Source of the DNA: Octopus sinensis
Lineage: Eukaryota
Direction: 5' to 3'
Length of the DNA: 64,000 nucleotides
Assembly: GCF_006345805.1 (NCBI RefSeq)
Contig: NC_043000.1
Coordinates: 109,988,001-110,052,000 of the forward strand
Part shown: positions 1 through 64,000 of the stretch, in pieces
Layout of the letters: each line of letters starts with the position of its first letter
Position numbering within the stretch: the stretch's first letter is position 1
Notes under the pieces: generated by a model
Told to the model about the DNA's origin: nothing
The model's database searches: none
Seen by the model: the letters and a program-made list of their open reading frames with translations, nothing else
Translations under genes and position numbers: made by a program

Positions 1-898
1 CATCATCATTTAACTTTCATTGTCCCTGGGCTGGACAGTTTGACCAGGATTGGCAATAGCTATGTGCTTCCTTGTCTTGTCATTGTATGGTAGTTGTAAA
101 TGAATGTCACATGCATACAGTAAGGAAACAGGTGAGGGTTGGCAGCTGGAAAAGCACCCAGCTGTAGGGAAATCTGCCTCAATAAACTCAGTCGGACCCA
201 TGCAAGCGTGGAAGAAAGTGAATGTTAAAACGATGATGATTATGACAATGAGATTGATAAGTTTTTATTTGCAATTCAGATCAGAAAATATTTCGCTTCA
301 CAGATAACACAAGGTCAAAACCCTTAATTTTTAGATCTCTTTGACATATTTCTCAATTGTTTTCTTTTTTTTCACATCTTATATTTGACAAATAAAGGGA
401 CTCAGGACTGGTTTTAGTATTGAAGGAGCACCAAGCAGTAATAATATACTAATTTTGACATAAATTACCAACTAATTGACTTAAAGTGATTTGGTGGGGA
501 GATGGGGAGGAACCAGTAAGTTTGGCAGGGACTCAGTTGTATGCCCATTGTGGTGTGAGGGCCTCAGTCATGATGTGCTCTCATTGCTGAGTGGATCATC
601 TTGAGCACTGTGTGCTGTTGATCATCTTCAGCATCATTCAGCCTTGTCTGCCTCACCCCACATCATTCTAGCTCTTAGTCACACACACACACACACACAC
701 TAAATATCACATACTCATACATGAGCACACATTCTCCTACTCACATGTGCACGCGCGCTCACGCACACAAACACACACACTCACACACACATTACTAGAA
801 ATTCATGTAGGGGTTGTTTGTTTTGGTTTGGTAAAAATATTTCTCCAAGACGCCCCACCCCCCCGTACTCTAATAATAATGTTCTTCTAATCTTGTAG

Positions 899-959
899 GT
901 TACTACATCTCAGAATGCCACTGATTCCATAGTTACAACAACCAAAGCAGTGCCAATAT
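899..959 (+). CDS. KIAA0319L: Exon 1 in window: Thr-rich linker [20 protein letters not shown]
   Basis: ttgtag acceptor, GTAAGT donor; its phase-1 end joins the next exon in frame. Confidence 0.75.
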
Positions 960-3900
960 GTAAGTACTTACCATTCTCTTGAAGTTGTTGGTCTGTTTGC
1001 ATTCCACAGTGAAATGATAGGACAAGGTATGTGCATGTGTGTGTGTGTGTGTACAATTCGCACTTATACATATACTCTTTACTCTTTTACTTGTTTCAGT
1101 CATCTGACCGCGGCCATGCTGGAGCACCGCCTTTTAATCGAGCAACTCGACCCCCAGGACTTATTCTTTTTGTAAGCCCAGTACTTATTCTATCGGTCTT
1201 TTTTGCCGAACCGCTAAGTAACGGGGATATAAACACACCACCATCGGTTGTCAAGCAATGCTAGGGGGACAAACACAGACACACAAACACACACACGCAT
1301 ATATATATATATATATATATACGACGGGCTTCTTTCAGTTTCCGTCTACCAAATCCACTCACAAGGCTTTGGTCGGCCCAAGGCTGTAGTAGAAGACACT
1401 TGCCCAAGGTGCCACGCAGTGGGACTGAACCCGGAACCATGTGGTTGGTAAACAAGCTACTTACCACACAGCCACTCCTGCATGTGTCAAAACTTGAAAA
1501 TGTGTGTGTGTGCATGTGTACGCATGTGTATATAAACTCGCATTTGTATGTGTATAAAAAAAAGTATGTATATTTGTGTGTGTGTGCATGTGTACAAACT
1601 CACAAAGGTGTATGTGTGTGTATGCACAAAAGGTGTTGCTCCTTTCACCATCTGTGATGGCTATTCAGCTAGTTACATTTATCCCTTCGTAGTTAAAAGA
1701 TTAAATCACGATCAAAAATGGAAATTATAATTGTGGCCAATGCCAGTGTCACCTGACTGGTTCTCATACTGGTGGCATGCAATAGGCACCATTCATGTGT
1801 GGGTCATTGCCAGTGCCGCCTGACTGGCTCCTCATGCCGGTGGCATGTAAAAAGCACCATCCAAATGTGGTCAATGCCAGACCCCTCGCCCTGACTGGCT
1901 CCTGTGCTGGTAGCACGTAGAAGGCACCATCTGAATGTAGCTATTGCCAGTGCTGCTTGACTGGCTCCTCATGCCGGTGGCATGTAAAAGGTACCTGCTA
2001 CACTCTTGGAGTGGTTGGCATTAGGAAGGGCATCCAGCTGTTGAAACATTGCCAGATCGGATTGGAGCCTGGTGCGGCCTCCTGGCTTGCCAGTCTCCAG
2101 TCAAACCGTCCAACCCATGCCAGCATGGAAAGCAAACATTAAACGATGATGATGATGATGACAAGGCAGTGGTATTTGTTGTTATATTTTTGATTCAGAG
2201 GAAGAAATGTGTGTGTGTGTGATGGTCTGTCCCACTGAGAATGATATACAAGCTTCCAGTTTGATCAGCAAAATTGTCTACTCATCATGCTCAGGTGGAT
2301 TGCAACTGTGCCTCCCCTTGACATATTTCTCTTTGATGTGAATCTGAATAACAAAGTCTAGTGGATGGCAAGTAATGGATGCTGTACATGATACATCACC
2401 ATTTAATGTCTGTGTTCCTTTCTGGTATGGACTGGACACTTTGACCAGGATCTGACAGTTCCAAGCATGACATTGTCCTCTAGTTTCTGCTTTCGTTGGA
2501 TGCCCTTCCTAATCTCACCAATCACTTTTCGGTGCTTTTTTTCATGGTACCATTGAGGTCATCATGCAGCTCACATGACGAAAACCCAAGGCAGGACGGG
2601 CAGTTTAGTAAAGTATTATGGGATGGAAGTAGGGGCGACTGGGGTCTTGTAGAGGGGCTACACAGCTGTTCACAGGGATGAGAATGATACATTCCTAATT
2701 TATTAAAAGTTCCTCATCTTGGACTGATAGAAAACAAAGATTTGGTAAATCTTAGCAACTGTGAATGAGAAAGGGAGATAAATCCAGAAATGGTGAACTT
2801 TTTTTACATGTATTTGGATTAGTGAAGACTTTGCCTTTTCTCTTTTGACACTTATTTTCATCTAAAATAAGACAATCTGACTGACAGACAAATTTCCATT
2901 CACTAATATGTTATAGAACCACTGCACTGAGTCTTCTACCTGCGCATATGGCCTAATTTGACAGCTACACTGTTTCGATACTCAACATTCTTCAGCTAGA
3001 TTTTTTTTCATTCAGTTGATGTCTACAGACATAATGTCTGTTTCTCAGCTTTTGACTTTTGCAATTCTTCTCTTCCAGTGCCTCCATTAAAAGTGTCTGC
3101 TGGCACCAACAAACGTCTGCAACTTCCCAAGAATGAAATTATTCTTACCGCATATGTTATGGATGAGCCATTAGAAGGTAACTCAGATTTCAATTTTTCC
3201 TTGTTTGTATTTTTTCTTTTTAAATTAATGTTTTCACAGGTGCAGGCTGGCTGTGTGCTTGAGAAGTTCGCTTCCCTGTCATGTAGTTTTGGGTTCAGCC
3301 CCACTGCACAGCACCTTAGGCAGCTGTCTTCTACTATACCCCTGGGCCAACCAGTACATTGTGAGTGAAAGAAGCAGTGTGTTTATTGTAGTTAAATGTC
3401 ACTATCATACAAGCAGCGTCCATTCATTTGCAATCTGCTGTGAAAACCTGTCCAGTTCTTTGGTTTTTCATGTTTGAAGGACTCGAGGGAAATGTTGCCT
3501 TGCTTGGAAGCATGGAGAGGATGGTAACAAGGAAAACATACAGCTGTATAAAATATACTTCAATAAATTTCACCTGACTTCTTGTGCAAGCACGGAAAAG
3601 AGGACATTCAAAGCAACCTTTTATTTGATTCCAACCATGCTGGGACACTGCCTTGAATGAAAATATTTTTCATTGTCTGCTAGGATTGGAATCCAGATCT
3701 ACTGTAAATCCTGCAGCTGTGGTCACCATTTAGTCAAACGGCTATTTTTTTCATGGATGATGTTTCTTGTATGGTTCCGGAATGTCAGCCACAGCGTTTT
3801 TCTTCATGTTGTTCAATTTTCGAAGTTTGGATCCTGTGTATTCTGTTCTCTTCTCTAAAGACCCAGCTGGGCTGGTGGCTTGTGTCGGTTGGCCTCATGG

Positions 3901-6900
3901 TTACAGTGGAGATAGGGACTGACTGGGACACTGCACCAGGGGTTGCTCAGGACAACCCAAGCAGATACCCAAGAAATGGTGAATGTAGCAATGCACTGCA
4001 ATGGCACATGCTTGATGCTTTCATCAAAATCCAATTTTATTTTCATGGTTTTAGTCAAACGACAACAGGATGTGCTTTCCTTGCATACATCATGGCTATT
4101 AATGATGTATACGAGTGTTTTATATCTTGCTTAGCTGAATATACTTGCTGTATACAATAGGATATATACACAAGTGTATATAGAAACTCAGTCAAGCCTG
4201 AACTGGCTTTACAGCTTGCTCCACCAAATCGTAAACAAATTTGCAATATCTTTCCATGCATAAAATTTTGAACGAATGAAAAAAGAGAAGAATGAAATGC
4301 CATGGAAGAAGTTTGCATATTTCTTTGTTGTTGACATTCGTTTATGTTTTCGGTAAAGAATGGGCTGCATTGTAGGTGCGCGCCTGTAAAGGTGTGGCTT
4401 GGACTATGTCACTGTGAAGTTACTAAAATAGTTTAGTTATATATTATGTAACTGTGAACTTAGCCACCAGACTGAATAAGAATCTGTTAAAATATCTTGG
4501 ATGAATGCTACAGTTAGTTTGCCTTTTCCTATTTACATTAAGTATGATATATGGATGACTATTTTAATCTAATATTGCTTTTGTTGCATATATATATATA
4601 TTGGCTTGCTTTTCTAATTGCAGGAAAGGAGTTCCATTACAAATGGTCAATGATAACATTCCCTAAAGGTGCTGAGAAACAAGGGTCAATGACTGGACCA
4701 GACAGTAAGACATTTATTCTCAAAGATGTAAGTGGATTGCCAATTTACTCTCCCTCTCTTTGTCTTTCTCTCCCTTTCTTTCTCTCTCTCTTTCTCTCCC
4801 TCTCTCATTGTATGAATTAATTGACTGACAAGGGACTAAGAATTATGTAACCAACATCATTAACATCGCAGTTTGTTTCTGCAGTGTACTCAGATTTTAA
4901 AAGCTCTGAAGAAGCTATCGGATGTTGCCCAAGCTCTCAGCTCTGAGAGCATTGCTTCTTTTAGCAGAAACATATGTAAGCCAATGAAGCTGATTATGTA
5001 TTTTCAGTTCTTGTCATTCAATCAATTTATATTATGCTCCCTACTTTACTCTAAAGCATATCTTTATTGAGTCCTAACATCAGGTTGTCTCACTATGTCT
5101 ATGCAAAATCATCACAAATATGCACACAAGAATTGGTAATTCTGAAACATGGTATTGATTTTTTATTTAATATTCCATGTTGAGGATCTTTCAGCCCCAC
5201 CCGACTTATTATTCTCTACATACACGGAAGATATTAATGTGACTGATTTTGCATCTCAAACATCTGAAATCAGTGTCTGTGAGAAAATCCTGGTCGGAGA
5301 CAATATGCAAAAAGATTGGGTTCCATTTGCTCTCAATATTTCTCATTTCTTTTGGTTAGTGTTTTTTAGGAGCAGAGGCACGGCTGTGTGCTTAAGAAAT
5401 TTACTCTTCAACCACATAGATTTTGGTTCAGTGCCACTGTGTGGCACCTTGGGCAAGTGCCATCTTCTATAGCTCCAGGCTGACCAAAGCCTTGTGAGTG
5501 GATTTGGCAGACAGAAATGAAAATAAATCTGTCCTATATATCTTCCTCATCATCTTCTTCCATTTTAACATCCATTTTCTGTGCTGCTATGCATTGGATG
5601 GCTTGACAGGACCCAACAAGCCACAGGGCTGCACCATGTCCCTTTGTCTGCACTGGCATCATCTCTATAGCTGGATGACCTCCCTAATGCTAGCAGTTGG
5701 ACTGGTGGGGGGAAGCTTGTTTTCATGCCACCAGCACTAGTGAGATTGCCGACTAACTGGGAAGACAGGAAAACACCCCGCCTAAACAGCGTGTGCCTGG
5801 GGGAGTTGGTTTTACACTAGGTGTTGGTGGTGGTTAAAGTTTGGAAGGAGGGACAAGTCCAGATGTGTTACTATGGTGAATATAAATATTTGCCCCACAT
5901 TATATAAGAGTGGATGGGACTAGCTAGGAAGTAAGAAGAGATGGTTGTTATGGTGAGCCAGTGCAAACCCTCTAGGAGCCAGAAAAGATATGGATGAGGA
6001 GGAGAAAGAAGGGGGAGAGTGACAACAGATGGTTAGAGATAGGGGTTAGAAGTGAAGGCGGTGACAAACGAGTGGGAGTGCAGCTTGGTGGGAAGTAGCA
6101 GTATTGAGGGAAGGGGTAAGGGGAGAGATAATAAAGGCTGAAGGATAACAGATCAGGAAGTAGGGGACAATGATCAAGGAGTGGAAGGGAGGGAGACATG
6201 ATGGTGGTATGTAAGTGTGGCCATGGTTAGTGGACATGGTAGCTGATGGAGGAGGGCATTGGGAATGAAAGCAGATATGAGATGGAGAGTCACTGGAGGG
6301 AGAGATAGGAGGGAATTGGTGAACATGGGAAAGGATGAGGATGGAAATGCAGGCTGGAGGCAGTGACTGGTAACGCAAAGAGTTAGGGGATGTGATGGTA
6401 TGTGTGCCAAGGGGGGGGGTGGGGAAAGAGTGATGTGGGGAATGTTTGATGGAGCAGAATGAGCATAGGAACAGGGCCTAGCATGCACCCATAGACAATG
6501 CTTTTAGGACATGCGTGCGTGTGTGTGTGTTTGTATCTCCTTGTTGTGACTTTCTGTAATAACTGTAAATTCATTCATTTCCAATATTCTGTGGAATCAT
6601 CTGTGGCCAGGGAGAAATGTTACTTTGCTTGGAAGCAAGGGAGGGTTGGCCACAGAAAGGGCATTTGGCCATAGAAAATCCGCCTCACTAGTTTCTTCTT
6701 CTTCACTTTTTAACCTTGAAGAAAAGAAATATGTGCATTTTTTTGTCTTTTTTTTGTGTGTAGTGTATTATGATTGTTTAATTACTAACTTATTATTTTA
6801 ATATTTAGCTTGTTGCTGGTCTTTACACCTTGAAACTTGAAGTCACTGGAAACAACCGAGCTGGTGAAGCCTATGTCAATGTAACTGTTATCCCACGTAA

Positions 6901-9900
6901 GTAATGAAAATAACCACCTGCATTGTGTTGTGTTGCTCTCATTAGACGGAATGGTCAGAAATGGTTAAGAAGCTTTCTTGACAATCGCAAGGTCCTACTT
7001 CTTGGCATTTTGAGCAAATGTCTTTTACTGTAGCTTCACATCAAGACAAGCCTTCTGAGTGAAATTGGGTTGATTGAAACTGTAGGGAAGCCCATCAAAC
7101 AAATCATATTTGTAATTCAATCCTTTAGCATTCAGGGACATTTTGTCTGTTTTTACATTCTGAGTTCAAATCCCACCAATGTCGACTTTGTCTTTCATCC
7201 TTCCAGGGTTGATGGAATCAACTAGACTCTCCTCCACTAAAATTTCAGGCTTTATCCCTTATCACAGAAAAGACTTTAATTATTATCAAGGCTATTAATT
7301 GCTATATTAATTAGCAGGGATTTTATCTTGAGGTTTGGTGACAACAATTCTCCTCAAATCTCAAGAATCTTTCTTAGGATTCTCAAAGAATATGGAATGG
7401 TACTTTTCTGCAGGTTGACATTGTGAGTCTCAGTTCCAATAGTTTTCAGTCTTTTTGGTAACATTTTCAGTGTTGTGCCAAGAGCATTCTTTACCACAGG
7501 AAGGAACTTTTGACATTTTTGTCTTCCACAATTTCTTCTTCTCTTTGATTAGTCCCAGATATTTCTCAATTTTCTCTAAATATTATCATTATTATTATTA
7601 TTATTTAGCAAAGAGGATTAATAAACCCCCAGTCGCTATAATTAAACCAACATCTCTCCAGATCAAGTTACCTACATCTGCTATCCTTGACGGCTCAGGT
7701 GAGTAGACAGGCAGACACCACTGTCTTATGTAGATTTCTATGTATGTGTATCTGTGTATCTGTGCATGTATGTGTGTCTATGTGTAGGGTTTTTTTTTTA
7801 CATTTTATTCAGCTATAATATGTATTGAATAAATACTAATGCTAAGTACTAATACTACTAATTCTGTGTGTCTGTGTGTGTGTGTGAGAGAGAGAGAGAG
7901 GCTGACTGCTTGTATTTTCTCATATATTTGTGTGTGTGTATATATATATCTTTCATTTATTCATTTAAATGTACAGAGTTCACAGGAAATGGTACAGCAT
8001 CATGGTGCTGTTAAACTGGGTGGTTTGTTAAATGTCTCACCTGAAAATGTGGACAAAGAAAACATGAATAATGTATTTGTGGATTTTCATGCTTCTTCCT
8101 CTATGTCTAAAAATTATTGAATAAAAGCCTTTTATATTGTTGTTCAGTCACATATGGCATAAACCCACCTGATGGCACTTGCTTGTAGCGAATCTCAACA
8201 CCTCCTCCTCTTGAAGACGCTTAAATGATGTTAGTGTTCTGTTTAAATCTGTGCCCTGACACAGCTTCACCATCTTCTCTTTCTCATACTGAGGTAGCCA
8301 TGTATCTCCTGCACAGCAAAAGACCTGTCTCAGTCCGGCTATCATACTCTAACCGCTCATCACCTGTCATCTCCCTTAGTATGACACCACCTTCAGTTGA
8401 GGGGTCTTGTCATGGTGTTAGGAAGGACATCATCCAGCTGTGGAAATCCTGGCAAAATGAATGTTGGAGCTTGGTGCAGTCCTCTAACTCCCAAGCTCCT
8501 GTCAAACTGTCCAACCCATGCCAGTATGGAAAACGGACATTAAATGACAATGGTAGGAAATTAAAAAACTAAAAGTTGGTTCATATATTCAGTGAAAAAC
8601 AAAAAATTAAACATTTAGCTAATGACTAATGTTACTTTCAATTGGAATTATGGAAGATAACTCAAGACATTTCAGGATTTATATGGGGTTCTTCAGCAGA
8701 AATGTTTTATTTACTGAATATACAGAATTTGTTGTTGTGGAGAGAAAGGTATATAATTGTCTGTCTCTGGAACTGATGAATCCTTCAATAATTCTTTTCC
8801 TGATCACATTTCAGTTTGTTTAAACTGAAAAACCAATCTTCTCAATTTGACATCAACTCAACATAAACCACATCAATCAAAACTAGTCTGGGAAGCATCA
8901 AAGCTACTTCTCCTCCTCTCACTTACATTCCATGCCACTACACGCCCATGCTTGCACACCTCCACACACCCCAAGAAACCACATGCACCCTATACCACCA
9001 TACCCCTGCCGATCTCTATTCACAGAATCCAGTCTCGTCTGGATTTAACAGTCTCTATCTTAGTCGTCCACCGTTCATTCTTATGATGACATGTACACAC
9101 CACCCTACCTCTTCCTTCCTTTTTAACCCTTACAGCTACATTCCCACCTAGCCCCTAACCTTTCTTTCCAAGCACTTTTTCTCGTTCTTTCCTCATACAT
9201 TCGTTTTTTTCCTGAAGAACTAATCTCTGAAACATGGAGACAGTTTCCCTCATTAAGTGTTAAACATCATTGGTTATAAGGTTTCCCTTCCATGTTGTCT
9301 TCTTCAAGGCAGTGCCCCAGCATGCCCGCAGTCCAATAATTGAAACAAGTAAAAGGTAAAAGACCATTGTCTTTGCTCTGGGGATAGAATTTCATTTGCC
9401 CTGCAAAGGTTTGTCATGTGAATGCTTGTCACCTGCTCCAATTGCTGTTACTAACGGCACTTTCTTGCTTCCATATTTGCAGACAGCACAGATGACATGA
9501 AAGTCGTCAAGTATAAATGGGAAGAGGTTAGTGGTCCCATCAATGACCGACCCATCGAAAGTAATGCATCCATGTTGAAACTCAATCATCTGGAACCAGG
9601 GAAATATCAGTTTAAGTAAGTAAATTCCATCTCGTCTTCATTTTTTTCCATGTTAAATGGAAATAAGTCATTTTTCACTTTGATTTTCTCTTCATCTTTC
9701 ATGTTTTGAATGCATTTAATACTTGTGTTTTGAGTTGTTATGTAAGATAACCATTACATAATAATATTACCCTCATCAGTCAACATTTTAAAATATAAAG
9801 ATATATAAAAATCTGGCCTGTATTTAGTAGTTGTCTGGATAGTCTTAGAAACCCACCAAAGTACAAAGAAGGTGGGGGGAGATAGGTTGAGAAAGGTGTG

Positions 9901-12900
9901 TGTAAGAGGTAGGGGAAATATGAGTAAATAAATATATTATTAAACAGGCAATAAAGCCTAATTGCAGAGATGAAATAAAAAGAACGCAGAAAAAGAAAAA
10001 AGAAGAACAGTAACTGATAAACATTAGACACCAAGTGATAGACAAAAAATATAGACAGGAGGGTGCCAAATATAACATCTAATTACTCATAAAATAACTG
10101 AAAAAAAAATGGAGTTTCAGCCATTTCTAATGGATCATAGCATCTTTGACAATTCTTTTTGTGCCTTATAATTTAACACACTCGGCAGTAAAATTTCCAC
10201 TTATTTTTATTTTCCTAAAATTTTTGTTGTGTCTTGCAACCTTTTCAAAATCCAAAAATGAAATCTCTGACAATGTTTGTAGTATCATTGACTTTCTATA
10301 GAACAGATGTAAACACACCCACACACACATTTGCATATATATATATATATATATAGTCCACTGCTGAGTGGTTGGTGTTAGGAAGGGCATCCAGCAGTAA
10401 AAATCCTGTCAAGACAGTCACGGAATTCTGGTGCAGGCTTCTGCGCCTGGCTGGCTCTTGTCAAACCATCCCACCCATGTTAGCATGGAAGGCGGATATT
10501 AAACAGTGATGATGATGAAATACATAAGCATATATACATGTATATTCTCACATATATGTACAAACACATACAACTGTGCATATACACACATACAAGCTAA
10601 GAAGAATAGTAGTGATGGGGTCTCTGGAACAATTGCTTGATACAGTAGAAACTTTTGTATCATTCAAACATACTGGAAATGTTACCATTAACCATTCTGG
10701 CCTGAGGATTGCCCTAAGCATGAAACTTTTGAGAAATTAGTTGTGAAGTGACTGGACCTAACGACATAGAATATTTACTGTCCTTTACTCTACCACATTT
10801 GAGGAATATGTGTTTTTAAGTATAAATATGTATTTTTGTATACATAGATACATACACACACGTTTATAAAATTCATTTTTATTTTCAGGTTAACCGTGAC
10901 TGATTCTGATGGTGCCACAAATTCCACTTTAGCTAATGTTACCGCTATTAAAGGTTTGTATATTTCCATTTCTTTTACAAATTATACACAAGGCTGTTGA
11001 GTTTCATTTCCTGAATATTAAAATAATGCTTTACATGAGCCAACCAGTTTTTTTATAAGTTTGTATTTGTAAAACTAAACTGAAGTAAACCAGAACACAA
11101 AACATCTGGAGGCCCCCAACTCTTACCTGCATTCCAAGCAAGGTATTTTTGTTTCATTCCACTGGTATTCATATGTCAAAGCTTAAACTGTTTATTGGAG
11201 ATTATAAACAAAGAAAGGCGCAGGCATGGCTGTGTGGCAAGAAGCTTGCTTCCCAACCACATGGTCCCAGGTTCAATCCCACTGTATAGCACTTTGGGCA
11301 AGTATCTTCTATTATAGCCTTGGGCCAACCAAAACCTTGTGAGTGGATTTGGTAGATGGAAACTGAAAGAAGCCTGTCGTTTATGTGTATATATGTTTGT
11401 GTGTCTGTGTTTCACCCCATACCATCATTTGACAACCGATGTTGGTGTGTTTACATCCCCGTAACTTAGCAGTTTGGCAAAAGAGATTGATAGAATAAAT
11501 ACTAGGCTTATAAAGAATAAGTCCTGAGGTCGATTTGTTCGGCTAAAGGTGGTGCTCCAGCATGGCCACAGTCAATTGACTGAAATGAGTAAAAGAAAAT
11601 AAAAGAATAAAGATGCTGCTTTTTGCTCAGACTACATTGAGGACACATGGAATGACATCTTCACACTCACTTAAACACACACACACATAACAAGCTTTTT
11701 CTCAGTTTCATTTCTTAGTCCCACTCACAAGGCATTGTTTGGCCTAAAACTACGACAGAAAACTCTTGGCCAAGGTGCCACCACATAGCAGGACTGAAAA
11801 CCTCAACCAGGATCCTGTCAGAATGTCCAACTCATACCAGCATGGAAAGCAGGTGGGAAATGATGATAATACACACAACAGATACGTGGGATGAAGTAGT
11901 GAAGGCCAAAGACAAAGGACCAAGATATCTGGTGCCTTGCTGTACTCGGGGAGACCTCTTCACCACAGCTGAATTGATATCCTAAGCCACATTGGTTAAT
12001 TGCTCCCCTCCCAGCTGAAGGGGGTTTTGTCTTGCAAGTTATTTGGTGATCCTGGTGGTACTGGCACCACCTAAGAAGCACCTGTGCCGGTGCCATGTAA
12101 AAAGCACTCAATACACTGTGTAAAGCAAACCCAGTCATAGAAATTATGCCAAGACAGATGGTTGGAATGTGGTGCAGCTCTCCAGCCTTGCCAGCTCTGG
12201 TGAAACTGTCCAACCCATGCCAGCAAGGAAAGCAGACATTAAATAATGATGATGATAATCATTATCATTTAATGTTCATTTTCCATGCTAGCTTTGGTTG
12301 AATGGTTTGATGATCCAACATGCAATAGGGCCGTGTGTCAAGTTCCAGTGTCAGCTTTGGCATGGTTTTTGTGCTGATTGGTTGCCCTTTTTAATGCCGA
12401 CCAATTCCGAGCGGATACTCAGTGCATTTTGGAGAGGAAAATAAGTAGAGAAAGGAAAAAGAGAATCCCTTGACTAAGTGTGGGGGAGAAGTATTTGAGA
12501 GGTGGGGGGTCGTTTTATGGACAGTGTTGAAAGGCTATGTAAAGATGCTACATGGCTTGAACCCTGCATTATATAAGGGTGGTGGGTAGTAGGTGGGAAG
12601 ATAGTATAGTAGTGAAAGGGTGTCCAGAGCAGACCCTCAGGGAGCAAGGAGGTGTGCATAAGAGAGGATGCAGTGGATCAAGGGGAACAGTTATAGATTA
12701 TCTATTACTCTTTTACTTGTTTCAGTAATTTGACTGTGGCCATACTGGAGCACCGCCTTTAGTCGAGGAAATCGACCCCAGGACTTATTCTTTGTAAACC
12801 TAGTACTTATTCTATCGTCTCTTTTGCTGAACCGCTAAGTTACGGGGACCTAAACACACCAGCATTGGTTGTCAAGCGATGTTGGGGGGGACAAACACAG

Positions 12901-15900
12901 ACACACACACACATACACACATGCATATACGACGAGCTTCTTTCAGTTTCCGTCTACCAAATGCACTCACAAGGCTTTGGTTGGCCCGAGGCTATTGTAG
13001 AAGACACTTGCCCAAGGTGCCATGTGGTTGGTAAGCAAGCTACTCACCACACAGCCACTCCTGCGCCTATTCTAAGTAATTAGTTTCTTTTTGAGAAAAT
13101 TTTTTTTGTTCCTGGCTTCAGTGATTTACAACCCTTCAACGTTAATCTCTCATTTCATTGCACAATGGACTCCCACTCTCCCCATTTCATTCTCTGCCTT
13201 TTTTTTTTATCAACCAATGTTATTTGTGTTTGTTGTTTCCTTGGTCTTTAGAAACTGATTACCGTCCAACAGCCAACGCAGGATCTGACGTTGTCATCAA
13301 CCTGCCAGAGAATTCGGTCACTCTCTATGGAAATGCCAGTACTGATGATAAAGGTATTGTCAGTTATGAGTGGACAAAATCATCAGATGACCACTTAGTG
13401 GCTGACATGATGGTAAGACACAGTTTTTTTTAGCTTATTTTTTTCTCACTGGATTGACAATGTTGTGTGTGTGATTGTGATGGTCACTTTGCAATCATGT
13501 GGTTTTAGGTTCAGTGGCTTTGTGCAGCTCTTTGGACAAATGTGAATTTGGCTGAAGGAAACTGGGCAGAAGCCCATCTCACACACACACATGCATACAT
13601 GTGTGTGCGTGTCTGTTTCTCACTGCTTAACAACCTGTGCTGGTTTGTTTCCATTCCCACATTTTGGTTGAAGGAAACTGGGCAGAAGCCCATCTCACAC
13701 ACATGCATACGTGTATGTGTGTTTTCTCACTGCTTAACAACCTGTATTGGTTTGTTTACATTCCTACAATTTAGCAGTTCAGCGAAATAAATGTTGGTGG
13801 GGATAAGTACTGGAGCCAATTTGATTAAATTCTTCAATGTGGTGCCCCAGCATAGCCACAATCCAATGACTGAAGCAGAAGATAAAAGATAAAATCCAAA
13901 ACATTCTCCAGAACTTTCTAACATCTCTGCCTGAAACCTTATATTCTTTGTGTGTGGCAACAGCTGAAGAACAAGGCATTCTTCAGTTGGTAGTCTGTCT
14001 AAGTAGCCTGGTCTTGTAATGCCATTGGCAGAATGTGGGGAGAGAGAGAACTGAGAAGCATGCAGCAGCCTTGGAAGTAATTGTTGCGTCTTTGAACTAA
14101 TTGAAGACTTGTGTGTAGAAAAGGCTGTTGCTTATTAGGCGTTAGGTAAGGGCATCCAGCCATGGAAACCATGCGAAATCAGACTGGAACCTGGTATAAC
14201 TCTACGACTTACCAGTTCCAGTAAGACCATCTAACCTTTGCCAGCATAGAAAACAGATGCTAAATAATGCTAGCATCGCCTTACCGGCACATGTGCCGGT
14301 GACACATTAAAAACAACATTCGAGCATGGTCATTACCAGTGCCACTGGACTAGCTCCCATGTAGGTAGCATGTAAAAAAAAAAAAAAAACACCTTTCCAG
14401 CATGGTCATTGCTCGTACTGCCTGACTGGCCCTCGAGCCAGTGACACGTAAAAGCACCCACTACACTCTCTGAGTGGTTGTCATTAGGAAGGGCATCCAG
14501 CTGTAGAAACCTTGCCAGATCAGATTGGAGCCTGGTGCAGCCTCCTGGCTCACCAGTCCTCAATCAAACCATCCAACCCATGCCAGCATGGAAAGTAGAC
14601 GTTAAACGATGATGATGATGATATTTTTAAATGTAGAGATACTGAAAGACAGACAAAATTTTGGTATCCAAAAGCTATCATTCTTCCACTTTTGTATGGT
14701 CTTAATATGAAAATATATTTCTTTTAGGGGGTTCGCTCTCCAGTCCTGAAAATCTCAAACCTTGAGGTGGGAAATTACAAGTTTACTTTGAAAGTCACGG
14801 ATACAGGTGGACAGAATGCCACAGCAGACGTACATGTTTTTGTGAAACCAGGTTTGTTGAAAAAAAACTTAACACCATATTTCTTGTCTGTTTTTTATAA
14901 TGTCCATGGTTGAATATTTCAGTTTTATTTTCATATTTTTATCGATGGGAAATTTATATCTCTGCTGTACAATCTTATCCAAAATGTTTACAGTTGTGTT
15001 AGGAGCATGTAGTCCTTGCACTGACCAAAGCCTTGAGACTTGATTTAGTAGATGGAAGCCTGTCAAGTGTTGTAGTTGTTGTTGTTGCTTTGCCTTGTTG
15101 TTGTGTGATAGCTATGAATGAATGTTAACATGGAAGTGGTCCCCTTCAGTTCCAGTGTTGTGGGAAAACATGCCCAGCCATGGGGAAATGTTACCTTGTT
15201 TGGAAACAGGCAAGAGTTAGCAGAAGGAAGGGCAGTCAACCATAGAAAGCTTGCCAACAAATTCTGTGTGACCCATGCGAGCGTGGGAAAGTGGACGTTA
15301 AAACAATGATGTTGATAATGATGAAAACACATCAAACTAATAAGGGAGCATCTGCAGTTTGCTTGACCTGCGAGAAATAGTTGTGTGCATCCCAACTACA
15401 TCGTTCAGTGTGAACATTTTTCTAAAAAAAACCAATAAGGTATGATTAGAGGGAGATCATCATCACCTTCCGAAAATGGACATTAAAAGAGGGTGATGGT
15501 GTTGTTGATCTCCTTCAAATCATACCTTATTGTTTTTTGTTGTTTTTTTTTAAATATTCACATTGGATGATGTCGTTGGGATGCAGTGTCTGAAAAGAAT
15601 ACAAGTTGTTTGTGTCTTGAAGAGTTTTAATAAGAAATCAGCTGAATCTCGTCTGACATGGGATTAAGGAACAATGTTGTGTTTTGGATAGATCGGAAGA
15701 ACACGAGTTGTTTGTTGTATTAATGAGGGGGCCGCCTGAGGTCAGTATTAAATGGGAGCTAGAGAGGAGAAGGGAAAGACAGAGATGACAAAAGAATAGG
15801 GATAATGTTAAAAACCCAATTGATTTACCCATATTCAAACAACATTATTTGTTTCATAGGGAAATTAATGCTCAACAGTAAGGTTTACTCTATAGTGGGT

Positions 15901-16217
15901 GTGTGTGTATATATATATTACCTTCGAAACGCAGAGTAGCCAAAACAGGGACAACTGAAGAAGGGGAATATTCCTTGTGTTGCATGTCTTGTACTCTGTT
16001 TTTTCATTGTATGAAAAAAAGTTCGTTTCCATGTTTTTGTTTTTATGTTTTCGTTTCTCATTGTATTCAACGTTTTTTTGATGTCCTGTACCCATATATG
16101 CATGTATATATACATATAGATGTAGGTATGTACATATATGTATATATTTATATATTATTTATATTATTCTATGATCAAACACCATGCATCCTTTTCCAAG
16201 TAAGTTTTATCTTAATT

Positions 16218-16267
<50 letters not shown>

Positions 16268-19200
16268 CACAGACACAAATCTATACAGATCTTCTCATTT
16301 GCAGAGGTGAACCAGCCGCCAGTTGCTGTTACTGCTGGAGAAATAACTGTTGTATTACCAGTTGCCAGCCTCGTCCTCGATGGTCAGAACAGCACGGATG
16401 ATAAAAACATTGAAACCTACTCATGGAAACAAACAAGGTAGGACGAATGTTTGCTACTTTCAAAATTGTTTTTCTGAGCTGGCGGAAGCGATAGGACATG
16501 AGACAAAATGTTTAGTGGTATTTCTTGTGACTCGTTATGTTCTGAGTTCAAATTCCAACAAGATCATCTTTAACTTTTAGTCCTTTTGGGCATTGATGAA
16601 ATAAAGTACCAGAGATGTCGTTAGTTGACAAATGGGAATAATCTTATTGTGAATACTGTCCCTACTCGTTTTCTATCTCATTCTCCATCTTTTTCCTTTC
16701 TTAAATCTACACACTATCAAAAAAAAAAGATGAAGACAGAAAGTTGAAATGGAGTGATAGTGGCAGAAAGTGTGTGTGTGTGTGTGTGTGTGTTTGTGAG
16801 TGGTACAGGCATGGTTGTGTGATTAAGGTGCTTGCCTCCCAGTCATGTGATCTTAGGTTCTGTCCTGCTGCACAGCACCTTCAGAAGGCGTCTTCTCTAG
16901 CCCCGGGCTAACTAAAGCTTTGTGAGTGGGTTAGACAGAAACTGTAAGAAGCCCAACGTGTGTGTGTATGTACCTTTATCTTGACATCACATGACAGATG
17001 TAAATGACCTTCACTGTTATACAAGCAAAGTTATTCATTTCTAGTTTTCTTTAGGAAACGTGTGTGGTCAAGGGGAAATATTACTTTGCTTAGTAAAAGG
17101 TGGGGGTTGGGGATGGTGCTCTTCCTGTCACCAACCCTATGACAGGAAGAGGATCCGGGTGTAGAAAATCTGTCTCAACAAATTCCATCTAACTCATACA
17201 AACATGGTGGTTATTAAATGATGATGTGTTTGCAATATTAAATGATGTTCTGCTAATTACTGAGGTTCCGTGTTTTGTCTATCCTCAATCCCCATGCTGT
17301 CTTTCTCGCAGTGGACCCCAGTTGACATTGTCCAATTCAGACAGGAACATTGCCACAGCAACTGGTGACATCAAAGTGGCAGTGTACATGTTTAAACTCA
17401 CAGTCTACGACATACAGAAGCAGTCCAGCTCAGCAAATTTGAAGATCACCGTCACCCAGAGTAAGTGCTTTGGCTATCTTATTGTCTCTCATAATATTCA
17501 TTGTGGCTGCTGGCATGGCTGTGGGGTTTTAAGAGGTTTACCCATAAATGGTTTCGGGTTCATTGTTACTGCTTGTCTTCTAATTTAGCCCTGGGGTAAA
17601 TGCTTTGTGAGTGGATTTGGTAGATGGAAACTGAAAGAATCCTGATGTGTATGTGTGTGTGTCTTGTTTTGACATTGAGTGACAGTTGTAAATGAGTGTC
17701 CCTGTCATACAAGCTGTGCCATTCTTTCCAGTCTGGCTGTGGGGAAATATTACCTTATCTGGAAAGAGGTGAGGGTTGGCCACAGGAAGAGCACTCGGCT
17801 GTAGGAAATCTGCTTCATTCAAACTCATTCCAACCATGCAAATGGATTTTAAAAGAAGAATGATGATTTGTCTGGTGTCCCTGGATAAATTCCTTGTTGC
17901 TTAGAGGCTCTGCTCAATGCCAAGCATTGGTGAACAGTTCCAATAATGTTGTTGCAAAATCATCCTTTTTCCCAGATTCTTACGATTTTGTCTTTGAGCT
18001 GATTGGTTGCTTGGATTTTCTTTTTCTTCAAGAACCACATGGTTTCAGGTTCAGTCCCATTGTGTGCCACCTTGGACAAATATCTTCTACTATGGCCTGG
18101 GGCTGCCAAATCCCATGTGAGTGAATTGGATAGACAGAAACTGTGTGAAGCCTGTCATATGTGCATTTGTGTTTGTCCCCACCACCACCACCACCACCAC
18201 TCACTAACCAGTGTTGGTTTGTTTATATTCTTGTCATTTCGTGGTTCTGTGACATAAATACCAGACTATAAAGAATAAGCAGAGTGGAGTTGGTTTGTTT
18301 TTAACCAAACTCTTGAAGGTGGTGCCCCAGCATGGTCGTGATTCAGTGACTGAAACAAGTGAAAAGAGAAAAGACATAGAAAATAATGTCTATATGTTTT
18401 GTAATTTCTAAATTTATCTTTCAGAGGAAAACAAGGCCCCCATGGCGGACGCTGGAGGGGACAAAGTGATTCAACTCCCAAAATTAATAGTTTTGCTGGA
18501 TGGATCCCGTTCACATGATGACCAGAAAATTGTTCGCTATCAGTGGACCCGAGATCCAAGCAGTCTGGCTGCAGGGGTAGGTCACCCCAGTTTGAATATT
18601 GAATTTCTTCTAAAGTTATTGGGTTCTTGTCTGGAAACAGATGAAGGTTACTAAAAAGAACAACAACATCCAGCAGCAGATAATTCTTCTCTATGGATTT
18701 GTCTGACTCTGTAAACTCAGAAAAGTGAACACACACACATACACACACACACTCATTGTTTAGGATAGAAAATGAACTTGTGCACTAATGTAATGTAATG
18801 TGATAAAACTGGTTCCCTTGCCTGACTTTTTGTGATTCAGTGGCCTCCAAGTTAACAGTTCCGTTGGGATCATCATCATCATCGTCTGCTTTCCATGCTG
18901 GCATGGGTTGGATGGTTTGACTGAGGACTGGCAAACCAGATGGCTGCACCAGGCTCCAGTCTTGATCTGGCAGAGTCTTTAAAGCTAGATGCCCTTCCTA
19001 ATGCCAACAACTCTGAGAGTGTAGTGGGTGCTTTTACGTGCCACCAGCACGAGGGCCACTCAGGCAGTACTGGCAACGACCACACTCAAAAGGTGTTTTT
19101 TATGTGGTACTTTCATGGGAGCCAGTCCAGCAGAACTGGCAATGACCATGCTCAAACATTTTTCACTTGCCACCGGCACATGTGCCAGTAAGGTGATACT

Positions 19201-22200
19201 GGCAATGATCACACTCGAATGGTGCTTTTTACGTACCACCGGCACAAGAGTCAGTCAGCAGCCCTGGCAACAATCATGCTCAGATGGTGCTTTTAACGTT
19301 CAACTGGCACAAGTGCCAATCTGGTGCTATTGTCATCGGCCATTTCAGCAATTTTGATGTTTATGCCTTTCCCAAGAATGTTCTCCCACTCTATCATCTC
19401 CCCCCCGCTATTCCCTGCTGCATATAATGTGGGATAGCCATTATATCTCCTCCACAAAAAGGCACCTCTCAACACCTGGCATAAAGCCACTGCCTCCACC
19501 CCCTCCCCTTTCAAATATTACCCCCTATTTAGTAGGTCTGAGGGGGTGCATTTTCCTTTTCTTTTCTTTTTCTTTGTTGTTTTCTTGTCTTGGCAAGTTA
19601 GTTGGTAGCACGCAGAAAGCACTCTGTACATACCGTAATGTGGTTGGCATTAGGAAAGAAGGCCATAGAAAGTCTGCCAACAAATTCTGTGTGACCCATG
19701 CGAGTGTGGGAAAGTGGGCGTTGAAACAATGATGTTGATAATGATGAAAACACATCAAACTAATAAGGGAGCATCTGCAGTTTGCTTGACCTGCGAGAAA
19801 TAGTTGTGTGCATCCCAACTACATCGTCCAGTGTGAACATTTTTCTAAAAAAAACCCAATAAGGTATGATTAGAGGGAGATCATCATCCGAAAATGGACA
19901 TTAAAAGAGGATGATGGTGGTGGTGGTGTTGTTGATCTCCTTCAAATCATACCTTATTGTTTTTTTGTTGTTTTTTTTAAATATTCACATTGGATGATGT
20001 CGTTGGGATGCAGTGTCTGGAAAGAATACAAGTTGTTTGTGTCTTGAAGAGTTTTAATAAGAAATCGGCTGAATCTCGTCTGACATGGGATTAAGAAACA
20101 ATGTTGTGTTTTGGATAGATCGGAAGAACATCCAGCTGTAGAAATCGGGCCAAAGAATGCCACTGGAGCTCAGCAGATCCCATCAAACCATCCAACCCAT
20201 GCCAGTATGGAAAATGGACATTGAGTCATTATGATGATGATGATGATAGCAGACGGATGGTCAGGCTGGCTGGCTGGCTATGGGAAATATTTTTTTTTAC
20301 CGTTGCAGGAATAAAGATTAAGAAAACTGTGTTTGTCTTTTAGTGCCTGCCTGAATCACTTGTTAACATATTTTCCTTTATATTCCACAGGAGATTGCCA
20401 ACAACTCAAACTCGGAAGCTGTGCTGCAACTTATTAACCTAATCGCTGGCAGATATATCTTCACTCTTCATGTCTTTGACAGTGATGGTCTGTCCAGCTC
20501 TGATTCTGCTTCCATTATTGTCAAACCAGGTAAGAACTGGGTTTTTACTTCTTCCCCACCCACTCATCCATCCATACAAGTTATTTTTAATGGGTTTTTT
20601 TTTGCATGTGTTTTTAAAGAAAACAATAAATTGTTCTATAAAGAAACCTTACCCCATGTGTGACCCAGCAGATCTTGTGCTTTCAGTATTCTGTGATCAC
20701 ATTGTTTTCTCTTCTCTGTTCTCGAATGACCTCATTTCAGTCACACTCTTGCAATAATGCCCCTTGCAGGGATCTTTCCATGGCCCTTTGTACCCAATCA
20801 ATGTTCTTCCTCCTTGATAGTAACCCATTTGTCAGATAGGAGTGTAGGGGGACAGTGCCATTGAAGAGACTAGTGTGTAGGCCCTAGTCTAGCTTTGCTT
20901 TGAGCACATCTTTTATTGAGGGTTTTTGGGGTTGACATGTGTGTGTGTGTATAAGGTGGTATCAAAGAGTTCCCAGTCTAGTTATATGTTTAATAAAAAA
21001 ATGACTTATTTACTTAAGTTTTAACATCATCATCATTATTGTTTAACGTCTGTTTTCCATGCTGGCATGGGTTGGGTGGTTCGACTGGGGTCTGAGGGGG
21101 CTGCTCCAGGCTCCAATCTGATCTGGCAGTGTTTCTAATACTGGATGCCCTTCCTAATGGCACCACTCCAAGAGTGTAGTGGGTGCTTTTTACGTGCCAC
21201 CAGTACAGGGGCCAGAGGGGTCTGGCATCGACCACGTTCAGATGGTGCTTTTTACGTGCCACCAGCACAGGGGTCACAACTACAATTTCCATTTGATTGT
21301 AATTTATTTTGATTTTGATGTCTTTGACTTAATAGGTCTCCTCAAGCACGGAATGTTGCCCTACAATCCAAGGTACTCTTGAGTGGGCTGGGGCTGATTA
21401 TGCGACACTGGTGTAGGTTACAGCTGTGAACTCGCTTTGTTTGCCAAGTCTTCTCAGTCACAGCATATCTCCAGAAGTCTCAGTCTTTCATCATTGCCTC
21501 AGTGAGGCCCAATATTCGAGGGGCATGCTTCAGCACCTCATCCCATGTCTTCCTGGGTCTACCTCTACAGTCATATTGTACAACAACACACCAGTTCAAA
21601 TGTTCCCCCCACTTTCGGAATCCAACCTGGAAGTTGGTTTCCATAAGTGAGACAAGGACCTTCTGCAATTCACTCTTGATCTTGACAATGGTGCTAAAAT
21701 GGTGACCCTTGAACTGCATTTTCATCTTGGGGTTAGAGAAAGAAGTGCACAGGTGCTAAATCTGGCAAATAAGGGTGGGTGCAGACGTGATACCCTGTTG
21801 TTTTTGGCAAAAACCTCACGAGTGGAGAGAGCTTGGTGACATGGGGCAATGCCATTGTGAAGAATTCAGTTCTTAGTGCTCCACAGATCTGATCACTTTT
21901 GCCGGATGTCTTTCTCCCTCAAATGCTTCAAAGTGTCACAGAACAACTCACAACTCTCCATTGATGGTCTGGCTTTGGTGGAAGAATTATCAATGTACAA
22001 TTCCACATCTATGGGACATGACACACCTGGCAGGTCTTCCAGATTGCTCATTGTCTACCAGGGACATTCTTCAACTATTAAAGGACCTGTGCCACTCGAA
22101 ACATTGCCTCCTCACCATAAGCTTGCCAAGGCATGTTCAATGTCTCTGTAGCAGACTTCCCAAGCTTAATGCAGAATTTCATGTTAGCCATTTGTTCCTG

Positions 22201-22885
22201 TCCATGACAAAATTGCAGACTACAGCAGACACGGGATCACAAGATTGCAAATTTCACAATTTGCAGAGTAAACACAGCGATATCGCTTGGCACATTGCTT
22301 CATGAAGGTTCACTGCTAGCTCTCACTGCACGTGCAACCACATGCTGCCATTTGTTGGTGCACAACAGAACTAATCCAGGAACTTTTTGATACCACCTTG
22401 TGTGTGTGTGTGTATATATATATATGTATATATATATGTATGTATGTGTGTATATATATATGTATGTATGTATGTGTGTATATTATATATGTATGTATGT
22501 GTATATATATGTATGTATGTGTGTATATATATATGTATGTATGTGTGTATATATATATGTATGTGTGTGTATGTATGTATGTGTGTATATATATATATGT
22601 ATGTATGTGTGTATGTATGTATGTGTGTATATATATATGTATGTGTGTATATATATATATATGTATGTATGTGTGTATATATGTATGTATGTGTGTATAT
22701 ATGTATGTATGTGTGTGTGTATGTATGTATGTGTGTATATATATATATATGTATGTATGTATGTGTGTATATATATATATATATGTATGTATGTATGTGT
22801 GTATATATATATATATGTATGTATGTATGTGTGTATATATATATGTATGTATGTATGTGTGTATATATATATGTATGTATGTGTG

Positions 22886-22918
<33 letters not shown>

Positions 22919-23103
22919 GTGTGTATATATATATGTATGTATGTGTGTGTGTATATATATATGTATGTATGTGTGTGTGCATATATATATGTATGTATGT
23001 GTGTGTGCATATATATATATATGTGTATGTATGTGTGTGTGCATATATATGTGTATGTATGTGTGTGTATATATATATATGTGTGTATATATATATATGT
23101 GTG

Positions 23104-23134
<31 letters not shown>

Positions 23135-23349
23135 GTATATATATATATGTATGTATGTGTGTATGTATATATGTATGTATGTGTGTGTATGTATATATGT
23201 ATGTATGTGTGTGTATGTATATATATATGTGTGTGTATATATATATGTGTGTGTATGTATATATATATGTATGTGTGTATATATATATATGTATGTATGT
23301 ATGTATATATATGTATGTATGTATGTATATATATATGTATGTATGTATG

Positions 23350-23389
<40 letters not shown>

Positions 23390-23744
23390 TATGTATGTAT
23401 GTGTGTATATATATGCATGTATGTGTGTATATATATGCATGTATGTGTGTATATAGGAAGGGCATCCAGCCGTAGAAACATTGCCAGATCAAACTGGGCT
23501 TGGTGCAGCCTTCTGGCTTCCCAGACCCCAGTTGAACCGTCCAACCCATGCTAGCATGGAAAGCAGACGCTAAACGATGATGATGATGATGATGATGTGT
23601 GTGTATATATATATATATATATTATATATATGTATGTGTGTATATATATATGTGTGTATATATATATATATATGTATGTGTGTGTTGTATATATATATAT
23701 GTATGTGTGTATATATAATATATATATGTATGTGTGTGTGAGTG

Positions 23745-23790
<46 letters not shown>

Positions 23791-26700
23791 ATATATATGT
23801 ATTTGTGTGTGTGTGTGTGCATATATATATATAAATATATAAAAATGATCAAAATCATTGAAGTCAGTCCCCAAACATGGCTGCAGTCCAATGACTAAAA
23901 CCAGTAAATGAACAAAAGAGTGAGGTAAAGGGGTCAGATCCCAGATCCCATGGTGTCCCTGTAGTTGGTTTTTGTCCTACTTGAACTTGTGCAGGTTAAT
24001 GGTTAAGGAGGAGAAGAAAGTGTGGTCAGGGAAGAGGAAGTTTTAAAACATTGCTGTTCTGGATTTAGAAAATGAATTAGCTTAGAGACTGTTGAGCAAG
24101 TCATGGTTGGAGGGCTGGTAAGATGAGAAGAGATGCATCAAGTGCATTCGAGGAATGGCATTAAAATAATTGTTTTGTTCAGAGAAACAGAAGTAGTAGT
24201 GGTGGTGAGAGGAGAGCTGAAAAGAAACAGTTGAAGGTCTGTAGTGTGATGTCAAGAGTGGGGTTTGTTTATCAATGGGATGGCCATCATTGAATGTCAT
24301 TCAGACTGGTGATGGTGGCGAAAGTGGCAGGGTGTCACAGCTGCATCTTCCAAAATATGTGAACCAAGTGACCTTATGTTGTTCTGTCTCTAGGGACCAC
24401 TTTCAATAAGGGATTTTGTGAATCCTCATGATGAAAGAATGTTTCTAACTTGTTTTCTTTTCACCTGTTCATGTCTGTCTGTCTGTCACAGTGTTCCATT
24501 AATTTTGCCAGCTGTCACATGAGCTACGTTTACAAATTTAGATATTTGTCATTTGATAAAGCTTTTATAATGCTTGACACAGCTGCTGTTCCTTATTTAT
24601 ATAAGAAGATATCAATAGCAGAGAACATTATGGGATATTAGCTTTTGTCTTTGTGTAGTGATCCACTTCCTAACCACATTTCTGTTTGTCAGTTTGTCCG
24701 TTTCTCTAACGACGACGCAATAATGCCATGAATAGTCTTAATATCAGAGCTATTCTATTACCAGAATGAGATTATTTGGCCTGGCTGACTGGTCATCCAA
24801 CCTGTTTTACTGACAGTATGATTTTGCACTGAATGTACACACACACACACATTTGTTACTTTTGTGGTTGATGTTTTGTAGGGAAGAGTTGCAGTATCTT
24901 TATAAATCTATTCTGTACATGAATATGATAACCTCTGATGTGGCAATTGCATTAAGGTTATATTCTGAGGGTAGGGCGACCTTAATAGATCATTCCTCTA
25001 CATAAAAAAAGTCCATTTCTGTTTTATGCAAAATGAGAAGTAATCGTAATTTAACTTTATATCTGGTTGTTTTGTTTATTTTATCATTATTATTATTTAT
25101 TTATTTTAATATATATACCAATGCTGTTGATATATTTCTAAAGATCCAAGTGAAATAGACAAAATGGTTCTGGAACTTGATACAGACATTGAACATTTCA
25201 CCGTAAAAAGTCTTGTGAGTATCTTTCTCAAATTTATTAAGTTTATATCTACCCCCCCCCTCTACCTTACCTACCACATGTCTCACCTTCCTCAAATATT
25301 GTATCTGCATCTCTTTCTCTTCCTCATCCTCTTTTGCATACCACCCAACAGCATATCCTCTCCTTGTTTATTGTCTTATCATGCCCGTTCAGCTACCCTG
25401 CACTCTCAGACATCCTCTTCTCACCCTGTTCCATTATGTGACCTTATGTTGTTCTGTCCCTAGGGACCACTTTCAATAAGGAATTTTGTGAATCCTCATG
25501 ATGAAAGAATGTTTCTAACTTGTTTTCTTTTCACTTATTCATGTCTGTCTGTCTGTCACAGTGTTCCATTAATTTTGTACCCCTCTTGGCACCCTTGCTC
25601 CATTCATTCCTATTCACCTTATACCTTGAAGGGCCATCTAGACACCTCATCCCATTTCCTAATTTTATTGCTTTCCAGCTCCCCCCCCCCCAATCATTTC
25701 ATTCCTTGTCTGCTCCAGTCCTTTTCTCTCTACTTTTTGTTCTCCTAGCATAAAGCATCTCCTCCCCATTCAAGGTTCATAATTTTGCAAGCTGCATGGT
25801 TACCTCACTAGTGCTGGTGCCACATAACAAGCACCTAGTCCTGCTGTAAAGCAGTCGGTGTTAGGAAGGGCATTCAGCCGTAGAAATGATGTCAAAGCAG
25901 TGACTGGACCATGAATGCAGTCCTTGAGCCCATCAGATCCTGTCAAACTGTCCAATCTAGACCAGCGTGGATTATGGTGATGATTTACTCAATATCTTAA
26001 TCATGATCAAACAATACTGTATTTCCCTTTTTCAAAACTGAGTTATGTACATGTGTACTAAGTGTAGGTTTTAACCCTCACTGCGCTGATTAGGCTTGCT
26101 TCCCATCCCTCTGGTCCTGGATTCATTCCCACAGTGTGAAGCTCCTTGGGCGGGTGTCTTACACCTCAGCCCCAGGCTGACCAAAGCCATGTGAGCAGGC
26201 TTGGTTTTATAAGAAACTGGAAGATGCTTTGTCCTGTACGTGTGTGGGAATGTGAAAGTGTTTGTGTCCCCCTCGACGTTGCATGATTATTGTAAATCAA
26301 TATCATTCTTTTGCAACATTCTGCAAAAACATGTCTGGCCAAGGAGGGGAAATATTACCTTGCTTGAAAATGGGTGAAAGATGGTGACAGCAGGAGTGTC
26401 TGGCTGTAGGAAGTCTGCCTCAACAAACTCCATGTGACTCATGCAAGCATGGAAAAGTGGACATGAAAATAATGATAACAAGGACATAACATGCTAATGA
26501 TATGCAAATCCATTCTCACAATCTCTAGCCATTATTGGTCAGCAAAAATAAAATGTGTATTCTATGCCTTATAAAATGTGGAGGGGTACCCAACTATCAA
26601 AACTTAATTAACTTGGTTCCTGTGTCTCAAGTGTACATTCCGAGAATTGGGTGAACTCGGCTCTTGTGCAGAATGGGTTAAATGGATGGGATTGTATTTT

Positions 26701-29700
26701 TCCTCACTGAATATGTTATTGATTTGTTGGTGTCTTAATGTTGTTGTTGTTATTTATATCCAGAAAAATATTGAAAGTCAACTTGGCCTGCTGTTGCACA
26801 TGACATCTGAAGAAGACGCTTATGTTCTGAGCGAGAAGGTTTATAAAGATTTCAACAGTGGACAGTAAGTTGCAAAGTGTTTTATCTGTTTTCTGAGGTT
26901 TACTACCACCACCACCACCACCACCACCAATAATAACAATAATTCTTTCTCCTTTGGGGACAAGGGCTGAAATTTTGTGGGAGGGAGTTAGTTACATCAA
27001 ACCCAGTGCTTTATTGACCCTCAAAATGATGAAAGGCAAAATTAACCTTCACAGCATTTGAATTCCATAATGTAAAAGATTTTCTGCTGTTCATCTTCAG
27101 AGATAAGTCCTTGGTATGGTTGCAGGAACCGTTCATGAGTCCTTTGGAATTTGCCGTTTCAGCAATAATAGTTGTGATTTGGTATATTCAAATTGGGAAT
27201 TTGTGTGGAGTGGATATTTTCACTTGAACTGACCTTCAAAATATGGCTGATGTGGGGTGGAGGTTGTCATTAATTGATCCCCTCACCCATAATTGATGCT
27301 CATTTTATTGACTCTGGCAGTATTTTGAACTCTTGTGGATGGCAAGATACAAGTAAATCGTGTTTGGCAAGCAGCCTGTTGCTCGACATTTTCTGTTGAC
27401 TCTTTTGCTGCTCTAAATGGTGTAATGGACAGTTTGCCACTCCATTGTTTAACATTCTTTTGATCATGAGCGGCAACATTGATATCAAGCCTTGACATCA
27501 TTACATCCAGTCACTTGCTGCCACCGATTCTTTAGACCAAAGTGTAGAACTCATAATCTAATATTTAGTGTCCACATATAAGGAAGCGAAGACTTCCTGT
27601 CAGTTCCAAGTTGCTTTGTGTTTGGTTCTGCAGACAGCAAAAAAAAGCTCCAAATGCCTCTGCCAATCCATAGTGGTCATTCTGAACTGACTTTGGTGTT
27701 TCTAATGCTTTTTACCTTCAATGAGAATTTTTCTCCATAGCAAACCGCAGTGAAAATACATTTTTACAGGCCAAATGTGTTCTAAACATATTTGAACTCA
27801 AGTGTGAAATCTCGAAAAAAAATCTGCTCATCCAACATCTTTTTTTATTTCCACCAGTCACAAACTTTGACTAATAACAAAATGGCTATTTTTTTGTGCA
27901 TCTGTGTGGTTTTTGCAGTCTTGACATTAGAAGGTTGTCACAGGAGCCCAGCCAATCCCTTGCCAGGTGGCCTAGTATGAAAAGGGGCATTTCTGTCACA
28001 TTCACCTCTCTTACATCTCCCTGGTATCGTCACAGACCTGTTAACGCCCCCCCCCCCCATTATGTTAACTATTTCTGTTGTTTCTTCATTGTCAGAATTT
28101 TCTCGAATCCTCTGTAATCAGCCAATTTCCTTTGCTTTGATTCAGTAAAATATTTGCATCAAAATAAAGGCTTCTTTATTCTTCCATTAGAAGTGCTATT
28201 TTCTAAAGTACAATGTACTAAATTTACTCTAAAAATGTTTTAATATAATGAGTGAAAAAAACAATGAATGAACAATAAAATGTTACACTTTTTTTCTTTG
28301 TCTCTTAAACTAGTAAAGTATCTCTCGGGTAGGCATGAATGTCACAACATTACTTATCCATCACACTTTGTATAAAATCTCGGTGTTTGTTTGTCTGTCT
28401 TCAGCCTAAAGATAGAATTTTATGCTGTATCTGTCACCAAAGAAACCAAAGTCGTGAAGAAAGGAATCGATGTTCTTCGATGGTTGAAACCGAAATTGTC
28501 TTCACAAACCAACATTTTTGAATATTCCATTGTGGATCTCAACACTTTTGGTTTGCAGAGATTTCTTGTTACTACACACTAATTCTTCCATTTCTCTCTT
28601 CTTAATGTTCTCTTCTATTACTGTAAAACTTTCTTCAACTAAATTACTTGACCTGCTGCAATAACAACCAAATCTCTCTCAAATCATTCCCTTTCATCTC
28701 AGAAAAGGACATGCGAGATATTATAATCCTAGGTACTCCTATGTTTATGAAAATGCATAGCCTAGCAGCAGTTTCTGTGTTGCACCTACAATTGTGTAAT
28801 CATAGTTTTGTGTCAAGATAAAGGTAAATACATACACAGACCCGTCAGGCTTTTTTCAGTTTCCATCAGGGATATAATAGAAGACACTTGCCCAAGGGTA
28901 ACTGAAACCAAAGCAGCCTTCTGTTGTTAGATTTTCTGTAACTGTCAGGTTCTTATGTAATACAACTTGATGGTTAATATCCAGGCATAAGAATTGGTGT
29001 TGAGTGCATTGTAAGCTCTCTGTCCGCTGAGTGTGTGGCACATTTTCAAGTCCTATTTGTGGTCATTTCACATTACTTAACCCATGATAGGGAGACTTCA
29101 ACATGGCACAGAGAACCCTTGCTAAAAGACTAATTTTTAAGGGGCCCAACCAATGGAGTGGAATGGTAGCTGTCTGGGATTTTTTTCTTCCCTTGTTGAG
29201 CCTTAGACCTCATAAAGCCAGTTACCTGGTTTCTATGGTGCTAAGTGATCAAGATCACATTGCCCTTGAACGAGGTACCACTCCATTGCAAGATTCAATG
29301 GCCAGTAGTTTTGGTGTGAGGGGACAAATCAATTACATTGACTGACCCCACTCCAGTAGTTTATTTTATTGACCCTGAAAGGATGAAAGGCAACGTGGAC
29401 ATCAGAACATAAAGAACCAGAAGAAATGCCACCAAACATTCTCTTCTACAGGTTAATGATTCTGCCCATTTGCCAACTTTGAAAATAACAGAGAACAGAA
29501 TTCTCACACTTTTTCTTTTGTATTCCATGTTGTTGTCTGAGTGATTGATGAAAAGGGACGTCTCACTTGATTGATTCTGTTTTTATCTGTTGCAGTTTGT
29601 CAAAATAATTGTTCAGGTCATGGCAAATGTGACCAGTACACTAAACAATGTTTCTGCGAGGCCTTTTGGATGCAGAACTACATTCTCACAAAATTTTTTC

Positions 29701-29785
29701 ATGGTGAAAACAACTGTGGTAAGTAAAAAGGCTTCACTAATTATACACACTCACACCAATATATTATATATATATATAATATATA

Positions 29786-29822
<37 letters not shown>

Positions 29823-29829
29823 CATATCT

Positions 29830-29865
<36 letters not shown>

Positions 29866-29869
29866 CATC

Positions 29870-29901
<32 letters not shown>

Positions 29902-29919
29902 CATATATATATAATAATA

Positions 29920-29973
<54 letters not shown>

Positions 29974-30100
29974 TATATATTATATATATATACTATATAT
30001 ATATATATATATTATATATATTACATATATAATATAGATATATATATATAATATACATAATATATATAATATAATATATATAATATATACATTATATATA

Positions 30101-30149
<49 letters not shown>

Positions 30150-30550
30150 GATATATATATACAATATATATACAATATAATATATATATATACTATATAT
30201 ATATATATTAATATATATATACTATATATATATATAATATATATATATATACATATATAATATATACATATATATAATATATACATATATATATATATAC
30301 ATATATATACATATACATATTACATATATATATATACATATATATATATATACATAATATATATACATATATATATATATACATATATACATATACATAA
30401 TTAATAATATATATACATATATATATATATATATACATATATCTATATATATATTATTATATAATATATACATATATATATACATATATATATACATATA
30501 TATATACATATATATACATATATACATATATACCTACATATATATATAAC

Positions 30551-30583
<33 letters not shown>

Positions 30584-30587
30584 CATA

Positions 30588-30620
<33 letters not shown>

Positions 30621-30864
30621 CATATAATATATATATACATATATATATATATATCATATATATATATATATAATATATACATATATATACATATACATAT
30701 ATATACATATACATATATATACATATACATATATACATATATATATACATATATATATAATACATATATATATATACCTATATATATATATACATATATA
30801 TATATATACAATATATATATACATATATACATATATATACATATATACATATATATATAACATA

Positions 30865-30903
<39 letters not shown>

Positions 30904-30962
30904 TATATACATATATATATACATATATAATATATATATTACATATATACATATATACATAC

Positions 30963-31011
<49 letters not shown>

Positions 31012-31957
31012 CATATAATAATATATATACATATAATATATATATACATATATATTATATTAACATATATATAATATCTATACATATTATATATATATAA
31101 TATTATATATATACCTATATATATTATATATATATATACATATATACATATATATATATACAATATACATATATATATATACATATATACATATATTATT
31201 ATATATATATATACATATATACATATATACATATAACATATATATATCATATATATATATATATATACATATATACAATATACATATATACATATATATA
31301 ACATATATATATACATATATACATATATACATATATACATATATACATATATAACATCTATAATATATATATACTAAGCAAATAGGGTTCAGCAACGAAT
31401 TGCCTTACCACATACCGAATTTAGAAATAGCAGTCAAAGGGTATAGCTATTTCTTCTACTAAAAAGGGAGATCTCAGTAAAAACAGCAATTGGATACTGA
31501 GTTGAGTTGGTACCTCCTAGTATCTCAAAATTCAATATATAATCATTTATGATTATAGTATTCCACGCTGAAGAGAAAAGAAGTTTCGGTAAGATAGAAT
31601 TATTTAATATTTAATATTTTAATTCTTATGCTTTCCTAAAACTTGATTTCGAAACGTACGTCCGTGGATAACTTTAAAAATGTTTGATAGATTGCGGTTA
31701 ATTCATTCTCTCTTACCTGTTTGTGTCAGCCTTCCCATTGCTGTTTTTACTGAGATCTCCCTTTTTAGTAGAAGAAATAGCTATAACCCTTTGACTGCTA
31801 TTTCTAAATTGTATGTGGTAAGGCAACTCGTTGCTAAACCCTTATTGCTTAGTATTACTTAATTTTCCTCGAATGAGGCTTTAACATGCCGAGACTACTG
31901 GTGTAATTGATAATTTTTCCAAATTAATTAATTTCACCCTTCATTATTACGGATAAT

Positions 31958-31991
<34 letters not shown>

Positions 31992-32013
31992 TATATATAT
32001 ATATATATAATAT

Positions 32014-32054
<41 letters not shown>

Positions 32055-32160
32055 TATATATAATAGGATATATATATATATATATATATACAATATATAT
32101 AATATATATATATAGATATACACATATATAATATATATATATATTATATAATATATATAT

Positions 32161-32207
<47 letters not shown>

Positions 32208-32210
32208 TAT

Positions 32211-32242
<32 letters not shown>

Positions 32243-32395
32243 CACATATATATATATATATAATATTATATATATATATAAACACATATATATATATTAT
32301 ATATATACCATAGATATATATATAATATTATATATATATACACATATATATATATATATACACATATATATATATATATATACACATATATATAT

Positions 32396-32449
<54 letters not shown>

Positions 32450-32530
32450 TATATATCTATATATATATATATATAGATATATATATACACATATATATAT
32501 ATATAATAATATATAATATATAATATATAT

Positions 32531-32562
<32 letters not shown>

Positions 32563-32575
32563 CACATATATTCCA

Positions 32576-32607
<32 letters not shown>

Positions 32608-32665
32608 CACATATATATATATATAACATATATATATATATACACATATAATATATATACATTAC

Positions 32666-32696
<31 letters not shown>

Positions 32697-33095
32697 CACA
32701 TATATATATATATATTATATATATATATACACATATATATATATATATATACATATATATATACATATATATATATATACATATATATATATATTATATA
32801 TATACATACATATATATATATATATAACATATATATATATACATACATAATATATATATATATATTACACATATATATATATATATTATACACATATAAT
32901 ATATACATAACATATATATATATATAATATACATACATATACACATATATATATATTATATACATACATATACACATATACATACATTACATATATACAT
33001 ACATATATACATACATACATATATACCTACATACATATATAATATATATACATATATATATATACATATATTATATATATATTACATGTAATAAT

Positions 33096-33127
<32 letters not shown>

Positions 33128-33789
33128 CATATATACATATATACAATATACATATACATATATACATAATATAACATATATACATATACATATATAACAT
33201 ATATATATATACATATATACATATATATATATATACATATATACATATATACATCTACATATATACATATATATATATATACATATATACATATATATAT
33301 ATTATACATATATATATATAACATATATATATATATATACATATATTATATATACATATATAATATATATACATATATACATATATATATTATAACAATA
33401 TACATATATATATATCTATATATATACATATATATATATACATATATATATATACATATATATATATACATAATATATATATATATATAGACATATATAT
33501 ATATATATATACATATATACATATATATATATACATATAACATATATACATATATATATACATATATACATATATATATATACATATATACATATATAAT
33601 ATATATATATATACATATACATATATATATATACATATACATATATATATATATATTATACATATTATATATATATTGTGTCGAAGAGCGTAGGCTCAAG
33701 ACATAAAATACTTTCTCACTTCCCAAACGTTAAACTAAATCTGTTTTTTGTTTACACACCCATCTTTGTCTTTTGTTTTTCATAAATTC

Positions 33790-33825
<36 letters not shown>

Positions 33826-35872
33826 TAGATATATACAGTGAGAATTTATGAAAAAACAAAAGACAAAGATGGGTGTGTAAACAAAAAAACAAATTTAGTT
33901 TAACGCTTGGGGAGTGAGAAAGTATTTTATGTTTTGAGCCTACGCTCTTTGACAGAAAGGAAAACAAAAATAAACGGGGAGAGAAAATAGGTTTAGTGGC
34001 TAGCGGTCTATCATGGTGAATGCCGGACAGAGGGGTTACCCAGGAGAGCTAGGAAGAAGAAGAGATAATAAAATAGTGGTGATCCTAAAACGAAGGTGCT
34101 ATACATATAGTACGTTTCAAAAGTTGTACTAAAAGGAAGCACATATTACCAAAGGGTCTTTGTGCAGTAAATCAGTTCCACACTCTGTTCCTATGTTGAA
34201 TATGGTTAGACAAGTCTTCATAACTACCGAGAAACTATGAGGCAGTTGTTGAAGTCTATTAGTAATTTGTCAATTAAATGACCGTGTTTTGGGTGCTGTC
34301 TAGGATGTTAGTGTATACAATAGCACCAGTTCCATGCCATACCTGTAAGCAGTTCTTTAAATGGACCTTGTAAATGGCTTTCCTTGTCATGAAAAGAATT
34401 TAAATTTTTTTGATGCAATGTTGTTAATCTCATGACTATAGGCATCTCCAGGAGTGAGCTTTTCCTTACAGTTGCATTTTGTATAAACAGAAACAATTGT
34501 TTTTACAAAAGCTGTTGGTGCATGGAGTGAGGTGATTGGCAGCAGCTGTTTTGAAGTTGGTGATTTGTGTGTGGCTCACTGGAAATTCAGTCTGTTTTGG
34601 CAGCAGTACTGTTTGATGCTGGAGACGAACACTTGCACAGAAATATATACAGACAAACGGGGAGAAGACAGAGGGAGAGAGGCTGATAGGCATTACAATT
34701 TATCAATTGAGGATGATTGACCCAAACACTTGTTTCTCTCTCTTCATACGCATAGAGAGAAATATACACACATAAACAGAGAGAAAGAACAAAAGAAGCA
34801 TTAAAACATCTCCGGTCAAATAAGTCAGCACTGAATCAATGACTTCGTAACCCTTTGGTGCTGTTTCAGTCATTAGACTGCGACCATGCTGGGGCACTAC
34901 CTTGAAGAATTTTTAGTCAAACCAATTGACCCCACTACCTTTTTTTCTTATTTTTTAAGGCTGATCCTTATTCTATCAGTCTCTTTTGCCAAACAACTAG
35001 GTTACAGGGACATAAACACACCAACATTAGTTGTCAAATGATGTTGGGGGACACACTATATATATATATTCTGTATAGTGTGAAAGTATCCTAATGTGAT
35101 CTTTGTTGTCCTCTGGAAACCCTGATGAGTTTCCTTATAAGGTATTTAAATTGCAAAATTATATTTTTCTAAATATAACTAGAACCTCTGCATGGCCGTG
35201 TAACCTGCTGAAAATAGACCCCAAATCTCCCATCTTAAAAGGACACGGATAATGCAATCCAAGATGCATTATCTGCATTAAAGACTGCATGGCCATGTTT
35301 GGAATGTCCTTAATTGTAGTTCTAGGGAAAAGTAACTGACAATATCTCATGTTTTGTAATTTTAATCTTGAGAGATGAAACAATTGTTGATTAATTAATT
35401 TGCATCCATTGGATCTCTGTTTTCTCGCTTGATGAAAATGTCTGATATCCTACGATATTCTATATAATATATTCATTGAAGGATTATCTCTCCAAAATTT
35501 AATATATTAAACCAGTTTATCTTGGATAAATATTCATATAAGAGATTTAAATATCCCCATTGTGACCATATATATGTGTGTGTGTGTATATATAATGATA
35601 AATCTCAGAGCGAGTGATAGAGCACAGAAAGTATGTCTATAGCCAGCTGGAGGAGGTGTCCTCCTGGGGCTACAAACTACAGTAGCATCCACCCTTAGGG
35701 GTAAGCCATATTCAAATGGCAAATATACGTCACTATATATATATACATATATATATATGTATGTATGTATATAACGTATGTATAAATATGTATGTATATA
35801 TATATGTATGTATGTATATATATATGTATGTATGTATATATATATGTATGTATGTGTATATATATATGTATG

Positions 35873-35913
<41 letters not shown>

Positions 35914-38900
35914 GTGTATATATATATATATATATGTATGTATATGTATATGTATGTGTATATATGTATATATGTATGTGTATATATCTATATACGTATG
36001 TGTATATATATATATATGTATGTGTGTATATATATATGTATGTATGTGTATATATATATAGTAGGCCTATAGTAGAAGACATTTAGCCAAGGTGCCATGC
36101 AGTGGGACTGAAATCAGAACCATGTGGTTTGCAAGCAAACTTCTTACCACAGCAATGAGTTAATTTTCCCGTCATATATATAAGAATGACCTCCATCTTC
36201 CCTTTTGCTCCACAATTTTTCTCTTTTCTTTCTTCATCAACAGATTGGAGCATCCTGTATGTGGTCATTGTATGCTTCCTAATAGTCGTCGGCCTCGCTG
36301 GCTTTGTCTGGTTGACTTGCTGTATATGGAAAAGACGTCTATGGCGGTGGAGAACCAGAAAACGGCCCAAATATTCTTTACTTTCACAAAATGATAATGT
36401 CAAAGAAAATTTTAAAATGTTAACTAAAAGTAGGCAAAGTTTTTTCTTTTCTTTCTTTTCTTTGAAGAAACTAAAATAATTTCTCTTTTAATGTACTTTG
36501 TTTCTTTATTTATATAATTTAGTTTGAATTGTTTTAAGCTTTTTCTATCACATATAAATTGCTGGTTAGACACACAGTGTTTCATTTTGCAACCCTAATA
36601 TGCTACCAAGTATATTAAGGGTTTATAAGTTGATGCTGTGTCCTGTTAGCAGGGCAATTCAATCTCTTTTAAGTTATCTCTACAGATTTCCTATTGCAAG
36701 TTACAACAGTTTGTGGCACTGAAGAAAGAACAATAACTTCTGAAATGTGCATATACACCTTTGATTGCATTGTTTACATTAGATATATTCATATATAAAA
36801 CGTTCTAGCTTCTGAATTTTTATGGAAAATCTGTAGAGATAACTTAAAAGTGAGTTAGATACATTTTAGAGGTGTCCTGACAAGTGTTATGCTCTGAGAT
36901 GTGTGTTAAAACCAAAACAATTGCACCATGGAGGACACATATTAACCATTCAAAAATATACAAAAAAAACTTAATTTCACTTAAGCATTTGTTATTTTGA
37001 TGTCAAAGTTTCCCTCTCCCAACAGTGGACCTGGTTTGAGGCAACGCTTTTGATTAGTATATATTGTGGGCTTCAGGGTTATAAATATAATTGTTTTTTA
37101 TATTGGTCAGTTGTTCTGGTTGTCGTCACCTGATGCTTGTAGTTGGTCAGTTAACTTGGTATTTTGTTGTAATTTACATTCCCTCTTTTCTTTCTATCAG
37201 TGGCGGTGGGGAGATGGGGCCTTTCTTATTGTATAGTACAGTCAGTGCTACAGGGTGGGTCAGAGGATGCCCCTGTGCCAGTGACACGTAAAAAGAACCC
37301 TCTAGCTGGCTCCTGTGCACTATCCCAACGTGATCGATGCCAGGCCCGCCCGACTGGCTCCTGTGCCAGTAGCACATAAAAAGCACTCACTACACTCTCA
37401 GAGTGGTTGGCATTCGGAAGGCCATCCAGCTGTAGAAACTCTGCCAGATCAGATTGGAGCCCGGTGCAGCTACAGTCTCTCCAGACTGTCAAACTGTCCA
37501 ACCCATGCCAGCATGGAAAACGGATGTTAAACGATGATGATGATTTGTACTCCCTAATGTTTTGCGAGTGTATATCTTTGAACATATTAGATTACATTAT
37601 TTTAGAGAATTGGGTCCTCTTTTGTTTATTATAGAAATGCCAAAAGACATTGGGAAATATAATGTCTGTATTCAGTTTAAGATGACCAATATTTGAATAG
37701 TACCACTATTTCGAGAGAACAGCAGAACATGGTGATGCAGGCAACCAGATCTGTGACTGTTATATTTATTATAACTGATTGAAAGTTCAATGTTTTGTCC
37801 CCATCAAGGGCAAAGCTGAAGACCTCCACTGCAGCATCCTCTGTCTGTCTTTGTCACCACTGGACTTATGAAGTTGGTCGTCAACAACTTAATATTAAAA
37901 TCCTTTTATTACTATTCCATGAAATAATCACAAATTGACATGGAACCTGAGATTTATAACTAGAACCTCTGCATGGCCGTGTAACCTGCTGAAAATAGAC
38001 CCCAAATCTCCCATCTTAAAAGGACACGGATAATGCAATCCAAGATGCATTATCTGCATTAAAGACTGCATGGCCATGTTTGGAATGTCCTTAATTGTAG
38101 TTCTAGGGAAAAGTAACTGACAATATCTCATGTTCATGCTTATACATGTGAACATAAACGAATGTGGTTCACTAATGAGAACTGAAACTAATTAACAGAT
38201 TTGTTCACTGCTAATTTAGTACTTTTTAAATTTTTAGTCACTTAGTTAAGGGTGAAGTGCAGTGCTCACCACGACCTCCTCATCCAGGGCCATCAAACAT
38301 TGTTAGCAGATTTATGCAAATCAGAAACTTGGCCAAATTCTTACCTCAGAATAGACTCCAGTCACCTAAGATAGTGCTGTTAAACAAGGGAACCAATTAA
38401 ATCTAGCACCCAAATAAGCCAGGGTATAATTCGAACCTGAATGCCAAAACCACAACAAAAGGCGTTCCTTGTGAGGCCTGTCTGTTGCCTTATTTCATTT
38501 ATTGAAAGTGAAAGCAATGAAAGGTAAATTCAACCTTGATGACATTTGAATTCAGAATGCTAAGTAGCAAAATAAATACTACAAGACATTTTATTCAATG
38601 TTCTAATTTACTTAAGTCTTTTGTTGAGGACTGATGCTCCATCAGCCATCAACAAACTGTTTTCCATTGATAACATGCAAGACTAAAAAACCCGCCTCAA
38701 CTGAGAGGGGAGAGTGTGATAGTATTGAGGGAGGTGGCTTTGTACCCACAATTGAGAGAGAAAGAAGTGTCTTGCTGTAAGGGAGATAAATGACTGCCCC
38801 AATTGGAAAAAAGAGAGAGGGAGATGGTGGTGACGATGCATCAGGACATACCCTTAAATTAGAGGGAGGTGAACATAATTGACACAGATGATTCAACAGG

Positions 38901-39241
38901 GTGAATGGGGTAGATTTATCTAAAAAAAAAAAAAAAAACAGAAAAGACTAACACATCACTCACTGTCCAAACTGAACTAAATGTCCCTTGTTTTCCCTCT
39001 AACTCTACCTCTCGTCCCCTTTCTATTCATTAAGGTGTTTCATCTCTCAGTATTTGTGTTTAATCTTCTTTCTAACTCTCTCGTGTTTGCAGCTCGTTTA
39101 AAAGCCAAAACTGGGACCCCAGCCAGTGACTCAGATCTTTCAAGTGAAGATACATTATTTGTGAATCACAAAAGCCACAATGGACAAATCTGGCCTAAAA
39201 ATGGAATAAATCAACACATAAGACCAAATATGTTGACCTAG
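899..39241 (+). CDS. KIAA0319L: KIAA0319-like / AAV-receptor (AAVR) orthologue, 5'-partial, 19 coding exons, 757 aa in window
   Basis: join(899-959,3079-3177,4624-4727,6809-6896,7609-7698,9483-9615,10889-10953,13252-13412,14728-14851,16305-16437,17312-17460,18425-18576,20391-20529,25144-25214,26764-26864,28405-28550,29596-29718,36244-36429,39093-39241) = 2274 nt. All introns are GT-AG, phases are compatible and the frame is open to TAG. Five PKD repeats (..PPVA/ANAG..LDGS.S.DD..I..Y.W..G.Y.F.L.VTD..), a [25 protein letters not shown] module, TM helix, KYSLL and [12 protein letters not shown] tail match the KIAA0319 family as I recall it. The signal peptide and MANSC domain are upstream of the window. 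Confidence 0.93.
1073..1481 (-). mobile_element. tRNA-headed CORE-type SINE (family A), near full length
   Basis: On the minus strand: A-box TGGCTGTGTGG, B-box-like GGTTCAGTCCC, CORE-like CACCTTGGGCAAGTGT, internal (CA/TA)n, tail ..GACTGAAACAAGTAAAAGAGTAAAAGAGTA. Other copies at about 3236-3380(+), 5369-5520(+), 16805-17190(+), 34845-35050(-), 36060-36150(-), 43371-43697(-), 49683-50030(-). Confidence 0.85.
1730..2163 (+). mobile_element. RTE LINE 3'-end fragment with four ~67-bp units
   Basis: Same 3' UTR and (GAT)n tail as 59270-59748. Similar fragments at about 8405-8545, 10355-10520, 12085-12260, 14290-14622, 20130-20245, 23456-23596, 37265-37545, 41450-41780, 43850-44045, 47740-47925, 50930-51165, 51820-52030 (+) and 61425-61560 (-). 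Confidence 0.85.
3079..3177 (+). CDS. KIAA0319L: Exon 2: PKD1 start (L)[32 protein letters not shown]
   Basis: tcttccag / GTAACT; phase 1-1. Confidence 0.9.
4624..4727 (+). CDS. KIAA0319L: Exon 3: PKD1 (G)[34 protein letters not shown]
   Basis: ttgcag / GTAAGT; phase 1-0. Confidence 0.9.
6809..6896 (+). CDS. KIAA0319L: Exon 4: PKD1 end [29 protein letters not shown]
   Basis: atttag / GTAAGT; phase 0-1. Not in the ORF track because it is too short. Confidence 0.92.
7609..7698 (+). CDS. KIAA0319L: Exon 5: PKD2 start (P)[29 protein letters not shown]
   Basis: atttag / GTGAGT; phase 1-1. Confidence 0.92.
9483..9615 (+). CDS. KIAA0319L: Exon 6: PKD2 (D)[43 protein letters not shown]
   Basis: ttgcag / GTAAGT; phase 1-2. 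Confidence 0.92.
10889..10953 (+). CDS. KIAA0319L: Exon 7: PKD2 end (K)[21 protein letters not shown]
   Basis: ttttcag / GTTTGT; phase 2-1. Confidence 0.92.
11216..11610 (+). mobile_element. Family A SINE copy (intron 7)
   Basis: AGGCGCAGGCATGGCTGTGTGG head, GGTTCAATCCC B-box, tail GTAAAAGAAAATAAAAG. Confidence 0.85.
12706..13068 (-). mobile_element. Family A SINE copy (intron 7), inverted relative to the 11216 copy
   Basis: Reverse-complement match to the 11216-11610 and 63612-63972 copies, with a small internal deletion. Confidence 0.85.
13252..13412 (+). CDS. KIAA0319L: Exon 8: PKD3 (E)[53 protein letters not shown]
   Basis: ctttag / GTAAGA; phase 1-0. Confidence 0.93.
14728..14851 (+). 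CDS. KIAA0319L: Exon 9: PKD3 end [41 protein letters not shown]
   Basis: ttttag / GTTTGT; phase 0-1. Confidence 0.93.
15240..15703 (+). repeat. ~465-bp local duplication (copy 1) containing a 200-nt hairpin
   Basis: Near-identical to 19665-20130. Confidence 0.88.
16305..16437 (+). CDS. KIAA0319L: Exon 10: PKD4 (E)[43 protein letters not shown]
   Basis: ttgcag / GTAGGA; phase 1-2. Confidence 0.92.
17312..17460 (+). CDS. KIAA0319L: Exon 11: PKD4 end (S)[49 protein letters not shown]
   Basis: tcgcag / GTAAGT; phase 2-1. Confidence 0.92.
18425..18576 (+). CDS. KIAA0319L: Exon 12: PKD5 (K)[50 protein letters not shown]
   Basis: ctttcag / GTAGGT; phase 1-0. Confidence 0.93.
18872..19335 (-). 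mobile_element. RTE LINE 3'-end fragment with about five tandem units
   Basis: catcatcatc tail followed by the reverse complement of the RTE 3' UTR; CTGGCAA recurs at 19070, 19136, 19199 and 19264. Confidence 0.85.
19665..20130 (+). repeat. ~465-bp local duplication (copy 2)
   Basis: Near-identical to 15240-15703. Confidence 0.88.
20391..20529 (+). CDS. KIAA0319L: Exon 13: PKD5 end [46 protein letters not shown]
   Basis: ccacag / GTAAGA; phase 0-1. Confidence 0.93.
20952..22400 (-). mobile_element. Internally deleted mariner DNA transposon remnant
   Basis: 22-bp TIRs TAAGGTGGTATCAAAGAGTTCC (20952-20973) and GGAACTTTTTGATACCACCTTG (22379-22400), 20/22 match. Minus-strand relics [23 protein letters not shown] and PYLPDLAP (YSPDLAP-like). 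Confidence 0.85.
21025..21573 (-). mobile_element. RTE LINE 3' fragment nested inside the mariner remnant
   Basis: Minus strand gives [11 protein letters not shown] (RTE ORF C-terminus), then the 3' UTR and (GAT)n tail; it interrupts the transposase C-terminus. Confidence 0.8.
22401..23455. repeat. ~1.05-kb compound (TA)/(TG)/(TATG) microsatellite
   Basis: Almost uninterrupted purine-pyrimidine alternation; a related array follows at 23596-23840. Confidence 0.95.
24368..25577 (+). repeat. 140-bp direct repeat pair (24368-24507 and 25438-25577) flanking exon 14
   Basis: Offset 1070 bp, 4 mismatches. Confidence 0.88.
25144..25214 (+). CDS. KIAA0319L: Exon 14: (D)[23 protein letters not shown]
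   Basis: ctaaag / GTGAGT; phase 1-0. Confidence 0.85.
26764..26864 (+). CDS. KIAA0319L: Exon 15: [33 protein letters not shown]
   Basis: atccag / GTAAGT; phase 0-2. Confidence 0.85.
28405..28550 (+). CDS. KIAA0319L: Exon 16: (H)[48 protein letters not shown]
   Basis: cttcag / GTTTGC; phase 2-1. Confidence 0.85.
29596..29718 (+). CDS. KIAA0319L: Exon 17: Cys-rich EGF-like module (V)[40 protein letters not shown]
   Basis: ttgcag / GTAAGT; phase 1-1; six Cys spaced as in the KIAA0319 juxtamembrane domain. Confidence 0.93.
29760..31372. repeat. ~1.6-kb degenerate (TA)n/(TATACA)n array
   Basis: Seen directly. Confidence 0.95.
31374..31852. mobile_element. 479-bp foldback/MITE-like element with ~117-bp terminal inverted repeats, carrying the hammerhead
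   Basis: 31374-31490 is the reverse complement of 31737-31852 (inner 48 bp identical, a few differences further out); flanked by TA on both sides. Confidence 0.82.
31562..31668 (+). ncRNA. Type I hammerhead ribozyme motif, canonical core, predicted cleavage after C31662
   Basis: Stem I TCCACG/CGTGGA, CTGAAGA core, stem II GAAA/TTTC with extended hairpin, GAAA, stem III ACGTACGT, GUC triplet. Confidence 0.8.
31950..33678. repeat. ~1.7-kb degenerate (TA)n/(TACA)n array
   Basis: Seen directly, with one short non-repeat break near 33340. Confidence 0.95.
33679..33954. repeat. Tail-to-tail inverted pair (~120-bp arms) around (TA)n, with a degenerate hammerhead-like core
   Basis: 33679-33800 versus the reverse complement of 33831-33954: 6 transitions and 2 one-base indels. 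Confidence 0.8.
35725..36060. repeat. (TA)/(TATG)/(TG) compound microsatellite
   Basis: Seen directly. Confidence 0.93.
36244..36429 (+). CDS. KIAA0319L: Exon 18: transmembrane helix plus juxtamembrane tail (D)[31 protein letters not shown]...RKRPKYSLL...LTK
   Basis: caacag / GTAGGC; 186 nt, phase 1-1; hydrophobic helix followed by a basic stop-transfer segment. Confidence 0.93.
39093..39241 (+). CDS. KIAA0319L: Terminal exon: (T)[48 protein letters not shown]
   Basis: ttgcag acceptor, in frame to TAG at 39239-39241; acidic [12 protein letters not shown] motif resembles the vertebrate tail. Confidence 0.88.
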
Positions 39242-40656
39242 GATTAAAAACAATTTACATTAAGTATTTTACACCTGGATATTGTGAGAGCTGTAAACGA
39301 GTTATAAGACTTTGAAAAAAGAACTCTAAGGAGATTTTTTTAAAAAAATAACTACAGCAATTATGGGAAAAACATCAGCTTTTTTTAAAACAAATCCCAT
39401 AAAAATATTTGGGTTGTCATGACAACTTGGAAGTGTCTGTTTATTTTTGCACCGTTTTACACAGACATTAGAGAGTGTGTGTGTGTGTGTTGAGATAATG
39501 GGGGGGGTAAGATAGAGTGATGGAGGAAAACCTCTCATGTGTGGTGGGGGGAAGTGTTTGTATGATAAAGGCACAACATTGTGTTATCTATTCTTTAACT
39601 TTATGTTGACCAGTGAAAGACTGGCAGCATGAGAGAACTCTTGAGTCCAGTGTTTCACAAGAATCCTTCCTTCAGTTTTTAAGACTGTTCCTTTTTTTTT
39701 TTTTTTCCTCTCTCCCAAACCCTTTTGGGCAGCTGATCTCAAACAGGATAATTGTTCTTCTTTTCCATATCAACAACTTTTGTGTGATCGCATGTTTGTC
39801 TACGTATATGTGTGTATATATACATGTGAGCACATATGCATGCTGAGTGTGTACATAAGCAAGACTGAAAACCCAGACACAGAGCACAATGTACGAAGGA
39901 GAACGAGAAATCTGAGTGTGATTGTGAGAATGTAAGTACACATTTACATGTGTGTGTGTACACACATGATGATAGGGAAGAGAGAGAGAGAGAGCAGGAA
40001 ATTGGGTATGTATGGGTGAAAAAGAGAGATTTTGTAAATATAAAAACTCTGTGTGCGTGTGTGTGTGTGTTTAAAAACTTTGCTCCTTCCAGAACCTTCT
40101 TTAATTTGCCTTTTAGATGATTGAAAAACATCTAAAAAAAAACAAAACAACAAAAAGAAAAAGACAAATTCCCACAAAAAATACCAAAAGCATAAACAAC
40201 AAACAATAATAAAACTTATGGTGTCTTTTAAAAATATTTCACTCTTAAGACAACTTTTACATTTCATTGTTGTTGGTTGTTTTTTTTTTTTGTTTACTTT
40301 CTTTTGTATGTTTGTGTGTGCCATGTGCATTCATGCACGCAACCCACTCAGGTGTGTGCCATGTGCATTCATGCATGCAACATACTCAGGTAAGTGAAAT
40401 ATTAACCAAACTCACTGAATTGTCTTCTTGTTTCAACTGTTCTTAAATACTCAACTGTTAATATTATTGTTCTTGTTGCTGTTATTAAACTAAGTTGTTT
40501 TTTTGTTTTTGCGTGTGGAGAGAAAGTTAGAAATGACCAGTGATACTGACCATGTTTGATGACATAAAAGACACTTTTTTTAATCCAAAAAATGTCTCCA
40601 AAAAAAAAGTCACCCTGGCTCCTGTATACAAAGTCAGGCCAATACTTAGATTCCTG

Positions 40657-40850
40657 AAGGCGGTGAGCTGGCAGAATGCTTAGTATTTTGTCTGTCTTTA
40701 CGCTCTGAGTTCAAATTCCGCCGAGGTCAACTTTGCCTTTCATCCTTTCAAGGTCGATAAATTAAATACCAGTTGCATACTGGGGTCAATATAACCGACT
40801 GGCCCCCTCCCCAAAAATTTCAGGCCTTTCCCTAGAGTAGAAAAGAATAT
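40657..40850 (+). mobile_element. Second tRNA-headed SINE family (family C)
   Basis: AAGGCGGTGAGCTGGCAGAA..GAGTTCAAATTCCGCCGAGGTCAACTTTGCCTTTCATCC..AGGCCT..AGTAGAAAAG. Related copies at about 7150-7280(+), 16480-16620(+), 26950-27080(-), 29320-29460(-), 51590-51715(-), 52155-53070(-, interrupted), 61060-61275(-). Confidence 0.8.
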
Positions 40851-40871
40851 TCAGATTCTTGTCACGTTTAA

Positions 40872-41091
40872 CCCTTTAGTGTTTAAACCGGCCATATCCG
40901 GCCCAAATATTCCACATGTTTTATATTCAAACTGGCGATATCTAGCCTCTCACACCTAACCTACAATGTCATGCTAAAAATAAACAATCACATCATTGAA
41001 ACCTCAAAGCTATAATATAATGCATGATTAATTCAAAACAATTTGAGTGAAAAAGTATTATATTTAACAGAGTAATCTGAACACTAAAGGG
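40872..41091. mobile_element. piggyBac-type MITE
   Basis: TTAA-CCCTTTAGTGTT...AACACTAAAGGG-TTAA: 12-bp perfect TIR and TTAA TSD. A partial inverted copy follows at about 41100-41260. Confidence 0.8.
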
Positions 41092-41923
41092 TTAATGCTT
41101 ATTTATTCACATTGTTTTGAATTAATGATGCATTATCCCACAGCTTTGAGATTTCAATGATGTTATTGTTTATTCTAGGGTCGGTGTGAGAGGCTGGATC
41201 TGGCCAGTTTGAACATAAAACAGAATATTGGGGCTGGATAAATGCTAGTTTATGAGCTGCTGAAGTCAAAATGTATTGAATATACCCATGTATCTTTTAT
41301 GTCATCAAATATGGTAGTTAATTTAACTCTAATTAGGCAGTAACATGCTTGTTAATAAATTGGGATCTCCTCTGCAATTTTCCTGTTGCTATCACAACTA
41401 AATTATCTTGGATTATCATTTTACAGCCAATGTTGGGCCTTACATGACCTTTGGAGATATGCTGTGCTTGACCGTAACTGAGGCCTATGCCAGTGCAGCT
41501 TAACCGGCCTATTTAAGAGTACCCTTCAATCATTGGACAATAAATTGTGCTTGCGAAGACCTGTTGAAGTCGTCATTATGGTTGATTGGCACCCATGCCG
41601 GTGGCATGTAAAAAGCACCATTCGAACGTGCCTGCCTGACTGGCCGTTGGCACATAAAAAGCACCCACTACACTCTCGGAGTGGTTGGCATTAGGAAGGG
41701 CATCCAGTTGTAGAAACCTTGCCAGTCCTCAGTCAAACTGTCCAACCCATGCCAGCATGGAAGATGGACGTTAAATGATGACACATGTCTGTGGAATATT
41801 CACAATGCTAATGCCTCCCCCTCCCCCACACACCTAGAGAATATCCATTATTTGTGGTAGGTACTTATGTTTTTAAGCTGAAGTAGAACAAAGTGAATTT
41901 ATTCTTCAAAACATCAGATATGT

Positions 41924-42191
41924 AAACAATTGCAGCGTGGAAGGTGTTTATAACCCATTTAAAAAAACCGTTAGATTCACTTCAGCATTTAAATTTAATT
42001 TGCCAAAATATTTTCGTCACTTTGAGACTGCGATCTGTTCACTACAGCACAGAATTTTGTCAGTGAACAGGTCACGGTCTCAAAGTGATGAAAATATTTT
42101 GGCAAATTAAATTTAAATGCTGAAGTGAATCGAACGGTTTTTTTTGTGTTTCTTAAATGGCTTATAAACACCTTCCACGCTGCAATTGTTT
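41924..42191. repeat. ~270-bp near-perfect palindromic (foldback) element
   Basis: Arms AACAATTGCAGCGTGGAAGGTGTT...CTGTTCACT and AGTGAACAG...AACACCTTCCACGCTGCAATTGTT with a ~20-nt loop. Confidence 0.85.
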
Positions 42192-45100
42192 TTGTTTCAG
42201 CACACGACCTCCGATCAGGTCATTAGATATGTAACTAACTAAAAAAAAAATCACATTTATATATATTTTTCTGTTGTTATTTTTAATTGTCACTGGATGT
42301 TTTAAAGTTTTAACTTTTACAGACTAACACATTCAATTAATCATCAAGAGCTTTTATGAAGAATTTCACAAGTAAAATACGGCTTAGCTGTGTTCGGTTC
42401 TTCCCCCGTTAGATTGTGCGATTGGTTAGCAAACCTTCATAATCATTTAGTAAAAGTTCAACTCTGTCTCTCTGCAACACAAAAAGAATTTTTAGTCAGT
42501 TTATAAACACCACAACAACATGAGCGGCTGGCTGGAACAGGTTTATCAAAGATTCTTAGGAACTGTGACAAATTCTAGAAAAAACTTCTAAGAATTAGAA
42601 GTTTTAGAAAACATGTCAACGGATTATAGGAAGAAAAACAATTTGTGGAAATTAAAAGTTGAGAGAAGTTATTGATTTGTGATAGGTTTCAATAAGTCAA
42701 TGTTAACCATGGATTTGTATATGAAAGAGGCTTGAGCAAGTTTCTTTTTAAGAAAAGCAAAATCTTGTGTAATAGATCTTACAAAGTAGATGGAAACTGA
42801 AAGAAGCCTGTCATGCTTATACATACATGTACATGCTTGCATGTGTATATGTACATACATATGTATATACCTATCCATATGTAGTGTGTACATGCGTACA
42901 AACCCTTGTCTTGCGAAAGAGCATCACTGTCATACAAGCAATGTTGTTCGTTTGTATTCTTCCATAGAAAACCTGTCCCAAGACGGAGCCATATTTACCT
43001 TGAATAACAAAAGGTGATGATTGGCAACCAGAATGGTATCTGGTCATTGGGATTTTGCCTCACCAAATACCATGCATGGAAAAATGGGCATTAAACGATG
43101 ATGATAGCAGTTGTTCCTGCATGCAAGTTCCTCTCAGCCCCCTCCAGTCCACTGACATTTATTCCACTTTGGTGCCAGTGACGTCACAGACATTGCAGTA
43201 ATAATTTTAAGAACAGATATTGCAAGATATCTGTCCCAATCCATCACCCTGGACCAGCACCTGTTTCTTGTTAACCTCAAAGACAAAGATTACTTCTGTG
43301 GAATCGGTCCTCAGATCAGAGAGTCACAACAAATATTGCAAACAGATTGGATAAAAATTAAAAAAAACTTTTTTTTTACTTGTTTCAGTCATTTGACTGC
43401 GGCCATGCTGGAGCACCGCCTTTAGTCGAGCAGGTCTCTTTTGCCGAACCGCTAAGTGACAGGGACGTAAACACACCAGCATCGGTTGTCAAGCAATGCT
43501 AGGGGGACAGACACACACATATATATATATACATATATACGACAGGCTTCTTTCAGTTTCCGTCTACCAAATCCACTCAAAAGGTATTGGTCAGCCCGGG
43601 GCTATAGCGGAAGACACTTGCCCAAGATGCCGCGCAGTGGGACTGAACCCGGAACCATGTGGTTGGTTAGCAAGCTACTTACCACACAGCCACTCCGGCC
43701 AAAGTTTTGATTCTAAAATTCATTGTTGTCAAACATGAATTTGAATGAATTTATAGATTATTATTTGCCTGGTGCCTGGCCATGCTCAATAAAACTTGTA
43801 GCAGAAGTGTTAAGATTGATCCTTCTGGTGGTGTAAAGCAGTCATGGCACTACCATGCTGGGCCGCCCGTGCAGTGCCATTGTAAAAGCACCCAGCAAAC
43901 ACTCTGTAAAGTGGTTGGCATTAAGAAGGGCATCCAGCTGTAGAAACCATACCAAATCAGACTGGAATTTGGTGCAGCTTGCCAGCTCTGGTCAAGCCGT
44001 CCAACCCATGTCAGCATGGACAGATGTTAAAGGATGGTGATGATTTGAAATGGTTTAAAATTTGAGGGTCAAATGCTATTAAAAGAGAGACACTGCTTAA
44101 CTTTGGTACTGGAATATGACAAAGCAAACATCAGCTGATAACTACCTGTGCAAGCCTCTTTAGTTCGTTTTTTTTTTTTAACATACATTTTTCCAATGCT
44201 AGTATGGGTTAGAGAGGGACTCGACTGAGGAGGTAATATTTGATAGTTGGATACTCTTATTTTGTTGCTAGCCCTTATCTGTTTTGCAAGGCATGGAGCA
44301 AATGGTCACCATGTGAACAAGGAATGCAAATACCTGAGGGTTTCACTCAGTCACAAGCAATGCCATGCGATGACAATGCTAAAAGTTAAAATATTAAAAA
44401 GAAAACGAAACAAAAAAAATAAATTCTTACATCGACTTTGCTCAGAAGATCTTTCATGTTTCCTTTGGTTTGCTTTGGAGGGACAAGGGCCTGTAGCCGG
44501 ACAGCTTTCAGGGCACTTTTTTGACAGGCAATAAGGTGTTTAATTTCTTGTGTCTATAAAGAAAAATAAAACTGAATTCCCTTAGTAAAAGAATTTCCAC
44601 TGAATGACTACCCTCTCTTTTCTCTCACTTGTTGGGGACACACACACACCTGTTTGTTGTAACAAAGATTGAGAGTTTTTAACCCTGGCTGGACTGTTTG
44701 TGACTGTCAGAAACAACCCAGCCTAAAGTAAAGTCCAAAGTAGACTGGCAACTTCTGATGTAATAAATGGATCCATCCGTTCCAACCGACTCACATTCTA
44801 TATCAGATAATGTTTGCATTTGGTAAAAGACACTTGAAGATTCTTTACAACACTTACATCATCATTTAATGTCAAACCATCCAATCCATGCTGTCTTGGT
44901 TGAATGGTTTGACAGGATCCAGCAATCCTCAGGGTTGCATCAAGCTCTTATGTAAGCTGTGGCACAGTTTCCATGGCTGGATGCTCTTCCCAACAACAGC
45001 CACTTTACAGCAATGGACTGGGTGCTTTTTCTTATGCCACCGGCACCAGTGAGGTCAGAAGGTAACTTACCAGACAGGAAAAGGTTAAAAAACACCCTCC

Positions 45101-47286
45101 CTCAACATTAGGATATGGCCTGGGAGCTTAAAAAGCCAAGAGGAATTCAGAGCTGAATAAGCAGAACAAACAAGTACACGATGTCTAATGGAGTCTCTAG
45201 CAAACTTACAAGTTAGTGGAACTTAAAATACTCAAAATATAGCAGGAAAATCTTGAAACAAGACCCATCGACTGTTCTGTTGACCTGCCTCAAGTTGTAA
45301 ATAAGACCTTGTTACAGAGTTGACATAACCCTTTCATTACCAACCTGGCTGAACCAGTTCTGGCTCTGTAGTACAAACGTCTTGTTTTCATAAGTTTTGA
45401 ATTGAAATCTTCCACCAAACCTTAGTCAAAATTTATGTTCCTAACACTAGCTGAATGATAACTGTTATATTTAAAGTAATTGAAAGAAACACAGAGCATC
45501 TCAAAATAAATACAATAATGAAATGGTTAAGGTACATGCAGTGGGGCTATATTTCATATTTACATTTTTTTATCACATTATCTGAATTACATTCTATAAT
45601 GTACCTGTTAGTACTTTTGGGTTGGTGTAATTTGTAATTCTGATATTCTGCATTTTTTTAAATATAATAAAATAGAAATGAAATAATGTTCAGTTCAAAA
45701 TATTACCATTTCATTTCAAGGTTGTGTGTTACAGAAATTTCAACAACTACAAACAATTTTGACTATAAATAGCCATCTATGTTTCATACTAAATGTATAT
45801 ACACCATTGACAGGCCAGCTACTGAGTTATTTGTCCTGAGATAACATCTTTTTTATCTGTGTTAAAAACACAATAAATATCAGAGGGAGACAAAAATTTG
45901 TTGCAGCAGCCAGTAAGAGTGCCAGTTGCAGTTTGGCTCCTTTCAATGATGCAAACTCACAGATAATTCCTTTCCTCTGATATAGAAACATGTGAATAAA
46001 TCATTTGCTAATGTTGTAAATAGCTGCCTGACTCAATAGAAATCCAATTTACATAACTGATGCAGTGTTAGATTAAAGTAGCCATCTCTGTATCACACGT
46101 AGATGGCGATACACAAAGGTTGTTGATTAGCAAGTGACTTGTGGTATTTTATTCTGAAATAACATCTCTCTTTGGCTTTTCTGTGTTTTGTAATACAATC
46201 CCAAAATAGCTGACCTGGAGAGTCAAGATTAATTCATAGATTTATAGAAATAATTCTCAAGAGGCAACCAACATGGTTCTGGGTGTTGGTGCCACAAAAA
46301 TAGGTAAAATGGAACCATGCCAAAGCAGACACTGGAGCACAAAGCAGTCCTTAAATCCATCAGATCCCACCAAGCTGTCCAAGACTTGTCAACATGGAAC
46401 ATGGATGTTTAACAATGATGATGTGAGCGAGTGTCTCTGAGCTTCAAAACAATGCTAAGGATGAGGTATGACCTACTGACTCTATAGCTACCAGTCTGAT
46501 GCCATACCAACTTGGCCAAATGGGAACCAGCATTAGAAAATCAACGGGAAATAACTACTGGCTTGTAATGGGGTGGGGTGGGGGGATGTTATTCATCTGG
46601 CTTTTATAGCTTCAAGGGGAACATGTCAAACTGAAGATTATTTAATGATGATTAATTTAATTTAATTACCTTCGCTGTTTGGAAACTAATCCGCATGACA
46701 CGTAGTCGGCCTCTAGCTTCAGCTGCTCTACAAGAGAAAACGGTAAAAGAACAACGTCAGGTAAACGGAACAAGAAATTTCATAGTTTCTTCTTTCTTTT
46801 GCCCAGGTAAAAAGGCTGTGCCTTTGGCCCTTTGCAGGGCCTCTGACACTGCGTATCTGTGTGTGTCTTTGTGTTTACATCACCATCGCTACTTGAGAGC
46901 TGGTGATGGTTTGTTTACATCCTCGTAACTTAGCAGTTCAGCAAAAGGGTTTGATAGAATAAGTACTGGACTTTAAGACATAAGAACTGGGATCAATTTG
47001 TTTGACTAAACCCTTTGAGGAAGTCCTTTAGCACGGCTGCAGTCCAATGACTGAAACCAGTAAACATGATCTTAGAAAGATTTAAAGCCAATGCCACAAC
47101 TGACCAAACACTTCTCCACTACACTGTGAAGAAATAACAGAAAGGTCAAGAGTCTCAGAGTAAATGCAAAAGTCGTTTCAGGTGTACCTCCATCTTTTAC
47201 TTACCTGCAGAACGTATTTAGAGTTGGAAAAACACAACCAGCATGGAAAATGGCTGAGTGGATAGGGTATTGAGTGAACAGATAAT

Positions 47287-47487
47287 ACAGTTCTATATTT
47301 AAGAGATGAGGAATTATGTACAGTCGACGGATATTTGTCCATATCTTGTTTGCTGTTAACACAATGTTTCGGCTGATATACCCTCCAGCCTTCTTCAGGT
47401 GTCTAGGGGAAATTTTGAACCTGGGTTCTCATTCCTAGGGTATTTTTTGATATTTATTATTATTATTATTGTTCAGGTCACTGCCTG
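47287..47487 (-). mobile_element. Single-arm copy of the 52244 element
   Basis: Reverse complement matches 52510-52730, including the 3' terminus; hammerhead-like core at 47358-47403. Confidence 0.8.
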
Positions 47488-48120
47488 AAATATCCATCGA
47501 ATGTAAATAATTGAGTTAACAGGTTATGGTTTAAGAGTTCAAACCCACTGCAGGCATTTCATTGGGTCTAAGTTTATCTAACGGTTGCTAACAAGTGGAA
47601 ATATGAAACCTCAAGCTGATGGAGATTTGTCTCTCATCTGGTTAACCAAAGTTGGACACCATCCATTAAAATCCCTTTTGACCGAGACCTCTGGCATTAT
47701 GGCGTGCTTGAGAGGAAGACCCATGAAACCAAGTAAAAGCAGTCGTGGCAGACACTGGTGTCATGTAAAAGCACCCATTCCACTCACAGAGTGGTTGGCA
47801 ATAGGAAGAGCATCCAGCTGTAGAAACCCTGCCAAATCAGACTGGAGTCTGGTGCAGCTTGCCAGTGCTGGTCAAACCGTCCAACCCATGCCAGCATGGA
47901 CAACAGACATTAAATGATGATGATCTGAGCTAAATAGACTTTTTCACTGAATAAGAGCAAAGCTTTACATTCATCATCTGTAGGAATAGACACCATATTG
48001 TATGGCGACATGCTGTGCTTGAGGAGACCTGTTGAGTCAAGCACATCAAAATCAAATGGAAATTGTAGTTGTGATTCCCATGCCGGTGGCACATAGAAGG
48101 CACCATCCGAATATGGCCGA

Positions 48121-48724
48121 TTTTCGAAAAATTTTTGGGTAAAACTTTCGGTGAAAATTTTGCAAAAACTCACAAGGCCAGCGGTGCCAAAATCACAAAG
48201 TATGGAAGGCCAGCGGTGTCAAAATCGGTGAAAATTTTCTGTGAAAATTTTTTGGTGATAATTTTCGAAATATTTTTGGGTAAAGTTTTCGGTGAAAATT
48301 TTCGAAAAATTTTTGGGTAAAATTTTCGACAAAAATTTTCGAAATATTTTCGGTGAAAAATTTTTGGAAAAATTTTTGTGGAAAATTTTCGACAAAACTA
48401 TTCAAAAAATTTTTGGCTAAAATTTTCGGTGAAAATTTTTGAGTAAAATTTTCGAAAAATTTTTGGGGAAAATTTTGGAAAAATTTTTCGACAAAATTTT
48501 CGAAATATTTTTGTGGAAAATTTTCAGTGAAAATTTTGGACATGATTTTTTAAAAAATTTTTGAGTAAAATTTTTGGGGAAAATTTGCGAAATATTTTTC
48601 GGGAAAATTTGAGAAAATTTTCGCTAAAAATTTTTGAAATATTTTTCGGGAAAATTTTCGGTGAAAATTTTCGGGGAAAATTTTCGTTGAAAATTTCCGT
48701 AAAAAATTTGGGGAAAATTTTCGG
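48121..48724. repeat. ~600-bp degenerate array of AAAATTTT-type tracts (unit ~GAAAATTTTC plus 1-4 nt), inserted in an RTE 3' UTR
   Basis: About nine exact GAAAATTTTC plus many variants; flanked on both sides by parts of the 66-bp RTE unit. Confidence 0.9.
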
Positions 48725-51700
48725 TGACTGGCTTCTGTGCTGGTGGCATGTAAAAAGCACCAAGTGATCATGGTCGTTGCCAGCCTCCTCTGGCCTCTGT
48801 GCCAGTGGCATGTAAAACGCACCCTTGCAGTGGTTGTTGTTAGGAAGGGCATCCAGCTGTAGAAACTCTGCCAGATCAGACTGGAGCCTAGTGCAGCCTC
48901 CTGGCTTCCCAGACCCCAGTCGAACCGTCCAACCCATGCTAGCATGGAAAATGCTAAGCGATGATGATGATGACCTTATAAGCAAGTAACCCATGAGGGG
49001 TTTGTGTCTAGACTGAGAAGAAGAGTGTGCTTCACCAACATAAACACTACAAACAAAGCAGTCGAACGCTGCCCGACTGCTTAGAATAAGGACTGCATCA
49101 GTGATAGGGAAACAGTTTGTGTTGTGGACAGAGCAGAGTCTGTTTTGAGTTGATATACAGAGTTAAACCCTCAGTCTGTCAGTTAAATACCCAAATACAG
49201 CTACAATATCCTGTAAACAAGGGCAGAATGGATAAATACTATATATAGAGTCACTTTCAGCTATGTTTTCACTATGCCTTATGAACACGGGTCTTCTACC
49301 AAAGCCTCCAGCTGACTGATACCTTGCGAGTGAAAATGGTAGCCAGGGAAACTATAAGGAGGAAGTCCATCACATACATATTTTGAGAAGTTATGGCCCA
49401 GTGGTCAGGGTGGTGCATTCATAGTCACAAGATCATGGTTTCAATTCCCAGAGCAGGTGGTGCATTGTCGTTGAATAAAACACAATCTCACACTGTTCTA
49501 TAACCACTTTGATACCTGATGCACGGGACACTGTGCACCTGTACAGGCAATCATTGATTTGATGGGAGGAGTGAGCTAAGGTACAAGTAAAACATTTATT
49601 CACTCTTCTAAACAAATCATTTGTGCTAATTGCTCAGCTCGTCTCTCATTTATGTCAGGCAAGTCCACCATATATTCCTTTTCTTTTTACTTGTTTCAAT
49701 CATTTGACTGCAACCATGCTGGAGCACCGCCTTTAGTCGAGCAATTGACCCCAGGATTTATTCTTTGTAAGCCTAGTACTTATTCTATTGGTCTCTTTTG
49801 CTGAACCGCTAAGTTTCGGGGACATAAACACACCAGCATCAGTTGTCAAGCAATGTTGGGGGGACAAACACACACATATATATACATATAGACAATGGGC
49901 TTCTTTCAGTTTCTGTCAACCAAATCCATTCACAAGGCATTGGTCGGCCCGAGGATATAGTAGAAGACACTTGCTGAAGGTGCCACGCAGTGGGACTGAA
50001 CCTGGAACCATGTAGTTGATAAGCAAAAGATTATTTTTTTCAAAATCCCTGATTGAATTACAATATTTGAATTATAGGAAAAGAAAATCTTAAAAAAACA
50101 GAATGACATGAACCTTTTGGAAGAAATTTTCATATTATGCGTAAATGCTTCTCCTAATAAATTTTCCAAACTTGTTTTATGGGGCAATTCACAGAGAGGA
50201 AGTTGTGTTTAGTGGTGGCATATCTATAAATAGGTGAAAGTGCGTAGCCCAGAGGTTAGTTGCACTAAGCCATGAGATCACTGTTTCGATTCTCAGGCTG
50301 AGCAATGTGTTGTGTCCTTGAGCAAGATACTTTATTTCATGTTGCTCCAGTCCACTCGGTTGTAAACAGATAGCCTGGCAATGGACTTTCAATCAGGGGG
50401 GAACTTTGGACTGCTCACCAAGCCAAGGAGGTAGCATTAGTCGAGAGCTAAATAAATGATGCAAAGTGCATTGTGACCAGTGATGCATAACATTTCATAG
50501 TCTGGCTGATGATGTGATTGTGTGTGTGCATTTGTACCTTCTTGTTTGTGTTTTGGCAGTGTTTATAGTTGCCATTTTAAGTATTTTAGTTGGACATAAA
50601 GTATGGTGACAGCAAGGACATCCACCCATTAAATGAATTGTAACAAGCTTCGAGCAACTCCTGCTAACATGGAAAAAGCAAATACGTAAGAGAAACTGAT
50701 GATAACGAAGATGGTGATGAAAGAATAAGAAGCACCTACTTCAGCTGGCCAATTAATTTCTCTGTCTTCATTCGTTCGTTTCTCATTTTTTCCTCATCTT
50801 CTGCCTGTCTGCAAAATACAAATATTTCAGATTCCAACTAAAAACACATTCAACAACCAACATATGTCATCAGATAATGAGACTGATGGCCTCTTAACTA
50901 AGCAGGGGACCCCGCAGCAGAAGTGTTAAAACCGATCCCTCGGGTGGTGTAAAGCACTCATGGTGGCACCACATAAAGGTACTCGTGGTGGTGCCACATA
51001 AAAACATCCAGCACGCTCTGTAAAGTGGTTGGCATAAAAGGAAGGGCATCCAACCATAGAGACGATGTCAAATCAGACTGGAACTTGGTGCAGCTTTCCA
51101 GCTTCCTAGGTCTGGTCAAACCAACCCATGCCAGCATGGATGATGGACGTTAAATGATGATGATGCTACAAACAGCAGCCAAATATCCCTCAAATCATAC
51201 CACCCTACTGCCCAAACAGCAGAAACATCATCATTATTTAATATCCATGTTCCATGCTGCCATGGATTGGATGGCTTCACAGGATCCAATGGGTCCAAGG
51301 ACTTCATCGGGGTCCAGTGTCTGCTTCGGCAAGGCTTCTACGGCTGGATGCCTTTTCTAATACACACACATTAGACAATGTAGTCCATTATGACTGAAGT
51401 AAATAACAAGATGGAGAAAGTTTAGAGAGCTGTTTTTTTCTGTTGATAACAAAAGTCTTCTGTGTCAGAGTGAAAGGCAGATTGTGCTGTGTTTGGGCCT
51501 GAACAGCCACACTGCCACACGGGGGTGAAACTTGGGCCATGAATGCAGAGCACCTGAGAAGAGTAGGAAGATAATAATTCTTTCTTTCTACAATAGGCAC
51601 AAGGCCTGAAATGTTGCGGGAAGGGATTGAGTCGACTACATCGACCCCAGTGCTTGATTGATACTTCTTTAATCAACCCCGAAAGGATGAAATACAAAGT

Positions 51701-52243
51701 CAACATTATTACTACCAAAAAGCAAAAATGATAATAATGGTTTCAGATTTGGGCACAAAACCAGCAATTTCAGGGGAAGCGATAAAGCATGTGCTCTACA
51801 TCTCACTCTCAGCCAAGAGGTCCTTGTCTTGTGGGCTGGTGTCACATAAAAAAAGGCACCTGTGCCAGTGCCACATTCTGTAAAGTGGTTGGGAATGGCA
51901 TCCAGCTATAGAAACCATGCTAAAAGAAACAACTGGAGCCTGGTGTGGTTCTCCAGCCTTGCCAGCTCCTGTCAAACTCTCCAATTCATGCAAGCAGAGC
52001 AAATGGACATTGAATGAAGAAGATGAATAATTCTTTCTAATCATAGAAATTTGGAATCGTTCATCTAGGATCTGTTGTATTGACTGTGGAAAAATGAAAA
52101 GCAAAGTTGACATCAGCAGAACTTGAACTCAGGACAGAAATATAACAATAATAATCCTTTCTACTATAGGCACAAGGCCTGAAATTTGTGGGAGGGGACA
52201 AGTCGATTTCATTGACCCCAGTGCATACCAGGTACTTAATTTA

Positions 52244-52732
52244 CATTTGACGGATATTTATCCTCGTTTGTTGTTAGTACATTGTTTCAGCTGATATACC
52301 CTCCAGCCTTCATCAGGTGTCTTGGGGAAATTTCTAACCTAGGTTCTCATTCCTAAGGAATTTTTCCATCTTATTATTATTATTATTATTCAGGTCACTG
52401 CCTTGAATCGAACTCGGAATCTTGGGGTTACCAGCCACTATGCCATATGCACGTAGGCATATGGTATATTGCAGGCTACTAACCCCAAGATTCCGAGTTT
52501 GATTCCAGGCAGTGACCTGAATAATAATAATAATAATAATAATAACAACAACAACAACAACATCGAAAAATACCTTAGGAATGAGAACCCAGGTTCGAAA
52601 TTTCCCCAAGACACCTGATGAAGGCTGAAGGGTAAATCAACCGAAACGTGTTATCAACAACCAAGATGAGGACGAATATCTGTCAAATGTAAATAATGTA
52701 CGTAATTCTTCATCTCTTAAACATAGAACTGT
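52244..52732. mobile_element. Head-to-head palindromic element: tRNA-like head, (AAT)n and hammerhead-like core on each arm, with a 13-bp flanking duplication
   Basis: Centre CCATATGC-acgtag-GCATATGG (52443-52464); arms about 200 bp; GGTACTTAATTTA at both 52231-52243 and 52733-52745; inserted in a family C SINE. Confidence 0.8.
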
Positions 52733-52792
52733 GGTACTTAATTTATCGACCCCAAAAAGATTAAAGGCAAAGTTGACCTCAGCAAGATTTAA

Positions 52793-52979
52793 CCCTTTTG
52801 TCACCGTATTTATTTTGAGATGCTCTGCGTTTCTTTCAATTAATTTTAAGTGTAACAAAGCATTTAGTAAAATAACTTAGTTTAAGGTTTGGTGGAAGAT
52901 TTTAATTCAAACCTTATGAAAACAAGTCATTTGTACTACAGAGTCAGAGGCAGTTTCAGCTGGGTTGGTATCAAAAGGG
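52793..52979. mobile_element. piggyBac-type MITE (second family), nested in a SINE
   Basis: TTAA-CCCTTTTG...CAAAAGGG-TTAA; a diverged copy in the opposite orientation lies at 45329-45526. Confidence 0.78.
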
Positions 52980-53432
52980 TTAAACTCAGAACATAAACAG
53001 ATGTAACTAAGTGCAACAAGGCATTTGATCATTGCTCTAACGATTCTGTTACCAACTTCCCTCTGCTCTTAATAAGCAAGATTTCTTACATTGGTATAAG
53101 GTTGCAAATAGCCCTCAGCATGTAAATGATACTTATCAAGTGTAAAAAGACAGGAGGTGAATTGAACCCCAGAAGAAATTGGACTCAAAACTATTACCAA
53201 ATGCTACAGAACCATTTGTCCAATGCTGCCAACCTTGCCTTTCAATAACAACATTTAAAGGTTCTGAAAGTAACAAGAGAAAAAAGTTTAATAAACAATA
53301 ACAAAATACATACTGTATTGCAATGCTTCTGAGTTGTGATTCAAATCTGCTCCGAGATAAAGAGCTTTTGCTCAAAGAGGATGGATGAGGCATTTCCAAA
53401 TGAGTTCACCTGAGAATAAAACATTATACATA

Positions 53433-53578
53433 TGTAGTGATGCTACTGTGTAAGGTTCAGCGCGCATGCGCAGAATGGGACTACTTCCGGGTGGCCACCG
53501 GAAGTCTTCCCCATGCGCATATGCGGGAAACTGACCCCTAAGGCACAGTCCACTCATTCACTCTCTCTGGCGCTTTCA
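53433..53578 (+). repeat. Truncated 5' LTR (146 bp)
   Basis: Matches 57320-57465 with 4 substitutions, then switches abruptly into gag sequence. Confidence 0.92.
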
Positions 53579-53580
53579 TA

Positions 53581-54061
53581 ATGAGTCCCCACCCTGACGC
53601 CACATACGCGTCAGTAAAGGCCGAAATCCTCCGCCGCAACACGCGGTCGGAGGAGAGTCAATTTAATGAACTAATGGCCGACGAACAGTTGGGGGACAGG
53701 ACTCCATCCCAGTTCCTGCGCCACCTAAGGGAGCTAAGCGGGAATGCAGCAGATGTGCCACTCTTGCGGAAGATATTCTTCTCCAGGTTGCCTGCCCACG
53801 TGCAGACAATGTTGGCGACGGCACTGGAGTCTGTGTCAGTAGACCAGATTGCCACGATGGCCAATAAAATATTAGAATTTTCGGGACCATCTCCATCGTG
53901 CGATTGGGCGCCGACCTTGCAGTCGTAGTCGCAGTGGCTCTGTTTCCCGTAGTCAGAGTGACTCTGTTTCTCGTTCCGGCTGGTGCTGGTACCATTCAAA
54001 GTATGCCGAAAAGGCAGAACAGTGTACCCAGCCGTGCACTTTCCAGCCCTTGGGAAACTAA
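53581..54061 (+). pseudogene. Disrupted gag: capsid part (53581-53900) and, after a frameshift, SR-rich linker plus CHCC knuckle
   Basis: ORF ..YASVKAEILRR..LGDRTPSQFLRHLREL..; the next frame gives [28 protein letters not shown] (C-X2-H-X9-C-X3-C) ending GGA AAC TAA at 54059-54061. Confidence 0.85.
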
Positions 54062-54092
54062 ATCCGGAGGAGGTGAGCACGTCACCTTCTTC
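54052..54092 (+). promoter_or_regulatory. Programmed -1 ribosomal frameshift signal
   Basis: Slippery G_GGA_AAC, 7-nt spacer, 11-bp stem GGAGGAGGTGA/TCACCTTCTCC with a 5-nt loop; pol is in the -1 frame relative to the gag end. Confidence 0.8.
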
Positions 54093-57000
54093 CTTCTCGT
54101 TTCCCAAAAATCGTGTGTTCTTTGTAAAAGATCTGGTGTCGAAGAAATTTTTCATGGTGGACACCGGCTCTTGTTGCAGCATTTGGCCCTTTCGTCTGAC
54201 TGCAGACAAGCCCAAGCGCTCTTCAATTGTCTTGCATGCCATTGACTCGTCTCCCTTCACCACCTTCGGTCAGATTTCGCTGCGCCTCGACATCAACCTT
54301 CGTCGAGATTTTCAATGGGTTTTCGTCATCGCTGACATCCCGCATCCTATTCTCGGCGCTGATTTCTTGGATAGGTTTAATCTATTGGTGGATGTCAGGC
54401 GTTGGAGGCTTCTTGATAGCACGACGTCGCTCTCTACGCCGACTGGGAGTTCCACCAATGCGGTCCTTAGCCTGACATTCTTTGTTGCCACCTATGGAGA
54501 CGCTTTTCACTCTCTTTTGGCCTCATTTCCGGAGCTAGTGGACATTGCCTTTCAACCGGAAAAGCCTACCCACTCGACCCTTCATTTTATCACCACCACT
54601 GGGCCACCTGTATTTTCGCGCCCACGGCGCCTTGCGCCTGACCGACTAAATACGGCTAGGGCCGAGTTTGAGCACATGCTTCAACTTGGCCTTATACGCC
54701 CCTCCACCAGCCCATGGGCGTCTCCCCTTCATTTGGCGCGAAAGGGCGAGTCTGATTTTCACCCCATAGGAGACTATCGACGCCTCAATGCCGTAACAAT
54801 AGCCGACAGGTATCCAATCAGAAATCTACAGGACTTTCTCCATGGTTGCACCATTTTTTCGAAGGTCGACCTTATACGTGCGTACCATCAAATACCGGTT
54901 AACCCAGCCGACGTTCTGAAAACTGAGATCACTACCCCTTTTGGGTGTTTTGAGTTTTTGTATATGAGTTTCGGTTTGTGGAATGCTACCAGCACTTTCC
55001 AGCGTTTCATTGATGAGGTTGTCCGCGGTCTTGATTTTGTGTTTGCCTATGTCGATGATATACTCATTGCGAGCGACACATGTGAAAATCATCTCCAGCA
55101 CCTTTCTCAGCTTTTTCAGCGTCTTCGCGCTTATAGTATACGCATAAATCCCGACAATTGTGTTTTCGGACGCTCTTCTCTAGATTTTCTAGGCCATCAT
55201 ATTGATTCGAGTGGAATCAGCCCTCTGTCATCAAAGGTCGATGCCATTCAACGCATCGCACCTCCCACTTCCTTGCACCAGCTCAGGCATTATCTAGGGA
55301 TGATCAATTTCTACAGACGTTTTATTCCCGGTTGTGCAGATAAGCTACTTCCTCTCACCAGGCTATTAAAGGACACTCCTAGAAAGGACGGTCAAGTCAC
55401 CCTCTCTGTTGAGGCACTGACAGCCTTTGAGTCCATTAAGAAGGAGCTGGCTTCTGTTTCTTTGCTTGCACATCCGGTTCCTGGTGCTTCTCTCTTTTTG
55501 ACTGTAGACGCATCGGACACTGCGATTGGCGCTGTGTTACAACACACAATGGATGATCATACTCGACCTCTGGCTTTCTTTTCCCGCCAACTGCAACCAG
55601 CTGAACGACGATACAGCACCTTTGACCGTGAGCTCCTAGCGATCTATCTATCGGTTCGTCATTTCCAGCATCAACTTGAAGGGCGAGATTTTGTGATCTA
55701 TACGGATCACAAGCCCCTTACATTTGCCCTGTGTTCAAAAACGGACAAACTCTCGCCTCATGCTTTCCGGCACCTGGATTTTATCTCTCAATTCACTAGT
55801 AACATTCGACACATACCTGGAAAAGAGAACATTCCTGCTGACGCTCTCTCTTGCCTTCCAGTCTGTGCCCTTTCGTCTCCTGCTGCTATCGACTTAACTG
55901 CCATCTTGCACGAGCAGCCACCTTTGGCGTCGTTAGACTTAACTTCTCCCAAGTTCTCCTGTTGCCAGTTTTCCTACCTTCCGCTTCCGTCAGCCGAAGG
56001 CACCATTCTCTGTGATACTTCCACTGTTTCTCCCAGGCCACTCGTGCCTGAGAATCATCAATGCTCAGTGTTTGAAGCACTGCACTCCTTATCACATCTT
56101 GGCATCGCTGCCACCCTTAAGCTGATCACTGCTCGGTTTTTCTGGCCGAATATACGTCACACTATTACTTCTTGGACACGCACCTGCTCCAAGTGTCAAC
56201 GGTCCAAGATTCAACGGCACGTTCATGCCCCGCTTGGACATTTTCCCCCTACGGAGGCCCGTTTTCGCCATGTCCACATCGATCTGGTTGGACCATGGCC
56301 TATGAGTCGTGGGTTTTCTTATCTGTTAACTTGTGTCAATCGTTTCTCCCGCTGGCCAGAAGCCATTCTGATAGCAGACATTTCTGCTGAGACTGTTGTG
56401 CGAGCCTTCGTTTCAAACTGGATTTCCCGTTTCGGAGTCCCATCCAGATTGACTACTGATCGTGGACGTCAGTTTGAAGCTTCGCTATTTCGCGAATTGT
56501 CACGCATTTTAGGTGTGCATCATATCCACACTACCAGCTATCATCCAGCGTCTAATGGATTAGTTGAACGGTTCCATAGACAGCTCAAGGCCGCTCTTCG
56601 TGCCTCTTCAAATCCACAGTCCTGGATTGAATTTCTGCCAATTGTGCTTCTCGGTTGTCACACTGCTGTCAAGGCAGACCTGGGGTTTTCTTCTGCAGAG
56701 CTACTGTATGGTACCACACTGGCATTGTCTGGTACGATGTTGGTGCCAGACACTGCCCAGCCCCATGATCCGGCGACCTATGTCGCCAGACTGCGTTCAT
56801 ATTTCTCAAATCTTCCACCCATGGTTCCCAGGAAACAATCTCCACCATCCCATCTCCCACCGGATATGGACACTTGGTCGCATGTTTTTGTTCGGGACGA
56901 CTCTGTCAAGGGACCACTTGTTTCTCCCTATAAAGGACCTTTCTGTGTGCTTTCTCGCACACCTAAGGTTTTCACCATTGAAATAAATGGTCATTCGGAG

Positions 57001-57219
57001 ACCGTTTCCGTGGACCGACTGAAGAAAGCATACTTTGAGACGTCTTCATCTTTTGATGACAACCTTGCCACACCCACCTATGCACCTTTAACAACACCTT
57101 CACCTGCACAGACACCTTTGCCTTCACCGTCAACGGGTGCCCCGAGCACACCGTATGTTACAAGATCGGGCAGAACAGTGCATTGGCCCAAGAAACTCTC
57201 AAAGACAATTTATATTTAA
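54052..57219 (+). CDS. Gypsy pol polyprotein (PR-RT-RNaseH-IN), open frame, probably expressed by -1 frameshift
   Basis: MVDTGS (PR), SPWASPL..GDYRRLN..YVDDIL (RT), VDASD..DRELLAI..TDHKPL (RH), [27 protein letters not shown] (IN DDE), PYKGPF (GPY/F). No internal stop. Confidence 0.93.
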
Positions 57220-57319
57220 CTTTCTTTCAAATTTCTGTTGGGATCGGCAAGCCATCTGTTTTTCTGCAGCACCACTACAAATTTTCTTGTTTTCGTATTC
57301 CGCACTCGAGGGGGAGCCA

Positions 57320-57739
57320 TGTAGTGACGCTACTGTGTAAGGTTCAGCGCACATGCGCAGAATGGGACTACTTCCGGGTGGCCACCGGAAGTCTTCCCCA
57401 TGCGCATGTGCGGGAAACTGATCCCTAAGGCACAGTCCACTCATTCACTCTCTCTGGCGCTTTCAGCCCTCGTGAACAGACATGCATTTGGTAGTCTGAG
57501 AACTCTACACCGGCTTAGCAACAGACCACATCGAATCACTTCAATCAACCAACAAGAAGCAGTACAAAGATTCGGCTGTCGTTTCCCCTCAGAAAATACG
57601 CACACCATCACGAGTAATAAACAACAATTTGCTGTCTTTCCCAGATAACCTGACTTTGTCTGTTATATCTAACTAAATTGAATGTGACGGGATCGGATCG
57701 GACACCCCTTCAGTGATACCGATTCCAGATCCTGTTACA
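57320..57739 (+). repeat. Complete 3' LTR (420 bp)
   Basis: Starts TGTAGTGA just after the PPT and ends CCTGTTACA before the TSD. Confidence 0.88.
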
Positions 57740-57837
57740 CATACATTTTATATATGTGTGTGTATGAAATAAGTCTTTTGAAATGCTGGAGCCTAAAGCA
57801 TATAAGTTACAAAGAATAACATGAAAATATTAGATAG

Positions 57838-59748
57838 AATAGCCCAACTAATTAGGGACGGAGTCAGTCTAGGTGAGATGCAGTTTGGTTTTGTGCCAGG
57901 CAGAAGCACCACTGATGCTATACTTCTGGTAAGCTAACTGCAGGAAAAATATTTAGCCAAAGATAAACCTTTGTACTTGGCTTTTGTTGACATGGAGAAA
58001 GCCTTTGACAGGGTTCCCCGATTCCTTATCTGGTGGTCAATGCAGAAACTGGGGATAGATGAGTGGTTGGTAAGAACTGTACAAGCCCTGTACAGGGATG
58101 CTGTCAGTAAGGTGAGGGTTGGCAACGAGTATAGTGGAGAATTCCAAGCAGAAGTTCACCAAGGATCAGCCCTCAGACCCCTCTTATTCATCATAGTCCT
58201 CCAGGCAATAACAGAGGAATTCAAGACAGGTTGCCCCTGGGAGCTCCTCTATGCTGATGACCTTGCTCTAATAGCTGAGTCACTGCCAGAACTAGTGACA
58301 AAGTTTAGGCTGTGGAAGCAAGATCTAGAATTGAAGGGCCTCAGGGTTAACGAAGCAAAAACCAAAGTCTTAGAAAGTAGGAAGGCTAACAAATCACAAT
58401 CCCCTTGAGGTAGATGGCCCTGCTCAATCTGTAGAAAAGGCATGGGTAGAAACTCCATATGATGTACCCAGTGTAAACTACGGACACATAAAAGGTGCAG
58501 CAATATGAAAGGAAGGTTGACTGGGAAGATAGTTTTTGTGTGTGGCAGATGCACTGGGACAATAAACACTGAAGATGTACACAAAACTGATTCCATCACA
58601 TGTCGGGGTGGGAGACTAGAAGTAGTTAATAGGTTCTGCTACCTAGGTGACCAAGTCTGTAGTGGGGGTGATTGCTCCAAGAGTGTAGCAGCTATTATAA
58701 GAATAGCCTGGGCAAAGTTCAGGAGCTCCTACCTCTGCTGGCAACTAAGGGCCTCTCACTCAGGGTGAAAGGTAGACTGTATGATGTATGTGTGTGAACT
58801 GCCATGCTACACGGCAGTGTAACATGGGCCATGACTGCTGAGGGCATGCGTAAGCTTGAAAGAAATGAAGCTAGTATGATCTGCTGGATGTGTAATGTCA
58901 GTGTGCATACACAACAGAGTGTAAGTGCCCTGAGAGAAAAGTTGGGCATAAGAAGCATCATATGTGGTGTGCAAGAGAGGTGACTGCACTGGTATGGTCA
59001 TGTATTATGTATGGATGAGGACAGCTGTGTGAGGAAGTGCCACTCCCTAACTGTGGAAGAGGTAGACCCAGGAAAACAAGGGATGAGGTAGTAAAGCAAT
59101 GACATCAGATTGAGACCTTTGGAGATATGCTGTGATTGAGAAGACCTGGCAACTAAAGTGAGATTGCTGCTATGCATGTCCAGCCCATTTAAGAATACCC
59201 CTGATGCATTGGACAATATGATATGCTTGAGAAGAGCTGTTGAGCCAAGTAAAAACCAGTATCGGAGCAGTGACAAGTGCCCCCTGACTAGCTCCCATGC
59301 TAGTGGCACACAAAAAGCAACACCCAAACATGGCTGATGCCAGTACCCCTTGACTGGCTCCTATGCTGGTGGCACGTTACAAGTACCATCCAAATGTGAC
59401 AGATGCCAGTACCCCCTAGCTGGTTCCTGTGCCAGTGGCACGTAAAAAGTACCATCTGAACATGGCTGATGCCAGTACCCCTTAACTGGCTCCCGTGCCG
59501 GTGGCACATAAAAAGCTCTATCCGAATGTGATAGATGCCAGGCTTGCTTGACTGGCTCCTGTGCTGGTGGCACATAAAAAGCACCCCCTACACTCTCAGA
59601 GTGGTTGGCATTAGGAAGGGCATCCAGCTGTAGAAACTTTGCCAGGGCAGATTGGAGCCTGGTGCAGCCGTTGGCTCACCAGACCTCAGTCAAACTGTCC
59701 AACCCATGCCAGCATGGAAAGCAGACGTTAAACAATGATGATGATGAT
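57838..59748 (+). mobile_element. 5'-truncated, degenerate RTE-clade LINE (RT, 3' UTR, (GAT)n tail)
   Basis: One frame reads QFGFVPGRSTTDAI..LAFVDMEKAFDRVP..VHQGSALRPLLF..LLYADDL..GLRVNEAKTKV..FCYLGD, with premature stops (e.g. 58406) and later frameshifts. It is followed by a 66-bp tandem array and the terminal CCAACCCATGCCAGCATGGAAAGCAGACGTTAAACAATGATGATGAT. Confidence 0.9.
59270..59585 (+). repeat. 66-bp tandem repeat (about five units) in the RTE 3' UTR
   Basis: GATGCC recurs at 59336, 59402, 59468 and 59534. Confidence 0.9.
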
Positions 59749-60009
59749 ATATATATATATATTTTTTTTTTTAAGGTACATGGCTCAATGGTTAGGGCAT
59801 CAGGCACACAATGATGAGATTGTGAGTGATTCCTGGATTTGGCTGTGTATTGTTCTTGAGCAAGACACTTTATTTCATGTTGCTCCAGTTCACTCAGCTG
59901 CAGAAAAAGCCCAACTATTGGTACCTCTCCATTGATTGCTGCTTGGTCTGACAATCATAATGATGAAGACAAGTTTCATCTATGGTGAATTAAAGAGCCA
60001 TAAAACCAG

Positions 60010-60425
60010 CCTCTCCCACTGCAAACCAGTCCAAAATCTCCTTGATGTTGTCAGTCTGATGTGCTTCTGATCTGCATTCAAGCATTTTGACACCCATTTT
60101 CACGAAAGTTTTCTCATATCCAGAATGTTGTGAATGATATGGCCAACTCCTTTGCAGGAAATCCCCAGAGTTCCAATCATGGCTTTAGCTGAGACTCTGG
60201 CAGTCCTCAAAAATCATGAGATGTACAGTGTCGGCTTTGTACTCTGTGGTTGCAGAAGCTGGCTGCCCTCCTGACCAGGGTTCATCTGTGACCTCAAAAT
60301 GACCAGTCTGAAACCTTGACACCCAGATTTCCATTGTGGGTAGCCATTCTTCAAAACTTTCTTCATCTCACCATGGATTTCCACCACTTCTCAGCCTTGC
60401 AAAAAAAAGGAACATGACCGGACAT
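60010..60425 (-). mobile_element. Mariner transposase N-terminal fragment (pseudogene)
   Basis: Minus-strand relics IWVSRFQTGHFEVTDEPWSG and VGHIIHNILDMRKLS*KWVSKCLNADQK (HTH region and WVPHEL-equivalent linker). Confidence 0.75.
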
Positions 60426-60738
60426 GCTTCAGTTTTACCAAAATAAACTGTAGAAGCTGCTACCATGCATTAAATCGACAAAAAAGAGAAAGCTATATTG
60501 TATACCATAAAGATTTTTTGCAGGCCCTCTCCTAAATATTTGTCCTACCTCCCTGTAAAGGTAACAGCTCTACCCTTAAAACCAAGAACATCTCATCACC
60601 CCCTTGTATAGATAGATAAAACGGATAAATAATTGAAAGTTTATTGAAGTCACTTAACTTTTAGGTTGTACTTAACAAAATAATGGAGATGTTCTTGCAT
60701 AGCAAGTGATTTGATCCGAGATCGTGTGCTGAAACAAA

Positions 60739-61013
60739 AACAATTGCAGTGTGGAAGGTGTTTGTAAGTCATTTAAGAAACACAGAAAAGCCGTTCAATT
60801 CACTTCAACATTTAAGTTTAATTTATCAAAATATTTTCGTCGCTATAAGACCGCGACCTGTTCACTGATGCAGCACGGATTTTTGTCAGTGAACAGGTTG
60901 CAGTTATAGCGACGAAAATATTTTGACAAATTAAACTTAAATGTTGAAGTGAATCGAACGGCTTTTGTGTGTTTCTTAAATGGCTTACAAACACCTTCCA
61001 CGCTGCAATTGTT
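60739..61013. repeat. Second copy of the ~270-bp palindromic element
   Basis: Same arms as 41924-42191, with copy-specific substitutions. Confidence 0.85.
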
Positions 61014-61902
61014 AACAAAATAACTTGTGCCTCAAATAATTTAACATATACATATCTTTATAACCCACAAGGGGCTAAACACAGAGAGGACAAACAGGGA
61101 CAGACAAATGGATTAAATTGATTACATCAACCCCGGTGCGTAACTGGTACTTAATTTATCGACCCCAAAAGGATGAAAAGTAAAGTCGACCTCAGTGGAA
61201 TTTGAACTCAGAACGTAACAGCAGACGAAATATGGCTACGCATTTCGCCCGGCGTGCTAACGTTTCTGCCAGCTCGCCACCCTTTGCCTCAAATAATTTA
61301 ACATATAGGCACAGACAGGACTGTGTGGTTTAAAAGTCCACTTTGCAACCATGACAGCAACACTCATTTACAACCATGATGAAATATCACGGTAAAGAGA
61401 TAGTAACACACAGGCACTTCATCATTATCATCATCATTTAACGTCCATTGTCCATGCTGGCATGGTTTGGACGGTTTGACCAGAGCTGGCAAGCTAACAA
61501 CGGCACCAAACTCCAATCTTACTCAGCATGGTCTCCACCACTTGGTGCACTTCCTAATGCCAAACATGTTACAGAGTGCTCTTACATGGCAAGGGTGCTC
61601 TTTATGTGGCCCCGGCACCCATGAGCCCACAAGATTCAGATCACTCAGCTGAAGAGGGATTTAGGGGACATGCCCTCCTGTAAGGACAGCCATGGTTTTA
61701 CTTAGCTTGATATGTCTTCTCAAGCACAGCAAACCACCAACACTCTCAGTCCCTTTTCATTCTCTCTGTGAAGCCCAATGTCGGGAGATCCCTTAACACC
61801 ATTCTGTCCTTTATATATAAATAGAAATAATTAAGATTCAGTTGAATTAGGCAATTAAGTTGAAGCAGAAAGTCAGTCAGTCTGGTATTACCTGCACGCT
61901 TA

Positions 61903-61946
<44 letters not shown>

Positions 61947-63611
61947 GGAATACAAAAAATGGGACAAGAATGCAAAACATCCAGACAGCTAGGTGATAAA
62001 AAAAAAGGGACAAGAAAATACAAGGATGGGTCATTCATAGTTTCTTTCTTCAGTTGAGTTCCAGATTATCTTTGCAAATTTCAGCTGGTTATATACTTGA
62101 GATTGCTCCAGTCTGGCCAGCTCCAAGGAAAAACTAAGCTAAGAGCACTAGATTCCTTGGAAAAAAAGCAGCAAATGTATACGAAAACAATATATATATA
62201 TATGATGTACTTCTTTCAGTTGCTGTCTATCAAATCCACTCAAGGCTTTGGTCGACCCACAGCTATGATAGAAGACACTTGCTCAAGGTGCCACACAGTG
62301 GGACTGAACTCAAAGCCACATGGCTGGAATGCTAACTTCTTGCCACATGGCTATGCCTGTGCCTGTATATGGTGCGCGTGTGCATGCATGCATGGATATA
62401 TGTCTGTGTGTTTGTATCCCCTCGTCTTGACATCTAGTGGTAGTTGTAAAAAAGCGAATGCACTGTCATATAAGCAGTGTCCTTCCTTTACAATCTTCTG
62501 GAAAAACATATCTGTCCATGGGAAACTATTACTTCACTTTGAAGCAACAGAAAATTGGCGACAATAAGGGCATTAGTCAGAGAAGATCTACAACAAATTC
62601 TGTCTGAGCTATGCAAGTATAGAAAAGTGGATGTTAAAACAATGATGAATTTGGAGAATTGTGTGATTGGGTTAATTTCTAAAGAACTCAAAATCCTACC
62701 AAGACGAATGAAATTGTAACAGAAGACACGAGTCAATTATGGAACTAAAGAGATACCTCTGCCCTTAAAGGCCCTTTAAAGTTTTGAGGTGGAAAAGAAT
62801 TTTGAGATTTCAGGAGATATGTATGAACTTCTTACCGTAACAATATTTTGGGGGGAGGGGATGGGTACTGTCCCCCCCCCCACCAGCAATCTTACTAGAA
62901 AAGAGAAGAGAAAAAAAGGAAATAATGCGTCTTAAGTTGAAACATTGACTTTTGACAATTCTTGTTTCAACCGAGGGTATTACTAACACCCAGCAGAGGA
63001 GATTTTGATGAAAACAGAAACTGTAACCGAAACATTAAGAGTCTAAGTGACACGTGTCTACGCAAAGTGTGGCCGGACAACATGGAGAGAGAGAGAGATG
63101 ACTTGTTTTTTTGTTTCCTTTACAAAAGTGAACAGCTAAAAATGCAGTGAACCAATGTGAAAGAGCGTCTATGTGGTCGTTTGCTTTAAATAAATAAACA
63201 GCAATGCTCTCTTAACCCTCTACTTGTCCGAAACAATTTCATAAGTTTGTCGTAAAGGTCCATGCTTGTTTTCAGACTTCTGGTCAGCTCCTGTTTCATG
63301 TCCACAGAAATATGAAGCTTTCCTCTCAGAAGTCCCGAGTTACTCCGTAGTTGAGAGAAAAAAATGGGAATGTGTATCAAGAATGATACATGGACAACGG
63401 GGAAAGATATATCCTGTGTGTCAGGAGACACGAGAGGCAAAGGTTTAAGCACACCCTACCGCCTTAAAAGGAAAAAAATGGACATGTTGGATTAAATAGC
63501 TCGAGGTATACTTATGTCCGAATAAAAAACGGAATACCAAGTGGATAACAATGGGACTGAACAACAACCAGTTCGGCCAGAGAGGAAAATTTATTAAAAA
63601 TAATATTCAGT

Positions 63612-63972
63612 AACGCAGGAGTGGCTGTGTGGTAAGTAGCTTGCTAACCAACCACATGTTCCGGGTTCAGTCCCACTGCGTGGCATCTTCGGCAAATGTC
63701 TTCTGCTATAGCTCCGGGCTGACCAATGCCTTGTGAGTGGATTTGGTAGACGGAAACTGAAAGAAGCCTGTCGTATATATATATATATAGTGTGTTTGCT
63801 TGACAACCGATGCTGGTGTGTTTACGCCCCCGTCACTTAGCGGTTCGGCAAAATAGACCGATAGAATAAGTACTGGGCTTACAAAGAATAAGTCCCGGGG
63901 TCGATTTGCTCGACTAAAGGCGGTGCCCCAGCATGGCCGCAGTCAAATGACTGAAACAAGTAAAAGAGTAAA
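63612..63972 (+). mobile_element. Family A SINE copy, young-looking
   Basis: GTGGCTGTGTGG...GGGTTCAGTCCC...TTCGGCAAATGT...CAGCATGGCCGCAGTCAAATGACTGAAACAAGTAAAAGAG. Confidence 0.88.
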
Positions 63973-64000
63973 ATGCGATAATATTTTATGCTTTGCATTA

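What the first reader, a model, noticed from the sequence alone, without database searches (positions are those of the whole stretch)
31562..31668. Intact type I hammerhead ribozyme on the sense strand of the intron preceding the transmembrane exon
Seen: stem I TCCACG(31562-67)/CGTGGA(31663-68); core C3-U-G-A-A-G-A9 (31568-74); stem II closed by GAAA/TTTC and continuing as a ~75-nt hairpin (AAGTTT/AAACTT, AGAATTA/TAATTCT); G12-A-A-A (31651-54); stem III within the palindrome ACGTACGT; cleavage triplet GUC (C17 = 31662). Every conserved catalytic position is present. Established: a 2-bp helix III with a palindromic tetraloop (here GUAC) is typical of minimal hammerheads of Penelope-like elements, retrozymes and newt satellite 2, which cleave best as dimers. 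Inference: the motif is transcribed as part of the host pre-mRNA between the last ectodomain exon and the TM exon. It could cut the intron co-transcriptionally or mark an unannotated ribozyme-bearing mobile family.
Basis: partly seen in the sequence, partly recalled or inferred. Interest (0 to 1): 0.88.

Follow-up and report, generated by a model that had tools for sequence, protein, structure and literature searches.

The report
Lone hammerhead ribozyme motif in intron
A complete hammerhead self-cleaving RNA motif is present at these coordinates, in the middle of a transposon-like inverted-repeat insert inside an intron, and it is most likely a stray copy of the ribozyme-carrying mobile elements common in invertebrates, not a new kind of regulator.

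Summary
31562-31668 (+) has helix I of 6 bp, CUGAAGA, helix II of 4 bp (G10.1-C11.1) extended by a 68-nt AU-rich hairpin, GAA, the 8-nt palindrome ACGUACGU as helix III, and C17 at 31662. Rfam Hammerhead_1 (RF00163) aligns end to end on exactly these coordinates, but at 21.6 bits, below its 34-bit cutoff, and only when the search is narrowed. My descriptor scan found no hit in 400 shuffled windows. The 6/4/2+tetraloop layout is the canonical metazoan type I, matching the published mussel retrozyme ribozyme, not the minimal Penelope-type. The motif is on the sense strand of intron 29719-36243 of a KIAA0319-like gene, between the Cys-rich exon and the TM exon. It lies at the centre of a 485-bp non-coding insert with 124-bp inverted arms, inside a 3.9-kb (AT)n tract. 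No second copy, tandem unit or relative was found in the window or in any collection I could search. Best reading: a solitary, probably old copy of a hammerhead-bearing non-autonomous element, a passenger in the pre-mRNA with at most modest self-cleavage. Cleavage, family copy number and conservation are untested. It is a new member of a known kind, of modest interest.

The parts
31562..31567 (+). Hammerhead helix I, 5' strand (UCCACG)
   Evidence: Pairs 6/6 Watson-Crick with 31663-31668. Aligned to RF00163 helix I.
31568..31574 (+). Catalytic core C3-U4-G5-A6-A7-G8-A9 (CUGAAGA)
   Evidence: Read directly from the sequence. Aligned to the RF00163 core.
31575..31650 (+). Helix II: 4 bp (GAAA 31575-78 with UUUC 31647-50, G10.1-C11.1), then a 2x2 A.A/G.G internal loop and a 68-nt AU-rich hairpin extension (31579-31646) in place of loop 2
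   Evidence: Minimum-energy fold and descriptor scan. RF00163 shows a 72-nt insert where the model has 10.
31651..31653 (+). Core G12-A13-A14
31654..31661 (+). Helix III: the 8-nt palindrome ACGUACGU. As a monomer it gives A15.1-U16.1 and C15.2-G16.2 closed by GUAC. As a dimer it gives an 8-bp intermolecular helix.
   Evidence: The RNAcofold homodimer forms the double hammerhead. The mussel ribozyme has the same layout, ACGCGCGU.
31662..31662 (+). C17. The predicted self-cleavage site is between 31662 and 31663 (GUC|C).
   Evidence: Position follows from the core alignment. Cleavage itself was not tested.
31663..31668 (+). Hammerhead helix I, 3' strand (CGUGGA)
31371..31494 (.). Left inverted arm of the host element
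   Evidence: Complementary to 31733-31855 with 5 mismatches and 2 short indels.
31495..31561 (.). Left spacer (67 nt) between the arm and the ribozyme. It is not complementary to the right spacer.
   Evidence: Alignment score is within the shuffle range.
31669..31732 (.). Right spacer (64 nt)
31733..31855 (.). Right inverted arm
   Evidence: In the 496-nt RNA fold the arms form a duplex of about 124 bp and the hammerhead hairpin is kept (z = -22).
31856..31945 (.). 90-nt unique, non-repeat tail on the right side only, before the (AT)n tract resumes
29759..33676 (.). Degenerate (AT)n tract into which the element is inserted
   Evidence: Tandem Repeats Finder reports one period-2 array of 3.9 kb. 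GC is 0.12-0.15.
29596..29718 (+). Upstream exon: the Cys-rich last ectodomain exon of the KIAA0319-like gene
   Evidence: ORF and splice signals. 47% identity across the exon junction to the cricket KIAA0319-like protein P0016.
29719..36243 (+). Host intron (6,525 nt, GT..AG) carrying the element on the sense strand
36244..36398 (+). Transmembrane exon (the 3' end is approximate)

Best explanation
31562-31668 (+) encodes a canonical metazoan type I hammerhead ribozyme motif.

Shown:
- All core positions are present, with helices of 6 bp, 4 bp, and 2 bp plus a palindromic GUAC loop.
- A 68-nt hairpin replaces loop 2.
- The motif sits at the exact centre of a 485-bp non-coding insert (575 bp with its one-sided tail). 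The insert has 124-bp inverted arms and lies in a 3.9-kb (AT)n tract of a 6.5-kb intron of a KIAA0319-like gene, on the sense strand.

Inferred origin:
- The insert is a solitary, fairly old copy of a hammerhead-bearing non-autonomous element of the retrozyme / Penelope-like lineage. The arms differ by about 6%.
- That lineage inserts preferentially into (TA)n and often leaves an inverted 5'-truncated partner copy.

Inferred mechanism:
- The motif is transcribed as part of the pre-mRNA.
- The hammerhead hairpin can fold before the right arm is made, and it is retained in the predicted fold of the whole element.
- It may cleave after C31662, either slowly as a monomer or through a two-transcript double hammerhead paired by ACGUACGU.
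- There is only one site, so no unit-length or circular RNA can be released.
- The 124-bp arm duplex would keep the two halves together.
- The cut would lie in an intron. I therefore expect a passenger with little or no effect on the host gene.
For: Motif:
- Sequence.
- Descriptor hit with 0 of 400 shuffled windows.
- RF00163 full-length alignment on the same coordinates, 21.6 bits, E = 0.0028.
- The hammerhead-constrained fold is within 1.1 kcal/mol of the minimum, and the double hammerhead is the minimum-energy homodimer.

Kind:
- Same 6/4/8-nt-palindrome layout as the tested mussel (Mg353) and coral retrozyme ribozymes.
- Matches the description of canonical metazoan type I in PMC4209133.
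- GC is 33%, within the low-GC range given for animal retrozymes (PMC7229834).
- The element RNA is highly self-paired.

Insertion context:
- Inverted arms and a one-sided tail, inside an (AT)n tract.
- PMC8557442 describes pseudo-LTRs that may be inverted, an inverted 5'-truncated copy next to the unit, a tail at one end, and a (TA)n target bias for Penelope-like elements.
- A second, Penelope-style minimal hammerhead-like repeat family is in the same window, so such elements do live in this genome.

Host gene and strand.
Against: - The Rfam score is below the curated cutoff, and the hit was missed by the two wider scans.
- The 107-nt hairpin is not more stable than shuffles (z = -1.3).
- There is no tandem repeat and no second copy in the window, so the defining retrozyme arrangement is absent.
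- No Penelope-type ORF was seen in the window.
- 124-bp terminal inverted repeats with TA-rich flanks fit a DNA-transposon MITE equally well.
- Arm mismatches show no G.U bias on the + strand, so there is no sign of RNA-level selection on the arms.
- Helix II starts with one G-C and three A-U pairs. I could not identify loop 1-loop 2 contacts, so activity at cellular Mg2+ may be poor.
- The ribozyme is centred to within 3 nt in the unique core. The 'longer copy plus truncated inverted copy' model does not predict that symmetry.
- There is no cleavage, expression or comparative data.
Confidence: 0.6

Rival explanations
1. The element is a MITE-like DNA transposon or foldback element with 124-bp terminal inverted repeats and TA target sites. 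It happens to carry a hammerhead in its internal region, and it moves as DNA, not through an RNA intermediate.
For: - Long, 94%-matching terminal inverted repeats run right up to the boundary with the flanking repeat.
- The flanks are TA-rich, as for TA-targeting Tc1/mariner-type MITEs (my knowledge).
- The symmetric layout of arm, spacer, hairpin, spacer, arm (67 and 64 nt spacers) suits a TIR element.
- There is no tandem arrangement and no retroelement ORF nearby.
Against: - Target-site duplications cannot be read in an (AT)n background.
- The 90-nt unique tail on one side only is not expected for a clean TIR insertion.
- No transposase and no second copy are in the window.
- The paper search returned seven papers holding both 'hammerhead ribozyme' and 'miniature inverted-repeat'. 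Judged from titles and abstract openings alone, none appeared to describe a hammerhead-bearing MITE.
- Every known eukaryotic hammerhead family is tied to retroelements or satellites.
Confidence: 0.15
2. The motif is a domesticated intronic ribozyme that regulates the KIAA0319-like pre-mRNA, for example by competing with splicing of the TM exon. This would be analogous to the conserved intronic hammerheads (HH9/HH10) or the CPEB3 ribozyme of vertebrates.
For: - Sense orientation, 1.8 kb into the intron that precedes the TM exon.
- The core is intact although the arms have diverged by about 6%.
- Conserved intronic ribozymes are documented in vertebrates (PMC7761336).
Against: - It is embedded in a transposon-like inverted repeat inside a 3.9-kb microsatellite, the signature of a neutral insertion.
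- At about 3% divergence per arm, survival of roughly 35 critical positions by chance is about 0.3 (my arithmetic), so intactness is not evidence of selection.
- In the only related genome locus I could fetch, nothing beyond an exon aligned (76% nt), and the orthologous intron could not be retrieved.
Confidence: 0.06
3. The motif is a chance look-alike. An AU-rich local hairpin in a palindromic repeat happens to carry CUGANGA and GAAA...UH at its junction, with no ribozyme ancestry.
For: - The score is below the Rfam cutoff.
- The whole-window E-value against all families would be about 1.4 (my rescaling).
- The hairpin is not more stable than shuffles.
- The region supplies complementarity for free (the two ribozyme halves align with z of about 4).
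Against: - 0 of 400 shuffled windows give even the relaxed descriptor.
- With both stems granted, the core plus the 8-nt palindrome has a probability of about 5e-9 from local composition (my arithmetic).
- The match extends to non-required details shared with tested animal ribozymes: 6-bp helix I, 4-bp helix II, G10.1-C11.1, a CGAAACG..CGUC consensus and a GUC triplet.
Confidence: 0.06
4. The element is a live solo retrozyme unit that still yields processed or circular RNA. It would use a second cleavage site supplied in trans or by a copy outside the window.
For: - Canonical retrozyme-type ribozyme, low GC and a highly self-paired RNA.
- Solo monomers of retrozyme families are described (10.64898/2026.07.22.740005).
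Against: - Two flanking ribozymes are required to release a unit, and only one is present in 64 kb.
- At 485-575 bp the unit is larger than the 150-450 bp reported for animals.
- A near-perfect 124-bp duplex is unlike the imperfect rods drawn for retrozymes (my reading).
- Retrozymes are reported to be depleted from introns.
Confidence: 0.05

Closest known systems
Type I hammerhead of the Mytilus galloprovincialis non-LTR retrozyme (construct Mg353; Cervera and de la Pena 2020, PMC7229834)
   Same: - Same layout: 6-bp helix I, CUGANGA, 4-bp helix II starting G10.1-C11.1, GAAA, an 8-nt palindromic helix III (ACGCGCGU there, ACGUACGU here), and C17.
- Both lie in low-GC, non-coding DNA. The mussel is a mollusc. 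For the window, the best named match to the PKD exons is the mollusc Lottia, but the source species is not identified.
   Different: - The mussel ribozyme has a closed 5-nt loop 2, where this one has a 68-nt hairpin extension.
- The mussel units are 350-390-bp head-to-tail tandem repeats expressed as circular RNA. This one is a single copy flanked by inverted arms.
- There is no sequence similarity outside the core.
Rfam RF00163 Hammerhead_1 (Schistosoma Sm-alpha, newt satellite 2 and other animal type I hammerheads)
   Same: Full-length alignment to the model, including the consensus CGAAACGcgCGUC and the type I topology.
   Different: The score is 21.6 bits against a 34-bit cutoff because of the 72-nt insert in helix II. 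The motif would not be annotated by a standard Rfam scan.
Minimal hammerheads in pseudo-LTRs of Penelope-like elements (Cervera and de la Pena 2014, PMC4209133; Craig et al. 2021, PMC8557442)
   Same: - The insertion context is similar: inverted terminal repeats, a one-sided tail, a (TA)n target, dispersed non-coding copies, and a palindromic helix III that allows dimers.
   Different: - Penelope-type motifs usually lack helix III, have a bulged base between A9 and 10.1, a helix II of 6-8 bp and a helix I of 4-5 bp. This motif has none of these features.
- No RT/GIY-YIG ORF is nearby.
- The other repeat family in this window (47358-47403, minus strand) does have the Penelope-style layout.
[quoted passage not shown]
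   Same: A solitary type I hammerhead on the sense strand of an intron of a protein-coding gene.
   Different: Those are defined by deep orthologous conservation. Here conservation could not be tested, and the motif sits in a transposon-like insert within a microsatellite.

Membership tests
Hammerhead ribozyme, type I (Rfam RF00163) | Conserved core C3-U4-G5-A6-N7-G8-A9, G12-A13-A14, and an H17 cleavage nucleotide | tested here: met
   CUGAAGA 31568-74, GAA 31651-53, C17 at 31662.
Hammerhead ribozyme, type I (Rfam RF00163) | Three helices around the core with helix I open-ended, plus G10.1-C11.1 and A15.1-U16.1 | tested here: met
   Helix I 6 bp, helix II 4 bp plus extension, helix III 2 bp plus GUAC.
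Hammerhead ribozyme, type I (Rfam RF00163) | Score at or above the curated gathering cutoff (34 bits) | tested here: not met
   21.6 bits. No hit in the whole-window gathering scan or the 651-nt scan. The shortfall coincides with a 72-nt insert in helix II.
Hammerhead ribozyme, type I (Rfam RF00163) | Loop 1-loop 2 tertiary contacts that give fast cleavage at low Mg2+ | tested here: inconclusive
   The 6-bp/4-bp spacing that positions the loops is present, but loop 2 is replaced by a 2x2 internal loop and a long hairpin. I could not check the conserved loop nucleotides.
Hammerhead ribozyme, type I (Rfam RF00163) | Mg2+-dependent self-cleavage giving 2',3'-cyclic phosphate and 5'-OH ends | not testable with these tools
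   This needs in vitro transcription or end-specific RNA sequencing.
Animal non-LTR retrozyme | Head-to-tail tandem repeats (at least 2 units of about 150-450 bp), each with a type I hammerhead | tested here: not met
   No direct repeat in 31365-31945. No second copy of the element or of either ribozyme half in 64 kb.
Animal non-LTR retrozyme | Canonical (not minimal) type I hammerhead, low GC, non-coding, highly self-paired RNA | tested here: met
   Layout as in the mussel and coral ribozymes. GC 33%. Fold z = -22. Only short spurious ORFs.
Animal non-LTR retrozyme | Expression as unit-length linear and circular RNA | not testable with these tools
   No transcriptome data were available.
Penelope-like element pseudo-LTR hammerhead | Minimal motif: little or no helix III, a bulged base after A9, helix II of 6-8 bp, helix I of 4-5 bp | tested here: not met
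   The focal motif is 6/4/2+4 with no bulge, against the description in PMC4209133.
Penelope-like element pseudo-LTR hammerhead | Physical association with a Penelope-type ORF (RT plus GIY-YIG) | tested here: inconclusive
   None was seen among ORFs of at least 70 aa. Pfam found only a Gypsy-type pol and an RVT_1 fragment. Degraded ORFs were not searched systematically, and solo pseudo-LTRs are common.
Penelope-like element pseudo-LTR hammerhead | Direct or inverted terminal repeats, a one-sided tail, and insertion into (TA)n | tested here: met
   against PMC8557442. This is a resemblance and is not specific to the family.
MITE / TIR DNA transposon | Terminal inverted repeats | tested here: met
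   124-bp arms, about 94% matching.
MITE / TIR DNA transposon | Target-site duplication and multiple dispersed copies with the same ends | tested here: inconclusive
   The flanks are (AT)n, so a TA duplication cannot be read. There is one copy in the window. The genome was not available.
Conserved intronic hammerhead (HH9/HH10 type) | Orthologous conservation of the motif in the same intron across species | not testable with these tools
   Related-species loci L007 and L008 align only over one exon. The intron of interest could not be fetched.

The most novel reading that the evidence does not exclude
The element represents an undescribed class of TIR-bounded (DNA-transposon or foldback) mobile element that carries a canonical hammerhead in the loop of a 124-bp hairpin. 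Self-cleavage in the loop would convert a long hairpin transcript into a two-stranded dsRNA with free ends. That could feed small-RNA or RNA-editing pathways, or mark a new way for ribozymes to spread by DNA transposition.
Probability: 0.1. Interest if true: 0.6.

Novelty: new member of a known kind. Interest (0 to 1): 0.3.

Why it matters
Type I hammerheads are already known in very large numbers in invertebrate genomes, so one more copy changes little. Three things are mildly useful:
- A standard Rfam scan misses a structurally complete hammerhead because of a long helix II insert, so such variants are probably under-counted.
- The motif sits dead centre in an inverted-repeat element. If that proves to be a family trait, it would link hammerheads to a transposon architecture not yet described.
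- It offers a natural test of what a sense-strand ribozyme does inside a long intron.

None of this bears on a long-standing open question unless the family or conservation data turn out to be unusual.

Tried and rejected
- **Rfam at curated thresholds over the whole window:** nothing. At E<=10 over 651 nt the hammerhead was again not listed. It appeared only in a 131-nt search.
- **Own covariance model R1**, built from four published, tested animal hammerheads (coral, mussel, two axolotl). It did not find the focal site in the window with filters off. On the site itself it aligned only the GAAACGUACGU half. A 44-position model probably cannot span the 72-nt insert, so this test is uninformative, not negative.
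- **Relatives through spurious ORFs.** The 60-aa ORF across the right arm had no candidate in the 5.8-billion-protein collection.
- **Relatives through DNA patterns.**
  - The metagenome scan for the two ribozyme halves gave 0 hits.
  - The metagenome scan for a 19-mer of the arm gave 5 hits with no similarity beyond the 19-mer, so they are chance.
  - The IMG/VR scan gave one hit, which I judged chance: the gap leaves only 5 nt for helix II.
- **Orthologous locus.**
  - The PKD exons led to two contigs of ENA assembly ERZ26273219 (L007, L008), but only one exon aligns at 76%. No hammerhead descriptor hit occurs in any fetched locus.
  - A search with the Cys-rich, TM and tail exons returned a cricket protein and short Logan contigs only, so the intron of interest in a relative could not be reached.
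- **Similarity to the mussel and coral retrozyme bodies:** none beyond short chance words.
- **Assembly foldback artefact:** rejected, because the 238-nt centre is not palindromic.
- **Whole-element ancient palindrome:** rejected for the same reason.
- **tRNA-like parts (ARAGORN):** none.
- **Source species:** not identified. For the PKD exons the closest named protein is Lottia gigantea (52%), and the best unnamed hits reach 81% over one exon. For the C-terminal exons the only named hit is the cricket KIAA0319-like protein (47%). 'Cephalopod or other mollusc' is my guess from repeat content only.
Full report
**Observation.**
- TCCACG (31562-67) and CGTGGA (31663-68) form a 6-bp helix I.
- CTGAAGA (31568-74) is the C3-A9 core.
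- GAAA (31575-78) pairs with TTTC (31647-50) as a 4-bp helix II that starts with G10.1-C11.1. It is followed by a 2x2 A.A/G.G internal loop and a 68-nt AU-rich hairpin (AAGTTT/AAACTT, AGAATTA/TAATTCT).
- GAA (31651-53) is G12-A14.
- ACGTACGT (31654-61) is helix III, and C17 is 31662.

The 107-nt RNA forms helices I and II in its minimum-energy fold (-19.9 kcal/mol). A fold constrained to the full hammerhead costs only 1.1 kcal/mol more. The hairpin is not more stable than composition-matched shuffles (z = -1.3).

**Is it more than chance?**
- I wrote a type I descriptor: helix I of at least 4 bp, CUGANGA, an optional bulge, helix II of at least 4 bp with G10.1-C11.1, GAAA, A15.1...U16.1, H17. 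It hits two places in the window, this one and 47358-47403 (-). It hits nothing in 400 dinucleotide-preserving shuffles of the 64 kb on both strands.
- Rfam at curated thresholds finds nothing in the window. An E<=10 scan of 651 nt also did not list the motif.
- When the search is narrowed to 131 nt, RF00163 Hammerhead_1 aligns over its whole length (1-45 of 45) to exactly 31562-31668 (+). The score is 21.6 bits and E = 0.0028. The consensus CGAAACGcgCGUC lies opposite CGAAACGUACGUC, and there is a 72-nt insert where the model has 10.
- That is below the 34-bit gathering score. Rescaled by me to the whole window, it would be E of about 1.4 against all 4,227 families, or about 3e-4 for RF00163 alone.
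- The surrounding DNA is self-complementary, so I also asked what the core costs if both stems are taken as given. From the local composition, CUGANGA, GAAA, an 8-nt palindrome ending in U, and H17 have a joint probability of about 5e-9 (my arithmetic).

I conclude that the motif is real in the sense of descent from a hammerhead. It is not a look-alike.

**What kind of hammerhead.**
- Cervera and de la Pena (PMC4209133) describe canonical metazoan type I motifs as helix I of 6 bp, helix II of 4 bp, and helix III of 1-2 bp capped by a small palindromic loop.
- They describe the minimal Penelope-type motifs as lacking helix III, with a bulged base after A9, a helix II of 7-8 bp and a helix I of 4-5 bp.
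- The focal motif is the canonical kind.
- The supplement of PMC7229834 prints tested ribozymes. Mussel Mg353 reads GCGTCA CTGATGA GTCT-TTTGT-AGAC GAAACGCGCGT C TGGCGT. Coral Amil224 has the same plan.
- The mussel ribozyme has the same 8-nt palindromic helix III layout and cleaves as a monomer at about 0.1 per min. The coral one reaches about 0.8 per min. An axolotl motif with 2 bp plus a tetraloop reaches 22% in an hour and improves as a dimer.
- For the focal RNA, RNAcofold predicts the classical double hammerhead with an 8-bp intermolecular helix III as the best homodimer (-52.2 against 2 x -19.9 kcal/mol).
- Both modes are therefore open.
- The unusual feature is the 68-nt extension in place of loop 2, together with an AU-rich base of helix II. 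Whether loop-loop contacts survive is unknown.

**Context.**
- The host gene runs on the + strand. Exons at 13.2 kb and 18.4 kb hit the Pfam K319L-like PKD domain.
- 29596-29718 encodes the Cys-rich segment [12 protein letters not shown]...GENNC, and 36244 onward encodes [10 protein letters not shown]... plus the basic stop-transfer stretch.
- Joined at GT (29719) and AG (36243), the product aligns without a gap at the junction to a cricket 'Dyslexia-associated protein KIAA0319-like protein' (47% identity).
- The ribozyme therefore lies on the sense strand, 1.8 kb into a 6,525-nt intron, directly before the TM exon, as claimed.
- Most of that intron is one degenerate (AT)n array, 29759-33676.

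**The element.**
- The ribozyme is the centre of a discrete insert in that array.
- Arms 31371-31494 and 31733-31855 are inverted repeats that differ by 5 substitutions and 2 short indels.
- Between the arms lie a 67-nt spacer, the 107-nt ribozyme and a 64-nt spacer. The spacers are not complementary to each other.
- A 90-nt unique tail (31856-31945) follows on the right only.
- As RNA, the arms form a duplex of about 124 bp, and the hammerhead hairpin persists as one branch of the central domain (z = -22).
- Arm mismatches are not biased toward G.U on the + strand. The arms therefore look like a DNA-level inverted duplication, not a selected RNA rod.
- There are no direct repeats, no tandem unit, and no second copy of the element or of either ribozyme half within 64 kb.

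**Interpretation.**
- Eukaryotic hammerheads are known from animal non-LTR retrozymes, from Penelope-like pseudo-LTRs, and from SINE-like or satellite repeats such as Schistosoma Sm-alpha and newt satellite 2 (my knowledge).
- A recent preprint argues that animal retrozymes derive from Penelope-like elements and describes solo monomers (10.64898/2026.07.22.740005).
- Craig et al. (PMC8557442) describe the following for Penelope-like insertions: pseudo-LTRs that may be inverted, an inverted 5'-truncated copy abutting the unit, a short tail at one end only, and a target bias for (TA)n.
- The focal insert has inverted arms, a one-sided tail and an (AT)n target. Its ribozyme is of the retrozyme (canonical) kind.
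- My best reading (0.6) is a solitary, fairly old copy of a hammerhead-bearing non-autonomous retroelement of this lineage, riding in the intron as a passenger.
- The mechanism is inferred.
  - The ribozyme hairpin can fold before the right arm is transcribed.
  - It may cut after C31662 slowly in cis, or through two transcripts paired at ACGUACGU.
  - One site cannot release a unit or a circle.
  - The arm duplex would hold the halves together.
  - A cut inside an intron is expected to matter little.

**Rivals.**
- A TIR-type MITE that carries a hammerhead (0.15) fits the long terminal repeats, the TA-rich flanks and the striking symmetry. I cannot exclude it, because target-site duplications are unreadable in (AT)n and no other copies were available. 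It would be new: I know of no hammerhead-bearing MITE, and the one literature search, judged from titles and abstract openings only, did not turn one up.
- A domesticated regulatory intronic ribozyme (0.06) is possible only in principle. Intactness is not evidence of selection at this divergence, and the setting is that of a neutral insertion.
- Chance (0.06) and a live solo retrozyme (0.05) are disfavoured by the tests above.

**What could not be done.**
- No eukaryotic genome collection was searchable by DNA.
- Attempts through spurious ORFs, DNA patterns in metagenomes and viral contigs and an orthologous locus in a related assembly gave nothing usable.
- A covariance model built from four published animal hammerheads did not report the full 107-nt motif, most likely because a 44-position model cannot span the 72-nt insert, and was uninformative.
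- The source species is not identified.

**Verdict.**
It is a genuine, intact-looking type I hammerhead on the sense strand of that intron. It is of the canonical kind, not the minimal kind, and neither cleavage nor family membership has been shown.
- Novelty: a new member of a known kind.
- Interest: 0.3.

Noticed in passing
window 47287-47491 (-), 52232-52510 (-), 52502-52732 (+): A second, unrelated repeat family (about 230 bp, three copies at 76-78% identity) carries a Penelope-style minimal hammerhead-like core. Copy A reads GACAC CUGAAGA A GGCUGG..UCAGCC GAAAC AUU GUGUU. It passes my descriptor, with a 5-bp helix I, a bulge after A9, a 6-bp helix II and no helix III. Copies B and C are damaged at the GAAAC-GU-H junction, which looks like CpG decay or an indel. 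B (-) and C (+) lie head to head about 300 bp apart, and A lies 4.9 kb away in the same orientation as B. This resembles pseudo-LTRs plus an inverted truncated copy, but I saw no RT/GIY-YIG ORF between them, and Rfam does not recognise the motif.
   Followed up: partly
window 53983-57219 (+): An uninterrupted 1,078-aa pol ORF of an LTR retrotransposon, with RVT_1, RNase H, an integrase zinc finger and an integrase core (Pfam). A possible gag-like ORF lies at 53581-53928. LTRs were not looked for.
   Followed up: partly
window 57971-58408 (+): A 145-aa reverse-transcriptase fragment (RVT_1, E = 2e-15) with a YADD motif. It looks like a non-LTR (LINE-type) remnant next to the LTR element.
   Followed up: no
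window 22316-23900 and 35530-36090: Long compound TA/CA-type microsatellites (GC about 0.30 with strong GC skew at 22-24 kb). They produce long spurious ORFs of the form 'YIYTHTHIY' on both strands. The second tract ends only about 150 bp upstream of the TM exon's acceptor site.
   Followed up: no
window 52789-52982 vs 45326-45530 (-); 52732-52782 vs 61145-61195 and 40720-40771 (-): Further dispersed short repeats (78-90% identity) abut the second hammerhead-like family. Many ORF-like fragments across the window share motifs such as '[13 protein letters not shown]' and '[11 protein letters not shown]', which suggests an abundant SINE-like family.
   Followed up: no
window 31562-31668 (method note): The same RF00163 alignment at 21.6 bits was reported only when 131 nt were searched. 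It was not listed in the 651-nt E<=10 scan, although its E-value there would have been about 0.014 by my rescaling. The speed filters therefore probably dropped it, perhaps because of the 72-nt helix II insert. Hammerheads with long helix inserts are likely under-called in routine scans.
   Followed up: yes
L007 and L008 (ENA ERZ26273219, contigs of 1.07 and 8.59 Mb): A 'metagenome' assembly holds megabase-scale animal contigs that carry a KIAA0319-like PKD exon 76% identical in DNA to window 13249-13384. They appear to be two haplotigs of a related invertebrate.
   Followed up: partly
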